Shown piece by piece: positions 1-64,000 of a stretch of DNA of 64,000 bases; positions within the stretch are counted from its first letter, which is position 1, and the number at the start of each line of letters is the position of its first letter. Origin of the DNA: Octopus sinensis. Taxonomy: Eukaryota. The notes under the pieces were generated by a model. It did no database searches, was not told the DNA's origin, and saw only the letters and a program-made list of their open reading frames with translations. The DNA is taken from the NCBI RefSeq assembly GCF_006345805.1, contig NC_042998.1, forward strand, positions 41,664,001-41,728,000. The letters are read 5' to 3'. The translations under genes were made by a program, and so were the position numbers.

Positions 1-440
1 TCACTTGGTTGCATATCTCGGAACAGTTTCCAGGAGGTCAATGTTCTCAGCAAGATAGGGGTTCCAAACTGGTGAAGCAAGTTCCAAGTGTGGCCACACC
101 ATAGTCATATACAACCTTAAATAGATAGCTAGAGAGTGGCTGACAAATGTTTTGTTGAGTGATGCCTAGACACCCCTGGCCTTCTTGACAATTTTAGAGA
201 TGTGCTTTGTTCAGTGCAAATTGCTGCTGACAGTAATGTCCAGGTTATGTTCACAAGAAGACTTCTTGGTATTAGTGTTGTGGAGGGAGTATGTGGACGC
301 TGGGTTTTTCCTCCTAAAATGCATGGTGGTACATTTGTCCACACCATCATCCATTGCTGCACTGTGTCTAGGTCCGATTCGAGAGAGATCTATAGTGTTC
401 AGGATCTATCCTTTTGATCTACAACTGTGACTACTTCCTT
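1..440 (-). mobile_element. Degenerate CR1/L2-type LINE RT C-terminal fragment
   Basis: The minus strand reads LYMTMVWPHLELASPVWNPYLAENIDLLETVPRYATK. Confidence 0.8.
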
Positions 441-1348
441 TCGGTTGAGAATGAAGGACTTCAACCAAACTCAAGATTATTAAAAACAAAATGAACAAAA
501 CCTGTTTTTCATCTTTCAAATCAGTCAGATTTAATGGTTACACACACATACATAAGGATAATGTCAAAGAGAAACATTCATTCCTCTTTAAATCATATCT
601 TTGAAACTATTAAATGATAAATGACCATTATTCTCAAACAGTGGTTATTTTTGTTTTTTCAATCTTGATTGTACAAGATCCAGTAGCTACAGTAAAGTTA
701 GCAACCTCACAAATATATTCATCTGAATATATAGCCTTGCAATTTGTTTCATTGTCATTAACTAATTCAGCAAACATTTTACAAATATTAGTTTAAAACT
801 TCTTATAAAAAGAAAATTACAAAAATAGATTGTTTTATGTAAAGGAGAAAAAGGAAATATTTGATAGAGATAAGACAGAAGTAGAAGCAGTTGTAATAAT
901 TTTACTTTTATAATGTCTACATTTATCTAAATTTCTGTTGTGTCTGATAAGTCACAAAGGAGATCATCAATCAACATTTCAGTGTTGTCTACAATGACTG
1001 CTTTATAGTAACAAGATTACTCTGATAAAGCAGAATCATCTTGTCTTTTGTATGTTTAGGATTAAATGTCTGTTTTTGCCTTCAAGACATGTTATATAGC
1101 AGGGAAACATGGCTGTTTTCTAGCAAGTTGAGCAACTATGTAGATGTTGTCCTCAGTAAATGAAAGCATAGTTCTGTTTGTTCTTTTATATGTTATATCA
1201 TACTGGCCTTGAAATGTAACATGATGAAAGGTTTATTTTAAATGTGCACATTTTAAAATAGACAGTCTTGTATCATAGAAACAAGTGTCTCAGACAGATT
1301 GGTTGTGTAAGGGTTAAAGTAATTTTCTTTTCTTTATTCCTTTTTCAG

Positions 1349-1460
1349 GAGCAAGTGTTTGACTATATTTTTAACCATTTGGGTATTGATACTGAAAGTT
1401 GTGTGGATCATCCCATTGTCATGTCTGAAGCTCTGAGTAATCCAAATTATTGCAGACAAC
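1349..1460 (+). CDS. ACTR5: ACTR5 exon A ([24 protein letters not shown]...CRQ)
   Basis: tttttcag acceptor, gtaaga donor, phase 0 to 1. Confidence 0.95.
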
Positions 1461-4400
1461 GTAAGAAATATTTGATTAATCAATTTATTATTTTAATATC
1501 TGTGGTTAGGAAGCTTGCTTCCTAGCCATATGGTTTCAGGTTCAGTCCCATGCTTGGCACCTTGGGCAAGTGTCTTCTGCTATAGCCTCGTAATTGAATT
1601 TGGTAGGCAGAAGTTATCATCGGCTTTTTTTTTCATATTACCAATTTAAATTATGTTTTTTAAAAATTGTATTTTATTTAGAGGAAAAGCTATGAAGGCA
1701 GCCTATTATTCAGTAATATTAATTCTAATTGCTAAAGCTTAGAGTGACAGAGGAAAAGAGACAGGTTTTGCACAGAATTTAAGTAAATAGTTGCATTAAG
1801 TTTTTCTGGGTTACTGCATGTGTTTCTACACATACATCATAACAATAGTTCACTAACATAAATAACTTTTAACATATTAACACAAGTCAACACCCATAAA
1901 ACTTATTCTAATGAATCCAAAAGAGTTGCAGTTCATTCATTATAAACCTCTTGGCAAAAAAAAACTGGCATGTAAAAAGCACTATTCAAACATGATCGAT
2001 GCCAGGCCCACCTGACTAGCCCCTGTGCTGGTGGCATGTAAAAAGCACGCACTACACTCTCGGAGTGGTTGGCATTAGGAAGGGTATCCAGCTGTAGAAA
2101 CATTGGAAGATCAGATTGAAACCTGGTGCAGCTGCTGGCTCTACAGACTTCACTCAAACCGTCCAACACATGTCAGCATGGAAAACGGACGTTAAATGAT
2201 GATGATTGAAGCATTGCATCAGTTGTGCTGGGTCTTTGAATTTCTTTGTGCATTTTTAGCTAGCTAAACTATCATAAAGGGTGTTTGTATTGGAGAGCAA
2301 ACTGTTGGTTTCTTGTTTATAACAAATTTGTAATGATATTTTTGTTTTCATTCCAGAAATGTCTGAGTTGTTGTTTGAATGTTACCATGTCCCTAAAGTT
2401 GCTTATGGCAATGATGCATTATTCAGTTTGTACAAAAATCATCCAAAACCAGGTATTCTCATTATTCATTTAAAATCCTTTCAAATATGTCATTAACTTT
2501 TTTTTTTGTTACAATTTTTCTTCATCAGGTAAATTGGAAAAAAAGACAGACGTGTTCGTTTGTATCCATCTCTCAAATGAAAATAATAGGAAATTTGGAA
2601 AATTGTTTTTAAAATAGGTGTATCCTGCATTGAATAGCTTAGGGTGGATTTAATTTGTGAAATCTTTCTATTTATGAATTTTAGTTCTATTTTTGCTGAG
2701 CTGATAGCCTCAACTACAGATAAGGATCTCTAGTGATGGGAATAATTCCTTAAAAAAAGGAAACGTGAATGATGCACATGTTGACAAACAAGAAAAAGTA
2801 AAATATCAGAAAGTTATAAAAGTTTGCAAATTGTTGATAATCTTTCTCATGTTAACTCCTGTTATTTTCCTTCTATTGCCCCAGACATTGAACAGCATTA
2901 TAACAGCTTTTATCGTCTACATGTTAAATGAAATCACTTTTTTAGATAATGTAATTCCTTCCTTTACTCATCTTCTCTTTACATTATGCAAGCCCAATTT
3001 TACATTTTTCACTTGACACAGACAAAACTGTTTTTTTTAGTTAATAAATCCCTAGATATGTTTTATATTATTAATTGTATCAGTCCATATCAGCCAAATG
3101 TCCTTTGGCACATTTTACTTTCTTAAAGGAAAAACACAATCTGATCTGAGACAAATATAGAATGGTCAGAACTGTTAAATTTGATAATGTCTGTCTATCT
3201 GGGGCTTAACGACAATCTTTGTATTGATAATTTTCCATACAGATGTTAAATTTTAAAATTTACTCTATACATTAGCAAGAGTTTTCTTTTTCTTTTATTA
3301 TCAGAATCAGCAAATGCTTTAATAGTTGACTGTGGTTATCAAACAACTCATGTCATTCCCTTTATAAATGGTCAAATTGTTGCTGAGAATTGTCGCCGTC
3401 TAAATTTAGGTGGTTTACATCTTGATTCATTCCTACACAGACTTCTTCAGTTAAAATATCCCAATCATTTGGCTGCAATAACTCTTAGCCGTGCTGAAGT
3501 AAGTATAATTCTTGAAAATTTTATCAGAATTTGCATTTTTCTTTGCAAACTGAACATATTGTTAAAGCAGTTTATATTTTTTCTTAATGTATGCTGGATT
3601 CAGTTTTTTTCTTTTTCCTACCAGCTCTTATTGCCTTCCATATTAATCAACTGAAAGACTTTTGGCTTATTGGCCAGAAAGCTGGGATTAAGGACTAATG
3701 AAACATAATAAAGACAGACTCACAGCAAGTGTAAAGAAATGAGCTAATGGATCTTCAATTAAATCATTAGCAGATTGCAAGGGAGCAAATAAAAAAAATT
3801 CTTGGTATTAGTCAAGTTTGACGAAGTACACTGTATGCTTCCCAGATTCACCACAAGATACAGTTACTGAGGGAAATCATTTTTTCCATTACGTACACAC
3901 CTTTAAGCATTGCATTCAAAAACTTTCTATTTTTGCCAAACTCTTTGATCTTCCTTTCTTTACAAAGATCTGGTGTGTCCTATTTCCAAGTAGTGTAACA
4001 TCACTGAGTATACAGGTGTCTTGCCATGAATTGCAACATCTCAAATGGAGATGGTTGTGGTAATCTTTTTAATCTCCTATCTCTCTTTTTTGATCCAGTT
4101 TCCATAGTCAGATTTGAGATTTCTATAGTTCATATCTTTAAGAATTCTGGCAAAGTGAAGTCGTTGCCTGCCATTACCAATGTTGTTTAGCCATGTAGGC
4201 TCTCTTTAATGTACTTGGTTTAGTTGTCACCTACATGCTTCCTTCAGTACATTGACTGGCTAGTTATTTCTAATTGAACAATTTAATTCAATTACACTTC
4301 AATCTATTACATGCAATCTTGACACTTCATCTTTTTGCTAGAGCAAGAATTTTTCCATACAAATATCAAAGGAAGTCTAGTACCAAGCTCTACATATGTA

Positions 4401-7400
4401 TGAATAAAATAACTAAAACCCTCAGAAGCTACCACAAGGACATAAAATCTGACTTCACATCCAAAGCATTACTAAAACTCCATTTGAAAACTAGCTTTCT
4501 TTTTCAGAGCAATTGCTAACTTATAACAAAGCTCATGACTACTGCTGCATATTCAAATATTTAGTACTGTATTAAAAACAAACTGACGAAAGTTCCAACA
4601 TAATGACTTCTAATCCAGAGATAGCCATTGTCTCTTTTCTGAACTAGCATATTCTCTTGATTCAGCTCACTTCTGTTTGTTGTCATTCCCCCCAGATTTT
4701 CACACAAATCATTGCTTCCACAACTGCAGCACTCTAGAATAATTTGGCCATCTGCTTAGAGCCACCCATCAATCTGGGAGAACCTTCAAATGTCACAGTG
4801 GCTGCCATCTTGACAAGATACTTGAAGAAATTTCTGGGAGAACAAGTGCTATAAGCTTGTTCTAGGTGAAATTTTAGATCAGGCTGGAGGTGTCATTGGC
4901 TCGCATTCATTAAAAAAATGCTATGTTTGTTAGTGAATACATCGTATTGTCATTAAAAAATACTATATTTATTAGTGTGAAAGATACTGTTCAATCATCT
5001 AATAGAATGAAGATTTAGCTCTAAATAATGTAGTAGATACATACACATATGCACTAAAAAAGAAAAGAAATGGCAAAGAATTTTAAAAACAATATTTAAT
5101 TAACTATGTTAATACAGATACTGTACATTTTTGTTTTCTTTTAATAAGACAAATATGTCTGGGTTGAAATCTACTTAAAATGGAAATATACTACAAAGAC
5201 AATGAAATTAATCAACACTTTAGTATAAAAAATTAAGTCACGGAAAACCCATTACAGACGTTAAAGAAATATGAATTGGATTTGTAAATTTTCCAATGAG
5301 ACTGAATTATAGGCAGAGTTTATCTCCATCTCAATATGCCTTTACTTACGAGTACCTGACAAGTTGCTACTCTTACTGGCTGATGAATAAGCAACAGGCA
5401 TACCCTGGCTGTTGTAGGTGTACATTGGAGCACTGGGGTTGTTCTTCACTTGCATGCATGTCATTGGGTTTCCAACCATTGGCATGTTAGAAGCATTTGC
5501 TGCTGACATCATATAGACATCTGAATACTTTAGGTCTTTGTCTAAGTATTTGTGTTGCTGTGAGTAGGGCAATTGGCTATAGTTTGCTCCTGACATATTC
5601 ATTGCTTGCATCTGTTGTACTGCAGCAGCTCCATACATCTGATACTGGGGCAACGGTGCAGAACTCATCTGCATGAGGTTTGGATAGGTAGAATTCTGAA
5701 GTCCAACAGACATCATACCTAGAATAAGAAATAAATAAATTTGTGTACATTTGTCTATGAATAAAAAAAAAGTGGAGCAGAGTTTGTAAATATCTACATA
5801 GTACTCTACCTAATATTTTCTAAATACAAGAAAATTTTGCCTGAATAGAGGATATCCAGAAGAAAATTAGAGCCAAAAATTTTCTCAAATTATAATTGAA
5901 AGTGTAACAAGAAAAAACTGAAGTATTTATTACACAACTAAACAATCATTCATGAAATATAATTAATGTCTATAGTGTACATAAACTGTATATGCATGAT
6001 GAATTAAAAAAATATTTTTTTTAAATTCCGGATTCACATCCAATAGGTGTGGTACAAATTTAACCTACATATTCAGATGATTTACAACTTTAATCTGTTG
6101 TCGCCAATATATAAATTTCTTCTGATGTAAGTTGTAAATACACCTGAAATATAAACACTAACACAACACAAGAGGTGATATCACTGGAAATTTTGTCAAG
6201 TATATACACATATTGTGCCCTTCTGATTGATTTTGCTTTTGCAAATATAGTCTACTTTATTTCTTATGTATGATTGTTAATTCAGTGAATATCATTTTTG
6301 TGAACCATGTGCATTTGTATAAGTTTATATTTTTGTATAAGTTGTGTATTAGTTTTATATTTTGCAATTTTATGCTTTTCTATGGAAAAGTATAAAAACG
6401 CAGAAAACAAGCAAAACGTAAAAAAAAAAAAGAAAGATACTTATCTGTTATGTGTGTGCGATATCTCATCTGTGTGGAAAGTGATAAAGCACAATATACA
6501 CTGCAAAACAACATCCATGATAAACAATGAAAGAAAACATTGCTACTTGGAGAAGCTCACCTCTTTTTGAGAGGTTTTACTAGCATTTTTTTATAAGTTT
6601 ACTTCTTTAATCTCACTTTTGGATGTTTTTTTTTTTAATGAAAAAGTATCTTTATTTCATATAAAGTCCTAGGGCAACTTTTAGAGTAATATTTTAAAAA
6701 TACTTTTATTCAAAGCTATGAAAAAAATTGTGTAATTCATTAAAATCATTCAAGCATCTGAATTAGTTACATATTTCTTATTTTACTATGGTTCCTGATT
6801 AACTAATTATAACATAATGAAAACCTTTAATTATCTAAGCTTATAACAGCATCAAAATTCTTATCTCAAAAAAAGAAAAAATGTAATTGAATTACAATTT
6901 AGTTTTCTAATACTTTAACATGAAAATCCTACAGAAGCCAAATTTCCATTGTTCAGTTTACCATGATTCTATTTCTATGAATTTCCAAAAAATAATTGGT
7001 TATTTACATTTTTTAAAAATTAAGCTAACACTAAAAAAGAAAAAAAATTTTTTAACATAGTGAAGAAGGAATTTTATCACAAGTATATTTGAGATTTTAA
7101 TGATGTAAAAAATATAATTGGAGGATTTACTCATATTTTTCAGAAATAATTTCTGACAAACATCAATATATTTATAGACTTACTTGAAATAAAGTTAAAT
7201 AAATTTAAAATTAAAAATATTTATCACAAGATAAAATGGCTAATTTTTTTTTTTTTTATGTAATCTAATGCATTCTAATGTTGAAAACAAATGTTTTCAT
7301 ATAATTAATATTGAAAAAATGCAGTCAAAACTGAGAATATTGTTAATCAAATATTTAATAGCTTAATTTTTTTTCTTCTTCAATAAATCTCTGAAAATTG

Positions 7401-10400
7401 GTCAAAAAAAAAAAAAAACTTTATAAACCATTAAAAGCTATTGGATTTGGTCAAAATGTTTTCACAATGGCTTCACTAAGAAAGTATTTCAAAATTTAGA
7501 AACTTAAACATACCTGGTGTCTGATTAACAAACATGCTTTGCTGACCATAAGGGTAACCAGTATTTACACTGATACCTTGTTGAGAACCGCTACCATACA
7601 TGATTCCTGGAAGAGTGACTGCTACCCCCTGTGCTGGCTGCAACACCATACCGGAACCTACTGACCAGTCTTGTGATTTAGTGACATATTGTTTTGTTGC
7701 ATCATATGCTTTTGATGTATCATAACCTTTTGACATTTTTCCGGTTCAGTTTCCAAACTTGCTGAGTTTAGGTTCCTTTCTGATATTCAAATCCTTTCAG
7801 AACTTGAAATTTCAAAGAGACAAAGAAAAAGAAAAGAAAATTATAAGCAGTGACAAGTTTTTGTTACTGTAAATGTACAATGTCTTTGTTATGCAATTGA
7901 TACTTGGTTTGCTTCTATATTAACCTCTTAAAATAAATTTCAGTCTTGAGCTGATTTTTTTTTAATGATTTCTACATGTGTAGTAGAGTGTAATTAACCA
8001 AATTTTCCCTTACTACAGGAGTTAGTACAACACCACACACATATGGCAGTAAACTACCATGAAGAGCTAGCAAAATGGGCTGACTATGAGTATTATGAAG
8101 CTAATGTTCATAAAATCCAATTGCCATTCACTCTGGTAAGTTATCTTACCTTTAAATTTATATCATTAATGCTACTATGATTTGAATGGTCATATGAAGT
8201 AATTAATTCTTGAAGTTCTTTATGAAGTAGGATTTCATAAATTGTTTAAGACCTGGTATAAAGATGAAAATTCAAATTGATGAAATTAAAACTTATTTAT
8301 GCCAATTAAATGTTAAGCAAATTCTATGAAGTTAACTTGATTTTCTTTTATTGGGATTACTGCTCTCCAATTTTTAATCATTACCATTTGTATAAGATTT
8401 TTAATGAACATTTATAACCAACCAACATCATCAATTTATTAGTTTTAGCAGTCACTTTATATTATGCATAATACAAATAAATAGCTAGAATGACAGAATT
8501 CTAGTTTAAACACCTCATACAACCTTATGTGGTGGTGTGGGAGATTTTCATAAAATTTCTGCAAATTTGTGTTCTACAAATGAGAATTCATACGATTATG
8601 CAAAAATATTTTTTTGGAGTATGATTTAAGGGCAATTTAGCTGTTATTTTTAGCACATATCACAACCACCTGATACTGACCTCGTGTCTTTGTCACTCTG
8701 ACACGTATGTTTTTCAATATTTTTCTCCATATGAACACATTTAATGGGATGCTGATGCACCTAAAGATGCTATATTGCCGGGATTTAAGCAAAAAATTCG
8801 GACTATTCATATTTTTTTAAAAATTCAAAAAGTGGGACCTTTAGGATTTAAAAAGGAATTTTTATCTTTCCATAATCGTATGAATGTATTCTTGTGTGCA
8901 GAACAAAAATTCACTAAGACTTTCTGAAAATTCCAAAAAATAAAAAAGTTATGAGGGGTTATATGGGGTGCTTAAACCGGAATTTCGCCGCTAAAATAAC
9001 TTCAATATGACAAAGACGTAAAAAGAAAACCAACAACTTAGCAGTGAGAAATGCAAAAGTCCAGTCTACAAATGAAAAGCCAATGCATTGAAGGGAGTTC
9101 ATTAAACATGATTTATACATTAATATAGAGACAGTAATACAGATGAGACTCAAGATAAAATTAGCTCGAAAGAAGCGAAATTGTGTATTAGAATTAGCAA
9201 AGAAAGGACGGCTCGGGTTTGCAAAAGTGTTAGTGATATTAATAACAAAACAAACGTTTCGAGTATCAGTTAAAGAAACTGAATGTCTAAGGATGTTAGG
9301 GAAAAAAAATCTAAAGCAGTTTATATTTGCTATGAACCTTGCGAAGTGTAGTGACTACATGCAATGTTTTTATGGCAGAGATAAACACTTACAAAACTTA
9401 CACTTATTTACAAAACAAATACGTTTTACTTTTTTTTTCGGTACAAACTGTAAATCTGTTATTTAGTTAATTACTGAGAATTAGACGCTGTCTTGTGAGA
9501 TTCATGCTGAAAATAATGATGGAGTGGAGAGACAATTTTGTAGAATTAATATCAACTATAACGTGATAAGTGGATACTCGTATTTTTTTTTTTTAATTTG
9601 GACAGAGGAAAAATTAGAGGAAATTGATCTAAAATCCACTCATTTGAAATAAGAATCGAAAATGAAGATAAGGATGTAGTATATATGCAATTGATTTTGG
9701 ATCTTACAAATAATTACAAGTTAATTTGTAGTGATAAGCAGAAATGCAGAGCTAAATGAAAACAAGCTCACATGTGGTGTAAACGGCATCATATTCCACT
9801 TCAAGGGAGCTGGTAATTTTAAGGCATATTTATGATGGGCTGAGGTTAAGAAATAAACCGTCATGTTTGTAATCAAATAAAAAAAAAGTCTTATTTACGA
9901 TACGAGAAAACGAAAAGGTAAATTTTTACCATTACACCAGTCTCATTTTGAAGGTGTGGTTTACATAAATAATGAGTGATTTCCGACTATTTTGATGATC
10001 AGTCGCTCAAAATACATCAAAAGCATACATTTACCCAAAATACGACGGGTATAAATTTCACTTTCAAAACCAAACGAGTACAATTGTAAATCCATACCGT
10101 TTAAATGTTTTCTATAGTTCTATAGTGTTTATATCTATGTGAGACACAGGTTCAGATGCTAGTCTGATAAGGGGTAACTTCCCGGTAAATTTTTATTACA
10201 CTCGTCTCATTTTGAGGGGTGGTTTACCTAAAAGAACGAATAATTTCCGGCGCTTCTGATGATCAGAAAGATGGGAAAATTACGGGTGTAATTGTAAAAA
10301 ATTTATCAACGAAAATGAAGTTTTATAAAGTCGAATCCATAAAGAAAAAGCATTCTGTAAAGACCTTCATTGAAAAATTAATTTATGTACTATTTAGCTC

Positions 10401-13400
10401 TTTCAATCCAACTTCCATCATTAAATACATTCCACAACCCTCTTCATAATAGCGAGTTCTGATTCAATTATCTTTTAAATTTGACTCTTTAAAAACTGGA
10501 TTCATTTCATAACTGAAATAATTTACTAATTTTTTTTTTTTAAATAAAAATATCAACCACTGAAGGGGTCACGATTGAGTGTTATATAAAACAGTAAAGT
10601 TACACTTCATCTTTTTTAAAATCCCTTCCTATTTTTGCTTTGTTCTAAAAATTGACGTTTGAAGAACTTTTGCTAATTAAACAAATATAACTCAAAAATT
10701 TTTGCTTTTTAAACAAATTTAACCCAAAAAATTTTTGTTATTTAAACAAATTTCACTAAAAAATTTTTACTTATATAAATGAAGTAATTTTGTTCTGTAT
10801 TTATGTTTAAAAAATCCAAGATATTGCATCAATTCTTTAGTTGAAACTGTTTTTCTTTTTAACTATCAAAAGAAATGTGTTTTTTTTATCGTCATTCTAA
10901 TATTTAATTTTGATATAGTTGAGCATTAGTTGACAGAAGCATCTCTCCATTTTTGCGGATTGAGTGGGATGGATGATATGGGCCTCGTTAAATATGAGTC
11001 CACCTAAAGAATTTACAATAAATGGTTAAAAAAAAAAAAAGGTTTAAAACATTTTAGCTATATATTGAAATTAATTTCGGTATTTGGAAGTTTTAAAGAG
11101 AGAGGCTGTAAAATCTTATTAATAACAGATAAAAATAATGCACGTCAACCAAGCCAGCCATTCTGTGAGTTCACTGAATGGGAAGAATGTCGAGGGAATA
11201 TCGAAATTATTTCGAAAACAAAAATTTAGTAGGTATACTTCGATATTTCCTCACATGGTGATGGAGCTTTAATAAATTAGAGCTAATATTAGATTTTTGG
11301 TCCACAGTTCTATGTATATTACCTTTTTAAATCGATTTAAAATAAAAATAATGGCCATTAGAATTTGGAAAAAGCCATTGTAGGATTGTAGCAGCAACGA
11401 TGTATATTTTAGGAAAAGGACGTCAGTAAATGATTTTATACTGTGCTATTCATTATATTTTATTTCCAAAATGTCAAGGAAATCACTTTAAAATCAAGAA
11501 AATGAAATTAAAACCCCCTTTCTGATGTTTAAAACGCCCATGACTAATCCCTTCGTTGAAAGGCGTTAGAACCAAATTACCAGAACATGGAAAGAAAAGA
11601 CCTGATGGAGAAACCCCAATTCCGTTAACAGAATAAGAAGAAACCTTACTTTATATAAATATATATTTTCCACTTAATTGTGAGTAGCAGCAGTCTTGAT
11701 ACGAATGATGGAAGTTTTGTGATGGCACACAAGCTTGTTGAAGAAATGTCAATTATTTGCTTCTAAAGGCTAGCAAGTCAATGAATGATTCACATACATA
11801 CGCGCAGCAATGGCTTCTTCCTTCACTGCTGCTAAGATCAACATTATCGAACTTCTTTTTTAAAATTGTGTATGTGTGTAGGTGTGTATGTGTGTGCGCG
11901 TGTGTCCGCGCGCGTGCGTGCGGACGTGCGTGCGAGCGTGCGTGCATGCATATACGTATGTATGTATGTACGTATGTATGTAATTTTTCACACAGTTACT
12001 CAAGGGTCGGGAGTTTCGTGAAATCAGGCACGCACGCACACATAAACATCTCTTGGAAATTTGTTTTCCAAGAATTGTGGTTCAATCTGAAACCGTGTGT
12101 TGTTGAAACTAATATTATTATATTTCGGAAATAGTCGATAAAAACTGATTAGTGTTTATAGTGTTTATTACGATGACTCTACCTAAATTAAAACATAAAC
12201 AATTGTTATAATCCTTTTATTCATTTCAGCCATGTGGCTGCGGTCATCCTGGAGCTATATATATATATAAAGCTGTTGTATTCGAAACACGCGCAGACCG
12301 TTTTATATATTATTTATTTGATTTTTTTGGCCTAAATAAATTTGAATTGTTTCCTCGTGGAAGGACTTTATACGATTCAAATTGAATTTGCAGTTTGGTA
12401 CTAGAATATTATCAACTCTCTAGATTTTATTCCATTATTAGTCATAGTAAACTAGATTCTCATTTAAATTTCACCTTATAATCAGCACTAAAGTCTGTTT
12501 GATAAATGTAAACACACGCATATGTAAGCCATTGGATTAAATGCTTTGTATACTAAATCCTCATTTTTTATTTCGTTTATAAAGATAGATTCAGTCGTTT
12601 ATTTTCATTTTCAGTGCCCTATTTTTTTTCTCTACATTACATTATCCTGATCAGAGTCGTTCCATAACGACCATCACGTTTTTTTATATTTCATATATCA
12701 GGAGATTTATTACCCAGTGCGCGAAAGATTAATAAACAAAGTAGTCCATATGTTCCGTGTACGCGATAAGATTTCCGTATCCCTTTTTTAGTTAGCGTCC
12801 GAGATCATGGCTTTAACGGTTTTTATTATAATTCTCAAAATAAAATATTTTGTTTTTTCTAATTGAACAGAAGGGAACTAGCTTGTCGCTGTTTATAGTT
12901 AGATCGAAAAAGATTCGCTTTTGTTTACAACAAAATTCAAATCAGTAAAAAATACATATGGCTCTCCCCCCACCTCAACCCTTGTGATTTTCCTCATAGA
13001 GATGAACTTGCATCGAGCTGCTGAGCCTGCAGCATGGTTTCGATTCTCGGTTATGGCCATTTTATATAAGTAGTGCCGCCGCTACCCACACATGCAAATG
13101 ATGAATTACTTAAAATCAAGTACAACTCCAAAATAAAAGCTTGAATAATTAAACAATGGCTTCTTTAATGAATATTTAAAAAAAAACTATCTTTATTTCT
13201 TATTAAGTATTGTAGGGGAAGTCAAAATTATTTATTACTACTATTGTAAAATATATTCATTTGAAGAATTAAAAAATGTGAAAGAACAATATGCGAACAT
13301 CAAATGTTAGGTCTTTGTGGTGACAGTGTAAAATCAAGCGATATGTCATGAATATTATATTAATTATCCAGTCATATTGAAATACCATTCCTTCAAATTT

Positions 13401-16400
13401 TGAATGGCTTATTGTTTATCTTCTGAGGAGATCTGCGTTCAAAGGCGTTCCAGACATACCCATCCTCTCTTAAGCTTTGCGTATCTGTCCCTTTAGGGCA
13501 TAAATTGGAAGAGTTTTCGTTATTTGTATTAGGCTGAACGACCATGTGGTAGCACTCTCGTTGGTCCACCAATTAAATATGTTGTTTATTTTAGTGACAA
13601 AACAGCCGCAAGATATAAACATCGTTTATATTTTGCTTTGAAAAATATTCTCACATCCCCCTATTAGCGGTGTTGATAGTTTTTCGCGATCTCCTTTTTC
13701 TATGTCTTTCTCACAAACTGTTTTCTAATTATACTTTAGTTTCGACACTATAATCATTAGACTACATCTTATGTCTTTCGTTGAATAGGTTTGTAAATTT
13801 AAATATATTTTGCCCAGTTTAAGTGAAATAAATTCCATTTTCGCAAGAGTTTCAACATTAAAATTTTTTTTTTAATATCGAAGACTCGGTCAATAAAAAA
13901 GATAGGGTATTTCTGGTCGGGTGTTACTGGCGCCGTTGTCATTCTGTAGCTTTGATCAACCAACGGTCGAATGACTGGATGTGAGTCATAGGATCCAGCT
14001 TTCCAAATATACCTTCCTCATCATTCCGGCATACGGTGATTTATGGTGTGGGGAAGGTGCTGTTTAGCAGTCTGTTCCTGAAGATGAAAGATTCTCAGTG
14101 TTCTTGACTTTGAGGTGTACAGAATGTCATATATAAAAAAAATTATTGGCACACTTCACATGGCTAGTTATGAAGGAATGTTTGATAGTTTATATATATG
14201 GTGGTTAACTGGTTTTACTAAACCTACATGTATATAGCAATATTATAATATATTTTCAAGACCCTCAAGCATGAGCAGGGATTTTCTAAAGCCTTAAATT
14301 ATACTTCTAAAACATCTGCAACACCTAGATACTTGCTGCATTGTAGGTACTAAATAACTGTTATGGCTTAAGTAGGAACATTGTGTATATTCTTTATATT
14401 TTTTTATTATTGGTTTTGTATATAACTAGCACTCAGTCGGTTACAATGACAAGAGTTCCAATTGATCTGATCTATGGAACAACTTGCTCATGTAATTAAC
14501 GTGCAAATGGCTGAGCACTCCACAGACATGCGTACCCTTAACATAGTTCCCAGGGAAATTTAGTGTGACAAGGCTGGCTCTTTGAAATACAGGTACTACT
14601 CATTTTTGCCACCTGAGTGGACTGGAGCTGCATGAAGTAAAGTGTCTTGCTCAAGGACACAACACACCACTTGGAATTAAACTCATAACCATACGATCAT
14701 GAGTGAATACTCGTAACCACTAAGTCACATGCCTTCACTGGTTACATGTATAGCAGTGCAGTGTTTCTGTTATATGCATTTCAGTACAGTGTTTGAAGAG
14801 AACATTGTGCTTTGCAGTATAAGAATGGTTCTGTATTACATTACAGGTGCAGACATGGTTGTGTGGTTAAGAAGTCTGCTTTGTGACTGTATAGTTTGGG
14901 ATTTAATCTTATTGCATGGCATCTTAGGCGAGTGTCTTTTCCTATAGCCACAAGCTGAAAATGTTGTTCACGCTCTTGTGAACCTACCTAGCCATCCTTG
15001 ATTCTCATTTTGTACCTTGAGGGTACACCTTGATACCCCATTTCCACCATTCTTTCTCCCTTTCCTGCTGAGTTAGTTATGCATCTCTTCTACAGCAAGA
15101 CACCAGTTCCTGTCCCTCTTTCCTACTTTTAACTGCTCTACACTTAGCACAAAGCCACCTCCTTCAATTCTGCTCCTCTACTATGTCAAAGAGTCTTGTG
15201 AGTTATTCAGTGACCTCACTTATGCTGGTGTCTTGAAAAAAGTATCCAATACATTCTAAAACAGTTCATGTTAAGGGTATCCAGCTGTAGAAATGTCGCC
15301 AAAGCAGACATTGTAGACCAGTGTAACCCTCAGGCTAGTTGAATGCTGTCAAACCAAACGACCCACCCACCATCATGGAATACAGATGTTAAATAACGAT
15401 GACAACAATACCTTGAATCAGAATATATACAAATAAATATTGTAATAAATTTACATCTTGCATGCAAATTTATTTTACAAGTTTTAGCAACATTTTATTG
15501 GCAATGTAGACTATTGTTATTTTCTACTAGGTTTCACCCCCTTTTAATTAATGAAACAGAATAGCAAATGAAGTTCTCAATTTAATGTAACAAACTGTTC
15601 ATGTACTTGGAAGAAATTATGCTTAGAAGAAATGTTTTTTAATCAATTTAATAAAATTACAAGCATTCATCCATGAGATAGACTTTAGCTTTGATTAAAT
15701 AGATAATGGTTAAGAAAATATTTACTAATGAATACTTTCAAAAGTTCAACATATTTATGTGAAGTAAAAAAGATTGCACATGGCGTGTGGTCAGGAAGTT
15801 CACTTCCAAACTACATGGTTTACTAATTCAGTCTCCTTGTGTAATACCTTGGGCAAGTATCTTCTACTATGGCCCTGGGTTGACCAAAGCCTTATGAGCA
15901 CATTTGGTTGATGAAAACTAAAAGAAACTTGTATGTGAATGTTTGTGTTCCCTTGTCTTGACATTATGAGATAGTTGTCATTTGTTTCAAGTCTTCTGTG
16001 AAAAATGTCTGGCCAAGGAGAAATATTACCTTACCTGGAAAATGGAGAGGGACAGTGATAAGAAGGGTATCTGACCCATGAAAGCATGGGAAGATAGACA
16101 TTAAATAGACAATGGTGATGATAATCACTGTCATAAGTGTTGGAGGTAAACCAAAACATTCTAATAATTAATAATGTTTTATCATATTGTACCTAATGTG
16201 TAGTTTATTTTGATACTCTCATAAATAGAAAAAAAATTCAATTGAAGTTTGGGAATGAGAACAACGTAGTGCATTAAACTTATTTGTCTGAGTCAAAATA
16301 GTTGAAAATAAATACTGCCCTAGTTGATACTAAAAAATTTTTTAAAATTGTTCAGCATTATAAAAGTCTTTGATAAAATGCTATTGCTTTTTTTTTTCTC

Positions 16401-17375
16401 CAGACAACAGAAGCTCAAATAACTCTTGAACAGCAAAAAGAACGCCGTGAACAACATATTCGAAGACTGAAAGAAATAAATGCCAAAAGAAGACTAGATA
16501 AGGTAAAATCTCTTCTTTATTACTACTTTTTGCTTCATGTAGTTATTTTTCTCTTCCATTTATTTCTTGAGTATTTAGAAAGCATAGTTTAAATATGGAT
16601 ATTTTTTCATATGATGTTGATAAATTCTCACCTCATTCAGTTTCTAGCTTGTTGCAATTTGGATTTAGTTTGTGAAAAATTTGACTGCCTAATTTTTCTT
16701 TCATAGGCAACATTAACATATCATTTTAGGTTGTCTGAGACCAGAACCAAGATTCACTTCATCATTATCATTTAATGCTTGTACTGGCTGGATGGTTTGA
16801 CAGGTTCCAAGCCACAGAACTGTATCAGGCTCCAATGTTAGCTTTGGCATTGTTTATATGGCTGATGCTCTTCCTAATGCCAAACACTTAATAGTATGTG
16901 CTGGGTCCTTCTTTGTGACACCAGCAAGACAGAGAGAGAAGAAAGAAAAAGGCTTCTTTGACTATGGGGGAGGTGGCTTTATACCAGGTGTTGAAGTCTA
17001 AAGAATGATAGTGTGACATGCACAGGTGTCTTGCTATAGGGGAAATACATGACTGCACTGCATTATGTGGGGTGGATAAGAGCAGCTGGAAGGGACATGA
17101 CGATAGTGGTGACAGGGTATCAAGTCATACACAAGGTAAATGATGAAGATAAGGGAGATTATTTTAATATAATTGGTTATTCTTCATTCACAACGGAAAT
17201 GAAATTTCACTGCAACTTTTGTTCACTGGTATAAAACATTTTATTATCATCCATCTAATCCATGCCAGCATGAAAAAACAAAATGAATGTACTCAAAATG
17301 TAATACCTTCTATGGCTGTTATCAGCTCCAGTTTTTATCTGATACTGTTAGTAAATCTGAAGTTTGATTAATTAT

Positions 17376-17422
<47 letters not shown>

Positions 17423-20400
17423 ACGATAAAGTTTTTAGTTGAAGTCGAGGGTCACCAATTGTAGCGGGCTAGATTGATTAGTTACACAATATTATGAAAT
17501 GTCGGAGTCAGCAGTTGTAACTATAAAAATTTGTTGTTATAATTGCATACTGTAGGATGTGAAAGATGAACAATGCATGAAGTTTTAAGGAAATATTTAT
17601 TTACTGTTAAGTTACAATACCTTGCCTCGATGGGCAGGTTATGATAAATCCAAAAGCATGCAAAGCAAAGTTTGTCCTCTTCATTGTTTAGTAGTAATTA
17701 CAGAGAGAGATAGAATGATGTTGCAAGAGAACAGAATTAGAGCTAGTGAGAGTTGTAGGGTGTGGGACGATGTCTCACAGTTGCTGACAATAAACTTCAT
17801 TTCTCCCTCTGACCAAGGTTCTAGCTGGTCAGCCAGACTTCGTTGAGTCGTCACCATGTGACTGGACTCGTTGAGTCATCACCGACTAATTTTTGCTTGG
17901 GGTGTTCTTGCTTTTATAACTATCTAGGATAGATATATCATTGAGAACAATAGTTGGTGGTCTTGTTATCTCTATTCCAGCTTTTGGTGAAGTAGAAGAG
18001 GTCAAGTAGTAAAGACATTATTTCGGCCTAGCTAAAGGCATCTAGAAAGGGTCAAGTAGTAAAGACATTATTTCGGCCTAGCTAGAGGCATCTAGAAAAT
18101 GCAAAACTGCTGTCAGAGAAAAACCATTGTTCCACCATAGGAAAAGTTCTGTTGCAGTGTTAATTTAAATTTGGCTATGGTGGATCGAATCCACTTCATG
18201 TATGCAAGATCCACTACATATATATATATATATATGCCATGACACTTTTAAAATGAAAAAATGAAAAATTAGGAAATAATTTTAAAATTCTTTGATTTAT
18301 TGTTATTGGAAGAATTTGCTTAGTTTCAATAGCAAGAAAATGTTTCAGAAGAATACATATCATTTCTCACATCATTTTCCATAGTTTTTCTTTTGTAGTC
18401 ATTTACTTGCTTCAATCTTTGAACTGTGATATTACTAGAGTATAGATGTTTATATTGTGGTTCTTATTTTATTAACCATAAAATAATGAAGGTAAAGTAA
18501 ACCTGGGCAGAATTGAACTCAGAATGTAAAGGGACACAGGCATAACTACAGATTTCTGCCCCCCACCTCTGACTTTGGATGATAACTTTGTGCATCCGTA
18601 GATTTCTACTGACGTAACAAACAGGCAATGAAGCTAAATGAAGCCCTCACCAGAAAACTCGTTATGCTAAAAATAACAGCTGGTACACAGAAGTTTGTTA
18701 TTATGACGACTTAGCTGTCGCATACGATTTTTTTCCACTTTAAGTAAATTCCCAGGTAAACGTTTCTAATAGAAAGGTAAAAGACACCAGAAGCAAAAAT
18801 AAGGAATATACATGCACAGTTAAATATAGAAGTATAAAGTATAATTTGTTACATAATATCTATAATAAACATGATATTGAATGGAATAATTCCACATTTG
18901 AACTTTTTTAATTACATGTGTGTGTATGGATGGGTGGGTGGTAGAAATCTATGGATGTACAAACCCACAAAATGGAAAAAGTGAAACAAAAGTGAACTTG
19001 TTCCGAAACACCCGCGAGTGGGGAACGGTTCTCAAAAATAACCCCCAATTGTTTTCCCCAAAATTCCTATGTCCTCGGAATCTACATAGTCCGAGGTATA
19101 TTTGTAAAGAATTTTGTTAAAAAAATATCCATTTTCTTGAAACTTAAAAGGAATTGAAGTGGACTCCAGTGAATTTTCCGAAGTTCCCTAGCCCACCCTC
19201 TCCTAAACACTTTCCCCGCCAAAATTTTGTATATTCAGAATCTACATGACATAACACGTATTCGTTGAAAATTTCATTAAAAAATTTCCATTTTTCTGAA
19301 AGTTATGATCATCCAAAGTCAGGGTAGGGCAGAAATCGATAGTTATGCCAGGACATAGCCAAATACTACAAGGTATTTTGTACAATGTTTTAAAGATTCT
19401 GTTGTTCACTCATTACTAGACTTTCAGAATGTTTATTGTGCTTTTGCTTACTGTAATACTATGCTTGTTCTTTATTCACCACAGTGGGTTATTATATTTA
19501 TTTCAGCTACAAGAGAATGAAGAACATTTGTTGCAGCTGAAGCGTATTCAACTGCTGTTGGAAGAAGATGATGAAGATGCTTTGAAAAAGTATCATGTAA
19601 GTTCCCACAGCTGTTTAAACAGCATACTAAATTGTCAGTTTATGGTTTCCAATTTTTACCCTCATGGCTGACTTTGAGATGTGCAATTTAAAGGAAAAAG
19701 AATTATTCATAAGTTTTCTTTTATGTGACTTCTTTTGTTACAAAAGAAATAAAGGTTTATTTATAGTCAAGATTGTTAATCAAGGTTGATTACTCTGAAT
19801 ACTACCATCAAATTAGCTGGAAAAAGTATGATTCTTTCTTCAGCATTGAATGGTATTCAGAAGAATATTCTTCTATAAAAGCTATAATAATGAATATATG
19901 ATTTTTTTTTTTTTTAAATAACTATTATCTACCATATATTTGTCTTTATTTGCCACACCTTTACCTGTTTGTCCTAATTTATGTTAAATGAATATCAACT
20001 CTCCGCTTCATATGTACCAACTTTCACCCACCTTACTGTTTCAAGTGACATTTAAATAAATTACCAACAAACAATATTAGCTATCAATATACTAAGAGTA
20101 GCAGATGGCAGAATCAGCTGAGCCGCAGTAAAAATTACTTGTAGTATTAAGGTACAAATCCTGTTGCAGTCATCATAGTTATTTATCGTTATCATTTAAT
20201 GTCCACTTTTCTATGCTTGTTTGGTCAGACAGAATTTATTCTGGCAAATTTTCTATGACTAAATACCCTTCCTATTGCCTCATCTATTCCCTTGGCCAGG
20301 CATGTTTTCATTGTTTGATGGTTATGCTCATTTACAACTGTCACATGATGTCAAGACAAGGTTACACACAAACACACACACGGAGACACATAATTATTAA

Positions 20401-23400
20401 TTATACACACACACACACATGGAGGCACATAATTATTAGTTATATATACACACACCTCATGCTAGCATGGAAAGCGGACGTGAAATGATGATGATGATAT
20501 ATATATATATATATATATGTGACAGGCTGCTTTCAGTTTCTGTCTGTCAAATCCATTCACAAGGCTTTGATTAGTGCGAGGCTATCATTGAAGATGCTTG
20601 CCCAAGGGGGCCACACAGTGGGTCTGAACCCAAGACCACATGGTTAGGAAGCAAGTTTCTTAATCACACAGCCAAGCCGATGTCTTTTTGAAATCTATGC
20701 AATAAATATACCTGTCAAATATTGACCTACTTGACAATATTTCGCTTCCAATAATTTATGGTTTTCTGTTTACATTAAAAAATAAAAAAAACAATAAATG
20801 CTTACATTTTTACATTTACACTTTGTGTGTGTTTTATAATAATAGCAGTTTGCTCAATCTGACACTAAACTTGTGTGTGTGTGTTTTGTTTCAAGTAGAA
20901 AATAATTTATTTAAGAGGCCAAATTGTGGGGGTTTTTTTTCATTTCAAGTGCAATAACTTAAAAATAGAAAATGCTTGTACAGTAGATTTATTAACAATT
21001 TACAAGTTTAGTGTCAGATTGAGCAAACTTATAAAAAAGGCCTGCCAGTCATGACCATCTCATCTTTCTAGGAATACATTAACTAATGTTGCTTCCCCAC
21101 AACTTTCTTTTTGAGATGACTGTTATTTTAGGGAAATTTAGTTGCTATTCCTAACAACTAAATTTAAAGGTCTCCTTGTTGGCTCATAATAATTACATGT
21201 ATTATAGCTGATCAACAACTAACCTATTAATATATTTCTTAGTCTAGTTCACATTCTTGAGTGTCTCAACAGAAACAAGCAGATGGATTTGACAAAAGTA
21301 ATATTAAGGAGATATTGTACTAATAACCATTCAAATGTTATATTATTTTTGGTATTAATCTGAGTTACATTATGTGTTAGTTTTTACTACTTATTTCTGT
21401 GTGCTTTATAACCTTTCCAGCAGAATGTAAATTCAGTATTTGAAGCCATCAAACGCTCAACTATCACTAGTTCAGTCATCCATCTCTCTGCTATTATTAT
21501 AAAACTTGTGGAAGGTACATTTAAAAAAATTTTTGGTTTTTATTTTCTTTCAGCAAGTTCTGAAGGACATGGGATTCCACTCCAGTGATGAACTCCTTGC
21601 TACTATGAATAAACTTTCTGCTAATATACAGCGCACAAGGGCAAAAATCCATGGAAAAGAACTTACAGAAGAACCAGAGGTATTTTTTTGAAAATAAATT
21701 TTGCACAAACTGGTATAGATTTTAAAATGTTAAGAAAGCGTAAATCAAGTTTGGCTCAACATTTGAATAAAATAAAGCTGAACTCTAAAAAATTGTTTGT
21801 TTGCTAAATGAACCATATCATGCTATCAATCCTGATATAGTTCATTTAGTGTGTTGGTTTTTTTTTTTTTTGAGAGGTGGGAGTCATGCTGGTACAGTTT
21901 AGATAATTTTAACATAGCCACTACTTATTTAAAGGGTATTTATTTTCAAAAAATAAAAAGGAAGAAATTTTAACACTCAGATTAGACTCAATGATTTTTG
22001 GTAAGTTATTTTGAAGTGAATTGCATTTCTACAATTTTGTTGCATTTTAGAGCAGTAGGTACTGTGATATCTGTTTATTTTTTCATATATACCAATTTTA
22101 GTCATGCTAAATTTATTATGAATGTCAGCATCTTAATTTACCAATCCCTTACTTTAACTGAGAATAATTGGTAGGTGTATTGAATTGACATATCATTATA
22201 ACTAGTCAAAGTGTTTTAGATATGAAATGAAAAGCAAAAAGACTTGTTAGTGTAAGAGATTTCTCTATGTACTTTTCTTTATTCTTAACATCCAAATTCT
22301 GAAATTATCTGCTAATTTTGAAATTATCTTTTAAATCTTCAACAGAATAAAGAAGAATCTAAATTTGATCTTCTCAATATTCCTGATGAAATGCTTACCA
22401 TTGAACAACAAGCAGCTAAGAGGAAACAGCATATTCTGAAGGCTGCTCAAGAAGGCCAGGCACAGGCACAGGCTTTACAACAAGCTAAAATCCAAACAGT
22501 ATGGTTTTATTATTTTTTTTTTCTAACATGTTGTACGGAATTAATTCCTGCATATCTTTCTATATCTTGTATATAGGTGTGTTTTTTTCAACATATGTTT
22601 TTTATTTAATGACAAGTAATATATATCATTGTTGATTCTTCATACAATTATCGATAAGGATATAGATGATTATTTTGAACCAGTGTTTGACTGGTACTCA
22701 TTTTGATTTCCGAGGAGGAAGGCAAAGTAACCTCAATGGAATTTGAACTTATCATAAAGGCACATATCAAATGCTACAAAACATTTTATCTGTCTCTCTA
22801 CTAATTCTGCCAATCCCTATATTATCACCTGATAAGAATTACCTTCAACATAAATTACAATAAAATATTGCTGATAGAACAGATATAATTTAATTATATC
22901 AAATTTTTATCACTTAGGATTATACTCTTCTTTTCTTTCTATTCTATACTAACTTTCCTGTTACTATTCTGCCCCAATTTATTGCAATGTGTTGCCTATT
23001 ATTTATATTTACTCCCTGTTTATTTTCCATGCTTGTCATATCTAAATTTATTGACTAATGTTAGAACAAAACTAAGACTGTTCCATAAATCTTACTTATT
23101 AATCTAAATTTAATGTCATTTCAACATTATTTTTTCCTTTTTTTTTTTTTTTAATGTAAACTCATTTATTTATTTTTAACTTTTCAAGGAAGTGGCAGAA
23201 GAATTACTTATGGAGCAAAAACGTCTGACTGATTTTGACAGTTGGTTATATGAAGTCAGGCAGAAGCGAAAGGTAAAGTATTTTCTTGGCAACTTAAGCC
23301 AATTTCTATCGAGGATATGTATCAACTGCCTAAAGAATTCTTAATTACATGCTTCTTATATCTACATCATTTAGAACTTATTGGAATCTCGAACCAACCG

Positions 23401-26400
23401 ACGACAACGCAAAATAGACATGGCCAAACGAAGGACACTAGCCTCTCAGCAAAGGATGAAAATTATCTCCCAACTCGCACAAAGTAGGTTTTATTTTCTG
23501 ATTGTTATTTAAAATAGTTGTTTTTTCTCTCTGCACTGATTCTTTGTAATGTATTTTATCTTAGTAATTGCAGTTGTCACCTATGCAGTATGACATCTTG
23601 TGTTGAGCAGGCAGCATATATGCCACATTTTTGTCCATTTAATGGCAAATGTATCACAAAAGCATTTACGCACTCAGGAAAAATAACACCAGCAGATGGT
23701 ATAGAAAAAGAAGTATATTGGGCTCATGGAAAATACATTTAAAATTAGACATCGCCTTCACTCCTTCTATTGCATTCAGACACAGAATTAAATCTACCTA
23801 TCTCAGTACTCTTAGAATAGGCTTCTCCTATCGTTGACTCCTCCCCTGTCTGTTATCATCATCATCATCGTTTAACGTCCGTTTTCCGCGCTAGCACGGG
23901 TTGGACAGTTCAACCGGGGTCTGGGAAGCCAGGGGCTGCACCAGGCTCCAGTCTGATCTGGCAGAGTTTCTACAGCTGGATGCCCTTCCTAACGCCAACC
24001 ACTCCGCGAGTGTAGTGGGTGCTTTTTACGTGCCACCTGCACAGGTGCCAGGGGGGTCCGGCATCGGCCACAATCGGTTGGAGCTTTTAACGTGCCACCA
24101 GCACGGAAGCCAGCCAAGGCGGCGCTGACAACGGCCACGTTCAGGAGGTGCTTTTTATGTACCACCGGCACTGGAGCCAGTCGAGGCAGCGCTGGCATCG
24201 GCCACGTTCGGACGGTGCTTTTTATGTGCCACTGGCACACAAGCCAGTCGAGGCGGCGCTGCATCGGCCACGTTTGGATGGTGCTTTTTATGTGCTACTG
24301 GCACAGAAGCCAGTTGAGGCGGCGCTGCTTTTTATGTGCCACCGGCACAGGTATCACAACTAGTATTTCCATTGATTTTTATTTCGATGTTCATGTTCAT
24401 GACTCAACAGGTCTCCTCAAGCACAGCGGGACGTTCTGGAATCCAGGGTACTTTGAATGGGCAGGGGCTATGCGGAACTGGTGCAGGAAGCAGCCCGGGT
24501 CTTTGCAGTCACAGCATATCTCCAGAGATCTCGGTCCTTCGCCATTGCCTCAGTGAAGCCCAACGCTCTGAGGTCATGCTTGACTACCTCATCCCATGTC
24601 TTCCTGGGTCTACCTCTCCCCCTGATACCTTCAACTGTTTGGGAGTGGCACTTCTTCACACATCTCTCCTCATCCATCCGCAGTACATGACCATACCATC
24701 GCAAGCGTCGCTCTTGCACACCACATCTGATGCTTCTTATGTCCAGCATTTCTCTCAGGGTGCTTACACTCTGTCGTGCATGCACACTGACATTACACAT
24801 CCAGCGGATCATACTAGCTTAATTTCTTTCAAGTCTATGCATGTCCTCTGCAGTCACAGCCCATGTTTCACTACCGTGAAGCATGGCAGTTCGCACACAT
24901 GCATCATACAACCTACCTTTCACTCTGAGCGAGAGACCCTTTGTCGCCAGTAGGGGTAGGAGCTTTCTGAACTTTGCCCAGGCTATTCGTATTCTAGTGG
25001 TGATACTCTCTGAGCATCCACCTCCACTACTAACTTGGTCACCCAGGTAGCGGAAACTATCAACTACTTCTAGTTTCTCCCCCTGGAGTGTGATGGAATC
25101 TGTTTTCTGAGTGTCTGTGGTGTCTATTGTCCCTGTGCATCTGCCGCACATGAAAGCTATCTTATCAGTTAATTTCCCTTTGATGTTGCTGCACCTCTTA
25201 TGCGTCCATAGCTTACATTGGGTGCATCTTATGGAGTTTCTACCTACACCTTTCCTACAGATCGAGCAGGGCCACCTGCCCGATGGGGTGTGTGCTGAGT
25301 TCGCCTTTCTGCTTACTATAACTTTGGTCTTTGCTACATTTACTCTAAGGCCCTTTGATTCTAACCCTTGCTTCCACACCCGAAATTTCTTTTCTAGTTC
25401 CGGTAGTGATTCTGCTATGAGAGCCAGGTCATCAGCATAGAGGAGCTCCCAGGGGCATCCTGTTTTGAATTCCTCTGTTATTGCCTGGAGGACTATGATG
25501 AATAAAAGGGGACTGAGCGCTGAGCCTTGGTGTACACCTACTTCTACCCGGAATTCTTCACTATATTCGTTGCCAATCCTAACCTTACTGACAGCCTCTC
25601 TGTATAGAGCCTGTACAGCCCTTATTAGCCATTCGTCAATCTCCAGTTTCCATATCGACCACCAGATAAGGGATCGGGGAACCCTGTCAAAGGCTTTCTC
25701 CAAGTCCACAAAAGCTATGTAGAGGGGTTTATCTTTAGCTAGGTACTTCTCCTGTAGTTGTCGGACCAGGAATAATATAGCATCAGTGGTGCTTCTACCC
25801 GGCACAAAACCGAACTGCATCTCATCTAAGCAAATTCTCTCCCTAATGAGATGGGTTATGACCCTCTCTGTGACCTTCATCACCTGATCCAACAGTTTAA
25901 TACCCCTGTAGTTATTTCTATCTAGAGCATCACTCTTACCCTTGTAGCAGTTGACTATGGTGCTGCTACGCCAGTCATTGGGTATGACTCCATTATGAAC
26001 TACCTGGTTTACAATGCGGGTGACTAGGCCATAGCCCACGTAGCCAGCTGTTTTAAGCATCTCAGCAGTGATTCCTGATGGGCCGGGGGCTTTACCTGGT
26101 TTCATATCCTTAATTGCCTTAACTACAAGGGAGCTGTCTATTCAGATAGCTGGTCCCTCTACTGGGTCAACATTTGGCAGGCTCTCCTCCTCCCATTCAT
26201 TCTCCTCATTCAGCAGTCTTTCATAATGGCTTCTCCAAGCCTCTTTCTTTTCACCAACATTAAAAGCAAGTGCCCCATCATCCATGCGGACACATTTCTC
26301 TCCTGTAACATCACTATTTTCTCTCACACACTGTCTGGTAATCCGAAATACCTCAGCTCTTTGGTCCTCACGTCGCTGGACATTGGCAAACTTCTTCTTT

Positions 26401-29400
26401 TCTGCTACATCTTTGGCTATGTATACCTGCCGCCCAGCCTCCCTTTTGGCTACCTGGTACAGTTCCCTGCTACCCCCATCCCTCCAGGCTTTCCAGGCCT
26501 GTCTCTTTGCACTAATGGCTTTGTCTACTGCACTATTCCACCACCACGTAACTCTAGGTCTGGAAGGGACTTTGCACCATCCACAGACTTGGTCTGTGGC
26601 ACTCAGCAAGCTGTCCCGTAGGAATTCCCAGCTACCTTCTATGTTCGACGTCTGAAGCTCCTCCTCCCTCTCATCAAATTTCTTGATGAGGATGTCCCTA
26701 AATCTCTGACCATGTGAAGTGTTCTTTAGCTTCCAAATCCTTCTTTTCTGGATTGGTTTGTTTCTTGGAGTCCTTCTGGCCTCAAGCTTAAAGTCACTGA
26801 TGATTAGCCTATGCCGAGGGATACATTCTTCACCTGGGAGGGTCTTTGTATTTAAGAGCAACCCTGCATCCTGCTGTCTGGTGAGGATGAAGTCTATTTG
26901 GCTAGCGGAGTCTCCTGACTGATAGGTTATAAGGTGGCAGTCAGGCTTCCTGAAGTTAGTGTTGCAGATTAAAAGGTTACATGCATCACAGAATTTCAGT
27001 AGTCTAGTTCCCTCATCATTTCTGGTGCCAATACCATGGCCACTGTGTACCCCAGTGAAGATACTTGATTCCCGTCCAACATGCCCATTAAAGTCTCCAC
27101 CCACAAAGATGAGGTCCTTGCCACTAGTCTTTGAGGTAGCCTGTAGAAGGGTATCATAAAAGTGGTCCTTCTGATCATTTGATAGTCCCGCTTGTGGGGC
27201 ATAGGCAGAGATAATCATAGCTGTGCCACTCTGTAGGACTAACCTGAGCTTAAGCACTCTATCGCAAACCCTGACAACCTCTATGACCTTATCCACCCAT
27301 TTCTCCGCAAGGAGAATGCCTACACCCCCTACACCATCCATGTTACCTTGCCAGAAGACTTTATACCTATGTGCCTTGCCCGTGAGGACCCTAGCTGAAG
27401 CACCTCTCCATCTTACCTCTTGTATGCAGCATACATCAACCCGTCTTCTCTCAAGCATCTCTACAATCTCACTAGACCTACCTTTCAATGTACCAACATT
27501 GACAGTGTCAACTCTGAAAACTGGGAAGGAGATGTGGGGAGGAGGGGAGCAATTCAGCGCCTGAAAAGAAGAGGGTTGTTGTGGTGGTGATCGTTTTTTA
27601 GGCATTTTTCATCTGATCTCTCTTCCAACCTGACAACATTCAAGCATTTAGGCATGATAAGGTTGTGGCCCCTGCCGTAGGCAGGAGCTGGTGTCAGCAG
27701 CGTTGTAAGCATAAACATTAAGGTCATTGATGATGTAGATGTAAGCTCTGTGGCAGAAATACTGAAATTCTAGGTGTTAGTAGCATTCTAAGCAAGCATT
27801 ATGGTCACTGAGTAATGTAGTTTAAGCAACGTAGCAGAAACATGGATATTCTAGTGTTGGGGGTGGGGTTCCAGCCGAGAGAAAAATTTTTGGTTGCATT
27901 GCGGCGGGGAAGGGTTCCAGCAGAGAGAAGAGAGAGAGAGGGAGAGAAAGTGGGGGGGGATTGTGTAGGTAATATAGGGGAGGACCAGTAGGGAGGGTTG
28001 GGGTAAGGAGAAACGATGACAGGTAGGGTTGGTGGCAGGTTCTAGACAGAATGAAACGTAGGATATCACGAGTGGGGGAGGGGACTGGAAGGAGATAGCC
28101 GGTTGAGGCAGTGACAGATTTCAAAACAGGAGGAAACGTAAGATAACTGGTTAAGTGGGACGGTTGATGAGCTGCTTCTATCTTGGGGGAGAGGGGCAGG
28201 GGTAGGGGTAATACATAGTGAAATAGCATATTGAGGAGGAGGGGTTGGAGGAATAGATACATGTAATGGTGGTGGGAGAAGGGATATCCGGTGTAGATGG
28301 TGTAAACAGAGTGTTCTCCGGTATTGGTGGTGGGGGTGGGAAAGGGCGGGCGCACCGCGAATGGCGAAGATTTTGATTGGGGACAATAGTGAGAAGAATT
28401 AAGCAATCGGGGTTGAAGAAGGTAACAGAGAAACGAACGAATTAACTTCATACCGGGGGGGTTAAAAAAATTAAAGGATTATATTTTGTGGGGAATCGTA
28501 TCAACATTTAGCTCATGAAAGAAAATAACAAGCAGATTTGTGAATAGATTCAAACATTTAAGCGTTAGCGGCAAATGTATGTATGTAGTACGAGGATCGG
28601 AAGAAATGAAATGAGAATTCTTAGCTTGCTTTGGACATCGCTGTGGTCGAAGAAAGAATGAGTAGAAGAGGAGCACAAGGTGATATTTAAGTAGACTGAC
28701 CGGAAGAAGTGAGTTGGAGAAAGACAGAAGTTTTGATTGAGGACAGTAATGGCGAAGATTTATGTTCAGCATTAATCATTTCTTTTTGTTATCCCTTTCT
28801 CCACCTTCCAACTTTATCATATACTTTTCACTATATTCTCTTTTTGTTTTTTTTTGTTTTTTTCCTGTTTTAACTTCTTTCCTTATGATGAATCTGCAAA
28901 TGTTGCAGCGACCAGACTTAGTTCTTAGGACCATATTCCTCACTGTGAATATAGTGTGTGTGTGTGATTGCAATGTCAGCTGTAAAAAAGTGTTGGTGGT
29001 GGGGCATGGAAATTAAATAAATCTTTTGTTATAGATTGTCTCAACATACTGAAACCTACAACAGATCATTACAAAACTTGCATTGAGACCAGTAAAAAGT
29101 GTGTTAAATAATTATTTGAAAGATCAAAAAAAATATCCTGAAACAAATAGTATTGAATTATTTTTTGTAATTATCTGTCGGCTTGAAGGTCATGAAAAGT
29201 AAATTGTAAATTCATATATAAAAAAATTCTCTTCATCTTTCAGATAACAAAAAACAAAAGGATGATAATTTTGGACAGAATGATGCTGATTGGGATGTGT
29301 ACAAGGAAATTGTGAGTATTATTCTGGAAGAAAATGAAATTTTCACAGACATCTTTTACTTGTTTTAGCTATTAGACTGAAGCCATGCTGGGGCACCACT

Positions 29401-32400
29401 GTGAAGGTTGTCAAGTGGTGATGAGGGACAAACACAAAAACACTTTTGCAGAACAGTGAATCTCAAAGCACAGGAAGCTATAAATAATCATGTGTAAATA
29501 TTGGGTTTAAGAATAAAAAATATCCTTGGATAGAAAAAGTTGAAAGCTACATGGAGGACACGAACCCACATCACATGCAAGGATTTTTGTATTCGATTGT
29601 TTACACACTATTATTTAAAGCTTTATGTGCTTCGAGATGCACTGTTCCAAAAAAACAATTTTCATATTTTCTCAAAAGAATCTAAATTCTTATATCAATA
29701 ATACACACACACACACACACATAAGCTTCCAAACAGTTTCTGTCTACCAAATTAACTCACAAGGCATTGGTCAACTTGGGGCTATAATAGAAGACAACCA
29801 ACATGCCATGCAGTGGAATTGAGCCTGAAACCATATGGTTGAAATGTGAGTTTCTTAATCATACAGCCATGCCTATGCTTATGTTTTTAATTTTTTTTAC
29901 TGTTTTTCTAAATATCTACATAATGTATAAACATACAGAAAAAAATATCTTGTTTATAGACTCCTCATATTTCTTTGGGTCTTTTTTTATTTTTTGTGAG
30001 TTTGTTTTGTGTGAATGATTATATTTTTTTTTTAGAATCCTGATGGTGGAGATACTGATTCTGAGGTTGAGGAGGAACAACTAGAAGAACTTGAAACAAT
30101 GTTGAGGGAACATGACCCTGAATTTCTTAAGTAAGTACCTGTCTCTACAATTTTCCCCCCTTTTTGTATATTAATGGGGTTAAAGGGTAAAGACATCCTT
30201 CACTCATGAATGACCATGGGATTGCATCTAGAAAGTTCCCCTCCAAGACACAAGTCTGGGCAAGCTTGTTTATGGAAGACCAGCAGTCGTCCATATATAC
30301 TAATCTCCCCTCTCCATGCCACCAATGTTATCCAAGAGAAAAGCAAAGGCCATTACACTTTGACACCAGTGACATTGCAACTCATTTCTACAGCTGAGTG
30401 AACTGAAACAGTGTGAGATAATGTCTTGCTCAAGAACACAACACTGCCTGGTTCAGGAATCGAACTCACTACCTCATGAGTGAGCCTGATGCTCCAACCA
30501 CTGAGCCATGCACCTTAAGAATTGGGTTAAAGACTATTATGTAATGGTCTTGAGCAAGGTACATATGTCTTTAGTTTGATTGGCAGACACGTTATTGTGC
30601 TGGACAAAATGCTTTACACTCTGAGTACAAATTCCAACCGGATCAACTTTGCTTTTCATGCTTTCAGAATCAATAAAATAAAAAGTACTAGAGTCAGTGT
30701 ATTTAACTAACATCTCTTCCTGAAATTACTGGCCTTGTGCCAAATTTTGAAGCAATTCTTACTTCATGCTTGAGTGTTAAGTAATAGGAAGTATAACTAG
30801 CTGTAAAAGAAAGAAATTGACAAAAATCATATCATTCATACAGGTACAAGAGTAAAATTTAAAATTAAAAGAAAAATAATTATAGAACTGGATAAACATA
30901 TTCAGTTTGAGAAATTTACCACCACCACCATCATCATCATCATCATTGTTTTATGTCTGTTTTTCATGCTGGCATAGGTTATATGGGTTGTAATAGTACA
31001 TATTCCAGTCTGCCCATTGAAGCAGGTCAGAAGACCACATCTCACTTATATGCTTCATTTTTGGCTTGATTTCTGTGGCTGGATGCCCTTCCTAACACCC
31101 TTAACATATCTAAAGGGATTTCACGTGTCTGCTGGCTGGTTAGTCTTTTTACAGTAATGTGGCATGAATGACAGTAGTAAGAGGATGCATAATGGGAGGA
31201 AGAGTATTGTTAGAGAGTACATATAGTCAAAACATAATGTCCAAAAGATTAGAAGTCAACAAGACCCAGGAGATAAGATCTATGATAGAGGTACAGGATG
31301 TGTGGGAGAAAAGAAGCCAGAATATTATGGTAGACAGCATGAGAGTGATGACAGCAGAACAGAAGGAGAAGGTGGATGTAGTGTACTTGGTACAATTAGT
31401 TTAAACTTATTATAAATGTATCTTAAGCTTTAAAAACTTGAGTGTAATTGTCTGTTAAAAAATATTATAAACATTGGTATGTGATTAAATAGAATGTTTT
31501 TATTTCAACATTACTGGCAAGTAAATTTAGATTATTAATGCAATTTAAATTTGAAATTGATTCCTTCATTTTAGAATTGAATATCTCATTAATTGAACTA
31601 TGAGGGTTATGAATAACCATATTCATAAGATATTCAAATAAAGGATTGATAAATCATTTGGTGATGGATGCTTTGTGTCTTTAGCCTATACACTTTGTTC
31701 TCATCAGCCCAAATCATTTTGCTGTAACATAGTATAATTGGTTATAAACAAGGTGCCACCCAATCCAGATATCAAACCTATGACCTTATTATTATGAACT
31801 CAACCACTTGGCCGTGCTCCTTCATTGTATAAACAACAACACTGTAGACAAATTTTTGTTTGTCCACAATGCTTAATTCTACTGTTAACTGAAAAAGAGT
31901 TGTCTAGAAATGAAATAACTGGAATTAAATAATAGTTTCTGAATTCCAGAAGATAATATTAAGTGAATCTAATATTTTAGTTTCGTTTTATGTTGTGTGT
32001 TGTGAAAGCAGGTAAATGCACAATGTTTATAAAATTGAACTATTAATCTCCCCTTAATATTGCTTCTTTGATAGATTTTTTTTATCCTCACATTTGTCCC
32101 ATTGTGTCCTTTCTTTTGTAGGTTAAATTCACAATCCCCTTTTTGTGACTATATATATGTGTGTGTGTGAATATTTTTCTGATTCATTACTGCTTATGGT
32201 TGATATAATGATTTGTTTTTCTCTCATTAAAAATTTTTTTTAAAATTTTCAATGCAGTTAATGTTTAATAATTTTAAGAAAATTAAAACCTGTCTTATTA
32301 GAATGAAGCAAATGTCTTGAAATTTATTTAGTCATTTTTTTTCAAGTTGAAATTTCTGTGTTTATTATTAGGGAACTCGAGGAAAATGCTGGAATTGGAG

Positions 32401-35400
32401 AATTTGATATTGCTGAATATTACCGTCTCCATTTGGGAGTAGAAAGAATCAGGTTAGTTTTCTTCCTCCTATAATAATTTCAGGGCTTGTGTAGGCCATG
32501 AGCACTGCCCTTTCTTCTTCATATATATCTTATCTTTCATTTGCTAGCTTTGCACATCCAGTAGTACCTGCTCATTTCATTTCTTTACTACCTTTTGCAT
32601 ATCTTCCATTGTCAGTGCTCATAATTTACTACCATGCAATATCCTATCTATCTATCGGCTCAGTCGAAGTCGACTCTCGGTTACTCGTTGGAACAGTGTC
32701 CTCCAGTCAGTTCTATCCTGGGCCGGTTGTTTCAGATTGGCTATGTCCATTCCGGTATCCCTCTTGATGGTGTCAAGCCAGCGGGTTCTTGGTCGGCCTC
32801 TTCCTCTCTTGCCACTGACCATTCCGAGCATGATGTCCTTCTCCAGGGATTTTCTCCACATAACATGACCGAAATATCCTACTTCATTCATAAACATCAT
32901 ACAATCTACTCTTCACTTGTTGAAAGTTTTTGTTGCCAATATAGATAATAGCTCCTGAAGGTGGAGGCGCAATGGCCCAGTGGTTAGGGCAGCGGACTTG
33001 CGGTCATAGGATCGCTCAGCCACTTACATGTTAATTTCACGAGCAGGCTGTTTCGTTGATTCGGATCAACTGGAACCCTCGTCGTCGTAACCGACGGAGT
33101 GCTTCCAATAGTTCCCTGAACTATTTCCACTTTGTTCTTTCTCAAGCTGTTATGCTTTCAAAATACTCACTCCACGGTTAATTAGGTGACATAGGTAACT
33201 GAAGATGTCTAGTAGTTTTAAAAAAGAACCTTCCAAGTATTTGGAAGACTTGATTTCATGAATGTTCTGCTGACTGCTCCTGCACACCTGCAACACATGA
33301 AGCCTTTCTTTTAGCTTACAAATGATGCTACCTCATCTCTTGTGCACCTAAGCTTTTACAATAGATACACTATATAGAATTCTTGCTTACTCTTTCTTTC
33401 TTTTTGGCATATGAAGCATAGACACTTCCCATATGGCAAAGTTCTATATTTTTTCTAGGTATTCTTTTAAACCTCTTCTTTTACATTTGGAACTTTTTCT
33501 CTATTCTTTGATTTGTTTACCTATAAGAAATGGGTTGCAAGGATACAGGATTTCATGTGGGCAGCTAAACTATAGTAGACAGGAGTGGGTTGAATACTGA
33601 GCCATGCATAGCAGATAACACCATTCTTTGCCTGACTATATGAGTGACATAATTTGTCATATATTTTTTTGCAACTCAGTGGCTGTTCCAGATAATCTCT
33701 GCCTTTATATTTTTAATGATTCATTTGACTGTACAACTCTCAACCTCAATAGCTCTTTTGAGTTTACTTGATGTACTCTCTCTTCTATACATTCTCCTTA
33801 TTCATCAGCTTTTCATACCAACATTTCTATGTCATTTGTTAGCTCTATGTTACTATCATTATCATTTAGCATTCATCTTCCATAACGGCATGGGTTAGAC
33901 GGCTTGACTGGAACTGGTAAGCTGGAGAGCAGCACCAGGCTGTTTTGGTTTGGTTTCTATGACTGGTTGCCATTCCTGATGCCAACCACTTCACAAAGTG
34001 TAGTGGATGCTTTTTATGTGTCACTGGTGTAGGTGCCTTTTCCATGTCACTGATACTGGCCATTACAATTTCACTTAGCTTGATATGTCTTCTCAAGCAC
34101 AGCGTTTGTCATTGCCTCTGAGCAACATCTGAAGATTATATTTCACCACCTCATCCCATATCTTCCTGGGTCTACTTCTTCCACAGGTTCCCTCCACAGT
34201 TAGATTGGTACTTCTTTAAGCCACTGTCTCTGTCCATATGCAATTACATATTTTTCATCAGTAACATCTTAATTTACGCTGATGTACTGCTTTACAACTG
34301 AAAACTCTCTTCTTTCTAAGTATACTTGATGTATAGCTTTTATGGCTGTATCTAATGCACCATTCACCACCATGTCACCTTCAGTCTTGCTAGAATCTTG
34401 CTTTATCTATAGGTATGGGCTGTGTCTGTTAGCTTATTTTGAAACATCCAGTTCTCTCTGTTTCCTATCTCATCTTCCTCCTCAACAAAGACATTACTTA
34501 CTACATTTTTGAACTTATACATCTTATTTATTGAAATTATTTCAGAGTTCCAGAGCTATTATTCCAGCCTTCTATGATTGGAATTGAACAGGCTGGTCTT
34601 TCAGAAATGGTTGATTATGTATTGAAAAAATGTTCTCCATCTGAACAGAATGCCTTGGTTCAGGTAAGTCCCTGTAAAATTACTTTTACATTACAAATTT
34701 TTTGTAGTCTGTGGCATATTGTACACATTGATTCATGATTATCAGTGTGGTGGCAACAAGAAAATGTAGTAATGGTTTGTACAGGCAAGGGAATTTAGTA
34801 TGCAGCAAGGTTCTGTTCTTAGCCATTTTTTTTATTCATTATCTTCCTGCAGACAATCACAAAAGAGTACGGACATGGTTTCTTATGGAAACTCCTTTAT
34901 GTAAATGAAAAGATTTATATAACAAAAATTCTATCAAAGAACTGCAGAATAAGTCTGAAACTTTTAAAATAACAACCAAATGAAAGTTTACTGATGTATA
35001 TGTAAGAAGTAGGCAAAAATTTAATGTTACCAATACAGTGAGATGACTGCTGTTGGATTGACAGTATTGTACAGCAAAAGATATGCTAGCTGCAACCAAG
35101 AAATCTTGCAACATGAGACATAATCTAAAGATCTTGAACCCCCTAGACAGTTTGCTATAAGTAGTATATGAGATTCTAAGTGACCATGATTAATGCTGGA
35201 TATATTTGGTAATAGCAAAATGGCTAAGTTAGATAAGATAAAAAGTTTCATGACTTGATAGAAGGTTTCTGACTTTGAATGAAGGATAAATTGCATGATA
35301 TGTAGTGTACACTGAAACCTGAAGAAGAACGAGATGATTATGAGCTGATAACTGTGCATGAGTAGAGTGAGTGCAAGCAGTTTGTGAATATGTTTAACAG

Positions 35401-36618
35401 TTTCAGCAGGTATATATAGTGTTAGTAGAGAATGTATTGAGGTAAAGGTTCATGTTGTAAGCATAGGTGTAGGAAGACTTGATAGAAAATCATTACATTT
35501 GACATAATTGAACGTCAGAGTAAATCATGCAAGTTTGTAGAAAGCCTGTTTCGTAAAGCCTTCAAGCCCACACTGGGAGACCCATCCATGCACCCCATCT
35601 CAATCATATTACTAACAGAAGTCTGAACATGGAACTTAGTGCAACTAATTGTATGAACAATCAAGAACTGTAACTGTAGATAACTTGATGGATAACCAAC
35701 TAGCTCATTGTCTTTGCATTAAAATCAACTACAGATATTTTGCGTGTGTCTGTATAATACACTCAGTCATGTGTGCCTCAGTTCAACTAGTTGCCAGGAA
35801 TAGTTACCAAGTCATCTGGGAATGTTACCTGGGATAGGAAATCATCAATCATTTGTCTTAAATAGCTCCTTAGATCTAAGGAGACAATGTTTATCATCAT
35901 CATCGTTTAATGTCCGTTTCTATGCTGGCATGGGTTGGACGGTTTGACTGAGGACTGGTGAGCCAGAGGCTGCACCAGGCTTAATCTGGTCTGGCAAAGT
36001 TCCTACAACTGGATGCTCTTCCTAATGCCAACCACTCCAAGATTGTAGTGGGTGCCACTAGCACAAGAGCCAATCAGGCGGTTCTGGCAACGACCATGCT
36101 CGCGCTCAAAAAAGGTGTTTTTACGTATCTTATTAAGTAACTTTGTGATCAAATGGAGATGAACTACATATTTTCACTTAACATACTTTCTAGTTTCAAA
36201 CTCTTATCAGAATAGGTGGGGTTTTTTAACCTTCAAATTTTATTTTTAATTATTTTTCCTGGGTACCTAAAATGCAATTTATGGGATATACATGACTTGA
36301 TAGGACAGAAATCATATTTTATGTTTATCAGAAAGGAAAAAAAAAGGTAACAATACATATTTAATAAAAGCTATTTTATTTTCAGTGTGTCTTCCTGACA
36401 GGATCAAATGCCATGTTTAATAATTTCAATAAAAGAATGGAACGAGATCTTCTTGCCATACGTCCATTTCAAACCACATTCTCTGTCTATCGTGCAGGTA
36501 AAAAAACTTTAAATTCTTCAGATATTATTTCAGTGTTTAATAATTTGAAACCTTAATTTATTTGTGGACAATTTAGAATAGCACACATTCATTTACATGT
36601 ACGCACACTCGCGTACGT

Positions 36619-36669
<51 letters not shown>

Positions 36670-38164
36670 GCACTGAGTTCCCAAGATAGTAGGAAATATT
36701 TGTGAAGAATATCAGCTATGTATACCTCAAAATATCAAGCCATTTTCTTACGGGACAGAATATTGAATAGAACTGTATATAATGTCATTTTTGAAAATTT
36801 TATTGTGAAATCCTTCAAGATTAAATATTCACCTTGTACTAGATGTTAACATATAGGTTTAATGATATGGTTGCATATTTACTGCCATAGGCAGCTTATA
36901 GTGAGAACTGGTATTCTTGTTCCAGTCACTAACTGTATTTGTTTACAGTTAGGTGAACTGAAATACAAACTGTTGAGCCTCTAGAGGGTTGTGCAACACA
37001 AGGACCATAGTCATCTGTGACTATCTTGGATAGAAATCACAAACTATAAATACCTTTTATCATAAAGTTCAGTGTTTTGTTAAATATTTCTTCAAATGTA
37101 AGCACAATGAGAGAGTGCACATTGTTGGATTTATTTTATTGGTGATTGTAAATATTTTATTTAAATGCATTAAAAAAGAAGAAATTTATGAGCAGTGCAT
37201 TTGATATGTTGCTAAAAGTAGTACTGCTTTTAGCATTATAAACTGCACTGATGATTATTAGAACTATTAAATGATTTTGTAGAAACTGCTCAGTGTGGAT
37301 GTGTGGTTAGGAAGCTTGCTTCTCAACCACATGGTTTCAGGTTCAGTCACACTGCATAGCACCTTGGGCAAGTGTCTTCTGCTATAGCCTTGCTTGTGGT
37401 TGAATTTGGCAAGTGTAAATTCCTATCATGTGTGTGAAAGTGTTTGTGTCTCCTAACAGAGAGGAGGGATTTACAATCACCAGTTAAGTAAATCCCATAA
37501 TAGTACATGTGTTTTATAATCTTTCTCTCTCTTATTATGCATGAGTCAGTTTAAATTAGAATATTCCACCAAACTTTCTTAAATATTAAAAGGTATTTGT
37601 ATACGGTTTGTGATGTCCATCAGTGGAGCCACAGATGACTATGATAATAGTACTGTCCAGCCACATGAAGGCTTCAAGATCTCATATCCTATTGCCAGTG
37701 CTACACTATGTTTGTAACAGATATTTAATTCTTAAAATTTAGTCTATAAGGATACTGTATAACTATGTAATGGATTAATTTGTTTTCTTAATTTTAATTA
37801 TGAAAATTATTGCTTCTGGCAAATGAGTGTGTAACATTTGGAAACCATATTTCTCATTCTTATGAGATATTGCAAAGAAATAAGTTAATCAGTTTAGTTT
37901 ATATACATATATTTACTTTTTTTCTTTTGTGATTGTCAGAATTTTATGTCTTTGATTATTTTTGGATACCTTTGTTTTTTCTACCTATTTTCAGCTGATC
38001 CTATTTTGGATGCTTGGCATGGTGCAAGACAGTGGGCTCTTTCACCATTGGTTCATTCTTGCAGTGTTACCAGAGCTATGTATGAAGAAATGGGTGGTGA
38101 ATATCTAATAGAACATGTTGCATCAAATCGATATTTTCCTACACCAGTTTTAGTTTCAAAATAA
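1349..38164 (+). CDS. ACTR5: Actin-related protein 5 (INO80 subunit), 16 coding exons visible, 5'-incomplete: join(1349-1460,2357-2452,3305-3498,8019-8135,16404-16502,19507-19596,21554-21679,22346-22498,23189-23272,23375-23483,29244-29311,30036-30130,32372-32452,34546-34663,36386-36497,37995-38164)
   Basis: All introns are GT-AG with matching phases and the exons total 1824 nt (607 aa + TAA). Translation matches ARP5 motifs: [100 protein letters not shown]. Confidence 0.96.
1965..2206 (+). mobile_element. RTE 3'-end fragment
   Basis: Matches the reverse complement of 23860-24060 and ends gttaaatgatgatgat. Confidence 0.85.
2357..2452 (+). CDS. ACTR5: ACTR5 exon B ([25 protein letters not shown])
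   Basis: ttccag acceptor, gtattc donor, phase 1 to 1. Confidence 0.95.
3305..3498 (+). CDS. ACTR5: ACTR5 exon C ([15 protein letters not shown]...AITLSRAE)
   Basis: ttattatcag acceptor, gtaagt donor, phase 1 to 0. Confidence 0.95.
3650..4900 (-). mobile_element. Highly degraded LINE (endonuclease-region) relic
   Basis: Only fragmentary motifs are seen (VMAG-DFTLP near 4150-4185), with many stops. Confidence 0.35.
5342..7736 (-). CDS. Unrecognised 199-aa low-complexity (M/Y/Q/S/G/P/N-rich) protein, complement join(7736-7514,5718-5342), nested antisense in the ACTR5 C-D intron
   Basis: Two ORF-track hits join through canonical sites with matching phase 1: CCAG|gtatgt at 7514 and ttatttcttattctag|GT at 5718. 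The ATG is in gaaaaATG context with an in-frame TGA upstream. A further polypyrimidine acceptor at 7803 implies a 5'UTR exon. The GC-richer coding-like sequence stands out in very AT-rich flanks. Confidence 0.82.
8019..8135 (+). CDS. ACTR5: ACTR5 exon D (ELVQHHTH...[11 protein letters not shown])
   Basis: tactacag acceptor, gtaagt donor, 117 nt, phase 0 to 0. Confidence 0.95.
11870..11982. repeat. Compound (TG)/(GC)/(TATG) microsatellite
   Basis: Direct reading. Confidence 0.9.
14430..14740 (-). mobile_element. tRNA-derived SINE (family B)
   Basis: gagtggactggagc...aagtgtcttgctcaaggacacaac core and degenerate A/B boxes; related copies at 30190-30520 and 32963-33107. Confidence 0.7.
14960..15410 (+). 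mobile_element. Degenerate RTE 3'UTR fragment
   Basis: agggtatccagctgtagaaa...gatgttaaataacgatgac tail. Confidence 0.7.
16404..16502 (+). CDS. ACTR5: ACTR5 exon E ([33 protein letters not shown])
   Basis: polyT-ctccag acceptor, gtaaaa donor, 99 nt. Confidence 0.93.
16760..17110 (-). mobile_element. Degenerate RTE 3'-end fragment
   Basis: catcattatcatttaatg...gatgctcttcctaatgccaa motifs. Confidence 0.7.
17419..18218. mobile_element. Solo-LTR-like 800-bp element inserted in (TA)n
   Basis: TGTA...TACA termini with (TA)n on both flanks and no coding motifs. Confidence 0.65.
18539..19349. mobile_element. Non-autonomous DNA transposon/MITE with ~50-bp imperfect TIRs (GGCATAACTA...TAGTTATGCC)
   Basis: The TIRs are directly visible and the 8-bp flanks gggacaca/aggacata match at 6/8. 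Related partial copies lie at 60116-60590 and about 63185-63420. Confidence 0.8.
19507..19596 (+). CDS. ACTR5: ACTR5 exon F ([30 protein letters not shown])
   Basis: tttcag acceptor, gtaagt donor, 90 nt. Confidence 0.92.
20847..21029. mobile_element. 183-bp MITE-like fold-back with perfect 28-bp inverted repeats
   Basis: agtttgctcaatctgacactaaacttgt at 20847-20874 and its reverse complement at 21002-21029. Confidence 0.75.
21554..21679 (+). CDS. ACTR5: ACTR5 exon G ([15 protein letters not shown]...EEPE)
   Basis: ctttcag acceptor, gtattt donor, 126 nt. Confidence 0.9.
22346..22498 (+). CDS. ACTR5: ACTR5 exon H ([32 protein letters not shown])
   Basis: caacag acceptor, gtatgg donor, 153 nt. 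Confidence 0.9.
23189..23272 (+). CDS. ACTR5: ACTR5 exon I ([28 protein letters not shown])
   Basis: ttttcaag acceptor, gtaaag donor, 84 nt. Confidence 0.9.
23375..23483 (+). CDS. ACTR5: ACTR5 exon J ([28 protein letters not shown])
   Basis: atttag acceptor after a 102-nt intron, gtaggt donor, phase 0 to 1. Confidence 0.9.
24065..24350 (-). repeat. ~67-bp tandem array (4 units plus a partial) in the RTE 3'UTR
   Basis: cggccac recurs at 24065, 24132, 24199 and 24265. Confidence 0.9.
24468..27605 (-). pseudogene. RTE ORF (1045 codons) interrupted by in-frame TGA (26144-26142) and TAA (24821-24819)
   Basis: The three ORF-track pieces lie in one frame, separated by 36 and 6 nt. Confidence 0.92.
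29244..29311 (+). CDS. ACTR5: ACTR5 exon K ([20 protein letters not shown])
   Basis: ctttcag acceptor, gtgagt donor, phase 1 to 0. Confidence 0.93.
30036..30130 (+). CDS. ACTR5: ACTR5 exon L ([30 protein letters not shown])
   Basis: polyT-tag acceptor, gtaagt donor, phase 0 to 2. Confidence 0.93.
32372..32452 (+). CDS. ACTR5: ACTR5 exon M ([18 protein letters not shown])
   Basis: ttattattag acceptor, gttagt donor, phase 2 to 2. Confidence 0.92.
32635..32940 (-). mobile_element. BovB-type RTE 3' end
   Basis: [35 protein letters not shown]...[10 protein letters not shown] followed by an (ATAG)n tail. Confidence 0.85.
33855..34225 (-). mobile_element. RTE 3'-end fragment
   Basis: Tail, 3'UTR and C-terminal motifs match 23860-24620. 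Confidence 0.75.
34546..34663 (+). CDS. ACTR5: ACTR5 exon N ([22 protein letters not shown]...ALVQ)
   Basis: tttcag acceptor, gtaagt donor, phase 2 to 0. Confidence 0.95.
35893..36125 (-). mobile_element. RTE 3'-end fragment
   Basis: atcatcatcatcgtttaatgtccgtt... Confidence 0.85.
36386..36497 (+). CDS. ACTR5: ACTR5 exon O ([11 protein letters not shown]...[12 protein letters not shown])
   Basis: ttttcag acceptor, gtaaaa donor, phase 0 to 1. Confidence 0.95.
36619..36663. repeat. (CA)n microsatellite
   Basis: Direct reading. Confidence 0.97.
37995..38164 (+). CDS. ACTR5: ACTR5 terminal exon P ([14 protein letters not shown]...[10 protein letters not shown])
   Basis: ttttcag acceptor, TAA at 38162-38164. 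Confidence 0.95.
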
Positions 38165-38399
38165 ATTGGCTTCACATTTAAATGTTTCTTTAATTTCTTT
38201 TTCCTGTTCATTTACTATTTTGTATCTTTTTCCTGTTCATTTACTATTTTGTATCCTAAGGTAGCAGTACATACTTCTTCACGAGGAGTTTTTGCCATGA
38301 CTATCTTATAATTACAGAGAGTTGACTGCTATTTATAATAAATTGAGGGACTGCGTTGGGCTTTCCTACATTGGTAGTGATGGTATTGGTAATAGTGAA

Positions 38400-38725
38400 G
38401 GTAAGTGACAGTAATGCAAGCATGACATTCATCAGGTCCATAGCTTACACTGGGTACATCTTATAGAGTTTCTACCTATGCCTTTTCTACAGATTGGACA
38501 GAGCCATCTACCTGAAGGGATTTGTGGTTTGTCTGCCTTCCTACTTATTAGGACTTTGGTTTTAGGTAGGTTGACTCTAAGGCCCTTCGATTCTTATCCT
38601 TGCTTCCACACCTAAAACTTCTCTAGTTCTGATAGTGACTCAGCAGTGAGGGACTCCCAGGAGCATCCTGTCTTGAATTCCTCTGTTATTGCCTGGAGGA
38701 CTACGATAAATAGGAGGGGGCTGAG
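38400..38725 (-). mobile_element. RTE RT-region fragment downstream of the ACTR5 stop
   Basis: Similar to 25200-25520, e.g. cccaggagcatcctgtcttgaattcctctgttattgcctggaggactac. Confidence 0.85.
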
Positions 38726-39308
38726 GATTGAACCTTGGTGGGAACTATTTGGGTGTGATGGCTCAGATCTCTCTAAATTTAGCTGCTTTGTTAATCTTAC
38801 AAGTTTTAGCTGCTTTGTTAATCTTACAAATAATCCTCATGCTTGTCAATATATATAGGTGAAGAGTATTTATCACAAAAGAGTAGCATAAATAAGTAGA
38901 CATATTGGCTATTGTAAAGGGGTGATACTGTAAGAGCTTTCTAAGTTGATTGGCAGCAAGGAAAAAAATTAGTGCATACATTAAGACATTCATGAATGCA
39001 AAAGGAAGATAAAATAAGAGCTTCTGATGTATCACTTGCAATCAATTATAGGATTTACTGTCATACTACATGTTGATAATAAATATAACACTTCAATATA
39101 TTTTATTTGTCGCTATTGTATAAAAGATATATAACATACTCTTACAAATTGTTCCCCTCCATACTAAAATAACAGCTTTGTTTGAAAAAGGAATTACTCT
39201 TTAAAGGAAAATGATTTTATACTGGATTTGTTAGTGTTCTTTACAGCTTAAATATTAACTCTTTACTTTCCTTGCAAAATGACCAAACCATTCAACATCT
39301 TTCTGTAT

Positions 39309-39397
39309 TCAGTATTTTATGATTCCCTCATTAATTAGTTGGTTTCTTATATCATAAGTATTGTTGCCTAATGTTTTCCCAAAAGAATCTCGTAAAC
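39309..39397 (-). CDS. FAM166B: FAM166-like terminal exon (GLRDSFGKTLGNNTYDIRNQLINEGIIKY*)
   Basis: ttcatttgtag acceptor, TGA at 39311-39309. Confidence 0.85.
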
Positions 39398-42300
39398 CTA
39401 CAAATGAAGAAAGAAAATGTATACTAGATGCATAAAGGGATATACTTCAAGAAAAATGATTGCAGAAAAGCTACAATGCAAAGAATATGTGATAAGTAGT
39501 CTCAAAGAATTGAAAAATTGTTGGAAACAAGATTCTATGAAAAACTTTTTATATTGTTAAATATCAAGAATCTTCTACATTTTCATAGCACTTAAATGTT
39601 CTCTCTGATCTCCTGGACAATGCTTCAGTTTTATAGCATTAGGTAGATGACACATTTTCTCTTGGAGAAGGTACTGGACTATCTTGGACTATCTCTGTTA
39701 ACTATGAAACATAAACAAACCAACATCAGTTGTCAAGTTGTGGTGGGACACATACATATATATATATACATACAAAAAGCTTCTTTCAGTTTCAGTCAAC
39801 CAAATCCACCCACAAGGCTCTGGTCAGACCAAGTCTACAGTAGACTGAGGGACTGAACCCAAAGCCATGTGGTTGGGAAGCAAACTTCTTACCACACAGC
39901 CATGTCTATGCTTATGTTGACATTACTGTAAAACTTTACCTGGAATATGTCCTGTATACATTGGTACAATGGAACTTTTTTCTGGATAAATATATGTGTC
40001 TGCAAGGCCTTTCTTACATTCACTTGCAGCTGCAGTTGTAGGTTTCATTTCTCTTCTTTCCATTTCATCAGTAAATTGGCACAAAGCTTGATGTGTCAGC
40101 TCTGGATATACCCTTCCTATCAATGGTCGATAACGAGGTACAAATCCGGCATATCCTGAAATTAGAAGTTAATTCAGTTTTAGCTTTTACTGAATTGTAA
40201 ACCAGTTCTATGACTTTACTGTGAATGGTATCAAGAAAGCAAAATTATTGCATGATTCACAATCTTTACCTAGTTATCTGAATTTAAGGTAGATGTATTG
40301 ACAACCTTAACTTACAAAATAATTCATAAACATACATTTTAGTACAATTCCCATTCTCTTTCAAATATTTTAAAGAAAAATCTTTAGTTATGGAATGTTA
40401 AGTAAATATTCAACTCTAAATAATATTACATTACCAGGTATATGATATTTCTGTGGATCAATATTATCTCTCTGTAAAACTGATATATGTGGTCTGGTTT
40501 GAGTCTTAGAGTAAAAAGGAAGAAAGTCAGGTGCGGTCTGTGTCATACTTAGGGTGGGAACTTCTGGGAGTTTCTAAAAATATAAGAAAGTAGTAGATTT
40601 GAATTTAATTGAGAAAAAATATATAATTGTATAAGCAACAATTTTTTGAAAAGATTTGTATGACAGCGGAAATTGTTATATCTGTTTGGTGGTATCTACA
40701 TTCTAAGTACTTTAAATTAAAAGATGTGATTTTTCATCAATCAATACTTGTGACTGCAGAGTAATTTTGATGCTGCTTTTTGTCACCAATCATCAGCATG
40801 GCTGCAGTCAAATGACCAAAACAAGTAAAAAAAAAAAAAAATACTGATGATGATCATCATCATCGTTTAACGTCCATTTTCCATGCTGGCATGGGTTGGC
40901 TCTGTAGTCAGAGCCCATGTTTCACTGGCATGTAGCATAGCTGTACATACACAAACATCATACAATCTGCCTTCCTCTCTTAGTTACTAACAAATGTAGA
41001 AGCTCTCTGAACTTTATCCAGCCCGTTCTTATTCAGGCAACTACACTTTCAGAACTTCCTCCTCCACTGCTAACTCGATCTCCTAGGTAATATAAGTTAT
41101 TTGCTACTTCTAATGATCCCACCCCCTGCACTTGAAGGAGTCTACTGTCTCTGTATTTTTAGTGCAGGAGATGTCTAGACTACAATTGTCTGTTGTGGCA
41201 TGGTTTCTACAGCTAGATATCCTTGCTGATGTCAAGCACTTTTCAGAGTGTGCTGGGTGTTTTTTTAAGTGCTACTAGCATGGGAGCATTTATGCAGCAC
41301 TGGCACCTGTTAAGGACAAGCCTAAATGTATAGATGGCAGTGATTTTTCTTGACTTGACATGTCTTCTCAAGTACAGCAAATCGTCGCAACTCCTGGTTG
41401 CTTGTCATTTACTCAATGAGACACAGTGCCTGGAGATCCTTTCTCAACACTGTCCTTTGACTTCCTAGGTCTACCTCTTCCACAAGTTCCCTCCACAATT
41501 AGAGCTTGGTACTTCTTTACACAGGTTGTCCTTATCCATACACATCACATGACCAAACCAGTGCAGTCTTCTCTCTTGCACACTAATGCCTTTTATACCC
41601 AGTTTTTCTCTTAAATCACCTACCCTGCCATGTGTGCACACTGACATTACCCATCCATTGAAGCATGGTAGCTTCATTTCTTTCAAGCCTTCACAAGTCC
41701 TCTGTAGTCAGAGCCCATGTTTCACTGCCATGTAGCATAGTTGTACATACACAAACATCATACAATCTGCCTTCCTCTCTGAGGGAGGGGCTCTTAGTTA
41801 CTAACAAATGTAGAAGCTCTCTGAACTTTATCCAGCCCATTCTTATTCAGGCAACTACACTTTCAGAACTTCCTCCTCCATTGCTAACTTGATCTCCTAG
41901 GTAATATAAGTTATTTACTACTTCTAATGACCCAATGCACTTGAAAGAGTCTACTGTCTCTGCATTTTTAGTGCTTATTGTACCCACACATTTACCACAC
42001 ACAAAGACTACTTTCTCCATTAATCACACACAAAAACTGATATTTAAAAGAATTAGGGAAAAGTGTAAATGAATTGTGACAAGAACCATTACTGAAATAA
42101 GATGTTGAATTATGATCTCATTTGTTACTTAAATGTGGACCTAGTCTTAATTCTTTAACTGAAATTTTACAAAGCTTAAATTTATTTGATATATGTAAAT
42201 CACCATGTGGAAAAGTTTTCACTCTGCAATTTGTAAGTTTTGCTCATTTATCTGGAAAGGAAGGATTGTACAAAAATATACATTTACTGGATAAAAATTG

Positions 42301-45300
42301 AGATGGTGGACTGGAGTTGGTAACAGAAGATAGAATGGGATGTACATAGAGATTCTAGGAACTGAATAGTATGCTAATAGAAAAAAAAAAAAGAATGGTC
42401 AAAACTGGAAAGCTTTTTAACCATTGGTTTGTTCAGCTGACTGATTTGGGGTGAAGTAACAACTACAACACAGACAAAAATATCCTGGGTATAGTCTGCC
42501 ATGAAAGGATCCAAGTCATAGTGTGATATGTTGTTGACAGCAATTGCATATTCATATCACAGGCAGAAAAAAAACAAAAACAAGAATGGATGATGTTGTT
42601 CTCAGTGCACTGTGCTCTGACTGGGGAAAGAGACACGATGGTCACAGCTAGAGTTCTTTTCATCTAATGTCCAGTTGGAGATGATGACATTGCATCAGTA
42701 GTGTCATCATCATCGTTTAACGTCCGCTTTCCATACTAGCATGGGTCAGATGATTTGACTGAGGACTGGCGAACCAGATGGCTGCCCCAAGCTCCAATCT
42801 GATCTAGCAGAGTTTCTACAGCTGGATGCCCTTCCTTACGCCAACCACTCCGAGAGTGTAGTGAGTGCTTTTACGTGCCACCAGCACGAGGGCCAGTCAG
42901 GTGGTACTGGCAATGGCCACACTCAAATGGTGTTTTTTACATGCCACCTACACAGGAGCCAGTCCAGCGGCACTGGCAACGATCTTGCTCGAGTAATCTT
43001 TTCACGTGCCAGTAAGGTGATGCTGGTAATGACTATGCTCGAATGGTGCTTTTTATGTGCCACCTGCATAGAAGCCAGTCAGCTGCTCTAGCAACAATCA
43101 TGCTCGGATGATGCTCTTAGCACTCCACTAGCATGGACACCAGTCATGTGGGGCAGTCATTGAATTTGATTTCATTTTCACTTGCCTCAACAGGTCTTTG
43201 CAAGGTGTGTTTAGTGTCCAATGAGGGAAAGGTATGCATAAGTGGGCTGGTTACACCCCTGGCATAGGTCACAGGTTATAGTCTCACTTGGCTTGCCAGG
43301 TCTTCTCAAGCACAGCATATTTCCAAAGGTCTCAGTCACTAGTCATTGCCTCGGTGAGGCCTAATGTTTGAAGGTTGTGCTTCAACACCTCATCTCAGGT
43401 CTTCCTGGGTCTACCTCTTCCACAGATTCCCTCACAGGGTGTGACACTTTATCACACAGCTATCCTCACCCATTCTCACTACATGACCATACCAGCGCAG
43501 TCGTCTCTCTTGCATATTACATAATATTTCTTACTGAATATAACCAAACCCAAGAAAATCTAAAGGTTCTATTAAGATGATTTAGTGACAATATAACACT
43601 AAAGACAATTGCTATGTGTAAGAGAGAGAATCTGAACAAGTAAGGTCACATATAAACTATGACAAGTAAATACATAATGTCAATGAATAATCAAATCAAA
43701 ATAAAAATCAACAATAAGTTTGTAGAAATACAATATTAGGGTTCACCACACAATGTGAGAGACAGACATTATACTGACTGATACCAAGTAAGATGTGACT
43801 ATATATACAATACTATGTAATTTATATAGATAAATGTTAGTTCATAGATATGTGAGGTCTCTACATCGTAGCTAAATGTATCCAGAAATAGCAGTGAAAT
43901 TTCCCTTGAATCAAACCCTTCAGTCATTTTATATACATGTGTATACGTTATTCAGAGAGTGAGATTGGTCCTGTGTAAGATCTTTCCTCGCTTTCAAAAG
44001 CCTCAGGCACAGACATTGCTAGATTTTTAATATCTCATATGTTGTGTACTAAGGCTGGCCATAGCCAAAAAATGCAAAACGCTGAATGAAAAATCCCATG
44101 ATGGAAGGAAGGCATGTCTCAGCTGCTCCTGTGTAAAAGAGTCTAATCTCTGACAGGACTGAAATGCTATATCCATGTTTCCCATGTTTAAGAGAACAAT
44201 CAAAATTGAGTTGAAGCCATCATATCATATGTATGTGTGAAGCAATGAATGAAACCTCTATAAAATAGTTAGACATGTTAGAAATATATTATTTTGATAC
44301 AACAACCAACCATCACTGGGTTCCTCTGCTAACTAATTATAAACTACAGCTCAGGCATACAACAGAAATAATAAAGTATGGAATATGAAAATTACCAGAA
44401 AACCAGAATGACACTTTACATCACAAACTTGTGAGCTTGGTTCAAAACCCAGTTGTTGCCTTCTCAAATTATTCTTTATTTGGTTATATTCAAATTCTGT
44501 CAGACTGTCTCGCCAAATATTTCGAAAGGTTTGCCCGTGATAATTTTGAAGACAAGGAATACAGCCTAAAATGGAACAATAAAGAGTTTAGTCATAAAAT
44601 TTGTTTGACTTTTGACAATATTAGTTTTTTATTCTCAACACTGTTGTACTCAATATTTGTGACAGACAGGAAAACATGAGTTATTAAATAACTCTTTTGC
44701 ATTTTCTTGTCTATCACAAATACTACTGCTACTGTATGATATTATTGTTTAGCTCATGGCCAGGCCTGATAGAGCAGGCCTATGATGGAAGGCATTCCAG
44801 CTGTTTCTTTTATTATGATATAGTGTGTCTATGACTACATTATCATACTATTTTTTAAATGAGACAGTTATCTTTGGGAAAGATTTAACTGGTACTTCTT
44901 GCAACTATATAGATTTTTCATTTGTTGGTTCAATGTGAACTTGCTGAATGACCTGTAAATAAGCTGGAAACCTCAGGTGTTCTCAGACCCTACACTGCTG
45001 ATTTCCTCTGCAAAATCAGGATAACTGTGGCCTGTCTAAGAAATTAACTCTGTGAGGTGGCTATTTTAATGAGACAGTTATTAGTTTTTGCCCAACAAGA
45101 GTTATGACTTAAGGAAATATGGCAAGAAAATTCTGACAATCAAGAGTAGTAATTAGAAGGGCTAGGAGAAGCTCAGAGAACTGTTGCCTCTTTTAGCATC
45201 AAAAAGTTTCTATATTGTGCAAAAGGCAAACAGTATGAAACCTGTGTAAGAAGAATGAAACAACTTAATAATGAACATGGACATTGAATGCAAATGTTCT

Positions 45301-48300
45301 GTGAGTGGCTGCACAGAAATAAGACAAACTACAAGAAATACAATGCACATATGAACTGAGATAACAGATGACCATTAACCAAAGTATACAGGAATGACGA
45401 CTATACTAAAATTGACATGTAGTTGCATATCTATGAATGCTGAGTGTAAAACAAATGTGTGACACCAGATGAGGGTACCAAAATAAGAAGAAGGGAAAGA
45501 AAGTAATGGCCAGATCACAGGATCCTGGACCTCATAGATAAGATGGTGGAAACCTTAGATGATTGATGATGATGTGGTTTAAATACAGTTATATAAAGCT
45601 GATGTAATTAAGAAAATTTATTATTATTTAGAAGAAGAGAACAATTAAAAAAATATTGATATGTTGTATGCCAGCATAGAAAGGTAAACATCAAGACAAA
45701 TTATGATATCAATGACATACAGAGAACGAAGAAAGAATAGCTTTTGTAGGTACTGGAACAAGAAGCTGCAAATGTTATGTTTTCTGGTAAGACATTTGCA
45801 AAAGGAAGTATATGGCCCCAAAAAAACCACACACTATTGTGACCTAAAAGCTTCTGAAAAGGGATAGTCTTCTATAACATAATGCTAATTTGGAAATATC
45901 TGTTTGTCAAATGTGAGGAAATTAAAAGTAGAATCAATAATCATCATAAATTTATTGGGTGTTTATAGTTCCTCTTCACCATAATATTTGAAGCCATCAT
46001 GAACTTTTTCAGTTTCAGCACTTTACTTGTAATGGAAGCTTATGTAATGTTTATGACAAGATTTTAAAAGAGGAACGTTATATATGAAGCAAAGAGTAGA
46101 TAAACAAAACAAAAAATTGGTTGCTGTTAACTTTAAAGAGATCACAAGTTATTTTCAGATTCATTCTTCACCAATTGTCATGTTATTGAAAAAAACAATA
46201 AAAGGTGATATCTTTCTCCATATGATCCTGAAAAGTCTAACAGGCCAGTTCTAGCACATCAGATATTGTGTACCTGCCAGTTCTAGCAAACCTGTTCTAG
46301 TGTGTCCTGAACTAAGTATTAGTTTTACATAATTTGTTTAGTGAGGCGAAAAGATGTTCAGACAATTAAATGATAACTTTAGCAAACTATACTCCAAAAC
46401 CTTTAACTATGAGAATTCAATTAAGAACTATTTATCAATAAGAGACTAAGCTCATTAATTCTTTTCAAATCTTGATACTTTGAATGAACATAACATTAAG
46501 ACATAAATATTTCATATGTTTTTTTTTTTTATGAACAATAAACAAATTTTCAAGCGGGAATACAAAACTGAATCTAACTTTTGATCATTATGCACCCCTG
46601 CCATTCTGATTTTATTAAGATGACATTTTTTATTATATAGAATAAAGAAAATTTCTAAAATATCACAAAACTTATAACATGAACAAATAAACAAGAAAAT
46701 GGAGCAGGGAGAAACAAATTTTATATATATACCTGTATAACCAGAGATCATATTTTCTTGAAATATGTTTCCTGGAGAATTTCGTCTCTTTTCCAAAATT
46801 TGGTCATTGTTATTTTGAAGTCTTTCTTCAAAAGTTGGATATTTCCGTCTCAACAAAGATTTCTCTGTATTTGTAAGGTAAGGATTAATATCATCATCTT
46901 TCAATGTTTTCTCTGTTGCATGCCCAAAAGTTTTTCCTATAGTAAACTTTAATTGTGGACAAAATCCAGTATATCTAAATTCAAAAAGTAAAACAAGTAA
47001 TATGTAATTAGGAAAAAACAAGAAAAAAAGATTTAATCTGAAAAATTAATTTTATATTTTTCACAAATATGTTATTTCTAACAGAATCTACCTACTTTCA
47101 TCAAAATTACTTTATAACCAATATTCATTGAACAAATTAGTTCATCATCATACCAGCAAAATATTCTACTTATGAAGGACAAACTTACAATTTCTTATAT
47201 TATAGTCATTACAGGATAGGACATGCAAGGTGGGCCAAATTCATTGTGTGTGTGTGGGGGGGGGATTTGCCCGGGCCCTGCTACAAAGGATATTTAGCAC
47301 TCAATACAGGGAGGCCTCACCTCTCAGCAATCTGACAGGAAGAGGCTCCCTTTCAATGTTCAAAGGCATCTTGACTTCTTAAAAAACTTAATGGATTCTC
47401 CCTTATGGTAAATAATTATAGATTTTGCCACTTTAGTGACACCAATTTATTCAATTAAAAAGCTGCTTTGGAGACAACTACAGAGAAAAAGAACACTCCT
47501 CAGAGGACATGCAAAAGCTTGAAAGAAATGAAGTTAGTCTGCTTCACTGGATGTGCAGTGTCAGTATACAGGAGCAACAGAACATGTCTTGAGAGTAGAA
47601 CTGGGCATAAGAGGCATCAAATGTGGTGTGCAAGAGAGATGACTGCCCTGCTGTGGTCATGTGAGGTATATGGACGAGGACAGCTGTGTCAAGAAATGCT
47701 GATCTCAAACTGTGAAGCAAACCTATGGAAGAGATAGACTCAGAAGACATTGGATGAGGTGGTGAAACATGATCTTTGAGTGTTGAATCTCATGGAGGTT
47801 GTGACTGTTGCCAGTGTCATGTAAATAGCATCCGTGAAATCTTAGCTGTGGCCTTAACTAGTGTCATGTAAATAGCACCTGCGCCAGTGGCATGTAAAAA
47901 GCACCCATTACACTCCCAAAGTGGTTGGCATTAGGCAGGGAATCCAGCCATAGAAACCATACCAAATCATACTGGAACTTGGTACAGCTCTCTGGCTTAC
48001 CAGCTCCAGTCACACCATCTAGCCCATGCCAATATAGAAAGTGGACATTAAATAATGATGATAATGACAAAGAAGCAAACAAAATATATTCAATGCATAA
48101 AAATAGTTTATAGTAAAAAGAAATGTTTTAATTTTATGCATATATTGATTTAATAAATTGAAAGCAAATTTTGATTTTAAAGTAAATCAACTATTTCTAG
48201 TTTAAATACAGTATCATTATAAAATCATTGTAAAATTTTTAATTTGAATAGCTTGAATTTTATGTGTGGTAGAACTGATCTGTGAAAAGGATAAATAAAA

Positions 48301-49321
48301 GTTTATTACATTTTTAAACAAATTTATTCTCAAAATTGTAGGTTGTTAATATGTTCACCATCACAATACATATATATATCATATCATACAGATAAGAAAG
48401 TCTAAATACATAGCTTATTTGAAATGCAACAACATATGTAGAATACCCAATCTTTCTGCTGTTTTCACGGCTATACTGTGTTCAAAATATTACTTTCTTG
48501 TCTGTATAATACAATACACATTCAATGCTTCCAAAAACAAAAAAAGTTTGTTTACATATGTTGTTGCATTTCAAATAAAATATCTATTTAGGGTTTAATT
48601 TGATGGAAATTGTTATCAGGAGGCAGTTTAGATTAATGATAAAGTACTCAGCCGGTATCTGAGAGGTGTGGGTTTGAGTCCCAGGGCTGCCTGCAAACAA
48701 CTTTTTCCATCATATAAGGGTAAAATACCCAGTTTTTCTGCTGTCTTCATGGCTATACTAAATTCAAAATATTACTTAAATATCCAAAACACAAAAAAGG
48801 TTGTTTACATATTTTGTTGCATACACACATACACACATATATACACATACATACATACATACATACATACACATCAGTTGATTTTCAGTTATACTGTGAA
48901 TCACATTAGTTATCCAAGCATGCATGTCATCCATAGGACAAAATTTCATTGAATAAATAGTAATCATCAGCATATCCCCATAGAATAAATTTCAAGTGAC
49001 TATTAAATTTTAAAAAATTAAACAATAAAATTTTTTAATAGATGATGACAAAATAGATGTATCAGGCTCCTAAGTATTCTTTACAATTTATTTCAATCAT
49101 ATTATAGACACTAGGTTTTAAAAATTAAAAAAAACTTCAAATTTAAATTTGATCAAGGATTTTATAATGACTCTATATAAGAAATAAATTTGAAATATAT
49201 TTTTAAAAATCTCTCTAAAAAAATCAAACAAAATTTTGAGAATATAGAAATAAATGTTTTACCCAGGTATATGAGATTTAGGTGCTTTGGAATATAAATT
49301 TTCATTATTTCTAACGACCAT
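39309..49321 (-). CDS. FAM166B: FAM166/CIMIP2-family ciliary microtubule inner protein, 296 aa, complement join(49321-49263,46974-46733,44565-44420,40573-40435,40155-39940,39397-39309)
   Basis: Six GT-AG exons with consistent phases 2,1,0,1,1 total 891 nt. Repeated motifs HIPGYTGFCPQLKFTIGKTFG, MISGYTGCIP, DPQKYHIPGYAGFVP, GRVYPELTHQAL and IVPMYTGHIPG..SFGKTLG parallel FAM166A/B as recalled. The exact paralogue is uncertain. Confidence 0.88.
39940..40155 (-). CDS. FAM166B: FAM166-like exon 5 (GYAGFVPRYRPLIGRVYPELTHQAL...YTGHIP)
   Basis: aatttcag acceptor, G|gtaaag donor. Confidence 0.9.
40435..40573 (-). CDS. FAM166B: FAM166-like exon 4 (KLPEVP...DNIDPQKYHIP)
   Basis: tatttttag acceptor, G|gtaatg donor, phase 0 to 1. 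Confidence 0.85.
40850..41974 (-). mobile_element. Rearranged 5'-truncated RTE with an internal ~270-bp duplication
   Basis: 40901-41165 is nearly identical to 41701-41974. Confidence 0.85.
42704..43512 (-). mobile_element. RTE 3' fragment including the 3'UTR tandem array
   Basis: catcatcatcgtttaacgtccgctttccatactagc tail and ~67-bp units. Confidence 0.85.
44420..44565 (-). CDS. FAM166B: FAM166-like exon 3 (GCIPCLQNYHGQTFRNIWRDSLTEF...)
   Basis: ccattttag acceptor; the donor gat|gtaaag was chosen for phase compatibility. Confidence 0.8.
46733..46974 (-). CDS. FAM166B: FAM166-like exon 2 (YTGFCPQLKFTIGKTFGHAT...MISGYT)
   Basis: gaatttag acceptor, gtatat donor. Confidence 0.9.
47495..48066 (+). 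mobile_element. RTE C-terminal and 3'UTR fragment
   Basis: Degenerate RWMCNVS/LRWYGHV-coding region and a ggacattaaataatgatgat tail. Confidence 0.8.
48415..48578. repeat. 164-bp fold-back with perfect 26-bp inverted repeats
   Basis: ttatttgaaatgcaacaacatatgta at 48415-48440 and its reverse complement at 48553-48578. Confidence 0.85.
48622..48691 (+). pseudogene. tRNA-like sequence (tRNA pseudogene or SINE head)
   Basis: GGCAG...CTGCC acceptor stem, CTCAG/CTGAG anticodon stem with loop CCGGTAT, B-box-like GGTTTGAGTCCC and a degraded D-arm. Confidence 0.6.
49263..49321 (-). CDS. FAM166B: FAM166-like exon 1 (MVVRNNENLYSKAPKSHIPG)
   Basis: aaaaATGg start, GG|gtaaaa donor, phase 2 matches the next exon. 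Confidence 0.8.
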
Positions 49322-49892
49322 TTTTACGAAATTTTATTTTGTTCGAAATTCCACCTTTGCAGATAAGATACTTCAATGAAAGTGCATCAAAGTAGCTCAT
49401 TCATGACATCATCAAATGATTTTGACAGCTGATGAAGTCATAAATAACCGTTTGTGCTCTGCAGAAATATTTATAACACAAAATCAATGCTGGTTCAGCA
49501 GTAAAAGACAATATAAAAAAAAAAAGGTAAAAAATAAAGATAAGATTAAAAACATAATTATTTTAAAACAATACACAGTAAGTTTAATACACAATAAGTT
49601 TAATACTACAAATAGACTACACACACATAGAAGTGTATTAGAATCATTGAATGTATAGACAAACTAGAGAAACAGACTAAGTACACTTCAGAGAATAGGA
49701 GAGTAAGTAGGAATTGGTTGACAATTATAACCCCATCTCCTATACATTTGTTTATTCAACACTAAATGGGATAGGATGCACAACTCAACCAGACATTGTA
49801 TGAGTGTGCATGTGATATAATTTATACATGTGCATGTGTGTATATACATCAAATATAAAGACCACTGATATGCAAGAAATGATTTCCCCAAA

Positions 49893-50765
49893 TATCCCAA
49901 TTGCTCTCTGGAAGTTGTAGATAACCTTTGTTACCAGGGTGACCTAATTAGCAATAGAGGAGGTTGTACAGAGGGTGTAATTGCTAGAATTAGAGTAGAT
50001 TGGAGAAAATTCAGAGAGCTTTTACCTCTGTCAGCAATCAAAGGTCTCTCTCTCCAAGTAAAAAGAAGTTTGTATTATACATTCATACAAACTACTATGT
50101 TGCCTGATAGTGAGATATGGGCCCTGAATGTAGAGGTTATATGAAGGCTGGAAAGGAACAAAGTTGGTATACTCCACTGGATGTGCAATGTCAGTGTGCA
50201 TGTGTGACAGAGCAATGATGTATTGAGAGAGAAGTTGGGCATAAGAGGAATTATATGCAATGAGCAACAGACAAGACTGCACTAGTTTGTCCATGTAATA
50301 CAGATGGATGAGGAAGTGTTGATCACTTATAGTGGAAGGAAGTTTTAGAAGAGGGAGACCTAGGAAGACATGGGACAAAGTGTTAATGGCTGATCTCAAA
50401 ACACTGAGTCTTACAAAGATGACAAAGGACCATATGTAGTGCATTGTTGTACCCAAGAAGACCCACCCACCACAACAGAGTTGAGATCCTAAAACCAAGG
50501 TGTCATGTAAAAAGCATTGGTGTGGGTGCTTGTGCCATATAAAAAGGAATGGTGCTGGTGTCATATAAAAAGCACAAGTGATAGAGTCATGTAAAAAGCA
50601 CTCAGTACACTCTGAAAAGTGTTTGACATTAGAAAGTTCATCCAGCCGTAGAAACCAAGCCAAAATAGACTGTAGAACCTGGTGTGGCCCCTGGCCTTTC
50701 AAGTTCCTCTCAAGCCATCCATCACATGTCAGCATGAAAAAGGGACATTAAATGTTGATGATGAT
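49893..50765 (+). mobile_element. RTE C-terminal and 3'UTR fragment
   Basis: Homologous to 24050-25030 in the opposite orientation. Confidence 0.8.
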
Positions 50766-50930
50766 TATCCAGTGGGATACTCATATATGAACAGTTCCCT
50801 AAATAACAAACAGTTTTCACAGAGAAAATTAAATATGCATAATGAACTGAAATTTGATCATTGAACTATGATACAAATGACTGGAAAGCCATTTGCTTAG
50901 TAAGCTAAAATTTGAACAACAAGCAATCGA

Positions 50931-51120
50931 TAGCCTACACACGCATAGAAGTGCTGGGTGCCAGTTTGTTTAGCTGGGTGAAATTTGAAGAACAAACTAC
51001 AAATAGACTACACATGCATAGAAGTGTTGGGTGCCAATTTGTTTAGTGAGGTGAATTTTGAAGAACAAACCACAAATAGACTACACATATGTATAAGTAC
51101 TTGGAGAGCATATACAAACA
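50931..51120. repeat. 73-bp tandem repeat (2.5 units)
   Basis: tag(a/c)ctacac at 50931, 51004 and 51077. Confidence 0.85.
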
Positions 51121-51563
51121 GTACATTAAGTGAACAAATTGTATAGCAAACAGTTTTTATGATGAAAATTATATTCAGAAAATGAGTTGATATTTGCACA
51201 ACAAACCAAGAGTAGACTAAGTACAAATATAAGTGGCTAGTGTGCACAAATGGTTATCATTCATGTATGGATTTCATGTAACTTGTAAATTTTCATATTT
51301 TATACAGAAATAATATTCCTCATATTCTTTGTTAAAAAGCATAACCGTGGATTGACAGAAACGAGACAAAATGAAAAATGCACACACACACGTGTGTATA
51401 TATCTATATATAATAATAATATTAGGGAGTATAACTCCAAACTTACAGGAAAAAAAATCAATTTAGTATTAAATCAAATTTCACAATATAAATATATAAA
51501 ATATAAATTGGAGATAAAACCACTATCATGCAACTCAAACAATGGTAGACATAAACACACACA

Positions 51564-52818
51564 CAGGAGTTGGACAAAATAATGGAAACACCTTAAAATT
51601 TCAAACAAATATATCTTAATATGGGGTAGGACCACTTTTGGCAGTAATTACAGCTTGAATTTTACAAGGTATGACTCATACAAAGTTTGAATTGTTTCCA
51701 AAGAAATTTTTCTCTTTTCTTCAGCTAAAACAGTCTCCAGTTCTTGTAGTGATGTTGGTGGAAGATATCAACACCTTACTTGTTTTTCTAAAATGCACAA
51801 TAAATGTTAAATAAACTTGTTTTTCTAAAACGCATGATAAATGTTCAATAATATTGGGATCTGGGGAATGTGGTAGCCAGATAAGATGTTCAACTTCACT
51901 AGAATGTTCCTTGTGCCATTCAGTAACACCAACGAAAGATTGCCCCCCCCCACCACCACCACCAAAAAAAAAACCAGTTCCGCAACCATAGGATGAAGTT
52001 GATAAGATAAACTGCTTGAATTGTCTTGACTATTAATTCTGCCATGAAGGGAATCCATTGGGCCAGCAGATTTCCAAGATATAATCCCCCATATCAGCAC
52101 AGATCCTCCTCCATGTTTAACAGTTAGAAGAAGGTAGTCTGGGTCAAATGCTTCTTTTGGCTGTCTCCACCTGTATACTCAGTTGGTGGTCGGAAATAAG
52201 GTAAAGGATGACTTGTCTGAGAAAATAAGATTCTGCCACTGCTCTAGGGACCAATTCTGTAGGTTTTTACTCCACTCTAAATGCTTTGCAACGTTTGTGT
52301 TTGAAAGTAATGGTTTTCTGATTGCAGCTCCTGGCGAACAGTTTTTGTGGCAACTGAGTTCTCGAAGTAATCATTAAGCTCTGCAGTAATTTTGGGAGCT
52401 GCACTGTGATCCTTTCTAACAATTTGCGCAAGAGTCCGACGGTCCCTATCTGAAAGTTTTGGTTTTCTTCCAGATTTTGTTTCGACAAGGAGGTTTTTCC
52501 CTCACTCTCAAAGGCTGTCATTACTTTTGACACAGTACTTCTTGATACATCAAACATTTTGGCTGTTTTTATTATGCTAGCGCCTGCCATATGAGCACCA
52601 ACAATTTGACCTTTTTGAAAGTCTGATAGATCTGTCATTTTAATGAATTCTAATTACCTTTTTCTGATAATATCTGAAAACAAACAGAAATTTTAGCAAA
52701 ACATATTAAGCAACACTAATAATAAATCAAAAAACATAAAAATAAACAAGCTTTCGATGGTTTTATAGATATTTCAAAAATATAATGCTAGGTGTTTCCA
52801 TTATTTTGTCCAACCCCC

Positions 52819-52819
<1 letters not shown>
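51564..52819 (-). mobile_element. Tc1/mariner element with both 30-bp TIRs and a defective transposase
   Basis: TIRs caggagttggacaaaataatggaaacacct and aggtgtttccattattttgtccaacccccg. Translations include MTDLSDFQKGQIVGA, FSDKSSF, VKHGGGSVLIWG and WLPHSPDPNIIEHL. Confidence 0.92.
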
Positions 52820-53163
<344 letters not shown>

Positions 53164-53479
53164 TGTGGCTCTTTGGTAAGAAACTTGGTTCTGAAGCACA
53201 TCATCCTGGATTCTGTACCACTGTGTGGTAACTTGGCATGTGTCTTCTGCTGTAGCCTCAGACCAACCAAAGCCATGTGAGTGGATTTCGTAGACAGAAA
53301 CTGAAAGAAATCAATTATATATATACTAGCATTATGACCCGGCATTGCCGGGTCATAGTGCTAGTGCATGTATATATGTGTACATATTACATGTACAACT
53401 ATATATATACATCTACACATAAAATACAAAGTTATATCTTGATATCGCTAGTGATAACAATACTCAAAATATATAACAG

Positions 53480-54020
53480 ACTGGAATTGTAGGCCCGTCT
53501 CTTGTAATTTCGATCAATTGTATCTTGTCCTCCCTCTTGTATAGAAATATGGCTACAATCCAGCCTACATCTACTTCTGGGGTGACATTTTAAATTTTTA
53601 TCTGGGACGTCCTACGTCCCAGATATAAAGGTAAAAATAAAATATTTCCACTTTGCAAGGTTCGAGTCAAGTACTCCCTTGCATGCTCCGTTGACTCGAA
53701 CCATGCTTCTATTGTGGCGAATTTACCACCTCTGGTTAGATATCTTTCATAGTCACACCAAGACACTTTTCGATGGTGCTTTCCTCCAGGTGTTCAAATC
53801 TATTTTTTTTTCTCTACATTGTATACTTTATAGACAATAGACTTTTCTTTAATTTAATTTTTTATTTCGTTTGGTGATGTTATCCTAGATTCACCGTCTT
53901 TGTCGGTGATCAATCCGAAACAGGTTTGTATTTCTTCCATTTTAATTTTAATGAGTTCGCGCCCGCCGACAGCTGCAGCAAAATTCATTTTTGGACTTTC
54001 TTCTATCGAAGGCATTCTAA
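53480..54020 (-). mobile_element. Degenerate ORF, possibly LINE ORF1/gag-like
   Basis: The frameshifted minus-strand frame reads MPSIEESPKMNFAAAVGG...GGKFATIEAWFESTEHAREYLTRTLQSGNILFLPLYLGRRTSQIKI. The family assignment is from memory only. Confidence 0.45.
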
Positions 54021-54614
54021 CAAAAATGCTTCCATGTAAACGGTGAAAATATTGTCAATTTCCCCAAACAGGGACACAATTCAATTTTTAAACAATAACC
54101 AAAGCTCCTTCTCCCAAAGGGGGAGGTTACAGTTTACAATTATTTAACAAATGCAACACAACAACATTTCCCTTACGAGGAACCAACAAAGGTGATAACA
54201 ATAGTTAAACAGTAATAATAATAACAACAAACCTTACGGTGAATCAAAAAGCAGTATGCAGTTGAAGCTATAGTCCTTTATGTATAAGAAATACACCAAC
54301 AGCAGTACTCAGTAGAAGCGGCTGTTCGAGAAAACAGACATTACATACAGCCAAACTTCATATAGATACTTAATGCTAGCTAATTAGCAGATAATTTAAT
54401 GTAAAAGCCGTAGTAAACGGTATGTGCATACCTCCATCTGGACTATTCCATTTCTGCACACTAATTTTATTTTTAATTTATTCCTATTCATGTGAAACCA
54501 CTTATTCAAGTTCAAGTCATTGATGCAATTTTATACCAATTGCTATTTTTACTTTTGTTATGTTACGATTATATTATACTTTAGTTTGATTTTAATTATT
54601 ACTTACCACATATA

Positions 54615-55170
54615 ATTATTAGTGCAGTCTGGATGGATGGTGCAATCCCTAAGGACTGGAAGGATGCAATTATTCTTCCTCTATATAAAGGAAAAGGAGC
54701 CAGAACAACGTGTGGTAACTACAGAGGTATTTCTCTACTATCAGCTGCTGGCAAGGTTCTGGCAAATATTCTTCTTACCCATCTGAATGGGTGTCTTGTA
54801 AATGATGTCCTATCTGAATCTCAATGTGGCTTCCGATCTGGTAGAGAGACAATGGATATGATTTTCAGAGCAAGACAGATGCAGGAGAAGTGCTATGAGC
54901 AGAATATGGATCTTGTCCAGGTATTCATTAACAAAGGCCTTTGATACTGTAAATAGGGCCTTTCTATGGAAAATACTTGGCAAACTTGGATGTCCGGATC
55001 ACTTTGTATCTATAGTTAAATCATTTCATGATGGGATGGAGGCTTGGGTCACGTTGGTGGTGCCATGGTGGGACCCATTCCTGTAGAGAATGGTGTCAAG
55101 CAGGGTGACATCCTTGCCCCAACTCTCTTTTCTTTGTACTTTGCTGCTGCTTTTACTCATGCTTTTGCTA
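54615..55170 (+). mobile_element. BovB-type RTE RT fragment
   Basis: IPKDWKDAIILPLYKGKG..NYRGISLL..SESQCGFRSGR..LTKAFDTVNR..GVKQGDILAPTLF, with frameshifts. Confidence 0.9.
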
Positions 55171-55769
55171 AGGTTCGTGTAAGCATTCGACTTGTTTGGG
55201 CATGTTTACATTAAAAAACAATTTTAGAATGACTTTTTCTGTCAAAACATTAAAAATAACTGACCACCAAAACAAAAAAAAAACCAAGATTCAATGAAAT
55301 CAAAAAATAAATCCAAATACTAAGCAAACAAAGATAAACCATCTCACTTCCACTGAGCGTGCGCACGCACACACACACACCCCACTTTTACATACACACA
55401 TATATATTCACAGAATTGAAACGCTGTTTGATTTATTTTTTTAGAGTACAATTTTCATCATCCCACTACCCTTTCATTCCTTATACCTCTATCACTCTTT
55501 CTTTTCTCATTCATAAACACAAGAGTATTATTATAGTAGATTATCTCAGTAACCATGGGAGCTATGCAAAAAATACAAAGCCTAGCATCACCACCAGATT
55601 ATTCTACACATCTGTGTAATTTTTCGTACAATTTCACCCAGCTATTTGATCGTGAATCCCAAGAAAAAATCGCCCATGTCAAATTTATATGTATAGATAA
55701 TAATAATTTAATAAAAAATAAAGTAAAATGTACCGTGACTCATCAATAATGAATGATATTTATTTAAGA

Positions 55770-57530
55770 CGATGATGATGAAAATAATGAAGGTAATGAC
55801 TCCGCAGCAAAGAAGATTTAAAGCTCTTCAGATGATGCCTCTTTTTCAGGTGTTGTCATATCTTCATGCAAGGCCTTCTTGGTGGGCTTCAGGGACATTA
55901 TGATGGGAAGTTGCAGTTGTTGTTTCTTCATGGTGGTGAGGAGAGTTTTATGTCTGCATGGCAGCATCAGTAGCATTTTTAAACTGGAGAGACCAAACCA
56001 TATAGGGATCCCATGCTTCCACCTTCCCTTGCAATTCCTTTGCTGTTCTTAAAAGGTCAGAGATATGTCTGATTGCCAGGCACACTCCATCCTTCTCTGC
56101 CTCTAGATCTGGTGCATTCTCCTCCTCTTAGCTGGCAGACTTTGTTAACTCCAACAAATCTTCATCTGTCAGGGTTCCAAGTGGGCATCGATGAGGTCAC
56201 TGACCTCATCTTGTGTGATGTCAAAACCTTTGCCAGTTTTGGCACATTATTGAAAGCCTTGTGCTGAATATCTTCAGGTGAGAAGGCCACACCTTCTCCC
56301 AACATGTGACGAGGGTTTCTTTTTTCATGTCTTTAAAGAGCAGCGTGGATGACCAACAGGCATGTTGCAATTGTGAAGTTATACCAGTACTCCTTTAAAT
56401 TGAAATTCTCGTCCAAATCCATTGCATCCACAAGGTGTTGGAGAGAGTTCTGAGTATAAAATGTTTTGAAGGTATAGATGATGCCTTGATCCATAGGCTA
56501 GATGAGGGAGGTGGTGTTGGCAGGGAGGAACTTGACTTGAACTCTCTTGTGATTCAAATCCAAAGAGTGACCACCAGCATTATCCATAGCAAGCAACACC
56601 TTGAATTCCATGCAAACATTTTGGAGGTATTCCTTGGCATGAGGGATGAAGCATTGGTGGAACCATTTCAAAGTTAGACCCTTTGGTAATCCAAGCCTTG
56701 GGGTTGTGCATCCAGTGGATAGGCAGCAGATTTTTATTATTTTTGAAGGCCCTTGGATTCACAGATATGTAGATATGCCCTGGCTTCATGAAGCCAGCAT
56801 CACTCTGTCCTACTGTGCCTTAAATGCTGAGGCTCTGGTTTAGTCCTTCATGATGCACCTTCTTCCAGAACAAACCAGTCTCCATACTGAAAACCTGTTC
56901 CAGCTTGTATCCCTTATCCTCCACTGATCTACCTGAATGTCTTGAGGTAGTTCTCAGCAGCTTTTTTGTTGGCTGATGCTGTCTCTCCATGCAGGGAAAC
57001 ACACATTATTTTAAACCGTTTCTGTAAACGGTCAGACCATCCCTTGTTGGTTTGAAAATCTTTGGGTTCTGGTGTTGTCAATGATCTTGGTTGTGGTTCT
57101 TTAGTGCCTTCTGCGCCGTCTCCTTTGTTGAACTGCTGGTATAATTTCTGCGCTTTCTTGCAGATGATGTTACCACTCAAGGGGATGTTTTTCCTTCTAG
57201 CAGTCACTGATCCACAATTCCAAGGCAAATTCCATCCTGACAAGGTGGTTATTTCTCACTATCCTTATCTTTATGGCACTTTCACAGAAACATACTGCTA
57301 GTCCTGCTTGCCACTTCATTCTTCTTTATGTAATGTTCGGTGCTTTTGTTGATAACACAATAGCGACCTACTGCAGCATAACTTTTACCTTCCTGGAACA
57401 TATCCAAAAGTTGTGTCTTCTCATGGGGTATCATAACCTTTGTCTGGCACTTACGTTCACTGCCAGAAATCTGTAGCGCATTTGGGCGGCATGTTAGGGC
57501 TTTCATAACATGCTGCGAAAAACACAACAC
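55770..57530 (-). mobile_element. Degenerate pogo/Tigger (TIGD1-like) transposase
   Basis: KSYAAVGRY, NIPLSGNIICKKAQKLY, KGWSDRLQKRF..LHGETASA, YKLEQVFSMETGLFWKK and HNPKAWIT occur in shifting frames. Confidence 0.88.
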
Positions 57531-57669
57531 TCAACAAAATACTGATAGTTATTGGACGCAGTTTTTTCAACGAGACCCTACAAAAAATAATCTACATTGT
57601 ATCTAATATGTGCATACCACCAATGATTGAGCAGAAATTAAAAATAATCATGGTTTTGAAAAATTTAGT

Positions 57670-57726
57670 TTGTATTACCACTATATATACTTATATATAT
57701 ATACTTATATATATATACTATATATA

Positions 57727-57822
<96 letters not shown>

Positions 57823-58026
57823 GTATATATATATGTATATATATACACACACACACACATATATATACACACACACACATATATATATACACACACACAC
57901 ATATATATACACACACATATATACACACACACACATATACATATATATATATACACACACACACACCACACACACACACATATACATATATATATATACA
58001 CAACACACACACACACACACATATAC

Positions 58027-58059
<33 letters not shown>

Positions 58060-58135
58060 TATACATATATATATATACACACACACACACACATATATAT
58101 ACATATATATACACACACACACACATATATATATA
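57670..58135. repeat. Compound (TA)n/(CA)n microsatellite
   Basis: Direct reading. Confidence 0.97.
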
Positions 58136-58765
58136 CTGTTGCGTCCATGCTGCCAACAAAGCACGCGGAGTTCTGTTTTTGATTCAACGGTCATTCAGAA
58201 TGCTCACAGCAGCCATATTCCTACCGCTCTATGTCACACTGGTGAGACCCATATTGGAGTACGGGATTCAAGCCTCTTCTCCTAATCTCCTCAAAGACAT
58301 ACATCATCTTGAAAGAGTCCAGAAGCTGGCTACCCGCATGGTTCTTGGTCTCAAGCATTTGTCTTATGAAGAAAGGCTGAAGACGCGCGACCTTTATTCT
58401 CTAGAAAAACGCTGCCGCCGTGGTGATCTCATTCTTGCTCACAACATCATAAGCGGAAAGTGTAACCTCTCGAAAGAGCTGTTCTTCACTCCTGCTCCAG
58501 AGCGTCGGCTGCAGGTCACTCTGAAAAGTTCTATCTGCGACGATTTCATCTCAATCGAAGGAGAGGGGCTTTCTCCGTCTGGGTTGCGGGTCCGTGGAAT
58601 AAGCTGCCGGACGAGATAGTGAAGATGCCAACGACCGCTCGGTTCAAAGTCTCTCTTGACCAGAAATGGCCTGAACTCTTTGCATGAACACCACCCTGTA
58701 CATAACTCCATGTCCCCCTACATGGCCTTGTTTTTGCTTTTTGAGCCAAAAAATTAACTTAACTT
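58136..58765 (+). mobile_element. CR1/L2-type LINE 3' fragment
   Basis: LYVTLVRPILEYG..HLERVQKLATRMV..LSYEERL..RRGDLI..FSVRVAGPWNKLP. Confidence 0.9.
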
Positions 58766-58794
58766 ATATACATATATATATATATATATACGAG

Positions 58795-58980
58795 TGCGGG
58801 TGGCACGTAAAAAGCACCCACTACACTCACGGAGTGATTGGCGTTAGGAAGGGCATCCAGCCGAGGAAACACTGCCAGATCAGACTGGGCCTGGTGCAGC
58901 CTTCTGGCTTCCCAGATCCCAGTTGAACCGTCCAACCCATGCTAGCATGGAAAGCGGACGCTAAATGATGATGACGACGA
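58795..58980 (+). mobile_element. RTE 3' tail fragment
   Basis: aaccgtccaacccatgctagcatggaaagcggacgctaaatgatgatg. Confidence 0.9.
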
Positions 58981-59465
58981 GGAACTAGAATCCCTCTGCC
59001 AGTTTGCCGCCTTAATAATCTACATTAATAAAAACCAAATTAAATTAACTAAAGGAAATGAGAGAGAATAAGTAACAGAGCAAGGGACTAAGTTGAAAGA
59101 ATGGTGTGAGGAGTCAGCTGTTGGAGATAAATGAGAAAGCAGTGTGAAGTACCAGGTGAAGGAAAAAAAATGTTAAAATTTGATTTGTTTCAAACAAAAC
59201 AAGACAAAAATGCGAGCAGTTCAAGAAGAGTGACAACAGAGAACAAAGTAGCCTGTCAGTTTAGCTCATTTGGAGTTGGCCTTAAAATCAGATGTTATTC
59301 AGAGTTATCTACCCTTGAAGTTTTCATTCAAGGAGATCTATATAGTCTAGTACATGTGTTTCTTAGCAAAACATGAACCTGATCATTTCGTGAAAGCTAT
59401 ATAACATTCTAATAGATATTATAACTTTTATAAGAGCGAAAAGAGACAGAAAGATAAGTGACGAA

Positions 59466-59818
59466 ATGGAAGACGTGGACTTAATTGCTGGAAACATTTC
59501 TTCACCGAAACACGAGGAAAATGTTATTGATTTAACTCAGGAGTCCAAAGATGTCTCCAACCAATATACTGAAATTATACAAGACAGCAATAGTCAAACG
59601 AACTGTTCTATGTCATTGTTCGTCTTGGATCGTGCAGGAGATAAGAAGATTTTGAAAAAATTTAAACATAAAAAGAAAGATGCATTAAACGAGTTGCATG
59701 AACCGGAAACTAAGACAGAAACACTTGCAGAAACACCCGTAGAAAAAGCATCTGTAGAAACGCCTGTGTTAAATCAAAAACCCAAAACTAGGGAAACCAA
59801 AAAAGAACGCAAAAACAA
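59466..59818 (+). CDS. Coding exon of an unidentified gene (acidic and Lys-rich, SIM-like VIDLT motif), probably the first coding exon; the gene continues beyond the window or is unresolved
   Basis: 118-codon ORF with gaaATGg context. It ends exactly at a strong donor AACAA|gtgagt, where the ORF-track stop TGA is intronic. Composition is non-repetitive and protein-like. Confidence 0.65.
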
Positions 59819-60830
59819 GTGAGTACTATGTAATTAATAACTAATTAATTTTCTACTTGTATCAAGGTTTGTTATGAAGACACTCTTATCATTAAATTTC
59901 AGTATCAGTAGATGAAGAAGACCTTATAAAGCCGGAAAAAGTTCAAGGAGGCTATAACTAGCATCTATCACTTATCGTTTGTGCATTTGTATTTATACAT
60001 AAGAAATGTTGACTTGAATGATTAAATTTGAATTATTTACAATTTTATCATGGGTAAACCCATTTATAATGTTTTGTGTTGAACTCATTCCATTTAATCC
60101 ATACCCAGTAGTCTTGGCATAATTACAGATTTCTGCCCCCTCCCGAATTTGGATGATCATAACTTTCAGAAAGATGGATATTTTTTAATGAAATATGTGT
60201 TATATCATGTAGATTCCGAATGTACAAAATTTTTTGGGGAAAGTGTTTTAGGAAAGGGTGGGGTGGGGAATTTCGGTAGATTTCTACACACACACGCATG
60301 TAATTTAAAAAGTTCAAACAGGGAATTACTTCATTCAGTATCATGTTTATTGTAGAGATAATGTAACAAATTATACTTTACGCTTCTATATTTAACTGTC
60401 CGTGTATATTGCTTATTTTTGCTTCTGATGTCTTCTACCTTTATTAGAAACGTTTACCTGGGAATTTACTTAATATGGGAGAAAATCGTATGCAACAGAT
60501 AAGTCGTCTTAATAGCATATTTCTCTGTACCAGACCTTTAGCTGTTATTTGTTATTTTTAGCATAACTAGTTTTCTGGTGAAGACTTCATTTGACGGTGG
60601 AGCTAGACGACAGTCACCCCACCACAAAAACTGAGCTTTCGGAAATTTTTTTTCTCAGCGGGTTCCTAGGTTCTCGATGACGGAGATTCCCACCAATTTT
60701 TAAAATTTAAACTTTTTTCGAATTTTTTTTTTTAGTCTACGTGGAAAAATACGGAGATTAATAATATGGCAAACAAAAAATCAATTAATTTCAGATTTTA
60801 AATGAAAAACTTCAAATTTAATCCACACAC

Positions 60831-61240
60831 ATAGGCGTAGGAGTGACTGTGTGGTAAGTAGCTTGCTTACGAACCACATGGTTCCCGGTTCAGTCCCACT
60901 GCGTGGCACCTTGGGCGAGTGTCTTCTACTATAGCCTCGGGCCAACGAAAGCCTTGTGAGTGGATTTGGTAGACGGAAACTGAAAGAAGCCCGTCGTATA
61001 TATGTATGTGTATGTATTTGTGTGTCTGTCCCACCAACATCGCTTGACAACCGATGCTGGTGTGTTTACGTCCTCGTAACTTCTATCGTTCTCTTCTGCT
61101 GAGGTTCAGCAGAAAAGAACGATAGAATAAGTACTAGGCTTACAAAAAGATAAGTCCTGGGGTCGATTTGCTCGACTAAAGGCGGTGCTCCAGCATGGCC
61201 ACAGTCAAATGACTGAAACAAGTAAAAGAGAGAGAGAGAG
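60831..61240 (+). mobile_element. Full-length tRNA-derived SINE (family A)
   Basis: A box gtgtggtaag, B box ggttcagtccc, ccttgggcgagtgtcttctactatagcc core and a (GA)n tail. Other copies lie at 1500, 15780, 20520, 29700, 37295, 39760, 53160, 61768 and 62545. Confidence 0.88.
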
Positions 61241-61267
61241 ACACCCCTCTCCACCCAGCAAAAAAAA

Positions 61268-61978
61268 GGTACGCGTGCGGAGCAATCTACGGCTCACTGA
61301 AATTGAAAGGCTGAAACAAGTGAAACATGTTTTACATACTTGTGTCGGTTTTGTTTTTTCGCTTTAAAGGTAAACGATTTTCATAGAAGCAAACACGATA
61401 TTAAGTAATTCGGCGCTTCTTTAGAAGCGCACCTTTACCGTCAAATGTTTATATGATGTATTTTGTGACAAACTTTGATGTGCTTTCCTTTTATCTGAAT
61501 AAATAATGCTACCTGGCAATACGAATTCATTAATAATTGGGAGCAATGTTTGAGCAGTTCGGTCTCCAACTGGTACTAAAAATCCAAGTTTTTGTGAGGG
61601 GGAGTATCCTCCAAATACCCACTGATGTTCAATGCAGCGGTCAACATTATATTTTCGCTTTTGCATTAGTGTTTCGATAATTTCTACAATAACCCGTGTA
61701 CCACCTATTTTTCTTGGATGTTGTAGAAAATGTGCTACACAAACATCACGGCAGAACTGATTCCAGTCTCTCTCTTTACTCTTTTACTTGTTTCAGTCAT
61801 TTGACTGCGGCCATGCTGGAGCACCGCCTTTAATCTAGCAACTCGACCCCGGGACTTATTCTTTTGTAAGCCCAGTACTTATTCTATCGGTGTCTTTTGC
61901 CGAACCGCTAAGTAAGGGGGGGACATAAACACACCAGCATCGGTTGTCAAGCAATGCTAGGGGGACAAACACAGACGC

Positions 61979-62015
<37 letters not shown>

Positions 62016-62394
62016 CGACGGGCTAAGGCTTTGGTCGGCCCGAGACTATAGTAGAAGACACTTGCCCAAGGTGCCACGCAGTGGGACTGAACCCGGACCA
62101 TGTGGTTGGTAAATAAGCTACTTACCACACAGCCACTCCTGCACCTATGTTGTGGATAAAGTTATCTCACATTGCACCATTATCGCTTCACTACCAAGAC
62201 CTCTTCCAATACTGATACACCATAAATGAGTAAAAGCTATTATTTGCCAAATTTCCAACTTACTTTTTTTTTTTTAAAAAAAACGAGCCTTTCCGTATGC
62301 TGATAGTTTTGCGGCAAACAGTTCATCTCCAAGTTACTCTGTCAACTGAACGGGAATAACTTCCACTAACACGAGGCACTCCACAATAAATTTC
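61268..62394 (-). mobile_element. Merlin (IS1595/IS1016-like) transposon relic interrupted by a SINE
   Basis: WR*TVCRKTISIRKGSFF, DWNQFCRDVC..KIGG..IVEIIET..KRKYN..QWVFGG..VPVGDRTAQTLLPII..GSIIYSD..HLTV, plus a putative GGTAC terminus at 61268. Confidence 0.85.
61768..62148 (-). mobile_element. SINE family A inserted into the Merlin transposase
   Basis: Reverse complement of the 60831 copy. Confidence 0.88.
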
Positions 62395-63179
62395 GGTACT
62401 AGTTAAGAAGAGTGGTGCCGGTGCGCGCATCCGCGCTAGGTAGTCGTGACTAGTCGATCCTACTACTACTTAGGGCGAGTGCGCGTATGCAAATTAATAG
62501 ATTAATTTTTTTAAACAAAGTAAATAAATTATTTTTTCTAAACCAACTTACGAGCCACATAGTTCTGGGTTCAGTTCCACTGCGTGACACCTTGGGCAAG
62601 TGTCTTCTACTATAGCTTCGGGCCGACCAAAGCCTTCTGAAGACCGTCGTATATATGCATATATAGATGCATGTGTGTCTATGTTTGTCCCCCCCCCACG
62701 TCGCTTGACAACCGATGCTGGTGTGTTTACGTCCCCGTAACTTATCGGTTCGGCAAAAGGCACCGATAGAATAAGTACTAGGCTTACAAAGAATAAGTCC
62801 TGGGGTCGATTTGCTCGACTAAAGGCGGTGCTCTAGCATGGCCACAGTCAAATGATTGAAACAAGTAAAAGAGTAAACTAAATAAAAAAATTTTCTAAAC
62901 AACGTAAATAAATTTGGAGTGCGTACAATGTGATTACTGAAATAAATACGACACCAAAATGCATCCATTTCAAGGTGAATCATTCCGAAAATTTTGTCGA
63001 TCCTATAACAAATGTTCATACAAATTCGGTTGAAAGTTATTAGAAGAACGTAAAACGACGTTTTAAGAGTAATCTATTAATTTGCATACGCGCACTGGCG
63101 CTAGGTAGTCATAGTATCGACTAGTCACGATTAGCCTGCGCGAGTGCGCGCACCGAGACCACTCTTCTTAAATAGTACC
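62395..63179. mobile_element. MITE with ~115-bp imperfect TIRs (GGTACTA...TAGTACC) carrying an internal SINE (62545-62878)
   Basis: 62395-62512 and 63068-63179 are inverted copies, and both flanks read atttc. Confidence 0.8.
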
Positions 63180-64000
63180 ATTTCGGTATAATACCTAAAT
63201 TTCTTGTCTATAGAAAAAATGGATATTTTTTAATGAAATTTTCTACGAATATGTGTTATATCATGTAGATTCCGAATATATAAAAGTTTGGGGAGAAAGT
63301 GTTTTAGGAAGAGGTGGGGAATTTCGGAAAATTTACCGGAGTTCACTTCAATTCGTCTTAACTTTCAAGAAAATGGATATTTTTAAATGAAATTCTCTAC
63401 AAACATACCCGTTCAAGTACAAAATTTGACATAACAGTATATATTAGTTATAAACTGACTTTTAAGAAAAAGATTGTGAAACGGTCTTCTTTATAATTAG
63501 CAGACGATATTGTCGGGCCTCTTGTATCATTATCTGACTGGTAAAAGTAAGTTACCGCCCCTTTTATCGTCTGGCATGTTTGTTTATTTTCTCGAGCGCC
63601 CGTTTTCCGTATTTTATTTTTTAGTAAAAAATATTAAAAAAATAGATGTATCTTCCTAAATTTCCCATTTTCGTAACTTTTTTGACAAGTATGCGTCATT
63701 TTCTTGGAGAGGTGCGCTTCTAAAGAAGCGCCAATAATTCTCCGTCATACGTCTACTAAAAACTTAAACATACTTCCAAAATGGGATTTCATCCATATTT
63801 ATCCACGTGCGTCTATGTGTAGGTATGTGTGTGTGTGTGTGCTGGGTGGCGATGGGTGTGTGGATCAAATTTGGAGTTTTTCACATAAAATTTGAAAGTA
63901 ACTAATTTTTTGTTTGACAAATTGTTAATCTCCGTATTTTTCCACGTAGACTGAAAAAAAGTTAAAAATTTAAAAAATTGGTGGGTGGGAATTTAAAATT

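Follow-up and report, generated by a model that had tools for sequence, protein, structure and literature searches.

The minus strand of the 64,000-nt stretch of Octopus sinensis DNA analysed here (hereafter the window, which matches O. sinensis CM016860.1 at 100% identity) harbors LOC115224337, a three-exon protein-coding gene interleaved antisense with ACTR5; the overall reading, in which the product of this gene is an intrinsically disordered protein, is likely. The initial annotation had presented this gene as hidden. It is in fact already annotated in octopus genomes, since the predicted 199-aa protein is identical to RefSeq entries from O. sinensis (XP_029651071.1 and XP_036368445.1, LOC115224337); it is also identical to entries from O. 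bimaculoides (XP_014776310.1 and XP_052832376.1, LOC106873457) and to UniRef A0A6P7TQ41. The Argonauta hians orthologue (GAB1597308.1, 199 aa, 84% identical) lies antisense within a 715-aa Actin-family gene, and the annotations of all three genomes place the gene within an Actin-family (ACTR5) gene, on the opposite strand. The only database label of the protein is 'uncharacterized protein', and a literature search using the gene and protein identifiers and DUF6198 found no mention of them in the papers covered. The gene model itself is thus not new, RefSeq and GenBank holding the identical protein; what is added here is its context, namely a constrained, clade-restricted orphan with a predicted disordered product and a conserved interleaved position in ACTR5.

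The splicing scheme first proposed from the ORF listing of the window matches the sequence base for base. Two minus-strand ORFs (7476–7736, 86 aa, and 5342–5716, 124 aa) are connected by (i) a donor at which the exon ends with ...ACACCAG at 7514 and is followed by GTATGT (GT at 7513–7512) and (ii) an acceptor reading ...TTATTCTAG (AG at 5720–5719), after which the exon restarts at 5718 with GT ATG ATG. The codon split by intron 2 is G|GT (Gly, phase 1), and the CDS, 7736–7514 plus 5718–5342, amounts to 600 nt, i.e. 199 codons and TAA. The accessory signals put forward at the same time are also present: an in-frame TGA (7748–7746) lies four codons 5' of the ATG, which has an A at −3, the AG of the intron 1 acceptor (7804–7803) sits after a long pyrimidine tract, and an AATAAA is found at 4973–4968. 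The exons have a GC content of 42–43%, versus 24% for the intron. The identity between O. sinensis and O. bimaculoides is 97% over 5131–4950 and then 94% with many gaps downstream, and the true 3' end of the transcript is probably near 4950. The features are listed in Table 1.

Table 1. Features of the antisense gene and of the neighboring ACTR5 exons (window coordinates)
Feature	Position	Strand	Remarks
Exon 1, non-coding	~11866..11650	-	5' end approximate; donor GT 11649-11648; from cDNA-like contigs
Intron 1, 3847 nt	7803..11649	-	encloses host ACTR5 exon 8019-8135 (opposite strand)
Exon 2	7514..7802	-	66 nt of 5' UTR, ATG 7736-7734, 223 nt of CDS; ends in phase 1
Intron 2, 1795 nt	5719..7513	-	GT..AG, 24% GC
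101-nt block	6453..6553	-	identical in O. sinensis and Argonauta hians; inside intron 2
Exon 3	5132..5718	-	377 nt of CDS, stop TAA 5344-5342, at least 210 nt of 3' UTR in cDNA contigs
AATAAA, candidate poly(A) signal	4968..4973	-	hexamer common on this strand, ~1.5 per kb
ACTR5 (Arp5) exon	3305..3498	+	adjoins the CDS-holding host intron upstream; ends ...AAITLSRAE|gtaagt
Next ACTR5 exon	8019..8135	+	within intron 1 of the antisense gene; 100% identical to O. bimaculoides

Three independent cDNA-like Logan contigs with Illumina adapters at their ends (L009–L011), which derive from a related Octopus species and not from O. sinensis, are intronless, contain the uninterrupted 600-nt ORF and align on the window as three blocks with GT–AG boundaries. 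They join 7514 to 5718 exactly, at the junction singled out for verification by the initial annotation. They also connect an exon at ~11866–11650 to 7802, in agreement with the suggestion that the acceptor at 7803 serves a non-coding first exon; their alignments to exon 1, at 93–94% identity, then jump to 7805. The identity of the host was established with the concatenated plus-strand exons, which match human Arp5 (6hts_H, 9ge5_J; residues 111–341) with E ~1e-80 (E = 9e-81), versus 1e-33 to 1e-38 for fungal Arp5 and only 1e-12 for actins. ACTR5 is a chromatin-remodelling gene encoding an INO80 subunit. The gene had been thought to be nested in a single ACTR5 intron, which is true of the CDS, exons 2 and 3 lying in host intron 3499–8018, but not of exon 1, which lies beyond host exon 8019–8135. 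Because exon 1 is in the next host intron, intron 1 of the antisense gene contains this host exon, and the relationship between the two genes is one of interleaving instead of simple nesting. For the window, we infer exon 1 and the interleaving from the 93–99.5% identity and the conserved donor. The antisense transcription unit would be driven from a promoter region of its own, located 5' of exon 1 and within an ACTR5 intron.

The same organization is found in a second cephalopod lineage. Transcripts from this lineage (L001–L005 and L013–L017) join the exons likewise when compared with the genomic sequence L012, and L001 and L013–L017 display the same three-exon layout. In L012, the intron has an identical position and phase, the same two Arp5 exons flank the gene, and an ACTR5 exon lies within intron 1 of the antisense gene, as in Octopus; the position and phase of intron 2 are also common to O. 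bimaculoides and Argonauta hians. The Arp5 exon of the second lineage is 87% identical to that of Octopus, versus 64% for two non-cephalopod loci, and dS relative to octopods is saturated; to judge from these sequences, this lineage would be that of a non-octopod cephalopod. The gene, its intron positions and its interleaving with ACTR5 are thus common to Octopus, Argonauta and this lineage, i.e. the antisense place in ACTR5 has been retained across two deeply separated cephalopod lineages.

The substitution pattern indicates that the antisense gene is under strong purifying selection. As determined by the Nei–Gojobori method, dN/dS among octopods, a check also advocated at the outset, is far below 1: all 10 substitutions on a three-species Octopus tree are synonymous (dN/dS 0; Sd 5–9, Nd 0), and the ratio is 0.11–0.12 between Octopus and Argonauta (dS 0.54–0.61). 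It is 0.06 between the two species of the second lineage (Dec1–Dec2). In the deepest comparison, at 46% identity, the frame, the intron phase, the start and the stop are all kept. Between O. sinensis and O. bimaculoides, the exons are ~99% identical and the introns ~93–96%; more specifically, the identity is 99.5% for exon 1 (versus 88–94% for its flanks), 99.1% for the exon 2 CDS, 98.9% for the exon 3 CDS and 98.6% for the observed 3' UTR. Altogether, the spliced transcripts and dN/dS values of 0–0.12 substantiate the proposal of a real protein-coding gene.

Whole-database searches returned cephalopod sequences only: two clusters for a profile search of 1.84 billion representatives, and three for an alignment search of 5.8 billion clusters. 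Moreover, two non-cephalopod ACTR5 loci have kept the intron and lack the antisense gene. The gene therefore seems, from the sequences retrieved, to be restricted to cephalopods, in keeping with the lineage restriction surmised at first. Note that none of 78 pattern matches in metagenome contigs was confirmed, probably because the confirming query was the octopus sequence, which is only 46% identical to the JGI contigs. Genes specific to cephalopods may underlie biology peculiar to the clade, and this conserved orphan is therefore a reasonable functional target, even if none of this will greatly surprise specialists, to whom nested genes and lineage-specific disordered proteins are equally familiar as common findings.

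The product is best read as an intrinsically disordered protein restricted to cephalopods, with a high content of Tyr, Met, Gln and Ser. The protein is basic (pI ~9.2) and nearly devoid of Glu, whereas Ser, Gln, Met, Tyr and Gly are abundant, the residues QNSGY accounting for 48% of the sequence and Met for 10%. Q+N amounts to ~17%, well under the content of classical prion domains, an observation that counts against a low-complexity mechanism. Neither a signal peptide nor a membrane segment is predicted (maximal KD19 hydropathy, 1.0). AlphaFold2 yielded a mean pLDDT of 37.5, a pTM of 0.11 and zero secondary structure from an input alignment of three sequences only, so that low confidence would be expected even for a small fold. 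The biased composition and the absence of a predicted fold are those of a disordered low-complexity protein. In the deepest comparison, the invariant residues comprise 13 of the 17 Tyr, 15 of the 21 Gln, 7 of the 10 Lys and 12 of the 20 Met, versus 92 of the 199 residues overall. An intracellular disordered protein of this kind would function as a scaffold or adaptor, possibly condensate-forming, and would be neither enzymatic nor secreted; it would rely on numerous weak contacts, aromatic or Met-based, or on short linear motifs. This mechanism as a whole, which we deduce from the composition, from the absence of structure in the predictions and from the way in which residues are conserved, is proposed tentatively.

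Low-complexity regions of related character are known: they are Tyr-rich in the FET proteins and in the QPGY region of SS18, and Met-rich in yeast Pbp1/ataxin-2. Compared with these proteins as commonly described, the 199-aa protein is similarly predicted to be disordered, is rich in Ser, Gln, Gly and Tyr and contains 10% Met, with Tyr and Met preferentially conserved. Unlike them, it is free-standing, without an RNA-binding or other domain, and contains more Ala, Val and Lys; no homology to them was detectable in profile searches. Alternatively, part of the protein, for instance the region around QQ[HQ]KYLDKD...MM.AAN...VGN...CM, might form a small domain, folded by itself or upon binding, and the protein might act as a specific subunit or ligand instead of relying on low-complexity multivalency. 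Residues ~126–167 are indeed the most conserved stretch, less repetitive than the rest, and hold the sole Cys and most of the charged residues; the AlphaFold alignment is, moreover, too shallow for excluding a fold. However, secondary structure is predicted nowhere, the PDB and Pfam contain nothing similar, and this very region bears a 4-residue indel between lineages, which makes a folded domain rather unlikely.

Another reading is that the locus chiefly regulates ACTR5 by antisense transcriptional interference, the protein being secondary. The interleaved layout, with a host exon in intron 1, is kept in both cephalopod lineages, and interference between host and nested genes is known from other animals (PMC11694760, PMC13309782). 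However, gene nesting is common and mostly without a known regulatory role, and purifying selection bears strongly on the amino acid sequence itself; we consider such a primary regulatory function very unlikely. Like Drosophila 2mit, which sits in a timeless2 intron (PMC3786989), and like mammalian host/nested gene pairs (PMC11694760), the octopus gene is an independent opposite-strand coding gene within the introns of another gene; unlike them, it spans two host introns and encloses a host exon in its own intron.

The failure of the initial annotation to assign the protein to a family was borne out by Pfam, NCBIfam, the PDB and the two whole-database profile searches, none of which provided an assignment. 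DUF6198, UmoA, IS607 and PHA granule protein, which appeared as sub-threshold, composition-like matches when the protein and its alignment were compared with Pfam, NCBIfam and the PDB, were rejected. It is highly improbable that the protein has diverged from within a known family, such as DUF6198, the reflectins or another Met/Tyr-rich structural protein of cephalopods. The DUF6198 match (E = 0.034) scores 14.2 bits, below the gathering threshold of 27 bits, and concerns one of the three orthologues. Reflectins are Met/Tyr-rich, cephalopod-specific, disordered proteins, and the 199-aa protein resembles them in its apparent cephalopod restriction, its Met/Tyr-rich make-up and its predicted disorder. 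They are recognized by the repeated motif [M/F]-D-x5-M-D-x5-M-D and contain almost no Ala, Ile, Leu or Lys. By contrast, a regular-expression search found neither the motif nor the MD dipeptide in any of the three orthologues, and a reflectin relationship was rejected on this basis; the 199-aa protein also has a single Arg, and Ala, Val, Lys, Leu and Thr are frequent in it (A 16, K 10, L 9), and the exhaustive profile searches retrieved no reflectin or other family. Finally, it is barely credible that the two ORFs are paired by chance or belong to a non-coding ACTR5 antisense transcript and are not translated: the window does contain many ORFs this long (25 stop-to-stop frames reach 124 aa or more), but the synonymous nature of the Octopus substitutions, the low dN/dS ratios in both lineages and the preservation of the start, stop, frame and intron phase, with an A at −3 of the ATG, argue against it. 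ORF length alone is insufficient, and the signal of the antisense gene is above chance because of the exon/intron GC contrast, the public protein, the contigs spliced at the same junctions and purifying selection.

Intron 2 contains the 101-nt block listed in Table 1, whose identity in Octopus and Argonauta is to be set against a divergence of ~0.5 at the synonymous sites of the antisense gene; the block is missing from the second lineage (L012). Its folding is no better than that of shuffled sequences on either strand (z = −0.4 and −0.2), and a structured RNA was therefore rejected, as were a miRNA and a snoRNA; Rfam gave no credible match, only weak AT-rich miRNA-model noise beside the block. 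The block spans a pyrimidine tract with its AG and the greater part of a candidate cassette exon of 60 nt (6500–6441). This exon comes after ...TTGTTTTGCAG and is flanked on its 3' side by a weak donor, GTATCT (TAA|GTATCT). Inclusion of the candidate exon would introduce an in-frame TGA, and the sequence through this stop is identical in Argonauta. From its sequence, the block thus looks like a stop-containing cassette exon. Exact protein look-ups are uninformative in this respect: the inclusion product was absent, but so was the control read-through product, and the 124-aa exon-3 ORF gave no match either; an exact scan of metagenome and metatranscriptome DNA contigs for block inclusion, which gave no match, is uninformative too. 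The block could just as well be an enhancer or some other element acting at the DNA level.

Ultraconserved 'poison' cassette exons occur in splicing-factor genes. The intron 2 segment resembles them in the extreme conservation of the AG...GT segment and its flanks and in the in-frame stop brought in by inclusion, and differs from them in that its donor is weak and the 199-aa protein is not known to bind RNA. The block gives rise to a concrete, testable hypothesis, which we regard as quite unlikely: through this exon, the disordered protein would control the level of the mRNA that encodes it by splicing-coupled decay. Such autoregulation, if true, would imply a role of the protein in condensates or in the processing of RNA in the nucleus.

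Two minus-strand frames, 7476..7736 (86 aa) and 5342..5716 (124 aa), appear in the ORF listing of the window, and direct reading of the minus strand of 4900–7900 shows how they connect: the upstream exon closes with ...ACACCAG at 7514, followed by GTATGT, and the downstream exon begins at 5718, preceded by ...TTTCTTATTCTAG. Joining 7736..7514 to 5718..5342 yields a 600-nt frame (199 codons plus TAA) with a split codon G|GT. An in-frame TGA lies four codons 5' of the ATG, a long pyrimidine run is followed by AG at 7804–7803, a minus-strand AATAAA is found at 4973–4968, and the GC content is 42–43% in the exons vs 24% in intron 2. Every element from which the initial annotation had built a spliced 199-aa gene (ORFs, donor, acceptor, phase, CDS, upstream stop and AATAAA) is therefore present. 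Taken alone, neither ORF length nor AATAAA is significant: stop-to-stop frames that reach 124 aa or more number 25 in the window, and the AATAAA hexamer has a density of about 1.5 per kb, so that the case for the gene rests on database, transcript, conservation and selection evidence.

The window is 100% identical to the Octopus sinensis chromosome record CM016860.1 (GCA_006345805.1). By exact look-up, the 199-aa protein was found under LOC115224337 in O. sinensis (XP_029651071.1, XP_036368445.1), under LOC106873457 in O. bimaculoides (XP_014776310.1, XP_052832376.1) and as UniRef A0A6P7TQ41. Contrary to what had been claimed, the gene is thus not hidden, the identical protein being already public for both species. 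All the Octopus RefSeq and UniRef entries are labeled 'uncharacterized protein', and none of the papers in the literature collection searched mentions these identifiers. The Argonauta hians orthologue, GAB1597308.1, is also annotated (199 aa, 84% identity). In short, the gene model is correct and already annotated.

Three cDNA-like Logan contigs (L009–L011; runs SRR16213284-6), which carry Illumina adapter sequence at their ends, contain the uninterrupted 600-nt ORF and encode the identical 199-aa protein. They display nine synonymous differences from O. sinensis and five from O. bimaculoides, and hence derive from a third Octopus species. They align to the window in three blocks (11867–11652, 7805–7509 and 5720–5132). 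The exon 2/exon 3 junction reads ...CAGACACCAG|GTATGATGTC..., exactly as predicted, and the exon 1/exon 2 junction reads ...ATATAAA|TTCT.AAAGG..., so that the acceptor at 7803, previously proposed to follow a non-coding first exon, is indeed used. L009 and L010 have 5' ends that are unlike each other and do not align to the window; both diverge exactly at a GC-rich (GCAC/GCGC/CACA)n microsatellite (minus strand, about 11870–11950) that adjoins the 5' end of exon 1, so that the transcription start site is provisional and alternative first exons may exist. At the other end, the octopus contigs stop short of the 3' end and give a 3' UTR of about 0.2–0.4 kb so far. The identity between O. sinensis and O. 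bimaculoides is 97% to about position 4950 and 94% with many gaps beyond, a drop compatible with use of the AATAAA as a candidate poly(A) signal.

Exons and introns of the antisense gene and flanking exons of its host, in window positions
Feature	Position	Strand	Remarks
Exon 1	about 11866..11650	minus	non-coding; donor GTAAGG at 11649; 99.5% identity to O. bimaculoides
Intron 1	11649..7803	minus	encloses host exon 8019..8135
Exon 2	7802..7514	minus	carries ATG
Intron 2	7513..5719	minus	1795 nt
Exon 3	5718..≤5132	minus	carries stop and observed 3' UTR
Host ACTR5 exon flanking CDS	3305..3498	plus	
Host ACTR5 exon flanking CDS	8019..8135	plus	

Conserved plus-strand exon candidates of the host were obtained by comparing ORF fragments of the window with the Argonauta locus. 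Once concatenated, they matched human actin-related protein 5 (PDB 6hts_H, 9ge5_J; E about 1e-80, residues 111–341) and fungal Arp5 (1e-33 to 1e-38), vs only 1e-12 for actins; judged by these similarities, the host gene is ACTR5. The two flanking host exons place the CDS, and exons 2 and 3, inside host intron 3499..8018, as the initial annotation had it, but exon 1 lies past the downstream one, in the following host intron. Because a host exon sits within intron 1 of the antisense gene, the two genes are interleaved rather than strictly nested. There is nothing unusual in such an arrangement as such, nested or overlapping gene pairs being common among animals (PMC11694760, PMC13309782, PMC3786989).

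The positions of donor and acceptor and their phase are the same in O. bimaculoides and Argonauta, where the antisense gene is called inside a 715-aa Actin-family gene. A second cluster comprises 11 proteins (P0003, P0005, P0009 and others) that are 46–52% identical to the Octopus protein and come from intronless transcript contigs (L001–L005, L013–L017) and a 378-kb ENA contig, L012. In L012, the intron interrupts the coding sequence at the same codon (...NQTPG|gtagg / ...tgcag|GTATGATG), and the same pair of Arp5 exons flanks the two coding exons on the opposite strand. The transcripts also contain a short non-coding exon (about 2846–2900 in L012) on the far side of Arp5 exon 6352–6501, which means that the interleaving is the same as in Octopus. 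Their 3' UTR extends over at least 3.3 kb (739–4038 of L013/L014 align to 10442–13378 of L012). Its Arp5 exon shares 87% identity with that of Octopus, where two other animal loci reach 64%, and its dS to octopods is saturated; from this we infer that the second lineage is a non-octopod cephalopod, probably decapodiform. L013–L017 originate from JGI samples 3300018952 and 3300018694 and runs ERR1712042/142; we take the JGI samples and ERR1712xxx runs to be Tara Oceans metatranscriptomes, an origin that would fit planktonic squid.

An exhaustive search of 1.84 billion representatives with a three-orthologue profile found nothing beyond the two cephalopod clusters, and an alignment search of 5.8 billion clusters nothing beyond three clusters already known. 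In ENA assemblies, two ACTR5 loci of non-cephalopods (L018 and L019) keep the same intron position, and their orthologous introns (a 2.7-kb tandem repeat and 0.7 kb, respectively) display no similarity to the 199-aa protein. Together, the cephalopod-only matches and the gene-free introns suggest that the gene is restricted to cephalopods, Nautilus lying outside this specific comparison, in line with the lineage restriction suspected at the outset. In L018, the tandem repeat fills the intron (10500–12640) and yields repetitive minus-strand ORFs (...VVLWKIHCNLVYSN...); upstream of it lies a 701-aa ORF that, given its HTH_animal and DUF8422 domains, is probably a transposon.

Selection was assessed by the Nei–Gojobori method. 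dN/dS is 0 between Octopus species (5–9 synonymous and 0 non-synonymous differences per pair), 0.11–0.12 between Octopus and Argonauta (dS 0.54–0.61), 0.06 between two second-lineage species and about 0.1 across the two lineages, where dS is saturated. By arithmetic from the pairwise counts, the tree of the three Octopus species carries about 10 substitutions, every one of them synonymous. Identity between O. sinensis and O. bimaculoides is about 99% in exons vs about 93–96% in introns. Stops, frameshifts or a dN/dS near 1 were looked for in the orthologues and none was found; the contigs spliced as predicted and the dN/dS of 0–0.12 among octopods bear out the initial claim of a real protein-coding gene.

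The product had been described as belonging to no assignable family, and Pfam, NCBIfam, PDB and whole-database profile searches indeed gave no credible match, those of NCBIfam and PDB returning noise only. Membership of Pfam DUF6198 was rejected (a single orthologue out of three matched, with 14.2 bits where 27 are required) and, unlike reflectins, the protein contains no reflectin motif. AlphaFold2, run on a three-sequence alignment, predicted no secondary structure (mean pLDDT 37.5, pTM 0.11). The protein is rich in Ser (13.6%), Gln (10.6%), Met (10.1%), Gly (8.5%) and Tyr (8.5%), with zero Glu, a single Arg and a pI of about 9.2; its N-terminus is hydrophilic and no hydrophobic segment was detected (maximum KD19 1.0). 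This bias is kept in the distant second lineage. Residues invariant across the comparison include 13/17 Tyr, 15/21 Gln, 7/10 Lys and 12/20 Met, vs 92/199 for the average residue (Fisher tests, p = 0.006 when Tyr and Met are pooled and p = 0.01 when Tyr is taken by itself). Short motifs are also conserved: MSKGY..K.YD.SKQY, PGMMS.G, P.PQYQ.Y, QQ.KYLDKD, VGN...CM, MY.Y.S.GM.VAY and the terminal G.RK.

The likeliest reading, which we propose tentatively, places the product inside the cell as an intrinsically disordered low-complexity protein that would act through multivalent weak contacts: the conserved Tyr and Met would serve as 'stickers' that, with the few short motifs, mediate these interactions, and the protein would function as a scaffold or adaptor that may form condensates. 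The main alternative, a small domain that residues 126–167 or so would adopt upon binding, strikes us as rather unlikely. An essentially regulatory antisense role of the locus towards ACTR5 is possible but secondary, because the amino-acid sequence itself is under constraint.

Intron 2 harbors a block whose conservation exceeds that of the CDS: on the minus strand, 101 consecutive bases (6553..6453) are identical between O. sinensis and Argonauta. The surrounding region (6395–6575) is 91% identical to Argonauta over 181 nt and 99.4% identical to O. bimaculoides, whereas the CDS shows only 83% nucleotide identity to Argonauta and the rest of intron 2 is unalignable. The block is single-copy within the window and absent from L012; its RNA fold is no better than that of shuffled sequences and an Rfam search returned nothing credible. 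Because its conservation extends to all six frames, the block does not represent an ordinary coding exon. On the strand of the gene, a pyrimidine tract and CAG precede 60 nt (6500..6441) followed by GTATCT, and inclusion of this segment would introduce an in-frame TGA stop. The block thus bears the signature of a candidate stop-containing ('poison') cassette exon; a DNA-level enhancer is equally possible. Exact look-ups in the protein collection and an exact scan of metagenome contigs, both uninformative on this point, found no transcript containing the cassette.

Elsewhere in the window, two long adjacent minus-strand ORFs (24819–27605; 487 and 428 aa), with endonuclease-like then reverse-transcriptase-like parts, look by eye like a LINE-type non-LTR retrotransposon. 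GC content jumps to 46–53% over them (GC-rich stretch about 24000–28500), and both the window and the Argonauta locus contain further fragments related to them. A plus-strand match to the Rfam tRNA model (48622–48692; 34.5 bits, just over the 29-bit threshold) probably marks a repeat derived from a tRNA, or a pseudogene, ARAGORN calling no tRNA anywhere in the window. Finally, long (TA/CA/TATG)n microsatellites at 52821–53345 and 57608–58285 give rise to spurious ORFs of 150–225 aa on both strands.

Follow-up and report, generated by a model that had tools for sequence, protein, structure and literature searches.

Lineage-specific self-assembling proteins of cephalopods include the reflectins, the suckerins and the beak proteins. 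The gene described here, LOC115224337 of Octopus sinensis, is a separate case: single-copy, intracellular and of low complexity throughout. Reflectins are recognised by a canonical domain, [M/F]D-X5-MD-X5-MD-X3/4, or by a relaxed one, [M-Z-(X)<=5] repeated at least three times with Z = D/S/Q/Y/N/F/H (bioRxiv 10.64898/2026.04.14.718489), and one account also mentions conserved MDM tripeptides (bioRxiv 10.1101/2025.08.12.669908). Among low-complexity (LC) domains, the Tyr-rich ones of FUS and the hnRNPs self-associate via aromatic residues, and others carry much Met, with 10 Met in the 152 aa of the TDP-43 LC domain and 24 in that of yeast ataxin-2 (PMC7682574). Met-rich prion-like domains (MR-PrLDs) have been defined as low-complexity regions with a Met bias (fLPS P < 1e-5) and at least five Met, with a PLAAC prion-like call at a probability of at least 0.9 as a further criterion; human proteins average 2.2% Met, with a maximum of 13.8% (PMC9312190). 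LOC115224337 unites Tyr stickers with oxidisable Met, the two chemistries whose link to regulated phase separation is best established. The constraint on it is unusually tight for a low-complexity protein, with constant composition and a conserved nested position.

The window analysed is a 64,000-nucleotide stretch of O. sinensis DNA (contig NC_042998.1, positions 41,664,001 to 41,728,000), and all coordinates refer to it. LOC115224337 is genuinely protein-coding in this species and has three exons (Table 1). Its coding sequence, 7736..7514 joined to 5718..5342 on the minus strand, comprises 600 nt and encodes 199 aa, with a GT donor at 7513, an AG acceptor at 5720-5719 and phase 1 at the junction. 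The acceptor AG of exon 2 lies at 7804-7803 behind a polypyrimidine tract, and an in-frame TGA stands four codons 5' of the ATG. Spliced RNA-seq contigs from a sister Octopus species (L008-L010) support the coding exons, their junction, the stop, the 5'UTR exon and the 3' end with its ATTAAA signal; they match the first exon at 93-94% identity and then jump to 7802. The gene is thus expressed as a spliced mRNA; absence of expression, which the preliminary description had named as an outcome that would count against its proposal of a new self-assembling cephalopod protein, did not occur. The word "new" suits the characterisation and not the protein itself, since RefSeq already carries a 199-aa model of it for each of O. 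bimaculoides, O. sinensis and Argonauta hians, with the product labelled "uncharacterized LOC115224337". A literature search for its LOC and XP identifiers found no paper naming it. A further exon downstream of the stop was suggested by CGTAAGTAA, which has the look of a strong donor; because transcripts run colinear through CGTAAGTAA into the 3'UTR and family members keep the G[TP]RK-stop ending, we reject a coding continuation.

Table 1. Features of LOC115224337 and the neighbouring exons of its host gene, ARP5 (window coordinates)
Feature	Position	Strand	Remarks
Exon 1, non-coding 5'UTR	11650..11864	-	RNA-seq L008-L010; 5' limit approximate; donor GT 11649-11648
Exon 2, 66 nt of 5'UTR and codons 1-75	7514..7802	-	ATG 7736-7734
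Triple hexad K-x-Y-[DE]-x-x, codons 3-20	7677..7730	-	Alignment of family members
Phase-1 GT..AG intron between coding exons	5719..7513	-	1795 nt, 24% GC
Exon 3, coding part, residues 75 (part)-199 and stop TAA (5344-5342)	5342..5718	-	
Central charged patch, codons 131-143	5513..5551	-	Alignment
3'UTR with ATTAAA poly(A) signal 5145-5140	5132..5341	-	Transcript contig ends ~5132-5194
ARP5 exon, approximate boundaries	3310..3504	+	88% identical to matching exon of second lineage
Next ARP5 exon, approximate boundaries	8013..8162	+	Within intron 1 of nested gene

The host is the gene for actin-related protein 5 (ARP5, an INO80 subunit), to which LOC115224337 is antisense and with which it is interleaved, in agreement with its earlier description as a nested gene. 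The host gene model (715 aa, PF00022 Actin) covers the locus on the opposite strand, and the joined exons 3310..3504 and 8013..8162 match human ARP5 residues 182-281 (E 1e-34). The former lies on the opposite strand beyond the 3' end of the nested gene; because the latter falls inside intron 1 of that gene, the two genes are interleaved. All three exons of LOC115224337 (5132-5718, 7514-7802 and 11650-11864) lie inside the ARP5 span without exon overlap, the two ARP5 exons standing on either side of the coding ones. The same antisense, interleaved position is common to Octopus, Argonauta and a second cephalopod lineage, and the 5'UTR exon is also conserved in the latter two.

The protein is a cephalopod one, as had been supposed, and by profile search the family is detectable only in cephalopods: an exhaustive hmmsearch of 1.84e9 (1.84 billion) representatives returned only its own two clusters and nothing outside these lineages. 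The second lineage is probably decapodiform. One of its variants comes from ERR1712142/ERR1712042 and JGI 3300018952/3300018694, which we take to be Tara Oceans metatranscriptomes. The substitution pattern shows strong purifying selection on the family. Three Octopus species have an identical protein; their genes differ pairwise by 6, 9 and 5 synonymous changes (~10 on the tree) and by no non-synonymous change, an outcome with a chance of ~1e-7 when 79% of sites are non-synonymous. The Argonauta homologue is 84% identical (Octopus-Argonauta dN/dS 0.12), and that of the second lineage ~50% identical, with dN/dS 0.085 between two taxa of that lineage; both share the intron position between NQTPG and MMS.

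In the family alignment of four sequences, the triple hexad is conserved in all lineages (invariant K3, Y5, K9, Y11, D12, K15, Q16, Y17 and K20). The KYLDKD core is invariant in 4/4 aligned sequences, with QHKYLDK (residues 129-135) among the most conserved blocks; the invariant blocks are MSKGY, TPGMMS, PLPQYQ, QQxKYLDKD, GM.VAY and G.RK, and several small indels are scattered over the alignment. Invariant positions are enriched in Tyr (13/17, P 0.01) and Gln (15/21, P 0.02) and depleted in Thr (0/10), Leu (1/9), Val (2/13) and Ser (7/27). Totals across lineages are nevertheless steady, at 20-21 Met and 17-18 Tyr, with balanced turnover (7 Met lost and 8 gained; 4 Tyr lost and 4 gained). YPNL (ALIX-type) and PSAP (TSG101-type) motifs occur in octopods; since they are absent from the second lineage, we do not treat them as functional.

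The product is probably cytosolic or nuclear and lacks a signal peptide, a transmembrane segment or a detectable folded domain. Its highest 19-aa Kyte-Doolittle window scores 1.01 and its first 25 aa average -1.36, in line with the preliminary description, whose hand count also proved exact (S27, Q21, M20, G17, Y17, A16, V13, P13, N13, K10, T10, L9, D6, I2, one each of W, F, H, C and R, and no E, in 199 aa). The freedom from glutamate holds for the O. sinensis protein but not for the family, as the second lineage has 2 Glu. Against a generic background of Swiss-Prot-like frequencies, the strongest departures are in Met (20 observed against 4.8 expected, P ~1e-7; a 10% share) and Glu (0 against 13.4, P ~1e-6), followed by Gln (P ~4e-5), Tyr (P ~9e-5) and Arg (P ~1.5e-4). 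AT-bias as the source of the Met and Tyr richness is rejected: Phe, Ile and Lys show no excess (F1, I2), and GC content is 43% in the coding sequence against 24% in the intron. The residues G/S/Q/N/Y/M make up 58% of the chain, G+S+Q+N+Y 48% and aliphatics 12%. Net charge is +5 and the charged fraction 0.085; charged residues cluster, just as had been noted, in the N-terminal triple hexad and a central patch (residues 3-20 and 131-143; 0/5000 shuffles as clustered), and the 107-residue stretch from 24 to 130 has none.

From these properties we infer an intrinsically disordered, low-charge, low-complexity polypeptide. AlphaFold gave a mean pLDDT of 37 and no secondary structure in five models; because only four sequences served as input, these low values may owe as much to a lack of information as to disorder. 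Values of 50-70 occur only within the triple hexad stretch (5 residues), and two N-terminal 10-residue blocks average 47. By charge and hydropathy (Uversky plot) the protein would count as compact, its H of 0.446 lying above the boundary value of 0.422. The conservation of Tyr and Gln but not of Leu, Val and Thr, with Met and Tyr counts held, fits a disordered low-complexity protein and not a folded core, and the depletion of Thr, Leu, Val and Ser among invariant positions argues against a hydrophobic core, for which the opposite is expected. Searches of Pfam, the PDB and the exhaustive profile set gave no confident folded-domain match, the other outcome that had been named as counting against the proposal. 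No Pfam domain lies above the cut-off: a DUF6198 match (E 0.034; 14 bits against a cut-off of 27), in 1/4 family members only, is noise, as is the sole match of the PDB profile search, a PHA granule protein (E 0.56). An internal duplication is rejected: when the two halves were aligned with hhalign, E was 0.085 over 13 columns, and the only repeat found was a PYxQQ motif that occurs twice.

By analogy with Tyr-rich and Met-rich LC domains, self-assembly or condensate formation, possibly redox-tuned via Met, is plausible. We tentatively favour a reading in which the disordered protein would act via weak multivalent contacts. Positionally conserved Tyr and Gln and the maintained ~20 Met would together provide many such contacts, which might lead to self-association, or to co-assembly with a partner, as a condensate or labile cross-beta assembly. 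Specific docking or regulation may fall to conserved charged elements, of which there are three: (K-x-Y-[DE]-x-x)x3 at the N-terminus, QQxKYLDKD in the middle and G-[TP]-R-K at the C-terminus. With so much Met, any such assembly could respond to methionine oxidation, as the low-complexity domains of TDP-43 and yeast ataxin-2 do. If self-assembly is true, the protein would be a small, natural system in which to study redox-tunable condensates or materials.

Comparison with described LC domains supplies likenesses and differences. Like those of TDP-43 and yeast ataxin-2 (Pbp1), the protein is polar and of low charge, maintains an exceptional Met load, has no stable fold predicted and keeps some invariant Met, including the pair M76-M77. 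Unlike them, it is a stand-alone, cephalopod-only chain of 199 aa with no other domain, whereas theirs belong to ancient, widespread proteins that also carry folded RNA-binding or Lsm modules; profile and PDB searches show no sequence homology, and its 17 Tyr contrast with 1 in the TDP-43 LC domain. With the FET (FUS/EWS/TAF15) and hnRNP LC domains it shares aromatics in a nearly uncharged context rich in G/S/Q/N and preferential conservation of Tyr, but it lacks RGG and RRM modules and homology, and its aromatic spacing is not significantly even (gap CV 0.75 against 0.89 +/- 0.18 in shuffles, P 0.23). Aromatic abundance, 19/199 (~9.5%) in a polar, low-charge context, is of the FUS/hnRNPA1 type. 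By the rule of Michelitsch & Weissman, a Q/N-rich domain reportedly has at least 30 Q/N in 80 aa; here the maximum is 21 Q+N per 80 aa, below the classic 30, which qualifies the 'prion-like' label of the preliminary description. The 20 Met, with a binomial tail of ~1e-7 against a generic background as a surrogate for fLPS, agree with the Met bias of MR-PrLDs. The FUS LC domain, by contrast with the 10% Met here, has one Met (PMC7682574).

The same residues could serve a disordered adaptor whose specific short linear motifs fold on defined partners, Met, Tyr and Gln being interface chemistry and not a driver of phase separation. Identity across Octopus and a dN/dS of ~0.1 exceed what composition alone would need and could mean specific binding along much of the chain; discrete invariant blocks such as MSKGY, QQxKYLDKD and G.RK, and aromatic spacing of no special evenness, point the same way. 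However, no known motif class or partner was identified, the only textbook motifs being YPNL and PSAP, which the second lineage lacks, and the balanced turnover that holds Met and Tyr counts suggests selection on composition as well as position. We regard an adaptor as rather unlikely. It is improbable that the protein is instead small and folded, with a novel fold missed by the tools because the family is tiny. Strong conservation, the few sequences given to AlphaFold and the compact side of the Uversky plot would allow for this, but aliphatics are scarce (12%) and the least conserved class, a 107-residue stretch is uncharged, G/S/Q/N/Y/M account for 58% of the chain, 0/5 models have secondary structure, and indels are scattered over the alignment.

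Kinship with cephalopod optical or structural proteins is a more distant prospect still. Like reflectins, the protein is cephalopod-restricted, intracellular, without a signal peptide, Met/Tyr-rich and predicted to be disordered. In the four family members, however, a regular-expression search found no canonical reflectin motif, no MD dipeptide and no MDM, and with R = 1 and D = 6 of 199 the Arg-rich cationic linkers are missing too, so that the lack of the MD(X5)MD motif and of reflectin-like Arg/Asp content had been correctly reported. One minimal three-repeat match to the relaxed domain, MQAMNMS (residues 111-117, 6% coverage), occurs in Octopus and Argonauta but is missing from the second lineage; since 28% of shuffles contain at least one match, it is no more than composition predicts. 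Reflectins form a tandem family, whereas LOC115224337 is single-copy and nested in ARP5, and the profile search of 1.84e9 representatives returned no reflectin. By its motifs, then, LOC115224337 is not a reflectin, and a very divergent reflectin or other such material protein is very improbable. Its antisense position within the host gene, and an unusually conserved 3'UTR (O. sinensis and O. bimaculoides show 1.4% mismatch there, and 6.6% in the intron), might suggest a non-coding antisense transcript of ARP5 with a fortuitous open reading frame. That reading is effectively refuted by the substitution pattern: the reading frame with its start, stop and intron phase has been kept while synonymous divergence reached saturation, dN/dS lies at 0.09-0.12, and non-synonymous changes are absent among the three Octopus species.

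A bolder version of the self-assembly reading, which we consider unlikely, takes LOC115224337 as a stand-alone, coleoid-specific scaffold. The whole 199-aa chain would be a combined Tyr-sticker and Met-rich LC domain forming an intracellular, cephalopod-specific condensate or labile cross-beta material switched by Met oxidation and reduction, and its antisense position in ARP5 would have been fixed for hundreds of millions of years, possibly with coupled regulation. Should the protein self-assemble, the gene would also exemplify an old, constrained orphan with a function; should it not, it still illustrates cleanly how constraint can be position-specific in a sequence without a predicted fold. 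It resembles intron-nested, taxonomically restricted ('orphan') genes in being short, of low complexity, antisense in an old housekeeping gene and with homologues in one clade. Unlike typical young orphans, it is old, since Octopus and Argonauta share it with a lineage whose dS is saturated, and it is strongly constrained, with its interleaved nested position conserved.

Taken together, gene structure, transcripts and patterns of divergence show that the nested gene, LOC115224337, is real, expressed, strongly constrained and, within the reach of the databases searched, restricted to cephalopods. Its model was previously in RefSeq, yet it is uncharacterised: the label is 'uncharacterized protein LOC115224337 / LOC106873457', and our literature search found no paper on it. 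Coding sequence begins on the minus strand with an ATG at 7736, in an exon that closes at 7514 and is followed by a GT donor. The second coding exon runs from 5718 to 5342, preceded by an AG acceptor (5720-5719) and ending in TAA. Phase 1 splicing of the two gives a 600-nt CDS, identical to the O. sinensis database copy, that encodes 199 amino acids; an in-frame TGA lies four codons 5' of the ATG. Exact look-up of the protein returned Octopus sinensis (GCA_006345805.1, chromosome CM016860.1), in keeping with the cephalopod origin given in the preliminary description, and also O. bimaculoides.

Expression, on which the preliminary description had made its proposal depend, is documented by three spliced RNA-seq contigs (SRR16213284-6; a different Octopus species), each carrying the whole ORF unbroken. 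Their alignment to the window falls into three blocks (~11864-11652, 7802-7509 and 5720-5132), and the gene thus comprises a non-coding first exon, two coding exons and a 3'UTR. The same alignment leaves unused the sequence CGTAAGTAA, which resembles a splice donor at the stop codon. A low-complexity CA/ACGC-rich tract lies directly upstream of the 5'UTR exon.

The gene had been described as nested, and its host proved to be the gene for Actin-related protein 5 (ARP5), a subunit of the INO80 complex. According to the gene table, a 715-aa Actin-domain gene spans the locus on the opposite strand in O. sinensis, O. bimaculoides and Argonauta. Two of its exons were mapped by their similarity to L011, a 378-kb genomic contig from a second lineage of distant cephalopod sequences; joined, they match residues 182-281 of the human protein without gaps (E 1e-34). 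The nested coding exons sit in the intron between these consecutive exons and overlap neither, nor does the rest of the gene. Since the 5'UTR exon is located in the next ARP5 intron, the second mapped ARP5 exon falls inside the first intron of the nested gene, so that the two genes are interleaved, beyond simple nesting. L011 keeps this layout, with the 5'UTR exon beyond the ARP5 exon.

Positions of features in and around the nested gene and of transposon remains in the window
Feature	Position	Strand	Remarks
ARP5 exon	~3310-3504	+	88% identical to L011 minus-strand exon
ARP5 exon	~8013-8162	+	70% identical to L011 minus-strand exon
3'UTR of nested gene	5132-5341	-	~210 nt; ATTAAA at 5145-5140; from transcript alignment
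PSAP, TSG101-binding 'late domain' consensus	5426-5437		residues 169-172; Octopus and Argonauta
YPNL, ALIX-binding 'late domain' consensus	5675-5686		residues 86-89; Octopus and Argonauta
Reverse transcriptase and PHD-like zinc finger ORF of non-LTR retrotransposon	24819-26105	-
AP-endonuclease-domain ORF of non-LTR retrotransposon	26142-27605	-
Tc1/mariner-type HTH (Sleeping-Beauty-like)	52267-52638	-	transposon debris
Reverse-transcriptase fragment	54633-54944	+	transposon debris
Tc5 transposase HTH	56929-57243	-	transposon debris

Selection on the coding sequence is evident from the substitutions. The protein is identical across three Octopus species, whose CDS pairs differ by 6, 9 and 5 synonymous and 0 non-synonymous changes. 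The Argonauta hians orthologue, also 199 aa, is 84% identical with a dN/dS of 0.12; the second lineage is far more divergent, and two taxa within it give 0.085. These low ratios, with the identical Octopus proteins, exclude a fortuitous ORF in antisense RNA. Between O. sinensis and O. bimaculoides, mismatches at aligned sites amount to 1.0% in the CDS and 1.4% in the 3'UTR compared to 6.6% in the intron, which also has many indels. The low value in the 3'UTR suggests that regulatory sequence there is constrained. Judged from sequences L012 and L013 against L011, the second lineage has a 3'UTR of 2.9 kb or more.

Among 5.8 billion clusters, a word-indexed search retrieved three: Octopus, Argonauta and the second lineage (~46-52% identity). 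A profile hmmsearch of all 1.84 billion 50%-identity representatives returned nothing beyond the family's own two, a result to be read in light of HMMER bias filters, which disfavour low-complexity relatives. As far as these searches show, the family appears to be confined to cephalopods. Besides L011, the second-lineage cluster holds spliced transcript contigs, some from ERR1712142/ERR1712042 and JGI 3300018952/3300018694, which we take to be Tara Oceans metatranscriptomes. If that is right, those transcripts would come from planktonic animals. Saturated dS and ~50% identity suggest that the lineage is decapodiform.

The compositional observation of the preliminary description is confirmed, its counts agreeing exactly with the translated CDS: 27 Ser, 21 Gln, 20 Met and 17 Tyr, no Glu, and one each of Arg, Cys, Trp, Phe and His. 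With Swiss-Prot-like frequencies as a generic background, the Met excess has P ~1e-7 and the Glu absence P ~1e-6; strong deviations are also seen for Tyr, Gln, Ser, Arg and Ile. Met makes up 10% of residues, compared to a mean of 2.2% and a maximum of 13.8% in human proteins (PMC9312190). The charge clustering noted earlier also holds. Charged residues occur only at 3-23, 131-141, 166, 190 and 198-199, a pattern equalled in 0 of 5000 shuffles; residues 24-130 are uncharged, the charged fraction is 0.085 and the net charge +5. With a hydrophilic N-terminus and a highest Kyte-Doolittle mean of 1.01 over 19-residue windows, the protein has no signal peptide or transmembrane segment, as previously described.

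Neither a Pfam search nor a PDB profile search yielded the confident domain match that would have spoken against a self-assembling protein: the sole Pfam match was DUF6198 (14 bits, one of four family members), and the PDB search of the family gave none. AlphaFold2 returned a mean pLDDT of 37 and a pTM of 0.10, with secondary structure absent from every model, a weak result because the alignment was so shallow (four sequences). No internal duplication was found. The pattern of substitutions is more informative. Among the 199 positions of the four-sequence alignment, 91 are invariant, with over-representation of Tyr (13/17, P 0.01) and Gln (15/21, P 0.02) and under-representation of Thr (0/10), Leu (1/9), Val (2/13) and Ser (7/27). 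A folded domain is expected to conserve an aliphatic core; here aliphatics are 12% and variable, a conservation pattern that looks typical of disorder.

Several known protein kinds can be compared. Reflectin identity is rejected, as the preliminary description had it: the canonical motif is missing from the family members, as are MD dipeptides and MDM tripeptides, and the nested protein has a single Arg. A relaxed definition of the reflectin domain proposed recently, [M-Z-X<=5]>=3 (bioRxiv 10.64898/2026.04.14.718489), finds one octopod match, MQAMNMS, which the second lineage lacks and 28% of shuffles equal. The Q+N maximum, 21 per 80 aa, is under the classic threshold for yeast-type Q/N-rich prion domains. 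Composition agrees with aromatic-sticker low-complexity domains, although aromatic spacing is not significantly even. The closest functional analogues are Met-rich low-complexity domains: that of TDP-43 has 10 Met in 152 aa and that of yeast ataxin-2 has 24. These domains assemble into droplets or labile cross-beta polymers, which melt under H2O2 and are recovered by methionine sulfoxide reductases (PMC7682574). In the nested protein, a Met load of this type goes together with a Tyr content like that of FUS, and no folded domain accompanies them; in composition and architecture it is a new version of a low-complexity, prion-like protein.

How might such a protein, low in charge and complexity and with no detectable fold, function? 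We infer that its function rests on multivalent contacts of Tyr, Gln and Met, which by analogy could lead to self-assembly or co-assembly, possibly redox-sensitive, with the three conserved charged motifs as putative docking or regulatory sites. Met totals 20, 20, 21 and 21 in the four sequences and Tyr 17, 18, 17 and 17, although Met is octopus-only at seven positions and second-lineage-only at eight (Tyr, four and four); the constant totals reflect balanced turnover. Together with the conserved Tyr and Gln positions, this indicates that both position and composition are under selection. As the chief alternative, the protein could be an adaptor whose motifs bind specific partners along the chain. 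Arguing for an adaptor, positional conservation is very tight, with the blocks MSKGY..K.YD..KQY, NQTPGMMS.G, PLPQYQ.Y, Y.Q..Y.QQ.KYLDKD, VGN...CM, MY.Y.S.GM.VAY and G.RK. The two 'late domain' motifs are not conserved in the second lineage and are thus probably by-products of composition. The adaptor and multivalent assembly are compatible rather than exclusive. The earlier interpretation is partly supported: it is borne out on nesting, cephalopod origin, the lack of a fold and the distinction from reflectins, with condensate formation a hypothesis based on analogy.

Elsewhere in the window, a near-complete non-LTR retrotransposon (24468-27605, minus strand) has a GC content of 47-50% compared to 35% for the window, and includes a 114-aa tail ORF. 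A minus-strand ORF at 46512-47021 contains a domain resembling CMI2B, ciliary microtubule inner protein 2B (PF10629, E 2e-8), and probably represents one exon of a different gene on that strand. At 48622-48692 (plus strand), a tRNA-like sequence scores 34.5 bits, above the Rfam tRNA gathering score, with no call by ARAGORN; its likely identity is a tRNA-derived SINE or a pseudogene. A Lys/Glu/Thr-rich ORF of 118 aa at 59466-59822 (plus strand), with no Pfam match, is possibly an exon from a gene nearby. Long TA/CA-type microsatellites at 11870-11990, 52800-53350 and 57600-58200 give rise to spurious Tyr/Ile/His/Thr-rich ORFs in several frames.
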